Shown here: one piece after another, positions 1 through 64,000 of the stretch
Position numbering within the stretch: position 1 is the first letter of the stretch
How the letters are laid out: each line of letters opens with the position of its first letter
Origin: Dimorphilus gyrociliatus
Taxonomy: Eukaryota; Animalia; Annelida
DNA length: 64,000 nt
Assembly (NCBI GenBank): GCA_904063045.1
Contig: CAJFCJ010000017.1
Location: 186,001 to 250,000 of the forward strand
Direction: 5' to 3'
The notes under the pieces: generated by a model
What the model was told of the DNA's origin: nothing
The model's input: the letters and a program-made list of their open reading frames with translations, nothing else
The model's database searches: none
Made by a program: the position numbers and the translations under genes

Positions 1-1680
1 AAAGATTTCAAGGAAGAAGATTGCAGACCAGAATGTGAAAATGGAAAGAAATTCTGTATGAGAAGAAAGGCTTGCATCGATGAAGCAAGTTACAAAGAAG
101 ATGACTGCAAACCAATGCCACAATGTGGTCAAGATGAAAAGTATTGCATGAAGACCAAGGCATGTGTAGCTGTTAAAGATTTCAAGGAAGAAGATTGCAG
201 ACCAGAATGTGAAAATGGAAAGAAATTCTGTATGAGAAGAAAGGCTTGCATCGATGAAGCAAGTTACAAAGAAGACGACTGCAAACCAATGCCACAATGT
301 GGTCAAGATGAAAAGTATTGCATGAAGACCAAGGCATGTGTTGCTGTTAAAGATTTCAAGGAAGAAGATTGCAGACCAGAATGTGAAAATGGAAAGAAAT
401 TCTGTATGAGAAGAAAGGCTTGCATCGATGAAGCAAGTTACAAAGAAGACGACTGCAAACCAATGCCACAATGTGGTCAAGATGAAAAGTATTGCATGAA
501 GACCAAGGCATGTGTTGCTGTTAAAGATTTCAAGGAAGAAGATTGCAGACCAGAATGTGAAAATGGAAAGAAATTCTGTATGAGAAGAAAGGCTTGCATT
601 GATGAATCAAGCTATAAAGAAGATGACTGCAAACTAATGCCACAATGTGGTCAGGATAAAAAGTATTGCATGAAGACAAAAGAATGTGTTGCTGTTAAAG
701 ATTTCAAGGAAGAAGATTGCAGACCAGAATGTGAAAATGGAAAGAAATTCTGTATGAGAAGAAAGGCTTGCATCGATGAAGCAAGTTACAAAGAAGACGA
801 CTGCAAACCAATGCCACAATGTGGTCAAGATGAAAAGTATTGCATGAAGACCAAGGCATGTGTTGCTGTTAAAGATTTCAAGGAAGAAGATTGCAGACCA
901 GAATGTGAAAATGGAAAGAAATTCTGTATGAGAAGAAAGGCTTGCATTGATGAATCAAGCTATAAAGAAGATGACTGCAAACTAATGCCACAATGTGGTC
1001 AAGATGAAAAGTATTGCATGAAGACCAAGGCATGTGTTGCTGTTAAAGATTTCAAGGAAGAAGATTGCAGACCAGAATGTGAAAATGGAAAGAAATTCTG
1101 TATGAAAAGAAAGGCTTGCATTGATGAATCAAGCTATAAAGAAGATGACTGCAAACTAATGCCACAATGTGGTCAGGATAAAAAGTATTGCATGAAGACA
1201 AAAGAATGTGTTGCTGTTAAAGATTTCAAGGAAGAAGATTGCAGACCAGAATGTGAAAATGGAAAGAAATTCTGTATGAGGAGAAAGGCTTGTATTGATG
1301 AAGCAACATACAAGGAAGATGACTGCAAGCCAATTACTGAGTGCACTTCAGATGAAAAGTATTGCATGAAGACCAAGGCGTGTGTTGCTGTGAAAGATTT
1401 TAAGGAGGAAGACTGTAGAGTTGAATGTGAAAATGGAAAGAAATTTTGTATGAGAAGGAAGGCTTGCATTGACGAAGCAACCTATAAAGAAGATGACTGC
1501 AAACCGATTACTCAGTGTGCTCAAGACGAAAAGTACTGCATGAAAACAAAGAAATGCGTTGCTCAGGAAGATTATAAGGAAGTTGATTGTAAAGCAATAG
1601 CGAATTGTGGTTCAAATGAAAAATTTTGTTTGAAAACTAAGAAATGTATTGCTGTTGAATTGTTCAAGGAAGAAGATTGC
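1..1680 (+). repeat. Coding tandem repeat, 174-bp (58-aa) unit, about 9.5 copies visible
   Basis: aaagattt(c/t)aagga recurs at 1, 175, 349, 523, 697, 871, 1045, 1219 and 1393. Each unit has two 4-Cys subunits (CENGKKFCMRRKACIDEASYKEDDC and CGQDEKYCMKTKACVAVKDFKEEDC). Confidence 0.97.
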
Positions 1681-4600
1681 AAAACTGTTTCGCTGATTTG
1701 CCCTGTTGTTGCAGGAGGTAAAGATGCTGGAACTTGTGGTGCAGTTTGCAAAGATGAGAATGATTGCGGTGCAGGAAAAATTTGTTGTACTAGTGCATGC
1801 GGTGGAAAGACTTGTACTGATGGAGAAAATAGTAATAAACCCATTGGTTTATTAATATATAAAAATGATAAAACAACGTTAGAGTCTTTGGTTTCGAGCA
1901 TTAAAGTTGTTGGTGGAGAAGCCAATAATCTTCTTTTTAAACTAAAGTCGAAGACCTCAGTGTCTCTAAGTGTTACTGAAAAAGATTCAACTAATAATGA
2001 ATTTTTGTCAGCGGCTGGCGAATTGTCAGTAACTGGAAAACACGGATGGTATTCCTATTCTCTAGAAATCTATACACCCAACAAAGTTCTAGCGAGAGAG
2101 ATGGATGTAATGATTTTAAAGTTCCCTGTGAACCAGAAGCCGGTATTGACCCTCAAGAAAAATGTTATTAATACTGATGAAGATTCTGAATCGGATGATC
2201 TTAACATTGAGTCTTTCTTTGATATTGAAGACAACGAAATCAAGCCTGCTGAAAGTTGGGATGAAACAAAATACGGAAAGATGTCTCCTGCAGCTAAGAA
2301 ATATGAAGTACTTTATCATAGAGAGGTTGAATTAGCTTCGAAAGCAAAAGAGAATGCTATATTTATAATGCAATTTCCAAGAGTTCAAAATGTCAAGAAT
2401 ATAAAATCTAGTCTATTCGTAAAGGACAGCAAAGGCGCAAGACGAAAGTTATCAATGGTTGGAGGCGTTGTCAAATCTTCTGATAAGTTAATTGTCAAAC
2501 CTGTTGAAAATTTCCATGGTGAATTTAAATTGAGCGTCTATCCTGTTGACGATAGCGGTCGAAGAGAAATAGCAAATTATGTAAGATCATCAAAAATCAA
2601 TGAACTATTTGAATTTTTAAAATCTAGCGTTCATGTTGGTGTTGCTAAGTTAATTGTAGTAAAAGTAGCTCAGTCCAATGATTCTCCTTACTTTTTGAAA
2701 AATGACAACTTCTTTAGTCTTTATAAAAATCCAGCAACGGCTGTAAAAGACCTTTTTGTTCCTGAAAAGAATGACAATTATCAAGGAGCAACTGCAAAAT
2801 CTATTGTTAATAGTTTCTATGGCGACGAAGAGACTAAAGATCTTGGAATGGCTGTGTTTATGGCGCAAGAGAGTACCGTTTATGGTAATTTTGAGTATCA
2901 GAAAGATGGAGGAGCGTGGACGAAACTTATTGTCGGTTCAGATTTAACATATCTCACTATTGATTCATATAGAAGAGTTATAGCACCATTACTCTTCAAA
3001 CTACAAGGCAGCAGTGTGGTCAATTCTCGTACAATGTTGAATGACGTTTTACCTAAATTAAGCACTAAAAGTGATAAGATAACATTGGTATATTTGAAAC
3101 CTAACGACAGAATTAGATATTTACCAAAAGATTGGTCAGTTATTTTTCCATTAATGTTTCCATTGTTTGATAATATTAATTGTATTTTAGGTCTGCTTCT
3201 TGGGAGAAGAAGAAAATTGCTCATTTTGGCTTTTATGCTTGGGATATGAATAATAAAACTCCTACAGAATCGATTGATGGACCTCTTTGTAAATCTGACT
3301 TATGCGGTGGAAAAGGCACTCTAAGTTTCCTTCCTGTTCTTAGCTTAGCTCAAAAGGTGGACTGCAATGGAGTGCCAGGAGGTAGTATTAAACGTGATAA
3401 ATGCGATAAATGTGCAGGAGGAAATGAATGCTTGAAGAAAGACTGTAACGGAGAAGTAAAGGGAACTGCTTTCATTGACTTATGTGGAAACTGTGTTGGC
3501 GGTAGTACAACTAAAAAGCCTAATTACGCCAGAGATTGTTCAGGAAGGTGCAATGGTAATTTCACATTAATCTCCTTCCAGACAGATAAAGGAGAAGAAA
3601 AGATTTGTCTCGAGTAACTTATCTCTTTTACCTTTCTCATCATTCATATTCATTTATATATCTTTATTTTGAACAGTAAAAATACAAACACTACAAAATT
3701 CCTATTCTCGAGGTGGTGTGACGGTAAATTCAAGAGTTCAGCAAGATTAAACAAATGTAAAAAATGCTTTGGGGGAAGTACAGGACTAACAAATACAGCA
3801 GGAATGGATGTTTGCGGAATTTGTGGAGGAGATGGAAAATCTTGTTTAGATTGTAAGGGAACAGTTAGAGGAACTGCAACAGTAGATAAATGTAATAAAT
3901 GCAAAGAAGCGAAAGATAAAACCAGAGATACCGACTGTATAAGTCTATTCTCGATAAAGCCTATGAATTTATTTTATACGAAGAAAGATAAGCTGATTAT
4001 CACTGGAGTTGGCATCAATTTATTCAAAACAGTTGAAAAGTGTTCACTCTCAAGTCAATCTGATTCTAACAAAGTTAATTTACTAGATTCAAAAATAGTT
4101 AATATAAATGGGGAAACCGTTGTAGTCGCCAATTACGATGGATCAGCAGCAGCAGGAACATATAAAGCTGAATGTCTTTTTAAAGGAGACACAGAGAAAA
4201 CTCTAACCTCTGAGAAGACAATCGTTTTAATAGGAAATCCGAAAGTTACCAAATTCAGTGTAAAATCTATCCAAAGAGGTTCATCTGACGTTCAAACTGG
4301 CATGGCTACTGTTGAAGATACACTTGAAAATCCAGTGTGTTTCTTCATTTGTCCTCCAAATTCAAAATCTCTACCATTTTGCGCAGCAAGAACAAAATTC
4401 AGTAAATTCGTAGAAAAGAATCATTTGGTTCTTATAGGCTGTAAAAAAAAAGAAGATACCAAGTTGGAAATTAATTTGAGAATGTTCTTAAAGATTCAAC
4501 CGACCTCATTAAATATTAATATTGCTAATATCTTACCAACATCCGCTAGTGAACTTCAAGGGTACGACGTGCTAAGGTTTATAGTATTATAGTATTATTA

Positions 4601-7600
4601 ATATGAGTGAATTTTCTTTCAGAACTCCATCTGTTTCGCTTAAAGTAATTGGAACGCCTCCATCTGTGAAATCTGTTAGATTTAGCTCTAATTTATGTTA
4701 TCTGTTTGTTAAATTTGATAAAGTCATTGAAATTAAGGGAAGAGATTGTATATCGAAGAAGGCAGATTATAAAGAATGCTGCAAAGCTATGTGGAAATCG
4801 GCAGACTTGGATAAATTCGGAACAGGAGCTGAATGCTTATTAACCAATAATGGCGAATTGGCAATAAGACTTGGAAAGGAGAATAGAAATCTTGTATCTG
4901 GTACAACTTTAAGTTTAATTGACGATATTATTAAAGAGAGAGGAGTCGATGATTCTGTTGCAGCTTATCTTACATCACAAACAATCGATATACCTGATAT
5001 TAAAGGAAAACTCTTTGCTACTCTTATAGCACCAGAAAAAGTTGGAGGAGATTCCAACGTCAACATTAGAGCAAAGGTAGGTGGAGCTCAAGGATGTACA
5101 AAGTTAAATTACGAATGGACACTGGAATTTATCACTGGTCAGAATCCTAATGCCGATGCTCAGACAAAGCTTGATTCCACTAAATCTAACCTGAAAAACA
5201 CTGGAGAAGTTAGTCTTGGAGGTAGCGACTTGGCTCCAGGCTATAACTATAAAATTACATTAAAAGCAACAAATTTCATTGGAACATCCATTACGAAAAC
5301 GGCTGAATTTGAGAAAGCAACAGAGGATCTACCTATTTCTGTTAATTTAATAGCACCAGATCAAGCGGTTGATCCAAAATCCAACTTCCGCCTTAGTACT
5401 TCAATAATTGTTGAGAAAACTTTATCCAAAGTTCGATACAGTTATTCAGTAATGAATTCGATAGATTTCAAATTAGATTTTGCCAGAAGTAGAGTAGTTA
5501 ATCTAAACGGCAGGAAATTAAAATTGCAGGGAGGAAAGACCTACGAAGTACAAGTTACCGTTGATTATGAATTCAAACAAGGTAACGCTGTTAAATCTGG
5601 ATCTTTAACAGCTAGTGCTAAGTTTGAAACAAAAATACTACCACTTGTTGTCCTACTAAAAGGAAAAGGCAAAATGGAAGAATCCGCAACTGAAAGCTTA
5701 GACGGTAGCTTATCTTTTGATCCTAATGTTGCCGGAGGATCTTTAACTGATGCTATCTACGAGTGGACTTGCGAAAAGACAGATGAAGGCACGGGAGGAC
5801 TTTGCTATGACGTTGATGGAAATGTCTATACCAAGGAAAAATTCGACAATAGTTTAGAGATTTCTGGAAGTAAATTAGGACAAGGAAAATATAAATTCTG
5901 TTTAAAAATTCAAAAGGATACTATAAAAACTTCCAACTGCAAAGAAATTGAAATAGTTAAAGAGCCGGCTCCTGTACTCCTGGATTATGAATTGAAAAGC
6001 TTTTCAACGAGTGCCACAATTAAAGCAAAAGTTGAATCGAAGAAACCAGCTGCCGTTAGTTGGTCGGCTTTGTTCGAAGATGGTTTGTTAATCATTTACT
6101 TTAAATTGTTCTCACTATACAGCATATTAATAATTATTCATTGTCATTGTTGCTATAGGTACAACAGTAGCAAGTATAGCTCACAGCCGTGAAATATCGA
6201 CAACCGACGAAAAGCCAGATTGTATATTTTACGGTCCTCAAGTAATCGGAAAAGAAATGCAACAGGCTCGTGTATGGCTTAAATGTCAATCGTTAAAGAT
6301 CAATGCCGTTTATAAGATAAAACTGGAAATATTCCGTATTGATGAAAATGGAGAACAGATAGAATCGGAAAATGAACAGGATGCAAACAGTTTATTTGAT
6401 GAAGAAGAATTTGAGATAATTACTCCCGGAGCACCAGAAATATTGGATATTTCTGTGGATAAAAAGACTGCTCAAGAAATAACAGAAGAAATTAAAGCTA
6501 CTGTTAATGCCATTGACGATGAAGAAAATCTACCTCTCCGATTTAGTCTTGAGATATGCGACGAGGATGATAATTGTCGAATGATATCACCGAATTCTCC
6601 AAAGGAACAGCATCAATTTACTCTTCCTAAGGGTAAATTCAGATACGGTTATACAGTTTGTAATAGATTTGACATTTGTACCCAAAAACAATCGGATGTT
6701 GGTGATGTTATTGATGTGACAGCTTTAAATCTTGACAAAACATCAGCGGCCGATCTGGATCTTGAAGGTTTAGCAGAATCTTCCGAAGATCCTTTAGCAG
6801 CATTAAACAATTTCGTTTCGGGTTCAATTGGCGAAAAAGGAAAAACGAATCCAGAATTTGCAGAGGCCATTGAGAACGTAAAGTCATCTGTTGTCAGCGG
6901 AAGTTTAGATAAATTAGATACAAGCAATCCAAAAGAAGGAGCTAACCAATTAGCTAAAGTTTTAGACAAAAGGTTCCTACCTAAAGTAATTTCAAAAGAA
7001 ATAGTAGATAAGCTTGTGAAAGGACTTGAAGATTTATTAGAGAGTCTTTTCCCCAAACCATCGAATTCATTGAGGAAAAAGAGAGCAACCTCGACTAGTC
7101 CAACAAAAGATCCAATGACTGCTTCACAAGTTAAGACTTTCATCGACAGTCAAGATATTGAACTTAAACAGAGTTTAACATCGGCTAACAGTAAAGATTT
7201 CCAAGAAAATGTGAAGAAATACGTCATCGGTATGTGCAGAGGACCAATTATTGATCAAGACGCAATTGTTGCCGAAGCCGATTTAGCCACGATTAGATTA
7301 AAGAAGAGAAACTTTAATGATATTTCAAGTATGTGGTTGGACGCCGCTTGTCAAAATTGTACAAACGACGCTAAAATTAAACTAGATAACGAAACGGAAG
7401 ACGAACTTAAACAATGGAATTGTTCAGCCGGTACTTGCTTGGGCGCTTGTATTGGTAGTGTTGCTATAACTCGGGATGTTATTAGTATTTCTACAACGGC
7501 GCTTGCTCCGTTAAATAGTCCTCTTAAGTCCAACATCATGGCTCTTTTCTTACTCAACTACGAAACTGAAAACTTTGTTGCAGTTTCCAATTCAAAGGTA

Positions 7601-9170
7601 CAAATCAAAGTTCCAGTTGTCGGAACAGTAAATAATTCGTTTTCGTTGGAATGTCGTTTCTGGGAATCAGGCAAATGGAATAATAGTATTTGTTCTAGTG
7701 GTAGTGTAATGACACAAAATGGTTCATCTTCAGTTATTTGTACATGTTCCATGTACAATTCTTACGTTGCGTTGTTCGAAGCTCCACTAGAAGAGACAAC
7801 AACTGATGCAATGACAACTGCCGCGGCAATGATTTCAACTGAAGAAATGACAACCCAAGCTGTTAACCCATCAAAAGCTCAAACAGTAGGCCAAACTAAG
7901 AGTGGTCAAACGGATAAGAATAATGTGGATATTACTACTGAAGCAAATCATGAAATTCATATTGATGCTGATAAAGTAAAAGCTCAATTCTCATTGAACG
8001 CTGATTACAATACAATAGTTCAAGATAAAGCAGCTTTTGAAACTAGTATGGTAGACCAATTGGCTGTTCAATTATCAATTAATAAGGATAGAATCTCTGG
8101 TCTATCGGTTGAAAAGGGCAGTATTATAGTCATTTTCAGCATTCTTAAAGGATCTTCAGGTCCAACATTAGGTCAAGTATTAACAAACCTTCAAACTAAG
8201 GTTACAAGTGCTCAACTAGTAATAAAATCGCCAAGTGGAGCAACTTTAGCTGTCATGCAAAATAGTTTTCATTATACACCACCTACGCCAGCACCAACGC
8301 CTTCAAAGAAGGACGATGATGATAACAGCAAAACCAAGACAATTATAATAGTCGTTTGCGTTTTAGTTGGTGTTTTATTGATTGTTGGTATAATTGTTGC
8401 AGTTTGTTTGGTTCAAAAGAATAACCAACAACAGAAAAAGATACCTTCTTATAACGATCAAGCTTCTCATAGGCCATTAACTGGTAGTAGACCACCTCCT
8501 TATCAAACTAATCCAACAGAAACTGGATATACGAATCAAGGCTTTGATACTAAATCCAAATCATTAGTTTCTCTATCAAATCTCAATAGCAAATCTGCTA
8601 GTCGCCCTCAAACAGCTGCCGATCCGGATAGACGATCTTTGTACAATGATTCTAGAACGCCAGCTCCTCTATCCGGTTCAACTTATGGTGCGTTAGCTCC
8701 ATTAGAAAGTGAAATAAGGGAACAGCCATCGTTAGCGCGACCTGGAAGTTCTGCGTCATCAACCAACTCAAGGTGTCCGTCCAGAGTAGGTACACCCGGT
8801 TCAGTTAGGCTAAACTCTGGCCTAGGAAGAATCTCACCTGGCCTACCCGGAACGCCAACAACTCCTAGAAGTGGTAAGTTATCGTAGAACTTGTTCAAAA
8901 TTGATGATTAAACGTTTTTTCTCTCTTATCAACAGCTTCAGGATCAAGACCACAGACAGCCCGTAAGTTGTTCTTTTTTATTGTAGATAATTAGCCACTT
9001 AGGAGAGGACTGACTATCCATTTTAAATGAAGTTTACATAGATAAATTACTCCGCATAGATAAAAAAAAGAGAGAGATATTAATTGCTATCTTTAAATAT
9101 TAACTTTTTTAATTAAACAGGTTCCGTTACTATTACTGGACACGGAGCAAATACTACTGAATATAATTAG
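1..9170 (+). CDS. Giant single-pass membrane protein, 5'-truncated (>2900 aa): Cys-rich repeats, WAP, cadherin-like, DCxG repeats, REJ, GPS-like, SEA-like, TM, Ser/Pro-rich tail (polycystin-1/REJ-like ectodomain)
   Basis: Frame open from base 1. Exons <1-3134, 3191-3613, 3677-4576, 4623-6082, 6159-8873, 8936-8962, 9121-9170 (TAG 9168-9170), joined by GT-AG introns of 56, 63, 46, 76, 62 and 158 bp, all phase-compatible; this unites five ORF-track entries. Motifs: WAP CP..C...C..END.C....CC...CGG..C (1699-1815); REJ-like SLDGSLSFDPN..YEWTC (~5695-5770); GPS-like CRFW..W...C...CTC (7652-7748); SEA-like GSIIVIF; TM IIIVVCVLVGVLLIVGIIVAVCLV (8342-8413). Confidence 0.85.
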
Positions 9171-9638
9171 GCGACATGGCCCTATATTTTAAATAGAAGA
9201 ATATTGAATTTATGGGCTAAATTTTAACCTTCTATCGTATTTTAAACGTTGCACAATACAAAAATATAAGGAATTTAACTGAAAAAAATCGTTTATCTTG
9301 TTAAAATTCACAAGATAAATTCAAGATTTCTACTTTTTTTTAAAAAAAAAAAAGAGAAGATAAAAAAAAAACTTTTTTCTAATCTTCACTTGAACGTTTT
9401 TTTTTTGTTTCTTAAATGTTGCACTTGAACAATACAGATATTCAAGCAATAATATATATTTTTCAGTAATAATTAATTTAGGCCTATGATTATTATTTAA
9501 AAACGCTAGATTTATTCTATTTTTCAATATATTCTCCAAGAAATCGTCAGCAAAAATGACGAAAAAAATCAGAATTTTCTACTTCAACGAAAAGTTAAAG
9601 TTCCTTCTTTGTTATCTAAAATTATTAATTGGTTCTTT

Positions 9639-11126
9639 CTAAAAATAGGACTGCATCTTTCCTCTTCTTCGTACATCGACAGTCCAACAATGAAACATTC
9701 CAAAAAGTTCCATAGCATGATCAAAAACTACTGGAATCGATTTTATACCATTTTCTTCCAATAACTGTTTTATTAAATGGAATATAAGTTAATTAATCAA
9801 TTAATTAGTTAATTAATTATTGAAAAAAAGAATATAATACCTTAACCAATTCTTGACTACCAGCTGGAACAATAGCTCTCTTTTCGTCCAACATTAAAAT
9901 GTTAACATTGATTTGAAGCCATCCAGTTTTGTAGAATCTATTTTGTATAATAAGAAAACAACGAAACAATTAGAAAGGAGTAAGGAATTCAAATGCAATA
10001 AGTAATTATTACCTGCTTGATGGATCCCATTTGGGTGGTGGAGCGGAAATAATTTTCCAGCCTGCCTTTTCAAAGAATGGCTGAACTGTAGTACTCTTAT
10101 CTCCGTGTTTGAGGACAAGACCAGGTTCTGTAATGCACGTAGATTAATAGACGCATTCTATGTAGTACAATTATTAAAAGGACGCTTACTCAGAGGCAAG
10201 AATGTTCCGTCAGAGTGCCAAGAGTAAGGATCATCGGTAATAAACCAATGAAGATTAAAATTTGGTTCCAAATGTCTCTTAAGCCATTCGTAACCAGACC
10301 AATTGGTAACGTGACTAATTTGAATGAAAGCATCCTTTCCACATCTTATAATATCAGCAGCATCAAAAACAGGTTCAGCTTCGGTTAAAATAAACTTTCC
10401 TTTCCTATTAAGATCTTTTCTAAGTTCAATATTTTCCATAGGATAGTTTTCGTCGTAGAGACGATCACTCATAGTGGGTTTTGGTGCAACAGTCCATTTC
10501 GCTCCATTCTTAAAGTATTCAATTAATAAATTCTTATATGGTCTAGATTCGAAATATCTTGATCTCCAGCTCATAGTACTTTCAATGATTTCATTACCAA
10601 AGATAATAACGCTATCTCTAGGACAAGCTTGGGTAAATCCACTTTCAGTAAAATCTGGAGTTTTATAACCCTCTACTTCTGACCATTGGACAGCCAGATC
10701 ACCTCTTCTGACTTTTACACCCTCCTGTTCAAGAATATGTACAAGATGAGCAACTTCCTTCTCGGCGCCTATAAATCAATCATTCAGTTGTTGTAATAAG
10801 ACTTATTTTCACTTCCGTATTTATTGTAACTTACCCTCAATTGTCTCGGCTGGATAAGGCTGATTCTCATGTTCATACATATGCTCGTACCATTCTGGCT
10901 GCAAAGTAGCCTTAACTTCTGGTCTCATTTTTGGATACTTTGCTCCATCAGGTCTTCCAACAATAACTTCCTCCAGAGGATCCCATTCGTTAAAACAGTT
11001 GACAGGCGACTCTTCAGGTTTCGGAAACGTAAGAGGAACAGCCTCAGTAGTAAGACATCTCAAAGACGACTTATGAAGGTTTAATTTTCCTTTAAGAAGA
11101 TTTCCAATTCTGGCTGCTGTTAGCAT
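9639..11126 (-). CDS. GATM: Glycine amidinotransferase-like (AGAT/GATM family), 402 aa, with N-terminal mitochondrial-type presequence
   Basis: Exons 11126-10835, 10768-10190, 10127-10013, 9937-9841, 9764-9639, all GT-AG and in phase. Motifs: NEWDPLEEVIVGR, CPRD, GNEIIE, FDAADIIRCGKD, HSDGTF, MLDEKR, FHCWTVDVRRRG. Confidence 0.92.
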
Positions 11127-13525
11127 GTTGATTTCTGGAAGAGAAAGAAATTACCTAACATTCAGATAATTTATCACTGGTGTTAAATTTTAATCTGAAA
11201 GCTAACACTACTCAAAGGTCAATTTTCAACAATCGAAGAAAGAAAACAATTATCTTGTAAGAGATCTCTTCCACCTATTTTTTTTTTATATTTAAATAAA
11301 GATTTAATAGCCAGAAACAAAGAAGATAACAAAGAGTCAAATTTGCCTCTTTAAAAGAAGAAAAATGACCTATAAAATTACATTGAAGAATATTTAAATA
11401 AGCTAAAACCAAGGTTGACAACCTAGTTGAAATGACAAATATATCAGTTTGTCTTCCAAAAAAAAATATATATTATATATATATTTGGCCAATTCTTCAT
11501 TCTTTCACTCTTTTCAATACAGATTATTTAAATAGTCTCATAAAAATTCTTCTATTCTTTTTACTCTTGAAGAACACTAATTACCCTCTCTTGACCTCTC
11601 TCTCTCTCTCTCACTCTCATTCTCATTCTCATTCTTACGATTATTCTCTTTAAACTAGAAGAATAGAAAGATGGAGAGAAACAGATTCTGAATATACTTT
11701 AGAATCAGTTTAAATTCTCTATATTTCTAAGAATAAACCTAAAAACCTTTCACCATGAATCATTCAAAGTATCAATTTTGACTTAATCGTTAAACATTAA
11801 AGTTGATGCTTTTATTTGAAAAAATAATTCGCTTTTCTTTCTTTTAAAGAAGTGAAAAAAGAGAAGAGAAAATGAAAGAATTGAATAAAATTAACAAAGA
11901 ATTATTTAAAGTTTAACACGTTTTTATAGAAATAGTTTCTTCTTTTATACCTGTTCACTGTTCTAGCCTCAGCTTACAACTGAAAGAATTGTCTCTCTTC
12001 CAACTATTAGGAAGACCCAGGTGGCGCTCAAAACATATATCACCCTATACCTAAGAAAATGGACAAAATGTAAAAAATATCGTTTCCTTCAGCTTTCTCT
12101 CTCTCTTCGTTTTTTATTTAAAAAGATATTGAAAATTATTCTTGTCTCTCTATTTTCTTTGTTTACCCAAAAGCAAAAGCTATATTACAGAACTATCTTG
12201 TTCTTGTTCTTCATATTCTTATTGTTGTTGTTCTTCTTCTTCCTCTTTGTCTTTCATAGTTAAACCAGAAGAACTTGAATTGAAATCTCTTAAGTTTTTA
12301 AGGACAATTAAATAAAAGCTAATAGCATTGATAGTAGAGAGATGGTCTGTTTTTTGTATTAGTTTGTTAAAAATAATGTAATATGAATTTTTCATTTAGA
12401 TATTATATTATGCCATATTATATTATTATAAAAAGAACATTGTCTTTTTTTTCGGTAGAGGGAGCCAATAGTTTTTTTTTTTAACACGCCTAACAATGAA
12501 CTTTAAGCCATGGTCTATTGTATTCGTCTATGTTGAAAGGCACGTAGAGACCCTTACCCCCTCTTACGTAATTAAGGATCGATTGTATAATTAACCGATA
12601 AAGAAACAATAGTACTAAAATTGGCAAACTTTCAATCAAAAGAATAATATATGTATATATATATAGGCTTATTGGTCAAACAGTTAATCGAAATAATCAT
12701 AGATATATGTCATTTTGTAATAAAAGAAAAGAGGAGACATACATCTAAACAGCAAAGCTATAGGAAACTTTGAAGAGACAGAAAGAAAAATTTCATTAAT
12801 ATTAACAGATATCTGAAAAGTATGCGATAGACAAGGAATTTTTGTAAAAGTAGAACATAAGGAGGACAATTAGCTAGAACAAGTTCACTCCTTCTTGTAA
12901 ACAGATAATAATAAAAAAAAAGACCAAGCGGATCACGCGATGAAAGTACTGTAAAATTTAATTGATGCTACAAAATATGATGTATAAATATCATAAAGGA
13001 AGGTATATTGTATATACTAATATATATATATATTAAGATATTAAGACGGCTCTGACCATACTTTGTGGCGTTTATAGCCTACGTACTTTATACAATCAAC
13101 CGACATAGCTACTCGCAGATGTAATAGACACATATAATAGTCGATGGAAATAGATACTTTCTTTCGTTTTTTGCCTCAACTAATCTCTTATTGTTAATAG
13201 AATGACTACAAAAGACGAATTAATAATTATAATAAATAATAACAATAACATTCTATTTGAGACTAATATAAATGAATGATTGATTAAATATCATCGAAAA
13301 CGTGTCTTATTCCTACTAGCGATTGCGTAATTTGTGATAATAAAGTTCTAGTCTCAGTTCAGAAACAGACATGAGATGTTAAGATTCAGGTATAAAGATC
13401 ACCTGATCTCAAATTATCTGAACAGCCTTCACCTTTCTATCTTATCTATAGGGTCGGGAGATAGCTTCAGTTGCGTAGACTAGAGCAAATTTTCTCTAAC
13501 TTCAATTGAGCTTACGCCTTCAGAC

Positions 13526-15286
13526 ATGTCGCAAGTAGGGACGATGACGATTGAGAAGCCTATTACTAGCTACGAAAGCAATTCAGATCTTGATTCAAGG
13601 AGAGAATCTGCATCAAAGTTAGTTCAATTCAGAATTGGATTGAATAACTTCTATCAAAATAACACTTCGGCCGTAATAAAATTAATTCTACTAATTTTGC
13701 TAATTGGATATTCCGTCTATTTTGGTTTAGCCATAAGACATAGCGTCAGTGGGGCAAAACCGTTAATAGTCATAACGTCCATAGTCGTTTTCTTTCTGAT
13801 TTACTACGCACTCAAAGCTGTGTTTGGTAAGAAAATCTATAAATCAGTTTTGAAGCCCATGGAACAGGCATTTAGAAGAAATTCGACGTGGATTAAATAT
13901 ATAGTCATACCTCTTGTTGCAATTGGAATTGTATTCTTTTTGGCGTTTAGCGTCGTTAAAGAGGTGCGTCAACTCCAGTCATTGTCCGGAGTAGTTGCAT
14001 TTGTCTTAATACTCTATACATTTTCAATGTATCCCGATAAAGTCAACTGGAGGCCGGTTATTTGGGGTTTCTTTCTACAGTTTGTTATGGGTGTAATTGT
14101 TCTTCGATGGAGACACGGCTATAACGCAGTCAATTGGCTATCAAATCAAATAACGAAATTTATCAACTACTCTAACGAGGGTGCCGCCGCAGTTTTTGGA
14201 GATCCATTCCTACTCTTTCATCCCTTCGTTTTCGTTGGTATGCCCATGTTGATTTACGTTGGAGCTGTTATGAGTATCCTCTACTATTACGGTCTAACTC
14301 AAAGAGCTGCCGGCCAAGTTGGTTGGGTTATGCAATTGACACTGGGCACAACCGCTGTAGAGACGCTTAGTGTATCCGCAAATATTTTTCTTAATGGAAT
14401 GGATACAATGCTTATGTTGCGTCCGTATTTGGATAGATTAACAAAATCCGAATTTCATTGCTTTCTCGTTGGAAACCATTCGACAGTTGCCGGTTTCGCT
14501 TTTGCAATTTTTGTTCTTATGGGAGCACCACCCCAACATCTTTTATCAGCGGCAGTAATGTCGGCACCGGCTGCAATCGCAATTTCGAAACTCAGCTATC
14601 CCGAAACTGAAGAGAGTACTACAAAAACGCAAAAAGACGTTCAAGTTGAAAAGAGTTCAGAGACTAATGTAATGGAAGCTGCAGCCAACGGAGCTGGTAT
14701 TGCGGGAAAGACAGTCATGGCTGTTGTAGTAAATATGTTAGCTTTTATCTCAATGCTGGGTTTTATAAACTCAACTTTAGCCTGGCTGGGAAATAGGGTT
14801 GGAATTGTTCAGTTAAGCTTTCAAAAGATCTGCTCCTATCTACTGTATCCTGTTAGTATATTGATGGGTATAGAACCTGGTGACGCTAAGGAAGTCGGTT
14901 CTTTGTTAGGCTTTAAAGTATTTACTTCAGAGCTATTAGCCTATCAAGAATTAGGAGATTCAATTTCCGCTAATAGACTTTCTAGGAGATCCGCAGCTAT
15001 TGCAACTTACGCCCTCTGTGGTTTTAGTGGCTTATCAAACTTGGCTATTGCTGTGGGTGTTTGGAATGCTGTCTGCCCTTCGAAAACTAGAGAAATGGCG
15101 AAGCAAATGATTAGAGCTGTAGTAAATGCAAACGTCGCCTGTTTTATGACCGCATGCGTCGCTGGTCTCTTGTACAATCCAGATTTTAGTGCACCAGCCC
15201 AGGGAGACAACGCCATCGGTTCACTTTTAAACTCAATTCTCGGTCTTATACCATCTTTTAAAGATTTAACAAGCCTACTTGATTAA
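13526..15286 (+). CDS. SLC28: SLC28/CNT-family nucleoside transporter-like, intronless, 586 aa
   Basis: Family motifs: VNWRPVIWGFFLQFVMG, EGAAAVFG, TTAVETLSVSANIF, LTKSEFH, HLLSAAVMSAPAAIAISKLSYPE, LGFKVFTSELLAY, IATYALCGF. Confidence 0.92.
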   Translation: MSQVGTMTIEKPITSYESNSDLDSRRESASKLVQFRIGLNNFYQNNTSAVIKLILLILLIGYSVYFGLAIRHSVSGAKPLIVITSIVVFFLIYYALKAVFGKKIYKSVLKPMEQAFRRNSTWIKYIVIPLVAIGIVFFLAFSVVKEVRQLQSLSGVVAFVLILYTFSMYPDKVNWRPVIWGFFLQFVMGVIVLRWRHGYNAVNWLSNQITKFINYSNEGAAAVFGDPFLLFHPFVFVGMPMLIYVGAVMSILYYYGLTQRAAGQVGWVMQLTLGTTAVETLSVSANIFLNGMDTMLMLRPYLDRLTKSEFHCFLVGNHSTVAGFAFAIFVLMGAPPQHLLSAAVMSAPAAIAISKLSYPETEESTTKTQKDVQVEKSSETNVMEAAANGAGIAGKTVMAVVVNMLAFISMLGFINSTLAWLGNRVGIVQLSFQKICSYLLYPVSILMGIEPGDAKEVGSLLGFKVFTSELLAYQELGDSISANRLSRRSAAIATYALCGFSGLSNLAIAVGVWNAVCPSKTREMAKQMIRAVVNANVACFMTACVAGLLYNPDFSAPAQGDNAIGSLLNSILGLIPSFKDLTSLLD

Positions 15287-15352
15287 CGAACAAATAGAAA
15301 AAAGAAATGTAGATAGGGAAAAAGAAAAAAAAAGAGAGAGAGAGAGAGAGGG

Positions 15353-15404
15353 GGGAGGGAGGGAGGGAGGGAGGGAGGGAGGGAGGGAGGGAGGGAGGGA
15401 GGGA
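15353..15404 (+). repeat. (GGGA)13 microsatellite preceded by (GA)n; G-quadruplex-capable
   Basis: Read directly; 67 bp downstream of the CNT-like stop codon. Confidence 0.95.
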
Positions 15405-18400
15405 GGTAGGCAAAAAGGTAAACTTATTAATTTTTAAGCAAAGCTTGAACATTTTGAACATTTTATTTTTTGCTGCAGTTGTTCTTTATTATGTTTATTA
15501 TTGTTTTTAATGTTGATAAAAAACACAAGTGTCATATACAATTTATTATTTAAGTCTATAAATAACAATATTTTTTATTGTTTTTATTAAAAAGAAAGGA
15601 AAAAAACAAATCTTTCACTGATGATAATTGTTTCTTGTAATTCTCTTCTTCTTCTTTTTTTTAATAGAATGTATGAGAAACATGGAATTTGTGCCAAAAT
15701 AGAATAAGATGTTTGTTTTCTATGTGTTAATTTATTTTTTAGCTTATTAATAATCTATTCATTTTATATAAGAAATATATATATAAAAAATCTTTTATTC
15801 AATACATTAAAATCACCTAGAATGATTTATATATAATCCATTCATACTATACAATTACTATTAAAGATTGCGGATCTAGCAAATGGTAAATTTTACCTTG
15901 CCGGCTATCATAGATAGCAAAGGTTAATTATTTTTTTTCTAAAGAGTAGGCGCGACCTAAATTGTTAAAGATATCTTATATGAAATGAACAATTTAACTG
16001 ATAACAATTACCGTTTTATCTTTACGGTTGGGATATTATTTTTTGTTTTTTTGCACACCAACATTATACATATCCATACTGAATGATAATGCGTTCAAGT
16101 TATTCCCGTTATGTTTTTACTATTATATCTAATGCATTTACTTGACTCTCTTCTTGAAAATTTGTTAATCTTATAGTGTAAAAATTCGGTGAAAAACAAT
16201 AGATAAGAATATTCAAGAGAAAATCAACTAGCTATTCAACTATGAACTCTTTTAGCTAGTGAAGTAATCTTTTGTTAATGATAAATTCTATTAAAGATTA
16301 ATATGTCGTGTTGACCTAATATCCGGTTGTACTAATTACTTTCCATACTTTTAAAGAAGGTTATCTTTTAATACGTCTTTAATGAAATAATTGAATAAAT
16401 CTAAAAGTAAAAGTATTAAACGATAGAATGGAAAAGAAACAGACAGTTGTAGTTGTTTAATTAATAGTTTTCTTATAAACTTATTAAAGTTACTCGGTTC
16501 TATTTTTCATTTCTATTAAAAATTATCTAGTACCGTTTTTACACGGCGACTTAACATAAATCTTATTTTTTGCTTTATCAGTGATAAGATTTGGAAAAAC
16601 TAATTTCATTGCTAACAATGACTAGCGATAATTTATTTTATTATATGATACTTTTTAATTTACTGGATTATTTAATATAGGCCTAATCTTTGGAAAGATG
16701 TACAATTTACAATAAAGTATCACTAGAATAAAGGAAGTATTCTAGTTTATCTTGTTTGTAAGAGTGTTTTTAGAGTATTACTTTCGAAGAACTATCAATA
16801 CATTTTCACTTTTACTCTTATTCATATATAAATTGAAAGAGAAGTATTATGATATGTTTTCATTCTAAAACTTGTAGGATTTAGTTTACTAAAATCCATA
16901 CTAATATGAATTCTCTGTTTTAGAACAGTATGTACGTTTATGTATTTATTCCTTCGTCAATATATTTTTGTATGAATGGACTCTGGACAATAAATAAGAA
17001 TTCTTGTTAAAAAGTATAAATAATTCAAATATCGAACTGAGGGAATAAATTAATGATTTCACTGACTGAAACGTTAAAAAGTATAAACCATAACTGATGA
17101 GCAATATAAAAATCCTTTTGAATGTTCTACTATTCAGCCTGCTAGTGTTAATAGCATTCAATACCTTTTCATGATAGGCATTCATCAACGTTTAAGTCAA
17201 TCTGATCGTTTTATATAGGAAATTGTTGCATACACTTCAAGTAAACAAATTTCTTACTAATCTACTCTTTTTTACAGGAATTAGCGGTTATTGCTGAAGT
17301 CTGCAGAGCAGAGATGATAGAGTTATGGGTAAGCCACTTTTTGGATATTGCCCAATCTCCCTTAAGGCAGAACACCAAGAGATTCACTCACACTCTAACC
17401 TTTAGGCTAAGGTTTTAGTGTGGCTATTGGGAACTATTATCTAGAAAAGCTGTTCCTAGCCAACTGTACCTAATTCAAATTCTCAAAAAGAGTAGGAAGA
17501 ATTCAAATTGCAGTTGATCACTTTACACACAATTAGGGGTTGAAGGGTTAGCTTTAGGAAGAATACCAATGATTTTTAAAACGCTATAGCAATTTTCATA
17601 ATTTTCATAATAAATTCAAAAAAGTCATCTTCTACCTCCTTTGCTGTAAGTTTTCTCTCTTATCAAGAGTCTTTGTCGCTTTTTAAAACAAATTTTTGTA
17701 ATAGAGAAGATAAGATAATAATGCTTTAACAATTCACGCATACTTAACACTGAATACATTTTTATGTGTGAATGTTTGGGGTTAAGATTATATAAGATAT
17801 AACTATCGAACTAGGCTAAATTTTGGTAACAAAACAAGTAATTTAACAATAGGCTATAGTTTGTATAATCTTTTCGCCAATCCGAAATTGTTTGATCTTC
17901 TTAACGATACTTTTACCGACTCCTTCTTCAAACTCAAATAAACGGAGAGTGTTCAGAAGCTATGTCTATCTATCTATTACAGATAGATCTATTAATAAGA
18001 GGCCTAAGAGAAACAACATTAAAAAAGAGACAAAAATGATTTTCTTATCATTAAAGATGTATTTATAAAGTTCATGAGGAAAATTGCCCTTTTTTAATAC
18101 AACTGTTCGTAAGAATTCGCCTGGTAGTGGTTCAATTTGCTCTTTATGCTTTTGTCGAAACACAAATCATGATCATGCATTCACCGCTAGGCTTCCTTTC
18201 TATTGTACCAGTTGCCCGATATTAATAAGAGAGGGGAGAAGACTTCTATTATTTCTCTAAGAGTAATTATACATTCCGAGTAGGTAAAACTTGCCTCTTA
18301 AGCTCATTTCCTATTTGAATGGCAAATAGTAATAGCAAAATCTTAATATATCAATATAATAGAACCATATTACAGGCAGTTGAACGCCGTAACCCCCAGA

Positions 18401-18500
18401 TATATTTAAATGCTAACAAACAAATATCATTTTATAGTTAAAGCGAGTTTCTTTAACTTATTATTAATAAGAACGAAAAAAACGCAAAATATAAATAAAT

Positions 18501-18544
18501 AAACAAACAACAAACAAATAAACAAACAAACAAACAAACAAACA
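18501..18544. repeat. Imperfect (AAAC)n microsatellite
   Basis: Read directly. Confidence 0.85.
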
Positions 18545-19205
18545 GAATTTGAGTTTAGTTACATATCATCGCAAATATTTTTCTATTTATATACGTGTGT
18601 ATTTATAAATAGACATTAGGCCTATTTCCAAAGCTCTAACCTCTAGATCGTCACTCTCTTTCCTTTCTACTCTAACTTGAATAACTAATTAATAACGGAA
18701 GAAAAGAAAGTACTTTAATATTTAAATATATTTGAAAGAATTGATGTTGTTGTTCTTTTCTTCCTTCTCTCTTCTCTTCTTCTTCTTCTTCTTCTTTAGA
18801 GAATTTCTGTGTCATTCTATAATTCCTCTATCAACTCATATATAAGTTTATTATGAATAATTCCTAATAGGTTATAACAGATAAGCTTTCCACAGTATTA
18901 TATAATTTCTATTGTGGATAATACATGGCCTACGTGCACAAGGGTAATATAAATACGCTCAACCATTCGAGATTTCTAAATCTATTGTTTACAGAATGTA
19001 ACTTTGAACGTGCGTTTCATCTATTCTTCTCACCCTTTAACTTATACAGACTACGAAATAAAGTTAGGCTGAATTTTTTGAAGGTCGTTAGTAGGTTGCG
19101 TTCTGTTCAGAGAGGCGTACGTTATTCTGACCTTCGCCAGCGTACTCACATCTACGTTCTCTATACTCTGTTTCATTTTAGATATAAAGTGGTATTACGT
19201 CTAAT

Positions 19206-20157
19206 ATGGGAGGAATTGTAAGTTACCTATTTAGTTTTTGGAACCAAGAAGATACATTGGACGAATCAACGGGACTGCGTCTTTCGCAAAAGCGTCATAT
19301 TGTTTCTAGTTGGTCAATAATTGAAAAAGATCTAAAAGGAAATGGTGTAGAACTATTTATAACGTAAGTATAAGAGAGAAGATTTCTAGTAAGCGAATGT
19401 CTCAAAATGTAGATCGTGTATAGTCGATTGATATGGGAAAGTATCCTATACATAAAACTATACACCTTAATATCTGTATCTATATTTGTATATTGCGCTT
19501 ATAACTTTCCTCGTTCTAGATAAAAGTTTTCGTTTCAGCTTATTCACAATGTATCCAGAAACTCAGAATATGTTTAAACGGCTCAAGAACAAATCTGTAG
19601 AAGAGTTAAGGAAGAGTGCTGCATTAAGGGCTCATGGTCTTGATTTTAATCGAATGCTTTCAGCGTTTGTCGAGAACCTAGACGATGTTGAATGCTTGGT
19701 TAACCTAATACAAAAAGTTGTTCTTTCTCATCTACCAAGAAAAATTGGTCCAGACGAATATTTAGTAAGTAAAAATCAATGAAATATATCAACATTTCAA
19801 TTACTTAGTTACGTACTATTCAAAGTATTTTTGTGTTTTAAGCGAAGAATTAGGTCTATGTAATAATATTGAATAGTTAAAATATTTAGCGCTAGGAGAG
19901 GAAAGTATAAAATAGAAGTAAACAAGTATAAAACTATAACAATAGACGTGGATAGTTTGGTTTGGTATTTTTTTGCATAAAGTAATAACGAAATATTTTG
20001 TATTTAATAGGTTGTTGCGAAAGTTTTTCACGCCTTTATGAAAATGAAAATTGGCTCTCTCTACACCCCAGCTGTACAAGAATCTTGGGATATTGTATTC
20101 GGAGTTATTCATAAGATATCCGTTGACGAGTTGAAGAAATATAATAAGGATCAATAG
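19206..20157 (+). CDS. Globin (globin X-like/invertebrate acylated type), 176 aa, three exons
   Basis: Exons 19206-19363, 19539-19764, 20011-20157, with introns at the canonical B12.2 and G7.0 positions. TrpA12 (SSW), ProC2 (YPE), PheCD1 (NMF), HisE7 (RAHG), HisF8 (LSHL), H helix (QESWDIVF). N-terminus MGGIVS. Confidence 0.92.
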
Positions 20158-20829
20158 ATTACGAAGAGATTAAAGAATATTGCTTAAGAGACCAACTAGA
20201 GTGAAATGAATGATGTTTTTAACAAGCTTGCCCTGTGACTCTTTTTATTTTCCGTTTTATTTCAAAAATGTTAACTTAGTAATTAACTAATTAATTACAC
20301 TCCTAGCCAATTGAACTAGTAGTTTACGTACACATGCACACATACACACTAATAGTACACTAATATATATTAATAACTTTGTTTAATGTCAATGTTTTTG
20401 TACTTTATATATTGTTATTTATATATATAACATCAATGCTAATTCATAGGTGTTTTTTTATAGAGTAGATTTATTAAATACAATTTTAAATAAACTCTCT
20501 TTTCGCTTCTTATATCTCCATTAAATAGTATTTTCTCTTATTTTAATTCTTTATACTAAATAATACCAATACATTGATTTCTTTGTTTTACGATAGTAGA
20601 GAGAAACATTTATAGCCAGCTGTTGGTTTTCATCTAAAGAGGTCTATAGGCCTATTTCTATTCCTTTAAGCAAATTTTGGATTCAGTTTGCTTTTTAATT
20701 GAATGTTTAATAATCTTAAAAAATAACAGAAAAATAGTGCGCCAAAAATATCAATATAACCTTAAATAACTAGTTTATCTTTGTTTTATTTGTTAAATTT
20801 TTACATTTTGTATAATATCCTATCCTGTC

Positions 20830-21300
20830 ACCTTTGTTGGCAATAATCTGCCAAACTCTATCTCCCACTCTTTCGTACAAATGTTTTACCCTCAACATTG
20901 GAAAAATTGTCCCATGAATGAATTCAAAGTAAATTTCTTCAGTGATGTTACAGGGAAGTCTTTGGATGAAAACTTTACCATCTGAGGGTATACACCCCCA
21001 CACAGTCACTCCTCCTCCACCAACAGGGAGCTTATCCCTAGAGAGTCTTGGCCTATCATCAAGTTGCCAAGTTATTAGGTGGTCTGGGCCATTCTAGGTC
21101 AAACCGAGACTCATCAGTAAAGATCACTTTATTGAAATTAACCTGTTGATTGATCCATCCGCCTACTAAAGCCATTTGAGTATTTTTAGCTCTTGTTGAT
21201 AATAGGCATATTTTTGGGACAGCTAGATAGCTTGCTCCTTGTTGGTTTAGAATCCTTTGGATAGCTCTCTTTGAGATCTCCAGCCCTAAATTCTGCTTGA
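20830..21300 (-). mobile_element. Degenerate Tc1/mariner transposase remnant
   Basis: Minus strand reads WINQQVNFNKVIFTDESRF (first catalytic D; ~21130-21101), then after a frameshift and stops GGGGVTVWGCI...YFEFIHGTIFP. These match the Tc1 motifs V.FSDES.F and GGGSVMVWGC. No TIRs recognised; boundaries approximate. Confidence 0.7.
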
Positions 21301-21907
21301 TTTTTCAGACAAAAAACATGTTTATATGGATATTTATGGCGCACTTTAAAATATATAAGATAATTGCGAAAAAATACTATGTATTCTATGCCTGATAGAT
21401 GGCGTTTGATGTAAAGCACGTTCTTGCTCCATATTACAGATAATGATAAATCATAATCGATATCTTTTAGTATAGTTCAACTATCATTAAAAAAAGATTC
21501 ATCAAAATTTCTTATAGTCAAAGAATATAGTTAGAAAACAGTAATTGATGAAAAGTTATCATGTGACCAACTTTTATAGGGCTATAATTAATATTTATAA
21601 TATACTGTATATACTATATATATATATAATTAATGAAACTATTAAAAGTAAGTAAAAGATTTAGATATAGAAAAGGTGAACGTTCTAAAAATGAATGGAA
21701 AATTTGTTTTGAATATTCAAGTCGTAAAATCTTTTTACATTGTCATTATTATTATCATTTATTTATCAAACATCATCTAACCATTTATTTGCATATTCGA
21801 ATAGAATGCATGAATACATGAATGCATGAATGAATGAATAAATAATATTGTTTATACCATTAATTGTTTGTTCAAAATAATATAAATAACGTAACGACCA
21901 TAGATAA

Positions 21908-21910
<3 letters not shown>

Positions 21911-21940
<30 letters not shown>
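21911..21940. repeat. (CT)15 microsatellite
   Basis: Read directly. Confidence 0.95.
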
Positions 21941-21944
<4 letters not shown>

Positions 21945-23492
21945 AATTCAATTCAAAACGTTTCGTTTTCGCTTATTTCCTTAAGTTTAGTCTGTGTTTT
22001 AAAACAAGCGTAGTAATCTTTATCGCAAGTTGACAAACAATCGTTATAATCATTTCCTAAATCATTCAAACTTTCAAAACTCTTGTCATCGTACATTTGT
22101 TGATAATTCGCCGAGCATAACATGGAACAATACTAATAGGGGGATAGACAGAATAATGGTAATAATACAACTAATTAAGAAATTAAATGTTACCTCTATT
22201 TCTCTTTTACAAATTGCCCATATTAGATTATTTCTTTGAGACGTATCGGGTAATTTTAATAGAAATATTAAAATAATCTATATTATTATAAAGATAAGAA
22301 AGAGTTAAAAAAGGATAAAGATTGCAAAAACTTACAAAAAGTTGAAATTTTCCGTTCATCGTCAACAGATATTTAGTAGTGAAATGAATAGAAAAAATGG
22401 TAGAATATTCATTTTATATAAAATAAACGAAAGGGAAAAATTACAATTTGGGAAGTTAGCAATTTAGATAACAATTTTCTATAAATGACTTATCAGTATT
22501 TAACTTACAAACTACATTTAACAACCTTTTAAACTGTCAATTTTTAAGCTCTTTTTCATGTTTTGTGTTATGTTTATAAAGTATCTCCCTTTTGAATGAT
22601 TACTTTTAAAGTTGTTATTAAAAATTATAAAGAAATTATACAAACCAAAACTGCTGACAAACTACTACAAACTACTTTAATTAATAGATTAAAAGGATTG
22701 TTACACTTAAGATATTCAAGTATTGAATTAAAGATAAAGAAAACTTTGCATTAAATTTCACATTTCTTAGATAATATTTCATTTGAACTTGGTATATTAT
22801 TATTATTTTCAATATACAGTATAACGATAACATTGAGAGATTATGAATAAATATTTTGTTAGATCATTTTTTTATTATTATTAATTATTATACTATTTAT
22901 TTTAACATTATCTTAATAAATAGTTGATCTAATTTCTAGCCTCTCATTGTCCTACATGAACTATGCGAGATTTATAGAATGAACTTATTTTTTGAACAGT
23001 TGTACTAACTCTACTAGTACGAGTTTAGTATCTTTCGTACAGAATTCAGACTATAAGAGTATCTATATATACTGTATATATTATGTCTTACTTTTCACTT
23101 TGATTGATTGATTTTTAATTATTGTTTACAGGCAGGAAACCTTCATTTTCAGAATGAAGAATGGAAATACTTAGATAAATCGTATTGTCACAATGAACTA
23201 TGTATTATTCACAGTTTTTCTTCTAGTAAGTTTTCATCTCCATCTCTCAATCTTTAGCTAAAAACATTCAAGTCAACACCTAACTATAATATTAACTATA
23301 GACTATATTAACATAAAACATGTCAGAAAATAGAAACGTAATAGTTTGTTTATAGTCAAATCTGTTTGTGTGTTTGTTTGTATTGTTTTCTTCGGTTGTT
23401 TTAAAGGGAAGGTACTACTTTAAAAAAGTCGGTTAAAGCTTGTTCGGAGTTAGGACTATCATGATATTTCTATGATGTTCGTTTAGTGAGAT

Positions 23493-24048
23493 TCAATCTA
23501 TATTGGAAAGAAAAGTGAAATGTACAGTCTTTTTGTCTATTTGAATACAAACGATATAAACCTTCTTCGCTTGAATGCTCATTTTCTGAAGAGCTTGTTT
23601 CAAGAGTTATATCTATAGAAAAACTATTATAATTACTATTTGAAATATTTTACAAAGATTCACCAATTTCATCATCCGATTCCAGAAGAGTGGCGTCTAA
23701 TAAAAAAGAAAAAGAAAAAATCTTGCAAAGAGACGCTTTATAAATATTAATTAATAAATTCAATAAACAAACCGTTTTTGAGATAATTTCCTCTCTGTTC
23801 TATAAATGAAAGAAAATGTTTTAATTAACCAATTACGTAACTAATAAGAAAGTTTTAAAAAATGTAGGAATAGGAAATTTAATATACTTTGTTATGGAAG
23901 AGAAGATAATTATAATTTATACAAGATATTATTAATCAATCAATATTCTACATTTGTCATTGACCTAAATTAAACTTGTATTTTGTTCTTAAAGTACACG
24001 AGAACTATTCTTAATTGTAGATAAATGCTTACTCTGCATACCTTATAC

Positions 24049-24097
<49 letters not shown>

Positions 24098-25260
24098 TGT
24101 ATATACTGTATAGTCTATGTCGTTGTTATCTTTATATTTTTCTGTAATATCTTTATGTACTTTAAAATATTCGTAATCTTTTTGTTACTTTACATCAAAA
24201 TAATTTTATCAGCTCTGAGTGCGCAACAAAAAGTATAAGTTGAAATATTACTAAAGTATTACTTCACTTCTTCCCTCTCTCTCTCTCTCTCTTCCTCCTC
24301 CTCCCTTCCGTTGTTAATAATTTAATTAAATAAAGAAATGATTAATATACCTTGTAGTATATTATTTACTGTCTTCTTTGGAGATGATGCTATTTAAAAA
24401 TTGAAAAGAAATTTGTTAGTATTCTATATTATATATATATAGATATATACCGTAATATCTATAATTTGCCTTTATAAAGTTTAATTGAGCGAAAAAGCTT
24501 AATCTTTTTTCGCTATTCAATCTTTCCTGTTGCAATCTTCTATTATATTTCATAAAGAAGCACACAACGAGACTTGTGAAACACGGTATAAATATGATTA
24601 GTAGTATTACTTCAAGCTTAGTTATTCTTTTTGTCTTTCTTGAGATTGTGTTACAGAGAATTCCTTGTCTAAAACAAGCGTATTCTTCATCTGTAATAAT
24701 TTTAATTGGTCGTACAGGTAATATTAACACTGATATATTGCAGTACAGAAGATGTTATTCTACTTACCTTGTAACGATAATGATGGAATGAATCTGGATC
24801 TTATACATCTTCTATTCATTTTATCGTATACGTAATTCTTGCTTGTACAACCGCATATAGTATCCTTTGTTTCGTTACCCTCTCTACATATACATTCCAT
24901 AAATTCCGAGCATATTTCTCTATGATTAAAGGAACAAGCTGTTTTGCAGTCGATAAAAGTTTAAAAGACAAACCTAAATTTGCATCTCTTTATTTTCCAT
25001 GATAATGGATTTAGGTCGTAAGTAGTTCTTTGCCGAAATGTTTCGACGTCTGAATACGTCTGTATTGAACACTTTTGACATTCACCACCAATATTTGTTT
25101 GATTACAGGGCGTAGGTTCGAATCCTTTTGAACAAATCGTCTCTGCACAAGCATACGTTTTACCACTATAATGTAAATATGGAAACGTTTTTGGATGAGT
25201 ATTCGATAGATAAGAAGGTATTAGAATGTTCAATAAAATCCAGTATACATATTTAATCAT
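23493..25260 (-). CDS. TNFR-like single-pass receptor, copy A (no death domain seen)
   Basis: Signal peptide and CRD in exon 25260-24974 (CAETICSKGFEPTPC..GGECQKCSIQTYS); exon 24919-24768 (EICSEFMECICREGNETKDTICGC); TM exon from 24729 (LEVILLIIFIPCFTSLVVCFF). Exons 3' of about 24440 are small, acidic and tentative. Confidence 0.7.
24061..24096. repeat. (TA)18 microsatellite flanked by TATACTGTATA motifs
   Basis: Read directly. Confidence 0.95.
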
Positions 25261-26307
25261 TCTTAATATCTTGAATCCCGTCAAAAAAATTAATAATAGA
25301 GTAAAGAGCTAATACTTATTTTGTTTAAATGAATATTCAAAGCATTTCAATACGATTTTCCCTAATTTGGAAAAAGAGCTAATCCCTTTATACTATCTAT
25401 AATCTGTATGCATATTCTTATAATTTCTTTACATTCCAAGTATCCAAATAATAAACATATATACAGTATATATATATGTATTTAATCACGGATAAGCAGT
25501 AAAGAAAACAGTATACAGAACGTATGAAAAATCACATCCCTCGAAGCAACAGCAACACAGTATTCTACATAACATATACATTGTTTGTTATTACTATTTC
25601 AACACACTAAATGACTTTAGCTATATAGGCTAAACTTTAAAAATATTATATTAATATCTATCGATCTTTTTCGATTATATTCTGTATTTTAGCTTTACCT
25701 ATATTTGTTTTTTTTGGCAAAAAAATCTAACCAAAACATTCTTTCTTAGATCTTTCTCTTTTCTAAAAACTAACTAAAAATAGTCTACTTATTCCTTAAT
25801 TCATATAAAACAATATCTTTAGTAACTCTGTTTATCTTATATGTTCAAGGTTTTACTTATTTTTACTCTCTACTTATAGATTTGGTGTGAAATTTTGCAA
25901 CTGCTAAACAACCATTACATTCTTTATATATTCTTCTTTATTCAATTATCTCTAACGTTTAATAGGAAGATTAAATTGAAATGGGAACCTTTTCAGTTTA
26001 GATTCAAATTATTATTATTACTATTAGATTAGATAAATGAAAAAACAAATAATATTATAAAATGTATTGTTATCTCTCTTTTCGATATAGAAATATCATT
26101 AAAACCAGGAAGAACTATAGTTAAAAATTGAATGTTTTTGGACTGAGATCAGATTTTATTGAATACGCTTATCCAAGCAATATATACTGTATTGTAAAAT
26201 AATAGGCAAATAAACAAAAAATAAATAAACAAACGAATAGATTACAAGAACAAATTGTCATCAGTTGAATCAGTTTTCATTCAATAAAGTCTTAGATTCT
26301 ACTTCTC

Positions 26308-27311
26308 TTAAACGTTATTATGTTGTATTCCTCCTATAAATTTTTCTATAAGATATAAGAAACAATTTGTTTATAATTTATGCATAAATCAATTAATTTA
26401 CATAAATTAATTACCTTTCTGTTCGTATTCTTTGTCGGTATTATTTAAAATTTTAAATTGATACTCCTTAATCATATCGTATAACTGAAAAGATAGAATA
26501 TTGCTATTATATTCATTTAGTGAATTAATTGAATCTTACTTCTTTTCTTTGAATGAAGAAAAACACTACAAATATTAAACATAAGACGCATAAGACACCT
26601 GTTGTAACGCTCAAAATATTTATCCAAGCTGAATGGTGATGCTTCCTCATTTCTTTGCATAATTGTCCCGAATCGAAGCACAATTTACCTGTTCATTTTT
26701 AAATTGAATTAACTTATTAATTCATTCATTCATTTCGTTTCTATAAGTATTTTATCAATAAAATAATAATACCATTTCTATTAAATTTAATCCTTCTGAA
26801 CTGCTGCTTTCCATATCTTCTATTGCAACTACTCGATGTTAAATTATATTGATAGTCTTCTAATTCACAGCCACATTTGTTATCTCTTGTTCTACTTCCA
26901 TACTCGCATATGCATTCTAGTTCGTCATTGCAGCGCTCCCTAAAGCAATATAGTATAATTATACACTGCAAAGTATATACAGTATATAAAATATCATTAA
27001 AAAAGTGCTTACTTCTCCATGCAAGTGCGAATATCCCATAAACGTGGATTGGAATTATCAATATAATTGCGTCGTTTTCTATATGTTTGCACATGTGAAA
27101 ATGTATTTTCTTCGCACTTTCGACATCCATCTCCATAGCTAGTCTTATTACAAGCAATAGGTTCATAACCAATTTTACATGCAATTTCAACGCATAGAAA
27201 CACTGAAGTACCATTAACATCTTCTCTCGGATAGAGACTTTTCCCGTCAGTAGTCTTCAATAGATTTAGAGATAAAATTATTAAGAATTTAATTACGATT
27301 CTATTAGACAT
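26308..27311 (-). CDS. TNFR-like single-pass receptor, copy B (short tail)
   Basis: Exon 27311-27013 (signal peptide; CVEIACKIGYEPIAC..GDGCRKCEENTFS); exon from 26939 (ERCNDELECICEYGSRTRDNKCGC); TM exon (WINILSVTTGVLCVLCLIFVVFFFI). Tentative short tail exons end at TAA 26310-26308. Confidence 0.72.
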
Positions 27312-29239
27312 CTCGTCTTCGACGGTTGCTACGAATATCTAAACATGGACTTTAACAAAATTTCGCTTTATATTCTACATATACTTTCGTTTTGTTCCTA
27401 TTGTTATATTTCTAATGAATATTCATTTCCTTTTATTACGTAATTAAAACTCGATATTAATTAGCTTCTTATTATAATATTTGTGTAGAAAAATATGTTT
27501 TCAATTCTGAAATTCAAGTAGCATTTGTACTATTTTCTTAAAAATATCATTATTTTAAATTCATGCATATTATGAATTTATGAATATTCTATAAATTTGT
27601 TTAAATAGTTAATGCTTTTGAATTGAATCAGTACTATTTTACTGAGAGAAGCATTTATTGAAGGGATTCATTGGAATTTTCCATACCGTCTGTAGTCAAA
27701 TTATGGATAACTATGGTTAAGTAATCCGTTAAAAAGCTAATCAATAATATGTTCTTTATTCCAAAATTGAAGTGAGAATTCCCTTTAGTCCTAATACAAA
27801 AGCATAAAAATATTGTTTTCAGAAAATTGACTTCCTTCGTAAAAAATTCGAAAATATATTGAAATCTATAAAGATCAACTATCAGATAAAAAATTTTAAA
27901 CTACGTCCGTTTTAATAATTCTATTCTATTTGGTCTATTAGGTCTTTTTCTTTTTCTTTGAAATTACTTGCAATTGAGAGGGGAATTAGGAATTAAACGT
28001 TTAAAAGTGTAATTGTAGAACGATGGTTCCGTATTTAATAACAGCTAACCAAGAAGTAGAATTAATCAGTCTTCCCAGGTAATATTAATTCAATATTTGA
28101 TCAATTGAAGACCATTAACGTAAACACTTTTTGAATTTCGAGAAATCGGTTATATATTCTAATGGAAAGGAAATATTCTGGAAAATGAAAATAGAAAAAT
28201 AGATTATACTTTTTAAAAACCCTACAAAGCGTTTTTCAATTTGTCGCAAGTATAATTAGGTTGAAAGAACGTTGGTCTAGCTTTTACAAATATTAGCGTC
28301 CTTCATCATAACGATAATTGAATGGAAAACAACATCATTTCAATTTATCCACAAAAGTGAATATGTTTTATTTCTGAATCATTCAATTTCGAAAATAAAA
28401 GAATTAACATTAAGAAGAAATATATTAAAAATAAAACAAACAATTTATTATGAACAATAAGCTAATCTAATGATTGTACCTGCACATCCTACAATGATTA
28501 TCAACGGGGTATAGTTAAAAGGGATATTAGTATCAATTTATGAAGAATTAATAATATTTCTCTTTGGAATTAAAAACAATTTCAAAAAGATATCATTTAA
28601 CATTGAAAGAATAGTAATAAAGATAAAATCACCCTTATACTATCCCATAATCGTATTAAAAAAAGGAAGAGGAACGAATATAAATAAAGAATCCTGTTGA
28701 GAGAATATGATAAGTTACAGATAAGAAATGAAAACAAAACTATGTCATTAAACAATTGATATACAGTATATGTGAAAATCTGCTACATTAGCTAGTATAA
28801 CACTATATAAAGTTCAATACGCAAAGTTAAGTACTAATTATTGATTAATACCTGGACGCGTGAATATAATAAACATAAGTTTGATACTATTTCTCTTTTG
28901 TTAGATTTAATATTTTGTATTAAAATCTCCATTCGGTTATTGATTTATCGATTTGTTTATTGATTATGACAATATCTCTAATACTGTAGATAAAAAAACA
29001 ATAATCAAGTAGTGATATGTTAAGGACTGTCCTTCTATCCTTCTAAATGCCTGACACGAATACTAGGTTTCAATTATCAAAACATATTAAAACGAGAAAT
29101 AAGCAACAATTACAGATTTATCATTTTATCATTTTATGATAGGGTTTATTAGTGTAGTAAAAACATTAAAAAACATATGCTCTAGATTGTTAGTAAAACA
29201 ATGTTCATTTATAAGGATGAAGTCATGTATTCCTATCTT

Positions 29240-30172
29240 TTATCTCTTTATGATCATTGTAGAATAACGAATATCTTTATTTGCATTGTAACATTCAAGA
29301 TGGCAAAATGATAATCACGTCAGCTCTCAGATTTAACCTCTTGTCGGTATAACAACACCGTGTTCTTCATCGTCTAGAGGCTGTTGTTGATTATTAGCTC
29401 TATTACCATCATTAATATTTGAACGATCATTTCGCCGTGGAATACATTGACTTATCCTACTTTTGTACCAAGAGAAGCATCCTATTAAATAACAAGACTT
29501 TATATGAATTAAACTATTTTCATTCTATTTAAAAAGCTACATACCATCGTCTCTTCTGTTGTTATCTCTTCTTTTTACCCGATAATAACCATAAAGTCCA
29601 AGTACTATCAGTATAATAAAAACCGCAATAGATGTGCAAACTGCCACAATAACTATTAAACTTTTTTTACTGTCTTTACTATTCTCATCATTGTGATAAC
29701 ATTCTTCACTCTCTTCGTTAAATTTATGATTTGCTTTGGTACATTTACATTTTGTATTTTCTGTTGCATTTCCATATTGTAAGACTTCTATATCATCTCC
29801 AGTACAAGAACGCCTGAATAAGAAACGTTACCTTTTAAATTATAATCTTCAAACCATGGTTATTTCCTTAATATTATAAGCTTACATTGTTTGACAAGTT
29901 TTCATTTCGCAATTTCCAAATACATCTTCTCTTCTCTTTCTAAATGTTTCAGTATCAGCGAAAGTGCCAGTTGGACAAGCTTGACAGTCGTTGCCTGTAT
30001 TTGTCGCCGTGCAAGCTATGGGTTCTTTTCCTTTGGGGCATTTAATTTCGGCACATCTCATTAGGACATTGTTTCCAAATTTGCAAAACAGATCACCTCT
30101 TCCATTAACAGACTTAAATGACAAGAATAACACATTGAGAAGAAAAGTTATAAAATAAAAAAGAATTGTCAT
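29240..30172 (-). CDS. TNFR-like single-pass receptor, copy C
   Basis: ATG 30172. Exon 30172-29886 (CPKGKEPIAC..GNDCQACPTGTFAD); exon 29813-29545 (RSC..EVLQYGNATENTKCKC, TM LIVIVAVCTSIAVFIILIVLGLYGYY). 3' exons and end coordinate uncertain. Confidence 0.8.
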
Positions 30173-30669
30173 CTTTTGCTTGTTTAAAAAAATTCCTTGG
30201 TTACCGCCATTAATAATATTGAAATCGAGCAATATTATTATCTTAAAAAAGATTATTTTCAGCTGATCTCGAGGATTGAATATACTATTACGGTTGGATG
30301 TGATATATATATATATATATATATAACTTTATGCTTATTAAGTATTAAATCTCGTTGTTAAGTAATCACGTGTATGCACACGTGATTATATTTGTACTGA
30401 TTATTAGTCAAACAGAATACAGCAACCGTTTCATACTGCTACAAACAGTAAAATATATTGTTTCGTAATCGTAGAATAACCGATCTTCAACAGTATCAAA
30501 CGTAGCCTAAAAGTAGTCAAAAAAAAGGGAATACGCAATAATTCAGTGAGAGAATTTTTCGTTTTTTTTGGAACATTCGAAATACAAAACATTCTTTTTT
30601 TCAATTAGATAACTCCACCTTACCTCTTGGAATAAGTTTAAGTTCTATTAAGTGAATTTAAGAAATTAA

Positions 30670-33600
30670 TGAAATGATGAAACCCCAAAGAAGGCATACT
30701 ATGAAAAGGAAGAGTGGAGAACTGGCAGGAAAAGGGATTCTCCGCTCTCTTAGAATGTCGTTAGGGCATATTGAAATAGTTTGGACAGAGGTAGAGTGAC
30801 GCAAGAGATACTTAAAAGGCTTGATAACGCATGGGATAAGATAGAAGAACTTCCAAGGACCAAAGAAGTTTTCACTGGTGTTAGACCTTCAAAGGAGAGC
30901 CAGAACATTATCCCTACAAAATAAAGGAAAAACCTGCATGACCAAGATACCTCCCAACAACTCCAGTGATACGGCAAGGATAACAGACCAGAGAGAACAT
31001 CAAGGAAGGCCATGGGGGGAGAACATGCTGGAAACAAGAGAACCAATATATACTCGACATTCCAATAGTGGGCCAATGGATTCCTTCGACATCCCATTGC
31101 AAGGAGGCATTGAAAAGGGTACTAACACTTTATCAATGGGCCTATAAATCAATTGTATTCAAAATACGAGATTTTCTTAAAACAAATGGATTTCGTCAAG
31201 AACGAACTACAGGTAGTTTTCAACAAATAATTAGACGACGTGAAAGGACTGATGAAATGTGATCAGAACTGCCAGATGGCTAAGGAAAATAAGGAATGGT
31301 TAGAAAGAATGGCTTTATGGGTGGATGAAATCTCATACAGAATAAGTTCTACAGCTACAGTGGGCATAGTGGACATATCGCCTCCAGGAGAGTTGTCTGA
31401 ATATATCTATGATGAACATAATATGCCGCTACTGCAATTTGTGTTGAGAACTCAAACAGTTTTAGAAACATACCCTAATGCAACCGATAGGGTTAAGTGT
31501 CATTACTTATTATAGGTCACAAAGGGACTACAACACAAGTATGTTCTGATGTATGAGTATGCAAAAAATCCCTTTCAGGATGTATGGAAGTTGTGGAAGA
31601 GTGGAATTGGAAAGGATGGGCCAACCATTAATGATACTATAGAAAAGGTAAAAATTGGGTTTGGTCAGAGTAGGGAGGAAGGAATGATGGTGTCATTGGC
31701 CATCTTACAGAGAGAGATATCTAATGGTAGAACAACCAGAGGACAGAGCTACTTTGGAAGAGGTATCCTCTCTTTGTTCAGCTATTTTATCTCTGCTACC
31801 TAAAGGGCTATGCAGCAGATTCCTCGAAAAGTTCAGCTTGGAAGTAAATGAGGCCTTTCACTCAGCACCCCTTCGAGAGGAACTACTGAAATTCATAAAT
31901 TCAATATGTAAAAATGAAGAGGCGATGACAATGTACAAGAAAGATGATGCTAAGAATAAGAAATTCAAACCAGCGTCAGTCACAACCCACAAGAAGAGTA
32001 ATTGTCCAGCTGACAAATGCCAACCTGACATCAGAAACTGTGAATTTTTTAGGGACTGTTCTTATGGCAGCAAAAAAGGGATCCTATGAGAGAACAAACT
32101 CTGCTTTAAATGTATTGGAACAGGACATCTGGTTACGGCCTGTCAGTCTGGTGTCAGATGCAACAAGTGCAAAGGGAATCATAACACCTTACTGCATGCC
32201 TCAAAAGAGGCTACATCAGGGTCTGGGACCAGTTATAGCACACCCAGAGTTAAACCCAAATATAAGAAGGTCAGTGGAGTGACTGCTACAAACTCCTTAG
32301 CCATCACACAGTTACCCTTAGTGGTTTTTGAGACTAAAAATAAAAAGGTATCCACACTGATGGATGCAGGTTCGCAGATCTCAATGATAACAAGGAATGT
32401 GCCACCAGACTCAAACTAAACAAAATTGGACAAGTACATCTGCAGTTGTGTACACTCCTTGGAGGGGAAAGTCTGTAACAGACGTAGTAGTAATTCCTCT
32501 ACCACACAAACTAGGTGTCAGAGAGGCAGTTGTTAGAGAAAAGCTCATAGAGGTCCATCAAGAAGGAGAAACCGTAGAGATACACTGAGCACCTTGAATG
32601 GTAAATTCCAGTTAACAAAAAGCTATTTGAATAATGTTTTATAAGAGAGAGACTAAAAGAGCCAGACCCGGAATTTAAAATTCCAAGCCAGATTCTCAGT
32701 GTTACATACAAAGAAAGACTGACGAAGTCCTTGTAAACCTACTACCCCTACAAAAGGAAATAGCCTTTACAAGAGAACTCGCTAGTATAATAGCTATAGT
32801 CTATGACCCATTAGGCCTTGTGGTACCCAGGCTGCTACCCTTTCGGCTACTATTCTCTGAAGTGATAAGGATCAATAGTGACTGGTTTGCACAACTATCA
32901 GGTGAACAGCAGGCAATGTTACAAAAACTCAGAAAATCCACCCAAGAAATAGTAAAATGTAAAAGATTCATTGGTGGGAATAAGCTAAACATGATGAGCA
33001 ATGCTTCACTAAAGGCCCATTGTGCGACAGCCTATTTGGGAGAAGGCAATAAGATGGCCCTACTACCTGCTAAGGCTAGAATCAATGAAAGAAATGTTAA
33101 CTCCATGCCAAAGGCAGAGTTACAGGCTGCAGTAAACGCAGTAAAGCTATATAAAAAACTGAATATACAGGGAGTAGAAGTTAATTTCATACTGATAATA
33201 ATGCCAACTTCAGACAGATACAAAATGCTAATGCTAAGCTGGATGAATTCACAAGGAACAGAATAAGGTACATTACAAGTAATTCGAACCCCTCTTCTTG
33301 GAGATGGATTGAAGGCAAGACAAATCCAGCTGACCTCAGGAAAAAGAAAGCATTCAGATGACCAATGGCTGACACCTGTTATATCTGGTATGACTCAGTG
33401 TGTAGCACTGGGGAATATCTTTAGACCATTTTCTCATAACTGGGAAAAGATGGTGAGGATAGCACAACTTGTAGTGAAGTGGGCACACCTGAATATGCCA
33501 GTATATCAACAAAGGAGACTAGCAATAGCCTACCTGTTGAGGGATGAGCAAAGATGCAATTCAAGCAAGAAGTTCCCTGAGCTGGAACCATTTGAAGACC

Positions 33601-34570
33601 CCTATGGAGTTATCAGAATAAATGGAAGGTTGAGGAGTGTACATGGAATACCATATGATGAACGGCACCCGATTCTAATAATGAAAACATCAGACCTGTT
33701 TAAAGCCATAGTCTTCACAGCTCACAAGGAAGCAGCACATCAGGGTGTACAAAAGACTAGGGCATGGATCAGAAAGAGATTCTGGCTGCACAAAGGAACA
33801 GCACAGATAAAGACCATTGTTGAAACATGTCCCTACTGCATATGTTACAAGACAAGCAGGACTTGCAGTATTTGGCAAGCTCCTCTACCAAATGTGTGTA
33901 CTGAGAAACCACCTCAACCCTTTGGAAATGTAGGAGTAGATCATACAGGACCATATTACACTGATGAAGGTGAACAAAGATTTATTTTGCTTATAGCCTG
34001 CTACCAAACAAGGGCAGTGCACATGGAGAGCTGTACATCAACATCCTTTGCACATACAAAGGAAGCGTGGATTAGGTTTATGACAAGCCGAGGCCACCCA
34101 GAGAATGCACACTCCGATGGTGCAGGAGCATTTAGGAGATTGTCTCAGGAAATGGAAAGGGTGGGAATCTGCTTGAAACTGATACCTGCTAATTCTCCTC
34201 ATAGAGGAGGATTATGGGAATCTTTAGTGAAACCAGTCAAGAGTACCTTGCAAGTGTTAAACAAGGAGACACCAACAGAGGAAATCCTAAGGACTGCAAT
34301 CACTCTGACCGAAAGTATCGTCAACCAAAGACTATTGACAACTATCCTGCATCTTTCTTATGGATCCAATCCAAGGAAAAGAAAAAAATGAGAAACTCCT
34401 ATGAACAAATGGAATCAATCAGGTCTATGCTGGAGAGAATACACATCCACTCTACAAACTATCTCGAAATGGAACAAACAGAGTGGGCGAACCCCGAAGG
34501 TTAATGATCTGGTAGTCTTAGTTAGTGACTCCTTAAGACGCCACAATTGGAAAATAGGGTGTGTATGGAG
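30670..34570 (+). mobile_element. Decayed Bel/Pao LTR retrotransposon lacking RT and recognisable LTRs
   Basis: Higher-GC block. Gag knuckles LCFKCIGTGHLVTAC..RCNKCKGNHNTLLH (~32095-32195); protease LMDAGSQISMI (~32357-32390); RNase H-region YDPLG, AKAR..MPKAEL; GRL..HPILI; integrase HHCC, GVDHTGP, SDGAGAF, SPHRGGLWESLVK; DUF5641-like WREY...PKVNDLV..WKIG. Many stops and frameshifts. Confidence 0.9.
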
Positions 34571-34849
34571 AATAAAAAAGTCTTTGAAAATGAAGGAATA
34601 CAGTTTCGTCTCCTATTTAATTTCTGTCAATAAATGCATAGCTCTCTTTTCGTAGATGCTCTTTGTTTTATTATTAAATCAACATCATGTAGACGCTTCC
34701 AGTGGAAACTAATTTATTATTCGTTTAACAGATAGATATAACGAAATTTTTACAAAATATACAAACAACATTTAATATCTCGACTATAGAAAATTTACAA
34801 TAGTTTTCTATTCTTTCAAATGATTTTCAACATCATTAACTATTTCTTG

Positions 34850-35812
34850 TATTTCTCATCTTTCATCTCTTTATCATCATTGTAGAATAACGAATATCTT
34901 TATTTATTTTTTCCGTGAACAATTTTAAAAGTACCTGTATAGCAACATTGAAGATTGTAAAATTATTACTTTTATCAAATGATAGGAATAAGGAAATGAC
35001 AGATTACCTATATTTATGTCATTTGAAGGTTTTATTGGATTAACAACTGTATTACCATTATTAATATTTGAACGATCATTTCGCCGTGGAATACATTGTC
35101 TTATCCTACTTTTGTACCAAGAGAAGCATCCTATTAAATAACAAGACTTTATATGAATTAAACTATTTTCATTCTATTTAGAAAGCTACATACCATCGTC
35201 TCTTCTGTTGTTGTCTCTTCTTTTTACCCGATAATAACCATAAAGTCCAAGTACTATCAGTATAATAAAAACCGCAATAGATGTGCAAACTGCCACAATA
35301 ACTATTAAAGATTTTTTACTGTTCTCATGTTTGCAATAACATGTTTTACTCTCTTCGTTAAATTTACAATTTGCTGTGGTACATTTACATTTTGTATTTT
35401 CTGTTGCATTTCCATATTGTAAGACTTCTATATCATCTCCAGTACAAGAACGCCTGAATAAGAAACGTTACCTTTTAAATTATAATCTTCAAACCATGGT
35501 TATTTCCTTAATATTATAAGCTTACATTGTTTGACAAGTTTTCATTTCGCAATTTCCAAATACATCTTCTCTTCTCTTTCTAAATGTTTCAGTATCAGCG
35601 AAAGTGCCAGTTGGACAAGCTTGACAGTCGTTGCCTGTATTTGTCGCCGTGCAAGCTATGGGTTCTTTTCCTTTGGGGCATTTAATTTCGGCACATCTAA
35701 TTGGATCACTGTTTCCAAATTCGCAAAACAGATCACCTCCTCCATTAACAGATTTAAATGACAAGAATAACACATAGAGAAGAAAAGTTATGAAACTAAA
35801 ATGAATTCTCAT
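34850..35812 (-). CDS. TNFR-like single-pass receptor, copy D (recent duplicate of C)
   Basis: ATG 35812. Near-identical to copy C at an offset of 5640-5649 bp, with the same exon structure. 3' end uncertain. Confidence 0.8.
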
Positions 35813-36633
35813 TTTACAGATTTACTTGCTATAGCTACTAATATATATGATAGTTACTGTTGCAATCAATATCAATAATATTGATATAGACTTGAAATCA
35901 AGTCTATATCAATCTCGTTGATTAATATGATAGACTATAAATCGGCCTGTATGTTTAATCTGGCTCGAAAATAGATTGTTCTGAGAAGAAATTGTTTTAT
36001 TGTTAATTTCATACTAGTTTATGATTTATGGAACAAATATCTAAAATGAAAGATGTACAATATATTTCCACCGACATTTAATATTTGACTATAGAGAAAG
36101 GTGCGATAGTTTTTTAATCTCTTTAGCATCATTGTAGAACAACGAATATCTTTGCGTCTATAAACGCTTGTTAAAATGATGCTCTATTTGCCTTGATTAC
36201 GCAGAGTATTGACTAGACCCTGTTCAGATCTTTCACTTGCAATTAACTAACTTCCTACAATTGTTCTTTAACATTTGTTATTAATTTCAAATGATTTTAT
36301 AACTTAATTAAATACGAAGTTGAAAACTTTTTATACATCATAAAGAGAGTTATTTCTACTATCATCAAGATAAGGAACAGTTGAGGAAACAGTAATAACT
36401 GTGTCTATTAAAGAGAACATATATATTTATATTATAAAGTAGAAAATCGGAAACCAACTTTTTTCGCCCTCATCCTCTCAACTCTTCGTACGCGATTATG
36501 CAATCGATATGTCTATGAATAGACCTAGGTATTATTAGAAAAAAGAGAGAGAGGTTATTTTTTTTATTAATCTCAAATTAACAAATAAATAAAAAAGAAT
36601 TGCGAAGAACATAAAAATTGATAAAGAAATTTT

Positions 36634-38510
36634 TTAATGATTTGGTAAAAAATAATAATTCATAGACATTCCTAAAGCCTTAAATTCACATGCTTGATTT
36701 TTGTAAAATTTCGTAATGATGTAGTCGGTCTTGTGCAAGATTGTGCATAGTGATTCTGCATGAGCGTAATGTTTCATTGCATATATAAAACTTCGAATAA
36801 ACAATGTACCCAAATCAGATCGGCAAGCAAGGGAACCTATACAAAATAAAGAAAATGAATTGGTGATTTTCTTAATATAAAATTATTTTACCCTCAAGAG
36901 TAGCGTTGATAATGTATGTATACTTTTTTCCATTGCATGTGTCATCTCCTACCAAAGCATCTTGATATGGATAGCTGTGGTCGTTGTTGCTTGCTGACAC
37001 CACTTTGTGTTTATAAAAAGCATTTAGAATGTTTTTTCTTTAATAATTAAATAAATAACTGACTCTTACGGCAAGTCTGGAAAAAGAAGAGTTTTGGTTT
37101 AGTCTTTAGTAATGGGCAGTTTTCTCCATCAAAGAAGTCAATTAAAGAATCGTATTCCAAAAATTTAGAATCTTTCAGTTTAAAAGAATTTTTATTTCCG
37201 TGAGCTAAGATAAAAACAATGAGCGACTTAATGTTCTTCAAATTTGTTTCGTTAGATTTGATGTTGTTCAATTCATTTAGAAATTCCTCTTTAGTATAAT
37301 CTTCCAAAAGGGTAAACTTGTATTTTAGTTTAGTTTCAAACAGCGTTCTCAGATTAAAAGAATCTAATTCTGCTCCTTCTCGCTCCTTAAGGATGTTTAG
37401 AACCAGTACATGATTGAGGCCTTTAGTGTCGTGAATAGTCTGAAATAATGAAAGAAGAACTCTCTGTTCAGTACATAGATAGTAGAAAAATATTAATAAT
37501 TACGCCGCACTCAATGCCGTCTTTTAATTCTTTGGTATCTAAAATTGAATACTTTTCTAACTTGATCGGAATTTTCCCCTTCTTTTCTTCAACATGTACA
37601 GAAAGAATAAAACTCTGTATAATAAATAACAGAAATGGAAAGAAAAATTTCTATATACCATCTTCCTTACAGTCCTTTATGAGTTGTTCTGATGATTCAT
37701 CATTTTCATCCGCTGTAGCGTTAAGTTCGGATTAGAAACAGAATAAAACTCTGTATGATAAATAAAAGAAATGGAAAGACGAATTTCTATATACCACTTT
37801 CATTAGATTCCTCTATGAGTTGTTTCTGTGATTTATCTTTTATAACTAGAGTGCTCTCTTTGGCTAGAAGTCTTCTAGCTAATATTATTAAAATAGCTAC
37901 AAGTAAGATTACAACTGCGACGACTATTATTACTACTTCCAATGTTTCTTGACTTTGCGGTGGACTAGGAGACACTGTATTTGTACGATTTGTAGGTTCA
38001 GGTGAAGCAGCACTAATATTAAGAAATTTCTCAAAGCATGAATTGTCACCGGCTTGATATTCGTATTTTGGATCTGTACATTTGCAAATGTTGTCCATTT
38101 CTTCGTTACCCTTTTCAGCTAAAGTCATGTGTTCATTATCACAGCTCTTTCTGTTTGTGTTAAGTATATTTATTATATAAAAGTTTTTAAATAGCTTTAA
38201 AATCTAATTACTGTTGTTCACAAGTAGTAGTTTTGCAGACGTTAGAATCGGAGCGTTTTTCTCTAAATCCTCCTGTTGTAGAAAAATATCCTTCGGGACA
38301 CTTGACACAATCAGAGCCGTTGTTCTTGATAGAACATTCAGCTGGTTCAAATCCCATAGGACAGTGTACCAAAGCGCAGGTATGAGCAGTATAGTCAGTT
38401 GGTGATAGAAATTTGCAAAAAGCTTTCTTCACAACAGGGACGGTGTTGGATATCCGAATGAAATAGTAGATTAAAAGGATAGTAAAGCTAGACAACAAGA
38501 GCTTCGCCAT
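36634..38510 (-). CDS. TNFR-like receptor-caspase fusion (copy E), about 488-490 aa: signal peptide, CRDs, TM, acidic linker, caspase p20+p10
   Basis: Exons 38510-38212, 38150-37795, 37712-37659, 37586-37504, 37439-37070 (or 37064), 36993 (or 37002)-36892, 36836-36634. All introns are GT-AG, about 55-85 bp and phase-compatible. Caspase motifs: VLVLN..KEREGAELD, FILAHG, CPLLKTKPKLFFFQTC, IINATLEGSLACRSDLGTLFIR, YYFLP. Confidence 0.8.
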
Positions 38511-39020
38511 TTATTGCTTCTTGGTTAACCAGATTAGTAGATAGTCAGCAGTGAAAATTTCAATTTTGAAATAATCTTCTACTTATTTTTTGTTTTTAAA
38601 ATTTAGATTAAAATGAAACTTTTAGCTTTTTTTCTTCAAAAATATCAATTACGGAAAATCTAGTCATAAATCGAATAATTTATAAATGACGGATTTTATG
38701 CGGATCGCAGGAGTATTACAAATATGATTAATATTGCTACTAATCGATTATTTATGATAATCAATATTATGATATACGTAAAAAAAATGAATATTTTATT
38801 TTATTTACAATTATTTCTGTATCACATCAACATTTCAAGTAACAAAAGTAATTTGTAAGAATATTTCATTTGAATGAAACAATGCAGTTAAATTATCTGA
38901 AGAAAAGGTAAACGAAACGTCAACAAATCATTGAGATTTGATTTCTTCTTGTGATTTCTTCTGTTGGGATAATTGGTTAAAGGTAATTAAAGAATCTTTG
39001 TTTTGAAAGATTTCAATAAA

Positions 39021-40391
39021 CTACTTACAGACAACGACGTCACCCATTTCAATGGCATTATCAATAGATTTTGAATTCATCTGCTTCTTCTTTTCAATCG
39101 CTTCCTCTCTCTTTCTTTTCCTTTCGTCCTGATGCATCCTTTTTTTAATTTCCAACACTAAATCCGGATTATTGATAAGCGTGTAGCATCTCCACCATCT
39201 AAATTTTATTTGTTTTCTCTTTAAACGTGATGAACTAGTAGAAGTCGAAGTACTAAAAGCACTTGAACAAGCAGAATCTTCAAGTTTTTTAGTCTTCATT
39301 TCGTCAATAAGCATTTGGCAAAAAAATCTAAGAATCGGATGATTATGATACAACTCTAATCTAAGCATGCCTATATAGGCATTGTAGCCAGAATCTAATT
39401 TTTCAAAGCCACGTACTAGGAGGCATCTATCCGTTCTACTCAGTAAAAGTGCTCCTATTCCAACAGATATTATTATTCTCTTTAGACAACCAAAAATACC
39501 AATGATAACATTAAAGAAGAAGAGAATGAATGTAACAACATGAAATACTCGTCGATTGTTTAGAGCTAAGTATTTTCCTCTTTCCTGTAGAAAAGCGAAC
39601 TTGGCCAATTTCAATTGAAAAATGTTCAACAACAGACTAAATATAACTGTAGGCCTGTAAGATATTATTAATCAATTATAAAGATGATAATCTATTATTG
39701 CGTAATGTTAATACCATAAAGGTAGTAGAAGTTTTAATAACCAATTTAATTGACCCTGAATCAAGGGTCTTACTATTAATAGGACAACCACTACAAAAAT
39801 AAAAAAAAGGAGTAGGGAAACAATTACATAACCCCAGAATAAGTGAGCTATTTGAAATCCGGCATATTTCAACGATGATACAACCGTTGATTCGTGTGAT
39901 TGATTACCACATCCTATAAAATTTCTATTTCCTTTGAAAAGTTTACCAATATGTATTCTGTATATATATATATAAATGAAATATAAAAAAGGGAGAGAGT
40001 TTAATTACTATTTCATTTTCCTTACTTGTATGTAAGTAGCATATGCATTGAAAAGATTATATGAAGTACAAGGGATATATAGATTGCAGCCAAAAATGAA
40101 CCTCGTGCTACAGTTATAATTTTCAGAACTTCCCTTAGTATTTCTGTCAGTTTTTTTCCATGAGATCCTCCGTTAACACTATAGTTAAGTATCTGATAAG
40201 ATATAATAAAGTAGCCGACTTTTAATTTGATAATGAAAGGAAACATACTCTCATAAAATCACTTAAAGTTATTTCGAAATTTGTTGAGCTTTCAGCCAAG
40301 ATAATTGTTTCTTGTAATAAATCTTGAAAAACGGCAAATAGAAAATCAAGAAATCTATGAAAAGTGATGCATAGCTGTAAAACAAAAGAAC

Positions 40392-40422
<31 letters not shown>

Positions 40423-42064
40423 GAAGAAGAGAAGTATTGTTAAAACATTGAACTTTTGTATTTAATAAATGTTTTCTATTTACGGCAAATACTCCTATAC
40501 AACCAACTGAAAAGGTAGCGCAAATTCTCGTGGAAAATGTGAATCCTTTTAGTGAAAATTACTAATTAATATAGGATAAGAGGAAAAATATTATATAATT
40601 TACCATCTATACTAAAGAGATTTAGTTTTGTCTTTATTCTCTTTATGAGGGTTTCGTTGGCTCTGAATATGACAGATGTATGGAAAATTTATTGACATAT
40701 TGTATTTTAAAAACGAACGTTTCATAGTCAACTGGTTTAAGTAGATCTTTAACATATTTATAAGCATTTGTCTCGTTTAAAGGTATGCAAATATCACAAT
40801 TCTAAAGGGGAGAATACACGTACAAATATTGAATATTATTGATAAATATCAATTAAGACTAATTTACCGGATCATTAGACAAAAATGGAATTTGAGATTT
40901 CCACTATATTAATTAAAGAAAGAAATGATAAATTAACTTATTAAACTTAGTTTCTACTACCTTCATCTTTTTTTGGAATAATAATTTTATATTATTGAAT
41001 AAATCGTATATATATCCTAGGCATAAGACAACTTTCACCAATAATAAAGGTATAGATATAGCCAGATATATATACTGGAAATCTTTCTGTTCAAGTATTC
41101 AAAAAGCTACTTTAAATGAGGGTATTATAAATAGAACATACGTAACGACCGCTTTCGGATAGATTGCAGTGGTATAGATAATATCCTCTTAAAACTGTCC
41201 AGGAAATCATAAGAAACGCTCCAATCAAATTAGCAAGAATTACTCTATGCAATCGTATACAAACAAACATTGGATAGATAGCCATACATAAGACTGCAAT
41301 GTTTGCCATTTTGACGATAGCTTTAACCAAAATAAAGCCAAGGTATTAATTAAATAATTAAAAAGACAAATAAATAAGCTTTTTTTTTACTTCCAATCCA
41401 TTTCATCCATTTATTTTCTCTTGCTGCAACGGCGAAGTCGACAAAATTATCCCCCAAAAATAACTCAATAATAAGGTAAGCCATTGAAAGATAAGCAAAA
41501 ACGTAGTATAATCTCCTTTTTGTATCATCTAATAGATTTAGAGGGCTAATCATTTCGTAAAGTAGAATGAATGATTAATTATCCATTCATTAATAAGCCT
41601 AGTTTATAATTGTAATTTACATACTAAACACATCCAGGCCATGCCCAACAGCACGAAAGTTTACAGCGTTTACGTCTGTCCCACGCAGACATAATAAGAA
41701 TGAAAACTAACTGAAAAAAGAGTGAACTTTATGCTTTACATATCAATTAAGATGGATAGAATAGGAATATGAAAACGCTTACGCTTAATGGTCCTGCCGC
41801 AATAATGGAGGTTCTTTGAACTGCAACGATACTCGTACATAGAGTATCATTAGGTCTGTAGAGTTTATACAAATCAAGCATAAACAATACATAAGATAAA
41901 AGTACTAACTCAATCGTTGGTTCGGAAAGATCATAATCAGGAAGAGCAGTTTGTTGCGAATTGGTTTCACTAGTTGCTAAATCGCTTAAGCACCTTCTAA
42001 AATCATTCATATAAGTGTCGTTTAACAGTATATCAATGCAATATTCTTTAGCAGTATCCATCAT
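39021..42064 (-). CDS. STRA6L: STRA6/STRA6-like (RBP receptor family) multi-pass membrane protein, multi-exon
   Basis: Motifs in order across exons: WPG..PLNLL..RRLYY; YPMFVC; GFTFSTRICAT; LFKG..KYAGFQIAHLFWGY; WP; NRRVFHVVTFILFFFNVIIG..SRTDRCLL.RGFEKLDSGY..HNHPILRFFC; RWWRCYTLINNP. Start codon uncertain. Confidence 0.85.
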
Positions 42065-43903
42065 TAAGATTTCTTGATATTTAATACTGGGACTTTGGAA
42101 AAATATTCAATGAAATGAAGATGTTAACACTTCAATATTAATATAAACAGTATATTACATGTGAACTTGAATCGTTAGATTCTGGCTTAAAAGATAAATG
42201 ATATTGAATCTTTTTTAATAAAATATCTGTAAAGAGAAACTAGATTAATTAAGGAATTTTAAGGATGAACGTTAATTTTACATCTACCTACCTTTATTGA
42301 AAAATAAAAATGCTTTGTGTAAATCGATTGTATCTATGCACAAATCAATAGAACTAACCTTGGTCTATTAAAACACAAGGAAAGTAGGCTATTCAACCAC
42401 CGTCTATAATATCTATAACACAATCATATAGAGGAAATCATCTTATTGTAAATGTAACTGATTTACTGATGAGTACTATAATTAAGAAGCAGAAGAAGAT
42501 ACAATAGAGTTAGTTGGCAAAATGATCGTTCAAAGTTGAATGTTCGCTATGAAAATATGGCTGAATATTTATATAGTTATTCCTTATGTAAGTCCTATAA
42601 GGGTAAGTGAGTACATTCGAAGTGGCTTTGTATAACAAACATATAAAATTATATTTTTAAAAAAACGCACTCGACTAAAGATGTCGCTTTTGACTAATGT
42701 TCATGAGAACTTTAATAATTTCTATTTGCTTGTCTAATCAAATAATTTACGTTGTCTCCTTTATCTTTATTAACTATGACAAGAAGCTTTAATTAATGCA
42801 AATAGTATAATATATTCAAAAATCTAGTTCAATTCGTTCATTTTCTACACTTGCAAAATTAAGTAAATTGATAGAATTAACATAAATTCCCTCTGTATTT
42901 TTATTTGTAAAACGACAACAAACCAACTTACTAATGTAATATTATTAAATCGTGATATTACTCATAATACCTTTGCAATTTATGATCATTTCTATACATT
43001 TTGACTAATCACCTATTCATGCAATACACTGCACAGCACATATGTCTATTTTTGGCCTATAATTAATTAGCATAACAAGTAAAAAAATAGTGTTAAAACT
43101 ATTTAAAATAGGTAATCAATACATGCAATTCGAATTTATTGCATTCACATGATATAAAAGAGGGAATATAAAGTATTCATATAAATGTTTCAGTTGGTGT
43201 ATATAGTTTTAATTTAATGATATTCTTTCATCAATGTTTCTTATTAAGCGTTTAATCAAAGTGTTAACCATGGAAAACACCTTATTTTTATTCTTTTTTC
43301 GATGCTTATCAGAAAAACTAATAGAAAAAGAGAGATAGGGAGAGACTTTTGACTTGGAATTAAGCACCATAAAATGAGTGAGAGATTATGTGAAAAACAG
43401 TAAGCCTTTATCATTCAAGATCTGAATACATAAATCACAGTATAAAATAGTAAGGCTTTCCTTTCCTCCCTTTATTACATTCGTTCCTGTCCACAGTCTG
43501 CTAATATAGTTACATTTACCTCCTAACACGCATCATCCAATAGAATTCTCTGTCTCTCAGTCATTGCATTAAAGTAGAATTGTTATGGTTTAATAAATTT
43601 GTATTCTAAATTACAGTATCAATAATAAAACAATCAAATTTGTCGATGTATTAATCGCCAATAACATGAATTTTTATCAAAAATTCTCTAAAATATTAAT
43701 ATTTTTTATAGTTGAACAGTTTTAATTTAATTTCTTTTCCTTTTGGCACTGAGATTAACAGATTCAATCGGCCTATAAACATACAATTTTCATAGTCCTT
43801 TATATTCAGTTAGTCATTACATATGTTATATAAATGTATACAATGTATATGTAAATCAGTCGAATTCAGTTAATAATCTTCTAGATTTCCAACAGTCTTC
43901 TTC

Positions 43904-44519
43904 TTAACTAGATTCGATTTGTTCTTCTACACTAAAAAAATAATACTTTCTGCTCGAATAGTTAATAATTGTCGATAAAGATATGACAAGGAAAATTACT
44001 CCCATGACTTTCAATATATCAATTATACTTCCTTCCATATTATAGAAGATAATATAGATTAATAATGTTCCTGATACGATGCATGACATGATCACGTGAA
44101 TAAAAATACTGTAAAAGTAATATATATAAAGTATATACAAAGAATAGCGGCTTCTCAAAAATGACTTACCTTGAGCAGAGATTACCTAAAGTAATCAATG
44201 TACGTAATTCAATAGTATAACAAGAAAGAAGATAGAAGTTAGTAATAAAAACTATTAAGATTACTCTAAACCATCTTTCAACTCGTTTCTTTTCCAATTG
44301 AATATCTAAATTTTCGCTTAAATCTTGTATTACTGAGAAAATGCTTACTAAAAGCAGAAAAACGCAGATTAGAACAATCGTTAGACCTCTGCAAATAATT
44401 GAAAAGAGTTTTTGGTTTGTTTTGTAAAATTTTACAAATCTACTTACAATGAACAGCATAAAGCTATCCATATTTTTGATAAATTCATATGAAGTATTTG
44501 GCCAAAGAATTGAACGCAT
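43904..44519 (-). CDS. Small predicted four-TM protein, unknown family, two exons
   Basis: The two ORF-track pieces join through a ~63-bp GT-AG intron (AG|gtaagt ... ttttacag|T). Four hydrophobic segments; no family motif recognised. Confidence 0.5.
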
Positions 44520-46055
44520 AGACGAAATGCATAGATAAAACCGTTAATCGTGCCAAGTAGAAAGAGGCAAATAATTATTCTATTCGAAATCATATTTGTT
44601 GTATATTCTAATAAAAGAAAATATAAAAAATAAGATAGAAAATCGTTATAAAAAGAAATTAATATCCAATTAGTAATAATGATAATTTAATACCATAATG
44701 AAAGCGTTTTTATATTTAGGTCATGTATAAATACAAACGATACTAGTTCCATAGTTTTGAGTAGTGTCATTAAATGTAAAAAGAACAAAAATAGAATAGA
44801 ATGTTTTTTCTCTCTACTAAATAGGAATACTATACAAGAGAGTATATCTATTTTAAAACAAAGTAAATTTGCTACTTTCGTATTGAGAATAGAGTTGTAA
44901 AGTAAAAGAATGCAATACAAAAGTGGCTTCTACTATTATAGAAAAGTTCATATTCTAATTGTATTATTTTGATATAAAACTACTATGGGATTAATCAATT
45001 AATCTTTAACATGGAAGTATTACCTATATCTTTAATTATATATTACCTGTATTCAATATGGATTCTTGATGATAAATGAACAGTTTTTAAACTTCCTCTT
45101 TCTTTTCTATACTTAAATCTTATTATTATCAATCTAAACTTTACAACAAAAATATCTTTTATTATTCTTCGATTGATTATAGAAACGTCTAATTTCGAAT
45201 AAAAGTTGCTTCTTTCCTTGTTTGACTGCTATTAACACAATTTTGGAAGATAAGATGCCGCCATGTTATATTAAACAACAAGAAAGAGAGCTTATCTTGT
45301 TTATAACCAATCATCGACCTTGTCTCTTTCGAACTATTTTTTATAGGCTAAATAACGTATATAATACATTCAAAACGTTTGACCGTTAATTTGTTTAATT
45401 AAAAAATTACAATGATTTCAATTTTTCAACTATTTGAATCGATGAACGAGGCGTTCAAGTAAGAATTAAAGGTCATAAAAGAGACAATTAAGGGGAGCAG
45501 TATGAAGTAAGTAAGCCTATATAAATTTAGTTTTTCTATGAAACCCTACATATAGATCGAGGAATTGAATAATTCATAAATTAATAAACAATAACAAAAG
45601 AATATAGGTCAAAGATTTTTATTTTCTAATTGATGATTGATAATACGCAATTATAAACAATAGGAAGAGACTACAATCATTGAAATATGCATTTTCGTCT
45701 AAAAGACAAAAACATATTTTTTACGTAATAATCTTTATTGAAATTGAATAGATCGTTCAAATAATGTAAATATATAAAAGAATGTTATTCTCTGCGAAAC
45801 TTTGACGCAAATCAAATATTCTTCCACTCAATATTTGGATTTTAGAACAAATACGCTTTATCTTAATTCTGCAAATATCAGATAAGATACTCTTCCATCT
45901 AATATTGGAATATTTTATAGAATATATTGATCTTCTAATTAATAAGGTTGTACAGCTAATCATTTAACTTTCTCTATGTTGTCTATGTCTCTCTATATAT
46001 TCAACGTTAAGATATTCAAAGAACAAATCCAAATTATTGCAATAATCCAACAGAA

Positions 46056-46930
46056 CTATAGATTCTCAACTATCTCAATCTCCAATAAAGAATCAGAAGT
46101 TATCGTTTTGTTATCTTGCGAATTATATATTAAAGTTTTACTTTCGGTTTTAAATCGTTTGGAAAATGTAAGACAAGATTGACAAATTAGTTTTAAAGGT
46201 AAAAGTAAATCTGTTGAATAAGCCAGTTTATTTAGACTTTATAATAAAAACAATTAACTTACCTTTTTCATTTGACAAACGCCATATAAAAAGCATCAAG
46301 AATGCAGAATGTACGCCTATAAATATTAATGATAATCGTAGACCTATCCAACTTTCATTGTAGTATCCGCTATAAAGTGAAGTTCTTGAACAGATTTTAA
46401 ATTGATCAATTGATGTATCAAACACAATAAGATAGTAGAAACTTATGCTAAATAGATAAATATCCCAGAAGAGAATATTTGTCATGATACCAATCTTGAA
46501 ATGGAGATACGTGAAAGGATTACAAAGTAGAAAAGCAATAAACCAGATAACAAATGATATACTAATTACTAGACCATAAATAGTCATAATATGCGGATGA
46601 TTTCTGAATATTTGCAAATAGAATATATAGATATATATATACAGTACAGTAATATATTACTATTACATAAGAACTAAACAAGATTTCGTCATCAACTTAC
46701 GGTTCTAAGTAAAATGTAATAATACATATTTTATTTGGCGAGCGAATTGCAGTTGTCCTATTTACGTAATAAGGTTTAATAGTCTTGTCATCCGGTATTA
46801 CTCGATATCTTAGAATTTCGCTAAAATTTTCTTTTGAAATTGCATAATGAAACGTCGGACCGGAGAAAATATTCATAATTGTCCATAAAATTGTTATAAA
46901 TCCACAGAATATATCCAGTTTAGAGATCAT
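46056..46930 (-). CDS. Predicted four-TM protein (claudin/PMP22-like topology), paralogue 1
   Basis: Exon 46930-46701; exon from 46603 (PNHPHIMTIY, three further TMs); probable last exon ending TAG 46058-46056. Homologous to the gene starting at 59636. Confidence 0.6.
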
Positions 46931-47497
46931 AATTCACCGCTGATCGCAAATTTAATAAATCTACTTAATTGTATATTCCCTCAAAAAGTATCCAAGGTAA
47001 ATATTAGTACTTTTTGTCTAATCATCGATTTTATCTTGTCCATAGAATGAAACAAAGGACAGAAAGAGAGAGAGAGGTAGGTTTTTCTTGTTTCCTCGTA
47101 ACAAATATTGGATATAGAATATCTTATTATTAAATATTACTCCCTGACCTAATTCGCCGTTGACTAAGCACTAACCACAGTTAATTTTCATATTATTATA
47201 TTATGAGGTAATGTAGTTATTATACAGAAACTTTAACTATTCATTAAACATCAAAATTCTATATCTAATTATGATTATTCAAGTTTTATATTATGAATAT
47301 TTTGAAAAATATTATCATACTAATCAGTTTCATAGTTGGTAGTTACTTTATCTGTTTAGCTGTTTTAAATCGGTCTTATCTTCTTCTTCTTCTTCTTCTT
47401 CTATTTTTGAATGAATACATATGACAGCCAAATTGCAGATAAAGAAACGATGCATGTTCGAGTGTCTTTTCAAGAGGGATGTATAATGTGCTATCGT

Positions 47498-50400
47498 TCA
47501 ATAGTCGAGGAACAATTGGGGTATTTCTAAGCAAACTGTTCCTCTTAGATCTACTGGAATATCCTTTAAACTATTTGCAAGCTGTCGGTCGTTGTTAACC
47601 TTCTCATTATCTCTTCCATAAGAATAGCCACGATAAATGAAAATTGGCTCGCAATTTAAACAAATTTTTAGATTAAGTTCAAATTCTCTTGCTTGGCTTT
47701 CGTTAAAGTCAAACCATTCGAATTCTATAATCTTGGGATACCTGGATGAAGTATTTAAAGAATCACAGATAAAGATGATCCCATTCCCCATTCTTTTGTT
47801 ATGACCAACAGTTATGTATTCTAGATTCGGACAAAGTTGTAAAGTATCCGCCAAATACCTTGCTTGAGACTGAGTTAAATCGCATCCTCTAAAACTAATT
47901 TCTTTTAGGTTTATAGAGGATTTTATCAATCCCTGGCATATCATTTGAAATGCATATCCAATCTTTGTGGTATCATCCATAAAAATTGCCTCTAAATTTG
48001 AACATGACTGTAAAAGTTCAGCTAGACATTTATTCTGAATTTCTAATAATTCGCAAAAGCCAACGTGTAAAAGTTTCAAACATTTAGACGAGCTCTTTAA
48101 TCCATAGCAGATATAATTAAATCCAGAACCAATATTATCATTCTCATTTAGGAAAATTGACTCTAAATTAGAGCAAAGTTGAAAGAATTCTCCTAATAAT
48201 TTACCCTGATTTTCAGTCAAATTGCAATTTCCAAAGTCTAAGCTTTTTAAATGTTGCGATGAATGTTCCAAACCAGCTAATATATCCTCAATTCCAGTTT
48301 CGATATTTCTATTTCCATACATGGAAAATGACTGCAAATTTTCGCAAAATTTCAATACTTCTTTTAAGCGTTTTCCTTGATTTCTGGTTAAGGAACAATT
48401 GTCCAAATTAAGTTTATTAATTGACCAAAGAGGAAAACTACCAGTTTTTTCAAAATTGAATAGTTTATGAACAATATCAACATCTTTGGGAGATTCGAAA
48501 TTTATCTTTCCGGGGAGACTTTCTATTAAGCTATCCACTTGGTATTCTCGTATACAACAATTGCTTAATTCAAGATCTTTAAGTGTGTGATGGGAGTTCT
48601 TTAATCCGTCAATTAAGACTTTTAATCCATCGCCTAAATTATCATTATCGCTTAAAGATAATGTTTGCAGATTTGTTAAATGGGATAAGGTGTTTCCTAA
48701 ACATTTTACCTGGTTTTCGGTAATACTGCAACTGCTCAAATCGATCAATTGAATACTCGAAGATAACTTTTTTAACCCATCGCATATATCATTGAATGCA
48801 CCAAAGCTCATATTCTTACATCCTATAAGGTGTAGTGATTCGAGTTGGGAACATTCGAGTAGAAGATCACCTAAACATTTAGCTTGAACACCTTCAATAT
48901 CGCTCCAACCAAGATCAAGACATTTAAGAGAAAGTGAAGAGTTCTTTAATTCATTTATCAATGATTTTAAACTATCTCCTTTCAATTGATTATTACCAAG
49001 TAAAACCGACTCCAAATTTGAACAGAAATATAAAACTCTCACAAGATTTTGTAATATTAATTTCTTTGTTAAAAAGCAATTATTAAAGTTTAAACTTTTA
49101 AGAAATTGACAAGAATTCTCAAGCCCGTTAAAGATTGGAATAAATCCCATTTTAATATCTCCATTTTGATTCATACTTAATGATTCTATTGTGCAACAGC
49201 AGCGAAGTGTTTCTCCTAAACTTGCCCCTTGGTGTTCACTCAAATTGCAGTCGTTAAAGCTAAGAGTTTTTAGGCTTTTGCAAGAAGTTTTTAATCCTTT
49301 GCATATGTTCATAAATCCACAACCCATGTATTTATTTCCGTCTAATACCAACGATTCAATATGTGAGCATTGTCCCAGGACTCTACCTAAAATTTTTGCT
49401 TGACTTTCTATTAAGTCATAGCCTAAAAAGTTGAAACTCCTAAATAAATGCGTATGTTGTGTGAGCCCAAAGGAAATTGTAACGTATCCTAAGCCTAATT
49501 CCATATTCTTATCAACTATTTGTTCAACAAAAGTTTCATCTATACGAGAGAGAAGAGCTGAACAGTGTTTTTTCGAAACTATAACATCAATTCTAGGACA
49601 TTGGCAGCCGTTTTGATTTTCATCCAATCGATTCCATTGGAATTTTGGAGGGTTTTTTTGTTTTAAACTACTCCACAAGTACTCTTCGTTAGGAAATTCA
49701 ACAGTTAAATCTTTCATGGAGAATGTCTTTAACGAATTATCGCTCTTCATAACTTTTAAAAAATCGATAAAATCTCTAGAAAGGCTTTCCTTTAATGTTT
49801 TATTCTTTAAGGTTAAATTCTCTAAATATCTACATTCCTTCAAAAGATATTCGTAATGATAGTTTATATAATTTGAGAAATTAGCACATTCATCAATTAG
49901 ACTAATCATAAGAGTAGGACCAAAAGTAACATCAACGATTATATGATCCTCGTGTTGCTCTTCCCACATTTTCAATTCTTGTATACAAAGATTGGTTTTG
50001 CAGTTGGTATTGATATATCTCCTTTTAATAATGAAACCAATTTGTCCAAGGTGGAAATATTTCAAATTTGCATTTGTAATTAAATTGATAAGATTCTTTA
50101 AAAAGTGTTCATCGGAATAGAAATGTTTCGGTGGATTCTTATTGGATAGACAAAGAATTTTCAAATTGGGTGAATGTAATGATAACAGTTCCATAACAAG
50201 CTCTAAATTAAACTCTGAACGTAGTAGGAATATCTCTGAAATATTCCATCCAACCTTTCTAATTAAAGCGGATATAATAACATCGTTTAACTTTAGCTTT
50301 TCCAGATGTAAGCGTTTCTTTTCTCTTACGAATCCAATATCTAATAGATGCTTAACATTTTCACTGTATTCATATATCGCTTGAATTTTCTTTGAAGATT

Positions 50401-51949
50401 GTACAACTCTTTTTAAGACTTTTATAGAATCCTGACCAATAAATTCTATAACTCTATAAAGCGATTTATCATCAATTTCGACTAATTGATTATCGAATGA
50501 CACAGTCCAATATAAGCGTTTTAATAGTTTTTGAAATTCTTCTAAGAGATAATTGGAAGCAAAAAATTCTTGAATGGATGAATGATAAAAATGAATTTCA
50601 TTGATACCCAAATCTGTTTGATGACCTTGAATTCTATAGGCAAAACCGCGTAAAATATCAATTAATCCTTTTTCATCTCCATCGTCTAATTCTTGTAAAA
50701 GTAGTATTTTGCCTTTAGCTAGAAACATAAAACTCAATTTATGAACGATTTTCATCTTCTCCGCAATACCTTGATAATTTATACACGTTTGAGCGGCTTC
50801 TATAATATTCTTATAGATATTGAATGAAGATTCTTCCAAGAAGGAATCGCCTCTCTCCTTTATCGCGTGAAAAGTAATCGCCAACATTAAGGGTATCCTA
50901 CACATTGATAGTAGATTAGCGTCGTCCGTTAGTTTGTTTGCGTAATTTACAAACTGTTTATTGCCTTTAAAAAACTTCTCTGAGAAAGATATTCGCTGTT
51001 CCTTGTTAAATCCTTTCAATTCAAATATCATATCGCGATTTGCTTGAATACTGTTAACTTTCAATTTTCTAGACCAAATAACAGTTGGAACTGGAGGATT
51101 CAATTCCTCAATGATTCTCTTAAGAAATGGATCTTCGTAACTATATTCGCCTACTCCGTCTATGAGGAGAATGATATCTTGATTCTTTTCGGCAAAGATT
51201 GATTGGATAACATTCCTAGTGACGTAGGATATATTCTGGAAATTTTGTTTTAAAATGATGTCAAATACATTTTCTGTTGATGAAGCATCCTTCAATGATA
51301 TAAATATCAGTAATTTATCTGATGAGACTTTCCAAACGTTATGCGACCAAGTATGAATAAGATATCTAAATTGAACGGTTTTCCCCATTCCAGCTTCAGC
51401 TTGAACGATTGCTTTAGTAAATCCATTTGTAAATATTTGATAGAAATGTTCATATTCAATTTTAGTAGATAAGAAGCTGTATTGTTGGAAATTAAAGTCT
51501 ACAACCTTTGAAATTTCTATAGGAGTAACAATAGTAGATAAATTTATTGGTATACTATTATCAAAAGGAAGAGGACACAGATAATAGAAATCATCTCTTC
51601 TCTGACTCTTAGTATCCTCGATAAGTTTATTCCATACTTTATTAGTATTTTGAAAATTATCAATTAATTTCCCAACTCTCTCCTCTTCCGTCTCTCGATG
51701 TATTTTCTCTAATATAGAAACGATAGCACAAAGAGATTGATTGCCTAATATTTTCATCAATAATTGAATTTTTTTTTCAATATCTTTATCATTGTTTTCA
51801 AATTGTAAATCTTTAATTGTAATATTTTCGGTACAGTTATTCTTATCTATTAATTCATTAGAGAAAATATCATTTATAAGACTATCTGCTAGTAAATCTA
51901 TTAATTTTTCTTTGTAGTAATTAAACGATAATCTCTCTCTCGATAACAT
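47498..51949 (-). CDS. NLR-type protein: CARD-like N-terminus, NACHT, RI-type LRRs; intronless, 1483 aa
   Basis: Walker A AEAGMGKT (~51376-51400); Walker B ILLIDGVGE (~51150-51175); CRIPL; winged-helix FYHSSIQEFFASNYL; about ten 57-58-aa double-LRR units (CSNLESxxLxxNxxxGxGF..LKxLxFxxCxLTExQ). CARD-like call rests on helical hydrophobic spacing only. Confidence 0.9.
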   Translation of the reverse strand: MLSRERLSFNYYKEKLIDLLADSLINDIFSNELIDKNNCTENITIKDLQFENNDKDIEKKIQLLMKILGNQSLCAIVSILEKIHRETEEERVGKLIDNFQNTNKVWNKLIEDTKSQRRDDFYYLCPLPFDNSIPINLSTIVTPIEISKVVDFNFQQYSFLSTKIEYEHFYQIFTNGFTKAIVQAEAGMGKTVQFRYLIHTWSHNVWKVSSDKLLIFISLKDASSTENVFDIILKQNFQNISYVTRNVIQSIFAEKNQDIILLIDGVGEYSYEDPFLKRIIEELNPPVPTVIWSRKLKVNSIQANRDMIFELKGFNKEQRISFSEKFFKGNKQFVNYANKLTDDANLLSMCRIPLMLAITFHAIKERGDSFLEESSFNIYKNIIEAAQTCINYQGIAEKMKIVHKLSFMFLAKGKILLLQELDDGDEKGLIDILRGFAYRIQGHQTDLGINEIHFYHSSIQEFFASNYLLEEFQKLLKRLYWTVSFDNQLVEIDDKSLYRVIEFIGQDSIKVLKRVVQSSKKIQAIYEYSENVKHLLDIGFVREKKRLHLEKLKLNDVIISALIRKVGWNISEIFLLRSEFNLELVMELLSLHSPNLKILCLSNKNPPKHFYSDEHFLKNLINLITNANLKYFHLGQIGFIIKRRYINTNCKTNLCIQELKMWEEQHEDHIIVDVTFGPTLMISLIDECANFSNYINYHYEYLLKECRYLENLTLKNKTLKESLSRDFIDFLKVMKSDNSLKTFSMKDLTVEFPNEEYLWSSLKQKNPPKFQWNRLDENQNGCQCPRIDVIVSKKHCSALLSRIDETFVEQIVDKNMELGLGYVTISFGLTQHTHLFRSFNFLGYDLIESQAKILGRVLGQCSHIESLVLDGNKYMGCGFMNICKGLKTSCKSLKTLSFNDCNLSEHQGASLGETLRCCCTIESLSMNQNGDIKMGFIPIFNGLENSCQFLKSLNFNNCFLTKKLILQNLVRVLYFCSNLESVLLGNNQLKGDSLKSLINELKNSSLSLKCLDLGWSDIEGVQAKCLGDLLLECSQLESLHLIGCKNMSFGAFNDICDGLKKLSSSIQLIDLSSCSITENQVKCLGNTLSHLTNLQTLSLSDNDNLGDGLKVLIDGLKNSHHTLKDLELSNCCIREYQVDSLIESLPGKINFESPKDVDIVHKLFNFEKTGSFPLWSINKLNLDNCSLTRNQGKRLKEVLKFCENLQSFSMYGNRNIETGIEDILAGLEHSSQHLKSLDFGNCNLTENQGKLLGEFFQLCSNLESIFLNENDNIGSGFNYICYGLKSSSKCLKLLHVGFCELLEIQNKCLAELLQSCSNLEAIFMDDTTKIGYAFQMICQGLIKSSINLKEISFRGCDLTQSQARYLADTLQLCPNLEYITVGHNKRMGNGIIFICDSLNTSSRYPKIIEFEWFDFNESQAREFELNLKICLNCEPIFIYRGYSYGRDNEKVNNDRQLANSLKDIPVDLRGTVCLEIPQLFLDY

Positions 51950-52668
51950 AATAATCCAAAAGAATAGAAGATCGAGTTTAAACTGACAGAATTCAATTTT
52001 GCAACAACACTATATATAGTCTTTTAACAGTTGTTATTTATTATCAGATAAGATAAAAGACGAGATTTTATATTAAAGAATTAAAAACTCAATAAAAATA
52101 TTTCTATTATATTGAATTTTTTATTGTTTTGAACAGTGAAAAAATTGAATATTTTCAATAGAATTCACTTTAAAAGAGCATCTTTTTAATAGGTTTTTAA
52201 GACGGAATCGTAATATTGGTGGTACCTTTGTCTTTGTCTAATAGATAAGAAACATTTTCAATACGATGAGACTTACAATTTATCCATATCATTGGATATC
52301 TTATAATTCTTCTTGAAGATAATATCGGCCGTTTGGTTACATTACTACTTTTGAAGTTATCTTTCTCTAACTTAATATAGCTAAATAAACGAATTATCGT
52401 GTAGAATTCCGAGTATTTGATACAACTTATATTGAATTTTTATGAATAAATTAACTCTTACTTGAGAGATTAAACGAAAATATGAAATAATATAAAGTTA
52501 CTAATATTATTGGCCTAACTAATTCATTTAAGAGGAAATTGTATGAAATGTAATATAATAATTGAAATAAACGTAGCATTTAGTAATAAATTAGTATACT
52601 AATTTTATTAAAGCTGATGCAAAGAACAAGGTGATAGTTAGTTTCGTATTTTCGATCTAATCTCCAAC

Positions 52669-53631
52669 ATGGAATCTTTACTTAATAAGATATTTAGCGA
52701 GAGAGAGAGAGAGAGAGAGATGCGAAATGTTACCTATTCAGCAGATTCTCCAAATTATACTGTCTTCTTACCATTTTTCATCTATATTGGTGGAATAATG
52801 ACTATTGGAATTATTTCAAACTGTATCATTCTCTTCCTTTATCCTTTTAAAGCGAAGATGATGTCGACGAATTTTTTCATAAGACTTTTAGCAGTTAACG
52901 ACATATCTTCGTGCGTAGTATGTTGCCCAATAACTATCCTAATGGAATTGGGTTTAATACAATCAAACTTCCTGTGTAAACTATTGAATTTCTTTGTAAG
53001 TTTCATTACCAGCTGCTCTGTATTTGTATTTGTATTTGTATCAATTGAACGATGGTTTTGCATCTGTAGACCTCATTTGAGGGTAACAGGACAGAAAATA
53101 ATGATTATGATGTCCTTTATCATTACAATTACGTTATCGTATAGTATTTTCAATATATTCATCTTTGAAATTGGACCGTATGAAAGATGGGACGGTAGAC
53201 TATTCGAGAATTGTCATATTAAGAGAAAATGCCTTTTGTGCAGGATAAACGGTTATATTGTCTCTATAATTGGAATATTTACAATAACAGTATCATTTAC
53301 ATTATATATTCTAATTTATAAAGTAATTATAACTCGTAAGCTTAGAATAAGAAGCAATAGAATATCTATACAAAATGGAATGTTGGAAGATAGTACAACC
53401 TTTCTAAAACATGCTAGAGTGTCTACTATGCTATTTGGAGTTACAACGGTGTTTGTATTAGCTTGGATACCATTCATTTTAGAAATTATTGGACTTGCGC
53501 CTAAAATTCAAATATTATATTATAGTTATTTTATTAATAATTGCGTTAATTGCTTTATATATCTAGTGTTTCGTTCAGATTTCAGAAACAGGGTATTTTC
53601 ATTGTTACTTTGTAAAAGATACCAAGATTAA
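52669..53631 (+). CDS. Orphan rhodopsin-family (class A) GPCR, intronless
   Basis: Seven hydrophobic segments; SN in TM1, LAVND in TM2, Cys before TM3, SIERW (DRY-like), FVLAWIPF in TM6, NNCVNCFIY in TM7. The real start may be ATG 52720. Confidence 0.9.
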   Translation: MESLLNKIFSEREREREMRNVTYSADSPNYTVFLPFFIYIGGIMTIGIISNCIILFLYPFKAKMMSTNFFIRLLAVNDISSCVVCCPITILMELGLIQSNFLCKLLNFFVSFITSCSVFVFVFVSIERWFCICRPHLRVTGQKIMIMMSFIITITLSYSIFNIFIFEIGPYERWDGRLFENCHIKRKCLLCRINGYIVSIIGIFTITVSFTLYILIYKVIITRKLRIRSNRISIQNGMLEDSTTFLKHARVSTMLFGVTTVFVLAWIPFILEIIGLAPKIQILYYSYFINNCVNCFIYLVFRSDFRNRVFSLLLCKRYQD

Positions 53632-53873
53632 TTAAATGATGAAAAATTAGGTCATTCATCTTTTAGAAAGTTTCTTCTTTATCTAGATTAACAATATGGC
53701 GTCCGGCATTTACTCAAATTGAGTAATGTCAATCCTACAATTTGCAAGTGGTGCGTATACTAATCACTACCTATCACGTACAAATCGCGTACACCTCGCC
53801 TACTCACCGAACATCTAATTAGTTTTTTGTTTTATAGATTGGGAGAGCAGCATTAAGATTTTTTTTTAAAAAA

Positions 53874-55583
53874 ATGAATACCACACCCTATGACAAACAA
53901 CAGGATCGAACAGCGAACAAAAGGCAAGCCTGGAAAAGTGATGACATAGCAGCTTCAATTATAAGTGACACGGAGTCGCCTAGCGAAATTGCTGAGAAAA
54001 TAGCAGCGGCGTTCGATTTTCTTCCAATACTGAATACTACAACGGACAAAGAATATGAACCGGATAGCGCGAAGACGAGCCAATCTGAAAACCTATCACA
54101 GAATAGTTCGTTATCATCAGCTGACGAGCAGACCGGTGCACGACCTTCTTCTCTGACGTCAGCAGCTGAAAATCGGAATGGTTTACATCAAAGTATGGAT
54201 ATTTCAATGGAACCGTCAGTTCAGAGTAACGATGAAACAAGAAAAATAGATGAAAGCCCTAACATTGAATATAGAGTGATTGGTAATAAAACCTCTGCAA
54301 GGAAACCTGGAAATCATGCGAATCAATTTGAACAGCAAACTTCAACGTCAGCTTACGAAGGAACGAATGAAGTTTGCGTTGAAACGGAACCTTTAAAAAG
54401 AAAGGAATTTCAATTGCGACCGGCAACTCCGTTCCGTCCTGTGATTATTGATAAGAACCACATGGATTCTACGTATTCAAAAGATGTCTCTTCCCCTTCG
54501 AATGAAGTTCAGGAAAGCCCAATAAATCGATTGGAGTTTTCTTATAACGATATATATAAAAAAAAGAAAGATCTTAAGGCAAATGAGAGAGCTACTGACA
54601 ATAATAATGTTGACAATAACCACAGTAAAAATAATAACCGTAGCGGTAAAGTATCGAAAGCACAAGTTAATACGAAGAAAATTACTACTTGTAGGAAGGA
54701 GATTAAAACTAAACCAGATGGAAAATCTGATGAGCTTGAATCGATTAAATTACAATTAGATATGTTGAATAAAAAGTTTGATATTTTCAACGAATTTCAA
54801 CTTAAGTTTAATAAAGAGATATCGTCTGTTAAAGTTCAACAAGAACGCCAAACAACAAATAAAAGCACGAAACAACCCGTTCAAGAGTTGGTGAAATCTA
54901 AAAGCGCAAAGTCATCACCTGCTTTATCCGTTTGTAGTAATGTTGATAATTCAACAACAACAACAACAACAGCATTGAGTGTAGCGACTCTATGCAATGA
55001 TTTTCTAAACGAATTTAATATATTTGACGGTAAGCAGGAAAACTTTGGAAAGTTCTTAGTTAAGCATAGAGATGCTATCAGAGTATACGAATTTAAAGGA
55101 GAGGAGAGACTTCAACTTCTTTTAAATCAAGTTGGTCCAAATATTCGGGTATACTTGAAAAAGAAACGGATTGGCAATAAAATTGAATACGATAACGCTA
55201 TGAAGGTATTAATTGACAAGTACGGTAATTATAGGAGATTATCCAAGATGTATACAAAAATACTAGCACAATTACAACCTCTTAGCTATTTAGTTCCGTC
55301 GACTTATAAGAATTTAATGGATATTTTAACGAATATTAGAGATACGTATGAATTAACTGGATTATCAGATTGCCGATTCATAGGAGTGCATATTCACACA
55401 ATCGTTAAAAAGCTCTTACCAAAAGATTTGCGGAAAGCGTGGCGTAGACAAAAACGTATATTAATTGATCAGCAACAAAATCCATCTATTAAAGAGTTTA
55501 TCGAATTTCTTGAAAATATAGCTGTTAAGAATATGTTGAAAGTTCGAAAAAAATGCCTTCTTCAATGTCAAATGCCATGTTAA
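53874..55583 (+). CDS. Stand-alone Bel/Pao gag-like (DUF1759-like) ORF with long disordered N-terminus and coiled coil, 569 aa
   Basis: C-terminal third: FDGKQENFGKF..ERLQLLL..EYDNAMKVLIDKYG..KKLLPKDLRKAW..PSIKEFIEFLE, matching the Bel/Pao gag pattern. No zinc knuckle, protease or pol follows. Confidence 0.7.
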   Translation: MNTTPYDKQQDRTANKRQAWKSDDIAASIISDTESPSEIAEKIAAAFDFLPILNTTTDKEYEPDSAKTSQSENLSQNSSLSSADEQTGARPSSLTSAAENRNGLHQSMDISMEPSVQSNDETRKIDESPNIEYRVIGNKTSARKPGNHANQFEQQTSTSAYEGTNEVCVETEPLKRKEFQLRPATPFRPVIIDKNHMDSTYSKDVSSPSNEVQESPINRLEFSYNDIYKKKKDLKANERATDNNNVDNNHSKNNNRSGKVSKAQVNTKKITTCRKEIKTKPDGKSDELESIKLQLDMLNKKFDIFNEFQLKFNKEISSVKVQQERQTTNKSTKQPVQELVKSKSAKSSPALSVCSNVDNSTTTTTTALSVATLCNDFLNEFNIFDGKQENFGKFLVKHRDAIRVYEFKGEERLQLLLNQVGPNIRVYLKKKRIGNKIEYDNAMKVLIDKYGNYRRLSKMYTKILAQLQPLSYLVPSTYKNLMDILTNIRDTYELTGLSDCRFIGVHIHTIVKKLLPKDLRKAWRRQKRILIDQQQNPSIKEFIEFLENIAVKNMLKVRKKCLLQCQMPC

Positions 55584-56013
55584 AGGTTACGCCTTGATCC
55601 AAGCGGAATTAAGTAAATTCAATTTTTCATCTTTATTATGATTATTATATTAGTTAGAAAAGATATATTATGATTTATGTATATCTCTTTTCATTATTGA
55701 TTATACTGTATATACAATCTTTTGACAAATATAAGACACGCCTTTTTCTGAAATATTTAATCAACGTAAGGCGTCTTTTGTTTTGTGTCCGTTCAATATT
55801 TGTTTGTTTCATGTATATGTTCTATATAACGTCAGTTACGTGAGGGATAGGTGCTATATTTCAGCTTTAAAATAACAGTATCATTATGATTCTTATTATT
55901 CGTTCGTTTCTTTTAATTAGTCGTGACAAAAGTGTTTAATATATTATAATACGAATCAATCGACTGTCCTTTGAAATCATTTTCCTGATGTATTCCTAGT
56001 TTTGATATCAATT

Positions 56014-57174
56014 TCAAATACAAACATTCACCAATCGCTCTTTTCCAACCAATTGAATTTCGCATAATTTCGTATTTATTGAAAGGATTTGAACGATAAT
56101 CTCGTAATAATTTTCACCCTGACAAGAATATCTACACATTTTCACTCCAGCTTCGATTACGTTACACGTAAACGAATAGATTTGTTGTTTTCCATAAACA
56201 TATATATTTTTACATTCTTCTTTATCGTCACTAAAGAAAATGATAACATCAATTCGACTTTTCGTCTTGATTAGTTCACTTGTTTTGTAGACAAGTTTGG
56301 CGAAAGGCGGTAGAAATAAGGATAGGGACGTACAATCCGTTTTACCATCGCCAAGAGATTCAATAAAACTCCGATACGACTGCTCCGGTATACAAAAATT
56401 GTCGATAGAGAAGTTAAATAAAGCTTAAAAGAAACATTGTTTCTATTACATGATAAACTCTAAATTCTTCAAAAAAAGAGACGTTACTTAGACATTTCGG
56501 CCTCTGATAAGAAGTCTTCAAGCCGTCGGAGCTGAGCGATCCTTTAACTGACGTATGACTTAAAAATATACAGTCGGTTGGTGAAATTATTATAGAGTCG
56601 CAGGTATTATCCGAACTGCAAATCTCTTGACAATGAGAGGTATTTGTACTACTAATATGCGAGAGTACAATACAAGTACCACATTGTTCTATATAAAGCG
56701 AAGTATCTATTTCCCAATTGTCACAGTCTGCAGTTTAAAGACATAAATTAGAAAGAAATAACATTGAAGAAAAAGGTAAATTTACCTGGATTAACAATCT
56801 TATTAAAGTATATTGTATCGATCTGGTCAGCTAAAGAGTGAGAATGAGAGCCAAATTTTTTTATTGAGCACTTTTTAGTTTCCTCTCGGAATTCGAAACT
56901 AGAACAATCCGCTTTTCCGTTACATTTATCAAAGCATGCATCTAAATTTGATACTGTATTTTGCTGGATAGGACTTAAACCAGTTAGTTTTTTATTAGCA
57001 TATTTTGTGTACAAGTTGCAGTCTGTAAATAGATATTCAAAAATGAAAAAATTAATAAATTAAATAGAATAGTATACTCGACGCATCAATGTAGTTGTTT
57101 CTTAATTCTCTAGCAGTATAAAACTGCAAAAGATGTAATACAAAAACAAAGTTTAGTAATACGTTAAATGCCAT
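56014..57174 (-). CDS. Secreted protein: signal peptide, two PAN/apple domains, Cys-containing C-terminal beta domain
   Basis: Exons 57174-57078 (MAFNVLLNFVFVLHLLQFYTA), 57022-56786 (DACFDKCNGKADCSSFEF..C), 56727-56488 (HCQEICSSDNTCDSIII..C) and 56423-~56014 (..CRYSC..LCEIQL). All phase-1 GT-AG junctions. Most of this is absent from the ORF track; 3' end uncertain. Confidence 0.72.
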
Positions 57175-57749
57175 CAGAGGATAGAGTTTAGATAGTAAAT
57201 GATCTTGCAAAGCTTTCTATGAACATTTGATTAAGCCATTAAATATTTCAACATTCTGTGCATTGAATATTCAAATATTTATAAGTATTGTAATTTTTTA
57301 GCAAACTTTCATTTTACCTATTAAAAATTTATAGATAGTTATGAGTATACCTATATTGTTATATGACAAATGAGAAGGTCATTTAGCTGATCTGTTAAAG
57401 ATCTGTTAATACTTGCTAAAAAAAAAAGTATACAGTATATGGCTATTTTACAAATGATAGTAAATAATTAATAGAATCCTTTCATTTAGAATGGCGAATG
57501 TTTGAAAATATTAACAATATTCTTCAGACAGAATATATGCGTTGACAAAGATTCTCTTTACCTGAAAGTCTATAATGATAGAACGACTATCATGAAGAAA
57601 TTACTATTTATTCTCTCATCCACAAATCCTATATACACTAATATTAGCAATAATATAAAAAAAAGTCTCAAATTCAATGTGTTTTTATTAAAATAAACAA
57701 GAAATTCAACATTTGACTCCTTCTCACTTCAGTTTTCTATTACATCCAA

Positions 57750-59636
57750 GATTCTTTTTGAAGAAGAATATTTTCATTTTGGAATAGACATTATATCGAA
57801 TATAATATACCTTCAGAAGATGGAAGAACATTAACAACTTTACAATTTCTTTGGGAGTAGGTCTCCGTCGTCGATAAAACTCTCGATTGTTCTCGGCTAA
57901 TTGATCTATATTTATTTTTTGTTCAATGATATTGTGAATAGTATGAATTTTTAATTGAAAAGTATGACCTTATTTGTGTTGTATATGGATTGGAATTCTG
58001 AAAGAAATGTAATCTTATAGTATTGAAATTAGTTTCAAAGAAATTTACTGTTTCATTTTGTAGTTCATTAGCTTTCTTTTCATCCGATAAATTATTTAGT
58101 TTCAAATGTGATGTATACCTTGTACGACGATAAATAAATGATCAATTCGTTTAATTTATTAATAAAGGGTTTTACTGTGAATCCAATGATTGTTTTGATT
58201 TAGATGAAGCAGACGTTATAAGATGATAGGTTGAATATAAGAAATAACCAATTTGATATAAGGAAAATGGCCGAGTTTTCTTAGGGTTAAATCGTCTATG
58301 GAAAAAGAAGTCGTAAAGTAAAAGTATACTTTAAATTGAATTAACCTGGCATAATAGAGATGTCGTTCGAAATTAGAAGCTAATCCTAATTCTTCTTGTG
58401 ACTTTATCGAAGACGATGGTAGATCTTTAACTTTTACTATTGTTTCATCTGCTAAATCATTTGAAGCAGATGATTTTAGACATCCGTCGTTATCTTGTAA
58501 TCTATTTGTTCGTAAGCAAAATCGTTAGAACGAGGAGGTGTTACTATTTTATTCATTCTCTTTCTATCATTAATTATAAAAAAAAATGAAATTGAGCTTA
58601 CTGTTTATCTGGAGGAGTTTCATCCATCTCTGCAAGTTTTCCTTCATGGCACGATTCTTGACCGGAAACCGAAGAGGATATTGAAATATAGCTACTATTT
58701 ACAATTGCTTTGTCAGTTGTTTCCATGTTATCACTTTCCTCTTCCCTATTTAAAATTGACTTTGAACATGAAGTTCAATAAAGAGAAGATAAGGTGATAC
58801 CTTAAACGTAAAGATGAACAACATTTATCTAATACTGTTTTCTGTCCATCTTCAAGGTCAATTATCTCTTCGTTAGACGTAGGCAAAGCGTGAATTTTTG
58901 CTTGATTATCTCTCGTAAATAGTGAACATTTGAGCAAAATATATGCAAAACCTGCCAATAAATAGATGGAGGAGATAGAAAGACCAAACCTGGTATCGAA
59001 TTCAATACCATTATAAACAAAGACACTACTAGGCTTGTATACTTGGCACAATAACAGATTATTAACACTAGTATCCAAAAATTTGTAGTAATAAATACTT
59101 AAACCAAACAAATAGATATAATTGAACGTAATTAAAGACACGGAGATAATTATCCCTAAAGAATTGACATAATTTCCAAAACTTTCACAAGGACAAATAG
59201 AACAACAAACAATTATAAATATAAAAAATACAAATGTCAAAGCAACGTAAATAGTCATAAAATAAGGATATTTCCTGTAAAATGTTCAGTTTGTTTTGAA
59301 TAGAATGGAAGAAATGAGAAAAAAAAATGGGAGAAGGAAGGGGGAAAAGAAAGTTTCTCTTTAAACGAATTATTAGATTATTAGTATTTAAAAAATGTGT
59401 GCTTACGGTTTCATATAACTTGTAATAATGCATATTTTCTTTGTTGATTCAATAGTTTCAGTCTTATTTAGTTTATGAAACTTTCCCGAAGAATTTTTCT
59501 CAATTGCCATATAATTTTGTATTTCTGTAAAATCTTCTTGAGCTATTGCATAATGACAAATTGGACCTGACGAAGAAAGGAACAAGATAGTAAATATAGT
59601 TAAAGATTCCAACAGTACTTTGCAGACGGAATCCAT
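57750..59636 (-). CDS. Predicted four-TM protein, paralogue 2, with longer Ser/acidic cytoplasmic tail
   Basis: Exon 59636-59407; exon from 59274 (PKYPYFMTIY); further tail exons (e.g. EEESDNMETTD..ETPPDKQ at ~58745-58605). 3' end approximate. Confidence 0.55.
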
Positions 59637-60080
59637 TTTAGACTAGTTTTATCCTGCTGTTTTGCATTCTGTTTTGTAGTAGAAATCAATAACATCGCCA
59701 TAGATGACTATAAATAAGTCTCTCTCTCTTGTATATACCTCTCCATATTTCATAATGCAGTAAGCTAATACAATTCGTAAAAGATTTTTTCCGTTATATT
59801 TTAATATTAATTAATAGAAACGAATAGTTCAAGTTGGTAAAAGAAATAAAAATATGCATCATACTATCTTTTCTATTATCAAAGATAATCTGTCCTAAAA
59901 AGGGATTATCTCTAATCTATTCCTAAAATAATTTATCTCTAACCTATTCCCAAAATAAATTCATTTCTAGTAACAACAAAGAAACAACAGAGAAACAACA
60001 TTTCCGTAATTTCAAAATGCCTGAATATTTTACTTGAACATGTGAAAAAGTTTATTTTTCTTTAAAATTTTGAAAACTTC

Positions 60081-62186
60081 CTAGAACAGAAGTTTGAAAT
60101 TTTTTAATTTAATACTTTTATCATTATGACATTTCTCGTAGATGATAATCCTTTTTGAGAGAAAATCATTCATCTTATTCATATAATGACCAATTATTGT
60201 ATGCCGAAGTTGGGTTATTGAAGACGGAAGAGGGGAATTCTCAATACCGTCGCATATTTCTTCCATTTCCTCGGCTATCTCTACAATTTGCGAATCAGTC
60301 ATCTGAAGAAGTGGAAAGTAGTGGACGATTACAAATGTACATTATAAATGTCGAAAATAGTACAAACGTTCTTGAAGAAGTCTTCTTCGCATAGTTTATC
60401 GAACGCTATAGTAGTGCTCGTATGCCAAACCCAATGATCAATGTTAGAGGCAACGCTGCACTAAAAGGGAGTTAATTAATTAACCTATATACAACATATC
60501 TAACTACTTACTTACTTGAAAGAATGCGACAAACGATCGCAATAGTATAAAGAACATTATACTATTGGGAATAATCTATTATAAAGAGAAAATGTTACCT
60601 TTTAACAAGAGTATCTCAATTACAAACCTCAACAAACAACGCAAATTTATTATTTAATAAATGCATTAATTGATAATAGAAATAGGACCATGTATCGCTT
60701 GATATTCCCGTCATAGAACGAAATATATGAGCGCACGAAGTAATGGCCTTTATCCAAAAGAATGACTGGCTTGGATAGTAAATTGTTTCGTCTAATATTT
60801 TAAAATATCTTTGAAAGCATAAACCAAAAGTTTGATTTTCCGATATCGATAGATTTAATGGAAGAAACTTTTGATAATCCATAGTTTCCGATAGTATCTA
60901 ATTAATATGTAAATAGGTTAATTATAATTTGGGATATTTAACTAATAAAACGTATTTTACCTCCCAAATTAAAGCGCATTTCTTTAGATTAAGATGAACA
61001 TTCTTAACATTTTTACCATTATTCGTATAAAGTAACCTCTCTAATTGTAAGACGATATCTAGATTAACTTCTCCTTTCATGTTCTTTACTATATTCAAAA
61101 CATCTTCGTATTCGTGATCGTTTAATTTCTACGGAAGAAAAGAAGGTTTTTATCTTTTAAAGAAAGAAGGTCAATCACTTATTACGGAGAAAGATAGCAT
61201 ACCTTTTCTTTAAATGGTAATACTTCAGTTCTATTGTATATAAATACATTTCCTACATTCGATGCGATAACGAAATATTTCAAAAATGGTTTCTTAGCTA
61301 GAATCTCTCTGAAAAAGAAAGGTAAAGGAAGGAGGAGGAGAAGAAGAAGAACATTAAGGATATTATGGGAAAATATGGCAATTTTTAAATTAATTATCGC
61401 TCTTTATCACCTTCTATTAATAAACATTATATCACTTTCGTTATTTGTTAAGAATATGAATAATTTCTCTAAATTCCAATCCGAGTCCATAAAATAATTA
61501 CGAAAATAGTTATATGACGATAATTCAACAATTTTAATATTCAATTCTACAAGAGATTTCACTTTTCTCAAAGTTGAATATTCAATATTAGATTTTGAAT
61601 AATGGAAATATTTAAATACTTTTAAATAGTTCAAGTTTGTTAATTGATCAATACATCTAATTTTACATTTTTCAATATTAAACTCTTCCAAAAGAGGTAA
61701 TTCCGTACAGACTAGATTGAATGCAGTTGTATCAAAAGCCGAATGACTAACGTCCAATTTAAGTAGAGATTTACATTTTCTTAAATAATCTAAACTTCTA
61801 AATATACAATGCTTTCTATTGGAGAATGAGAATTGTTTAAGCCTATTCAAATCAACTAAATTATCCAATTCCTTTAAGGATTTAATCGTATAACAATTTC
61901 GTAGTTCAAGAATTTCTATTGGATGATTTTTTAAAAATTCAAAATTATGAATATTTCGAAGTTTATTTCCATGGATACTGAATTTGATTAATTGAGTTTT
62001 TAGTTGACTGAATAGTGCCAAATTATTAGCAGTTATCCCACAATCAATATCATCTAGATATTTTAGTATTGAAATTGCTAAATAGGAAGGTAATGTATAA
62101 TTTTTAAAGTTGCCTTTATAGAATATTTTCCCAAAGTTTATTGCTAAATACTGAAGAATTAAACTTTCTAAACTTGCTATTGTCAT
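60081..62186 (-). CDS. LRR-containing protein (possibly ZYG11/ZER1-like), multi-exon
   Basis: First exon has LxxLxLxxC/LDVS-type LRRs (IEILELRNC, LLKLDVSHS, LEEFNIEKC). Downstream helical ORF pieces at ~61100-61010, 60882-60616 and 60302-60081 lie on the same strand with flanking splice signals. Exact joining not resolved. Confidence 0.5.
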
Positions 62187-62469
62187 ATTAATATTTTCAG
62201 AATTATGAAAAGTCTAACAATACCAACAAAATCTAATTGAAATTAATGTAAAAGAATCTTGTACAGATACTCTTCACCTTCAATATTTTACTACTTACTT
62301 CTTCGATTCAATTTCAATTCAATTCTTATAAATCAACAGTTCTATCTAGGCGTTTAATTACACCTTTTAATAATGAATATATTGCGAAAGATTAGTATTA
62401 CGAAATGCTGTTCGCTAATCAGAGCACAATTTGCTAAATGCCATAAAAAAGTTTTCGTTCGTCTGCTTT

Positions 62470-62478
62470 GGCCAATCA
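62470..62478. promoter_or_regulatory. Candidate CCAAT/NF-Y box upstream of the LRR gene
   Basis: GGCCAATCA matches the RRCCAATSR consensus, about 285 bp upstream of ATG 62186. Motif match only. Confidence 0.3.
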
Positions 62479-64000
62479 GCATTTACCTAACAAAAGAAAA
62501 GCTGATTATTTTAATTAAAATGAAAAATTCTTAAGTTTTACTTGGACGATTTTTATCGAAATTAATTAAAACAATAAATTGTTAATTACGTCATTGAATA
62601 ATTCTGTAATAAGTTAATAATTTAAAAATATTCAATTATATTTTTTAAGAAGGTAAAATAAAAAATTTTTTGGATGAAACTTTATTTTTTTTTAACTACC
62701 AGTTTTCAAATATATTTTACTTTTTTTTTATATTTATAAAACTTTTATTCTTAGTTTTCATCTTTTCCTCCTTCTCCTTACTTTCTTTATATAATTTATT
62801 TATCAAAACAAAGATATCAACAAGTTTGAATGAATTGAATGGAATATTTTAAAATGCTTAATTAAAGAGAAAATAATAATTTGACAAATCGAAGGAAGGG
62901 AAAACTTGCTCTTTTATCGTTACTATCTTAATAAATTAGGTTTTAATATCATAATATAGAATATATTGACTACAAACGTTCGCTTTTTAAAATATCCAAA
63001 CTTTCCTAATTGACTAATGCTTCGATGTTTCTCTTTAAACGCAAACAACAATGCTTGTACGATGAACATTTGAGTTTGTCGACGAGAGACGCATGAAGAC
63101 ATCAACATTAAAAAAGTTGACAATCTCTCGTCACGTGATAAGAAAGTTCGAAGAGGATCCTAATTCAAAAAATATATATTAGATATGTAATATATCTTAT
63201 ACTAAACAGTTAATAGGCCTAACTTTAATGTTGATTTTCTTATCAATATTATTTTTTTGTATACTATGACTATGCCATTATGGCAGTAACTTACTGCTAT
63301 ATTTTTTTAACTACAACATCATTTTTAGTCTCTCAAACGTTTTTTTGCTCAATTTTTTTATACTGGCTTCAACATATAGGAGAATCTTTTATCTATTTGC
63401 CAAATTTACAATTAATAGGGTTTGTTATAATATTGAAATAATCCATTTTAATTGAATATTAATTATCGTCAAAAAAAAACAACAACAACAATAGGTTAAT
63501 TATTTTACTTGTGTGGGCAGTATTAACTGGTTTCTATGTATGTTTTTCATGGATTTCATGGTTTTATCAACACTACAGGAGTTTATTTCCTAGAAATCTT
63601 TTAATCTTTTTACAAACTGCAGTCAGTTTCGTTTTTCTCTTAAAGAATATAAAGAGATTAAACTAATCAAGTATTTTTTATTTATTTATTAAATATAGGT
63701 CAATGAAGAAACTCATACTTTATTTAATTTTTTCGTAACGAGCTCTCAATTAGTTGCGCAGACATTCTTTTGTTCGGTATTCGTTTATTGGCTACAGCAG
63801 ATGAATATAACTGACGTTTACGCTCTACTATTGAAAAATATAGGGTTATTGTACAACTTATGCAATTTATTATATAAATTAATAATAGCCTTCTCTTAAT
63901 AGGTTAATTTTATTAAATATCATATCAATTTGTAATGGAATTTATACGGTTGGTTCATGGTTTCTTGATATTAAAAAGTACTTGGGGAAAAAGATACCTA

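What the first reader, a model, noticed from the sequence alone, without database searches (positions are those of the whole stretch)
36634..38510. TNF-receptor-like ectodomain spliced in frame to a complete intracellular caspase
Seen: seven minus-strand exons with short GT-AG introns keep one frame from a signal peptide through TNFR-type CRDs (CVKCPEGYFS; KGNEEMDNICKC), a TM (VVIIVVAVVILLVAILIIL) and a ~70-aa linker into caspase p20 and p10. Established caspase features present: catalytic His (LAHG) and Cys (QTC), S1-pocket Arg (EREG), Gln and Arg (ACRS), and candidate maturation Asp sites in the intersubunit linker (YQD-A, GDD-T). In the canonical pathway TNFRs reach caspase-8 through DD-FADD-DED adaptors; no death fold is present here. 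Inference: ligand-driven clustering could activate the tethered caspase directly by induced proximity, a one-protein death or immune receptor. I am not aware of this architecture being described but cannot search.
Basis: partly seen in the sequence, partly recalled or inferred. Interest (0 to 1): 0.95.

Follow-up and report, generated by a model that had tools for sequence, protein, structure and literature searches.

The report
Receptor with built-in caspase, annelid
A small marine worm (Dimorphilus gyrociliatus) makes one spliced mRNA for a membrane receptor with a TNF-receptor-like outer part and a complete caspase as its inner tail; this wiring was already reported in amphioxus in 2008, and here it is apparently unannotated.

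Summary
Seven minus-strand exons (38510-36634) give one 1,482-nt ORF of 493 aa. A single 1,745-nt contig in run X1 has all six introns removed, and two contigs in run X3 together carry the same six junctions. The genomic DNA run X2 has only the unspliced form. One correction: exon 5 ends at 37064, not at 37070 as I first placed it, so the active site reads QTCRK.

The caspase is solid. Pfam scores the p20 exon at 2.6e-18, it aligns to caspase-2 at the Arg, His and Cys positions, and the p10 is collinear with other caspases. No in-frame ATG lies between M118 and M390, so the caspase cannot be translated separately.

The ectodomain is TNFR-like only through several weak signals that agree: OPG and CD40 sequence hits, language-model features, and an AlphaFold model whose best structural matches are nearly all TNFR-family, with none significant.

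The fusion uses a donor that swallows the ancestral stop (G|GTATATAG, as in short-tailed paralogues). Exon 3 arose by a 136-bp tandem duplication.

The architecture is not new. Zhang et al. 2008 (PMC2575513) validated TNFR-caspase transmembrane proteins in amphioxus by cDNA. This copy is an apparently unannotated annelid gene and probably an independent fusion. Activation by clustering is inferred, not shown. An earlier scan note on this window (s1-082317) covers the tandem array.

The parts
38511..38548 (-). 5' UTR (at least this much)
   Evidence: The X1 contig starts at 38548; the X3 contig reaches 38570.
38212..38510 (-). Exon 1: ATG, signal-peptide-like helix (aa 1-22), Cys-rich modules with C32, C45, C50, C59, C68, C71, C92, C97 (includes CVKCPEGYFS)
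   Evidence: The 38212/38150 junction is in X1 and X3. AF2 model pLDDT 75; best structural matches are TNFRSF CRDs.
37795..38150 (-). Exon 2: last CRD modules (C103, C122, C124, C138; KGNEEMDNICKC), Ser/Pro/Thr stalk with N-glycosylation sites, TM helix, basic stop-transfer and start of tail
   Evidence: Weak CD40/OPG matches. Atlas features point mostly to TNFR_c6 clusters.
37880..37936 (-). Transmembrane helix VVIIVVAVVILLVAILIIL (aa 172-190), followed by ARRLLAK
   Evidence: Kyte-Doolittle 19-residue mean of 3.96; position.
37659..37712 (-). Exon 3 (54 nt, acidic linker ADENDESSEQLIKDCKED), a duplicate of the end of exon 2
   Evidence: Junctions 37795/37712 and 37659/37586 are in X1 and X3. 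Duplication shown.
37597..37841 (-). 136-bp tandem duplication (copies 37733-37841 and 37597-37705, 83% identical). Each copy carries the G|GTATATAG donor with the in-frame TAG just inside the intron.
37504..37586 (-). Exon 4: end of the linker and N-terminal start of the caspase domain (KYSILDTKELKDGIECG)
   Evidence: Junctions 37586/37659 and 37504/37439 are in X1 and X3.
37064..37439 (-). Exon 5: caspase p20 with R284 (EREG), H344 (LAHG; codon 37200-37202), Q385 and C387 (QTCRK; Cys codon 37071-37073)
   Evidence: Pfam PF00656, 2.6e-18, 67 bits. Caspase-2 1.4e-13 with the motifs aligned. Donor at 37063/62 from the RNA joints.
36892..37002 (-). Exon 6: intersubunit linker (YQD404|A, GDD410|T) and start of p10
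36634..36836 (-). Exon 7: rest of p10 (GSLACR432SDLGTLFIR ... YYFLPNH) and TAA stop
   Evidence: Collinear phmmer matches to the p10 of library caspases.
36409..36633 (-). 3' UTR (at least this much)
   Evidence: The X1 contig ends at 36409.
35186..35812 (-). Paralogue A: short-tailed TNFR-like receptor with the same intron-1 position. Its ORF ends GAT G|GT ATG TAG.
   Evidence: Intron 1 is spliced in X1/X3 loose ends.
29537..30172 (-). Paralogue B: near-copy of A, with the same terminal GGTATGTAG

Best explanation
Shown: this is a real, expressed, single gene of the annelid Dimorphilus gyrociliatus. Its product is a 493-aa type I membrane protein made of a signal-peptide-like N-terminus, about 150 aa of TNFR-type cysteine-rich modules and a glycosylated stalk, one TM helix, an acidic linker of about 55 aa with no death fold, and a complete caspase (p20 + p10) whose catalytic dyad and S1 pocket are intact. 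Shown: the gene sits in a tandem array of short-tailed TNFR-like receptors. The splice donor it uses overlaps what is the last sense codon and stop in paralogues A and B, and exon 3 is a 136-bp duplicate of the end of exon 2. The caspase has no start codon of its own. Inferred: a multivalent ligand, possibly one of the genome's TNF-like ligands, clusters the receptor. The tethered caspase domains then dimerise, cut themselves at Asp in the intersubunit linker (D404, D409/410) and perhaps in the juxtamembrane linker (D253, D268), and cleave substrates at or away from the membrane. That would give cell death or immune signalling without DD/FADD/DED adaptors.
For: Gene and mRNA: one search shows the spliced contigs in X1 and X3, no joined form in DNA run X2, and bin depths that fit spliced-only transcripts; one search gives the 1,482-nt ORF. 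No in-frame Met lies between M118 and M390. Caspase: and the consensus. TM and topology. TNFR-likeness: OPG and CD40 account for 6 of the 9 PDB sequence hits at E<=10, and OPG is the only hit for the exon 1 piece; feature search; the top 44 structural rows are all TNFRSF. Origin. Precedent for the architecture and for this reading: PMC2575513. That enforced oligomerisation of membrane-anchored or FKBP-fused caspase domains activates them is established knowledge, cited by that paper as Fan et al. 1999 and otherwise recalled by me. First-stage notes, untested here, report TNF ligands in this genome.
Against: No TNFR match is statistically significant: Pfam TNFR_c6 is silent on the exon pieces, the best PDB E-value is 0.47, Foldseek gives E>=0.2 and VIA-align Z<=4.2. 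QTCRK replaces the Gly that is at least 90% conserved in QACRG, and the p10 is divergent (ACR for SWR; no Pfam or PDB hit on its own), so activity is unproven. The gene is known from one species only. There is no protein-level, ligand or phenotype evidence. The intersubunit linker is short, as in effector caspases, which are normally activated by cleavage from another caspase rather than by proximity alone.
Confidence: 0.6

Rival explanations
1. The tethered caspase is a regulator rather than a ligand-triggered killer. It would be a catalytically weak or inactive caspase-like module at the membrane that heterodimerises with, sequesters or is cleaved by soluble caspases, in the way cFLIP does, or a dependence-receptor-like substrate.
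For: QTCRK departs from QACxG at two positions, including the conserved Gly. The p10 is divergent, with the SWR Trp replaced by Cys. The intersubunit linker is short and effector-like.
Against: His, Cys, the oxyanion Gly and all three S1 residues are retained. The related library caspases that matched the p10 (P0021, P0055, P0100) show similar p10 substitutions.
Confidence: 0.15
2. The receptor is real and active, but its ectodomain does not bind TNF. It would be a generic TNFR/ephrin-receptor-like Cys-rich module that recognises something else (microbial, damage or self/non-self cues), as part of a fast-diverging, locally duplicated immune array.
For: There is no significant TNFR match. The atlas features for exon 1 point first to Ephrin_rec_like/ELAPOR clusters. 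The paralogues are only 25-36% identical. A NACHT gene lies nearby. The genome paper says that the expanded families are locally duplicated immune genes.
Against: The structural and sequence near-matches are overwhelmingly TNFRSF proper. TNF-like ligands are reported in the genome by untested notes.
Confidence: 0.15
3. This is a young, selectively neutral read-through or fusion transcript: it is transcribed and spliced but has no selected function, and the protein is unstable or not made.
For: Only one species is known. The exon-3 duplication is still 83% identical. Fusions of neighbouring genes do arise by chance.
Against: The frame is kept over three linker junctions with no stop. The spliced form is the only one assembled in two studies, at a depth similar to the neighbouring gene. 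The caspase has no start of its own, so if this transcript were useless the caspase would be lost, yet its catalytic residues are intact.
Confidence: 0.1

Closest known systems
Amphioxus TNFR-caspase hybrid proteins (Brafl1_82667; GenBank EU049585/EU049586; Zhang et al. 2008, PMC2575513)
   Same: Both have an extracellular TNFR-type domain, one TM and an intracellular caspase in one ORF of almost the same size (476 vs 493 aa). Both are supported by cDNA or RNA, both lack a death domain, and both are read as a shortcut from receptor to caspase.
   Different: Amphioxus is a chordate and this is an annelid. The amphioxus proteins are said to keep QACXG, whereas this one has QTCRK. None of the 150 caspase representatives nearest to this p20 has a TM and a Cys-rich N-terminus, and the fusion here has a local, traceable origin, so an independent fusion is likely. 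Orthology was not tested directly.
Death receptors of the TNFR superfamily with the DISC (Fas/TNFR1/DR4/5 + FADD + caspase-8)
   Same: Both have a type I receptor with TNFR-type CRDs, and in both the end point is activation of a caspase by receptor clustering (established knowledge).
   Different: There is no death domain, no adaptor and no DED. The protease is covalently attached about 55-75 residues after the membrane.
Engineered oligomerisable caspases (FKBP/CID-caspase fusions, membrane-anchored caspase-8 chimeras)
   Same: A caspase catalytic domain is fused to a module whose clustering drives activation. PMC2575513 cites this as support (Fan et al. 1999).
   Different: Those are artificial constructs based on initiator caspases. 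This is a natural gene with a short, effector-like intersubunit linker.
Unusual-prodomain caspases of annelids (kinase-, TIR-, ROC-, ANK-, Z-binding-caspases; Krasovec et al. 2024, PMC11463336)
   Same: They belong to the same phylum-level pattern of species-specific domain shuffling onto caspases.
   Different: That survey, which included D. gyrociliatus, lists no TNFR or transmembrane caspase. All the partners listed are cytoplasmic domains.

Membership tests
Caspase (peptidase family C14A) | Match to the Pfam Peptidase_C14 model above the gathering score | tested here: met
   Exon 5 alone scores 67 bits against a cut-off of 21.4, E 2.6e-18.
Caspase (peptidase family C14A) | Catalytic His-Cys dyad in the SHG and QACxG contexts | tested here: met
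   LAHG (H344) and QTCRK (C387) align to SHG and QACR of caspase-2. The A-to-T and final G-to-K changes are deviations.
Caspase (peptidase family C14A) | S1 pocket Arg (p20), Gln (p20) and Arg (p10), which give Asp specificity | tested here: met
   R284 and Q385 by alignment. R432 lies in the A-T-x-x-G-x-x-x-x-R-x-x-x-G-x-x-F-I block that aligns to the p10 of library caspases.
Caspase (peptidase family C14A) | Complete p10 subunit up to the C-terminal YF-x-P strand | tested here: met
   phmmer alignments are collinear over aa 281-491 of the protein (positions 42-252 of the 254-aa query, aa 240-493), and the p10 alone hits p10 regions. Pfam and PDB are silent on exon 7 alone.
Caspase (peptidase family C14A) | Asp-directed proteolytic activity | not testable with these tools
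   This needs an enzyme assay.
TNF receptor superfamily | Significant match to TNFR_c6 or another TNFR CRD model | tested here: inconclusive
   There was no hit at E<=1 on the exon pieces of this gene or of four paralogues. The main CRD is split by intron 1, and the spliced protein could not be submitted because it has no reference.
TNF receptor superfamily | CRD fold (A/B modules, elongated ladder of disulfides) | tested here: inconclusive
   The AF2 model of exon 1 has pLDDT 75. The top Foldseek hits are DR6, OX40, p75NTR and TNFR1/2 at E>=0.2. The top 44 VIA-align rows are all TNFRSF but Z is at most 4.2. The spacing C-x5-C-x18-C with KGN...DNIC matches, from my recollection of the OPG sequence, a module of OPG; tool alignments to CD40 and OPG cover only part of it.
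TNF receptor superfamily | Type I membrane topology | tested here: met
   N-terminal hydrophobic helix, a single TM at aa 172-190, and a positive-inside ARRLLAK. No dedicated signal-peptide predictor was available.
TNF receptor superfamily | Binds a trimeric TNF-family ligand | not testable with these tools
   This needs binding assays. Candidate ligands are only noted by first-stage readers.
Death receptor subfamily | Cytoplasmic death domain | tested here: not met
   The exon 2 piece, which holds the first 26 residues of the tail, has no Pfam death-fold hit; exons 3 and 4 were not scanned. The segment between the TM and the caspase is about 55-75 aa, acidic and of low complexity, which is too short for a death fold.
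TNFR-caspase hybrid receptors (amphioxus type) | TNFR-like ectodomain, TM and caspase in one transcript-supported ORF | tested here: met
   compared with PMC2575513.
TNFR-caspase hybrid receptors (amphioxus type) | Common descent with the amphioxus genes | not tested
   The amphioxus sequences could not be fetched. Indirect evidence favours an independent origin.

The most novel reading that the evidence does not exclude
This is an independently evolved, adaptor-free death or immune receptor in a protostome. It was born when a splice donor swallowed the stop codon of a short-tailed TNFR-like gene and joined it to a downstream caspase. It is catalytically active and triggered directly by ligand-driven clustering. 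Together with the amphioxus genes, that would show receptor-caspase 'short circuits' to be a recurrent and functional solution. It would also provide a compact natural test of the induced-proximity model in a culturable animal.
Probability: 0.35. Interest if true: 0.7.

Novelty: new member of a known kind. Interest (0 to 1): 0.5.

Why it matters
No paper I found with these tools reports a functional test of a TNFR-caspase protein. The amphioxus genes were described in 2008 only as predicted 'shortcuts'. This annelid gene is small (1.9 kb and 493 aa) and clearly expressed, and it comes from a laboratory-culturable animal with a 74-Mb genome. It is missing from the public protein sets I could search and from the 2024 survey of annelid caspases.

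It offers a second, probably independent, example of a receptor wired straight to a caspase, with a readable birth mechanism: a stop codon hidden inside a donor site, followed by duplication of a linker exon. It could be used to test whether clustering alone can fire a membrane-tethered caspase.

For annotation, it shows that the caspase and TNFR repertoires of this genome are under-counted.

Tried and rejected
- **Exon 5 boundary.** My first model ended exon 5 at 37070 (QTC|L...). The RNA joints place the donor at 37063/62, so I rejected it.
- **Pfam on ectodomain pieces.** Pfam found no TNFR_c6 on the ectodomain exon pieces of this gene or of four paralogues.
- **Paralogue profile.** A profile of five paralogue exon-1 pieces found nothing in PDB sequences.
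- **Exon 7 alone.** The p10 exon on its own hit nothing in Pfam or PDB. It was rescued only by phmmer against fetched caspases.
- **The gene's own protein.** An exhaustive HMMER search of 1.84 billion representatives with the p20 exon gave at most 45% identity, so the gene's own protein is not in that library. Its nearest relatives are decapod, mite and mollusc multi-caspase, CARD, DED or zinc-finger caspases. None has a TM helix together with a Cys-rich N-terminus.
- **Literature.** A search for 'transmembrane caspase' and one for the two Pfam names together each returned 0 papers.
- **Source organism.** My working guess of a placozoan was rejected. The contig is CAJFCJ010000017.1 of GCA_904063045.1, which is Dimorphilus gyrociliatus.
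- **Retrocopy.** A retrocopy as the source of the intronless contigs was rejected, because DNA run X2 shows none of the six joints.
- **Not done.** I did not run Pfam, AlphaFold or database searches on the full spliced 493-aa protein.

Full report
**1. What is in the sequence**

The window is AT-rich (31% GC). On the minus strand between 38510 and 36634, seven exons separated by GT-AG introns of 55-82 nt give one ORF of 1,482 nt (493 aa). The exons are:
- exon 1: 38510-38212
- exon 2: 38150-37795
- exon 3: 37712-37659
- exon 4: 37586-37504
- exon 5: 37439-37064
- exon 6: 37002-36892
- exon 7: 36836-36634

**2. Transcript evidence**

I laid the contigs of four public runs on 35500-40000.
- Run X1 (2017, study P1) holds one 1,745-nt contig from 38548 to 36409 with all six introns removed and no mismatches.
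- Run X3 (2020, study P2) holds a 932-nt contig that joins the last 116 nt of exon 2 through exons 3, 4, 5 and 6 to exon 7. It also holds a 610-nt contig that joins exons 1 and 2.
- Run X2, the probable source DNA, holds one unspliced 4,750-nt contig and none of the six joints. The joined form is therefore RNA, not a retrocopy.

The neighbouring gene is also spliced in X1 and X3, which confirms that both are RNA libraries.

In the bins that contain introns 2-4, the X1 and X3 depths equal the contig depth times the exonic fraction. For example, 149.8 x 54/151 = 53.6. No intron-retaining isoform was therefore assembled.

The joints correct one detail. The exon 5 donor is at 37063/62, so the active-site pentapeptide reads QTCRK and the next residue is M390.

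A contig is not a single molecule. Even so, exon 3 (54 nt) and exon 4 (83 nt) are short enough that ordinary reads must bridge exons 2-3-4 and 3-4-5.

**3. The caspase cannot be made on its own**

The in-frame Met residues are at 1, 52, 108, 118, 390, 447, 483 and 485. None lies between the ectodomain and a point after the catalytic Cys. The ATGs inside exon 3 and intron 3 are out of frame and terminate quickly.

**4. The caspase half**

- Exon 5 alone matches Pfam Peptidase_C14 at 2.6e-18. Its best match among solved structures is caspase-2 at 1.4e-13. In that alignment R284 (EREG), H344 (LAHG) and Q385/C387 (QTCR) line up with the S1 Arg, SHG and QACR.
- Exon 7 alone is silent in Pfam and PDB.
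- In a sandbox phmmer run against the 160-odd caspases fetched from the library, residues 281-491 align collinearly with full p20+p10 domains.
- The p10 part alone hits the p10 of many of those caspases. The block A-T-x-x-G-x-x-x-x-R432-x-x-x-G-T-x-F-I and the terminal YFLP are conserved (consensus).

There are deviations. The Gly of QACRG, which is at least 90% conserved, is Lys here, and SWR is ACR. The intersubunit linker is short (about 27 residues) and holds D404, D409 and D410.

**5. The receptor half**

Residues 1-22 form a hydrophobic N-terminal helix. Residues 172-190 are a very hydrophobic TM segment (Kyte-Doolittle mean 3.96) followed by ARRLLAK. Between them lie 12 cysteines, three N-x-S/T sites and a Ser/Pro/Thr stalk.

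Pfam finds no TNFR_c6 on the exon pieces. However, intron 1 cuts the main CRD, and the spliced protein could not be submitted.

Four kinds of weak evidence agree:
- The only PDB sequence hit for exon 1 is osteoprotegerin (E 0.47), aligned over CPxGF...C-x2-CP[DE]G[FY]FS.
- Exon 2 finds CD40 and OPG over C-D-x...KG-x-x-E-x-D-x-IC-x-C.
- A language-model feature search gives Ephrin_rec_like/TNFR clusters for exon 1. For exon 2 it gives mostly TNFR_c6 clusters, at scores of 0.76-0.87.
- An AlphaFold model of exon 1 (pLDDT 75) has DR6, OX40, p75NTR, TNFR1/2, DcR3, RANK and HVEM as its best Foldseek matches (E>=0.2). The top 44 VIA-align rows are all TNFR-superfamily members (Z<=4.2, 50-58 residues aligned at about 3.3-3.9 A for most rows, up to about 7 A for a few).

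None of these is significant alone, so I call the ectodomain TNFR-like with moderate confidence.

The cytoplasmic linker (55 aa, 15 acidic) is too short for a death fold. The exon 2 piece, which holds the first 26 residues of the tail, has no Pfam death-fold hit; exons 3 and 4 were not scanned.

**6. How the fusion arose**

The gene is the last member of a tandem array of TNFR-like genes. This array is the subject of an earlier first-stage note on the same window (s1-082317). The paralogues share the intron-1 position.

Paralogues A and B end GAT G|GT ATG TAG. The fusion gene's exon 2 ends GAA AGT G|GT ATA TAG. The fusion gene therefore uses as its donor a GT that overlaps the last codons of the ancestral short-tailed ORF, and the ancestral stop now lies in intron 2.

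Exon 3 plus the first 60 nt of intron 3 is a 136-bp tandem duplicate of the end of exon 2 plus intron 2. The copies are 83% identical over 109 nt. Exon 4 already encodes the N-terminal part of the caspase domain.

**7. Organism and annotation**

A neighbouring intronless nucleoside transporter has its own exact copy in the protein collection. Its nearest named relatives are annelids, best Dimorphilus gyrociliatus.

The NACHT ORF at 47498-51949 is on record on NCBI GCA_904063045.1, contig CAJFCJ010000017.1. That assembly is D. gyrociliatus (PMC10212961; lineage). The genome paper reports a median intron of 66 bp and locally duplicated immune gene families (PMC7854359).

No called gene is on record for window 37498-47497. 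An exhaustive HMMER search of 1.84 billion cluster representatives found nothing above 45% identity to exon 5. The fusion gene therefore appears to be unannotated.

**8. What is known**

Zhang et al. 2008 (PMC2575513) described amphioxus 'TNFR-caspase' hybrid genes. [quoted passage not shown] Model Brafl1_82667 is 476 aa, there are three loci, and the authors interpret them as a shortcut from inflammatory signals to cell death. So the architecture and the idea are not new.

The 2024 survey of lophotrochozoan and annelid caspases, which included D. gyrociliatus, lists kinase, TIR, ROC, ANK, Z-binding and other prodomains but no TNFR or transmembrane caspase (PMC11463336). Among the 150 representatives nearest to this p20, none has a TM helix together with a Cys-rich N-terminus. 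Their partner domains are CARD, DED, zinc fingers, ankyrin, Death and LRR.

Together with the local birth marks, this favours an independent fusion in the annelid lineage. I could not fetch the amphioxus sequences to test that directly.

**9. Mechanism and verdict**

The anatomy is shown. The mechanism is inferred: clustering of the ectodomain brings the tethered caspase domains together, and they dimerise, autoprocess at linker Asp residues and cleave substrates.

The rivals are:
- a regulatory or weakly active pseudo-caspase-like tail
- a ligand other than TNF
- a young fusion without a selected function

This is a new member, the first I can find in a protostome, of a known but functionally untested kind of receptor.

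Noticed in passing
window 35669-36100 joined to 36819-36862 (+ strand): A 476-nt X1 contig (depth 29) carries a joint with canonical GT..AG on the plus strand (AAAG|GTGCG ... ATCAG|ATCGG). This looks like a spliced antisense transcript overlapping paralogue A's 5' end and caspase exon 7, or else an assembly chimera.
   Followed up: partly
window 30750-34700 (+ strand): A retroelement with higher GC carries an integrase (Integrase_H2C2, 2.2e-11). It sits between the two near-identical TNFR-like paralogues A and B.
   Followed up: partly
window 38212-38510 and paralogues (alignment A1): Cys32 and Cys92 are both present in three paralogues and both absent in the other two (C92 replaced by Trp). 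This suggests an extra, optional disulfide bridging the first and second modules.
   Followed up: no
window 47498-51949 (- strand): A single 1,483-aa ORF carries a NACHT domain (1.2e-09). It is annotated in the public record, so an NLR-like gene lies 9 kb from the receptor array.
   Followed up: partly
window 37498-47497 (L001 14453-24452): The public gene calls on record show nothing here, although RNA contigs show at least two expressed spliced genes: the fusion gene and a STRA6-like RBP_receptor gene at 39021-39963 and beyond.
   Followed up: partly
window 35186-35194 and 29537-29545: Paralogues A and B end in GGTATGTAG, a possible donor over their stop codon, like the fusion gene.
   Followed up: no
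run X6 against window 35500-40000: A 2024 DNA run with the same species label as the source holds almost none of this locus (3% of words; only 31-36-nt pieces with mismatches). It may be another strain, a cryptic species or a different library type.
   Followed up: no
window 13526-15286 (+ strand): An intronless 586-aa concentrative nucleoside transporter (SLC28/CNT) is 69% identical to a second D. gyrociliatus protein on another scaffold, and 82-85% identical to proteins from unnamed Logan assemblies. This points to recent paralogues or close relatives in public runs.
   Followed up: partly
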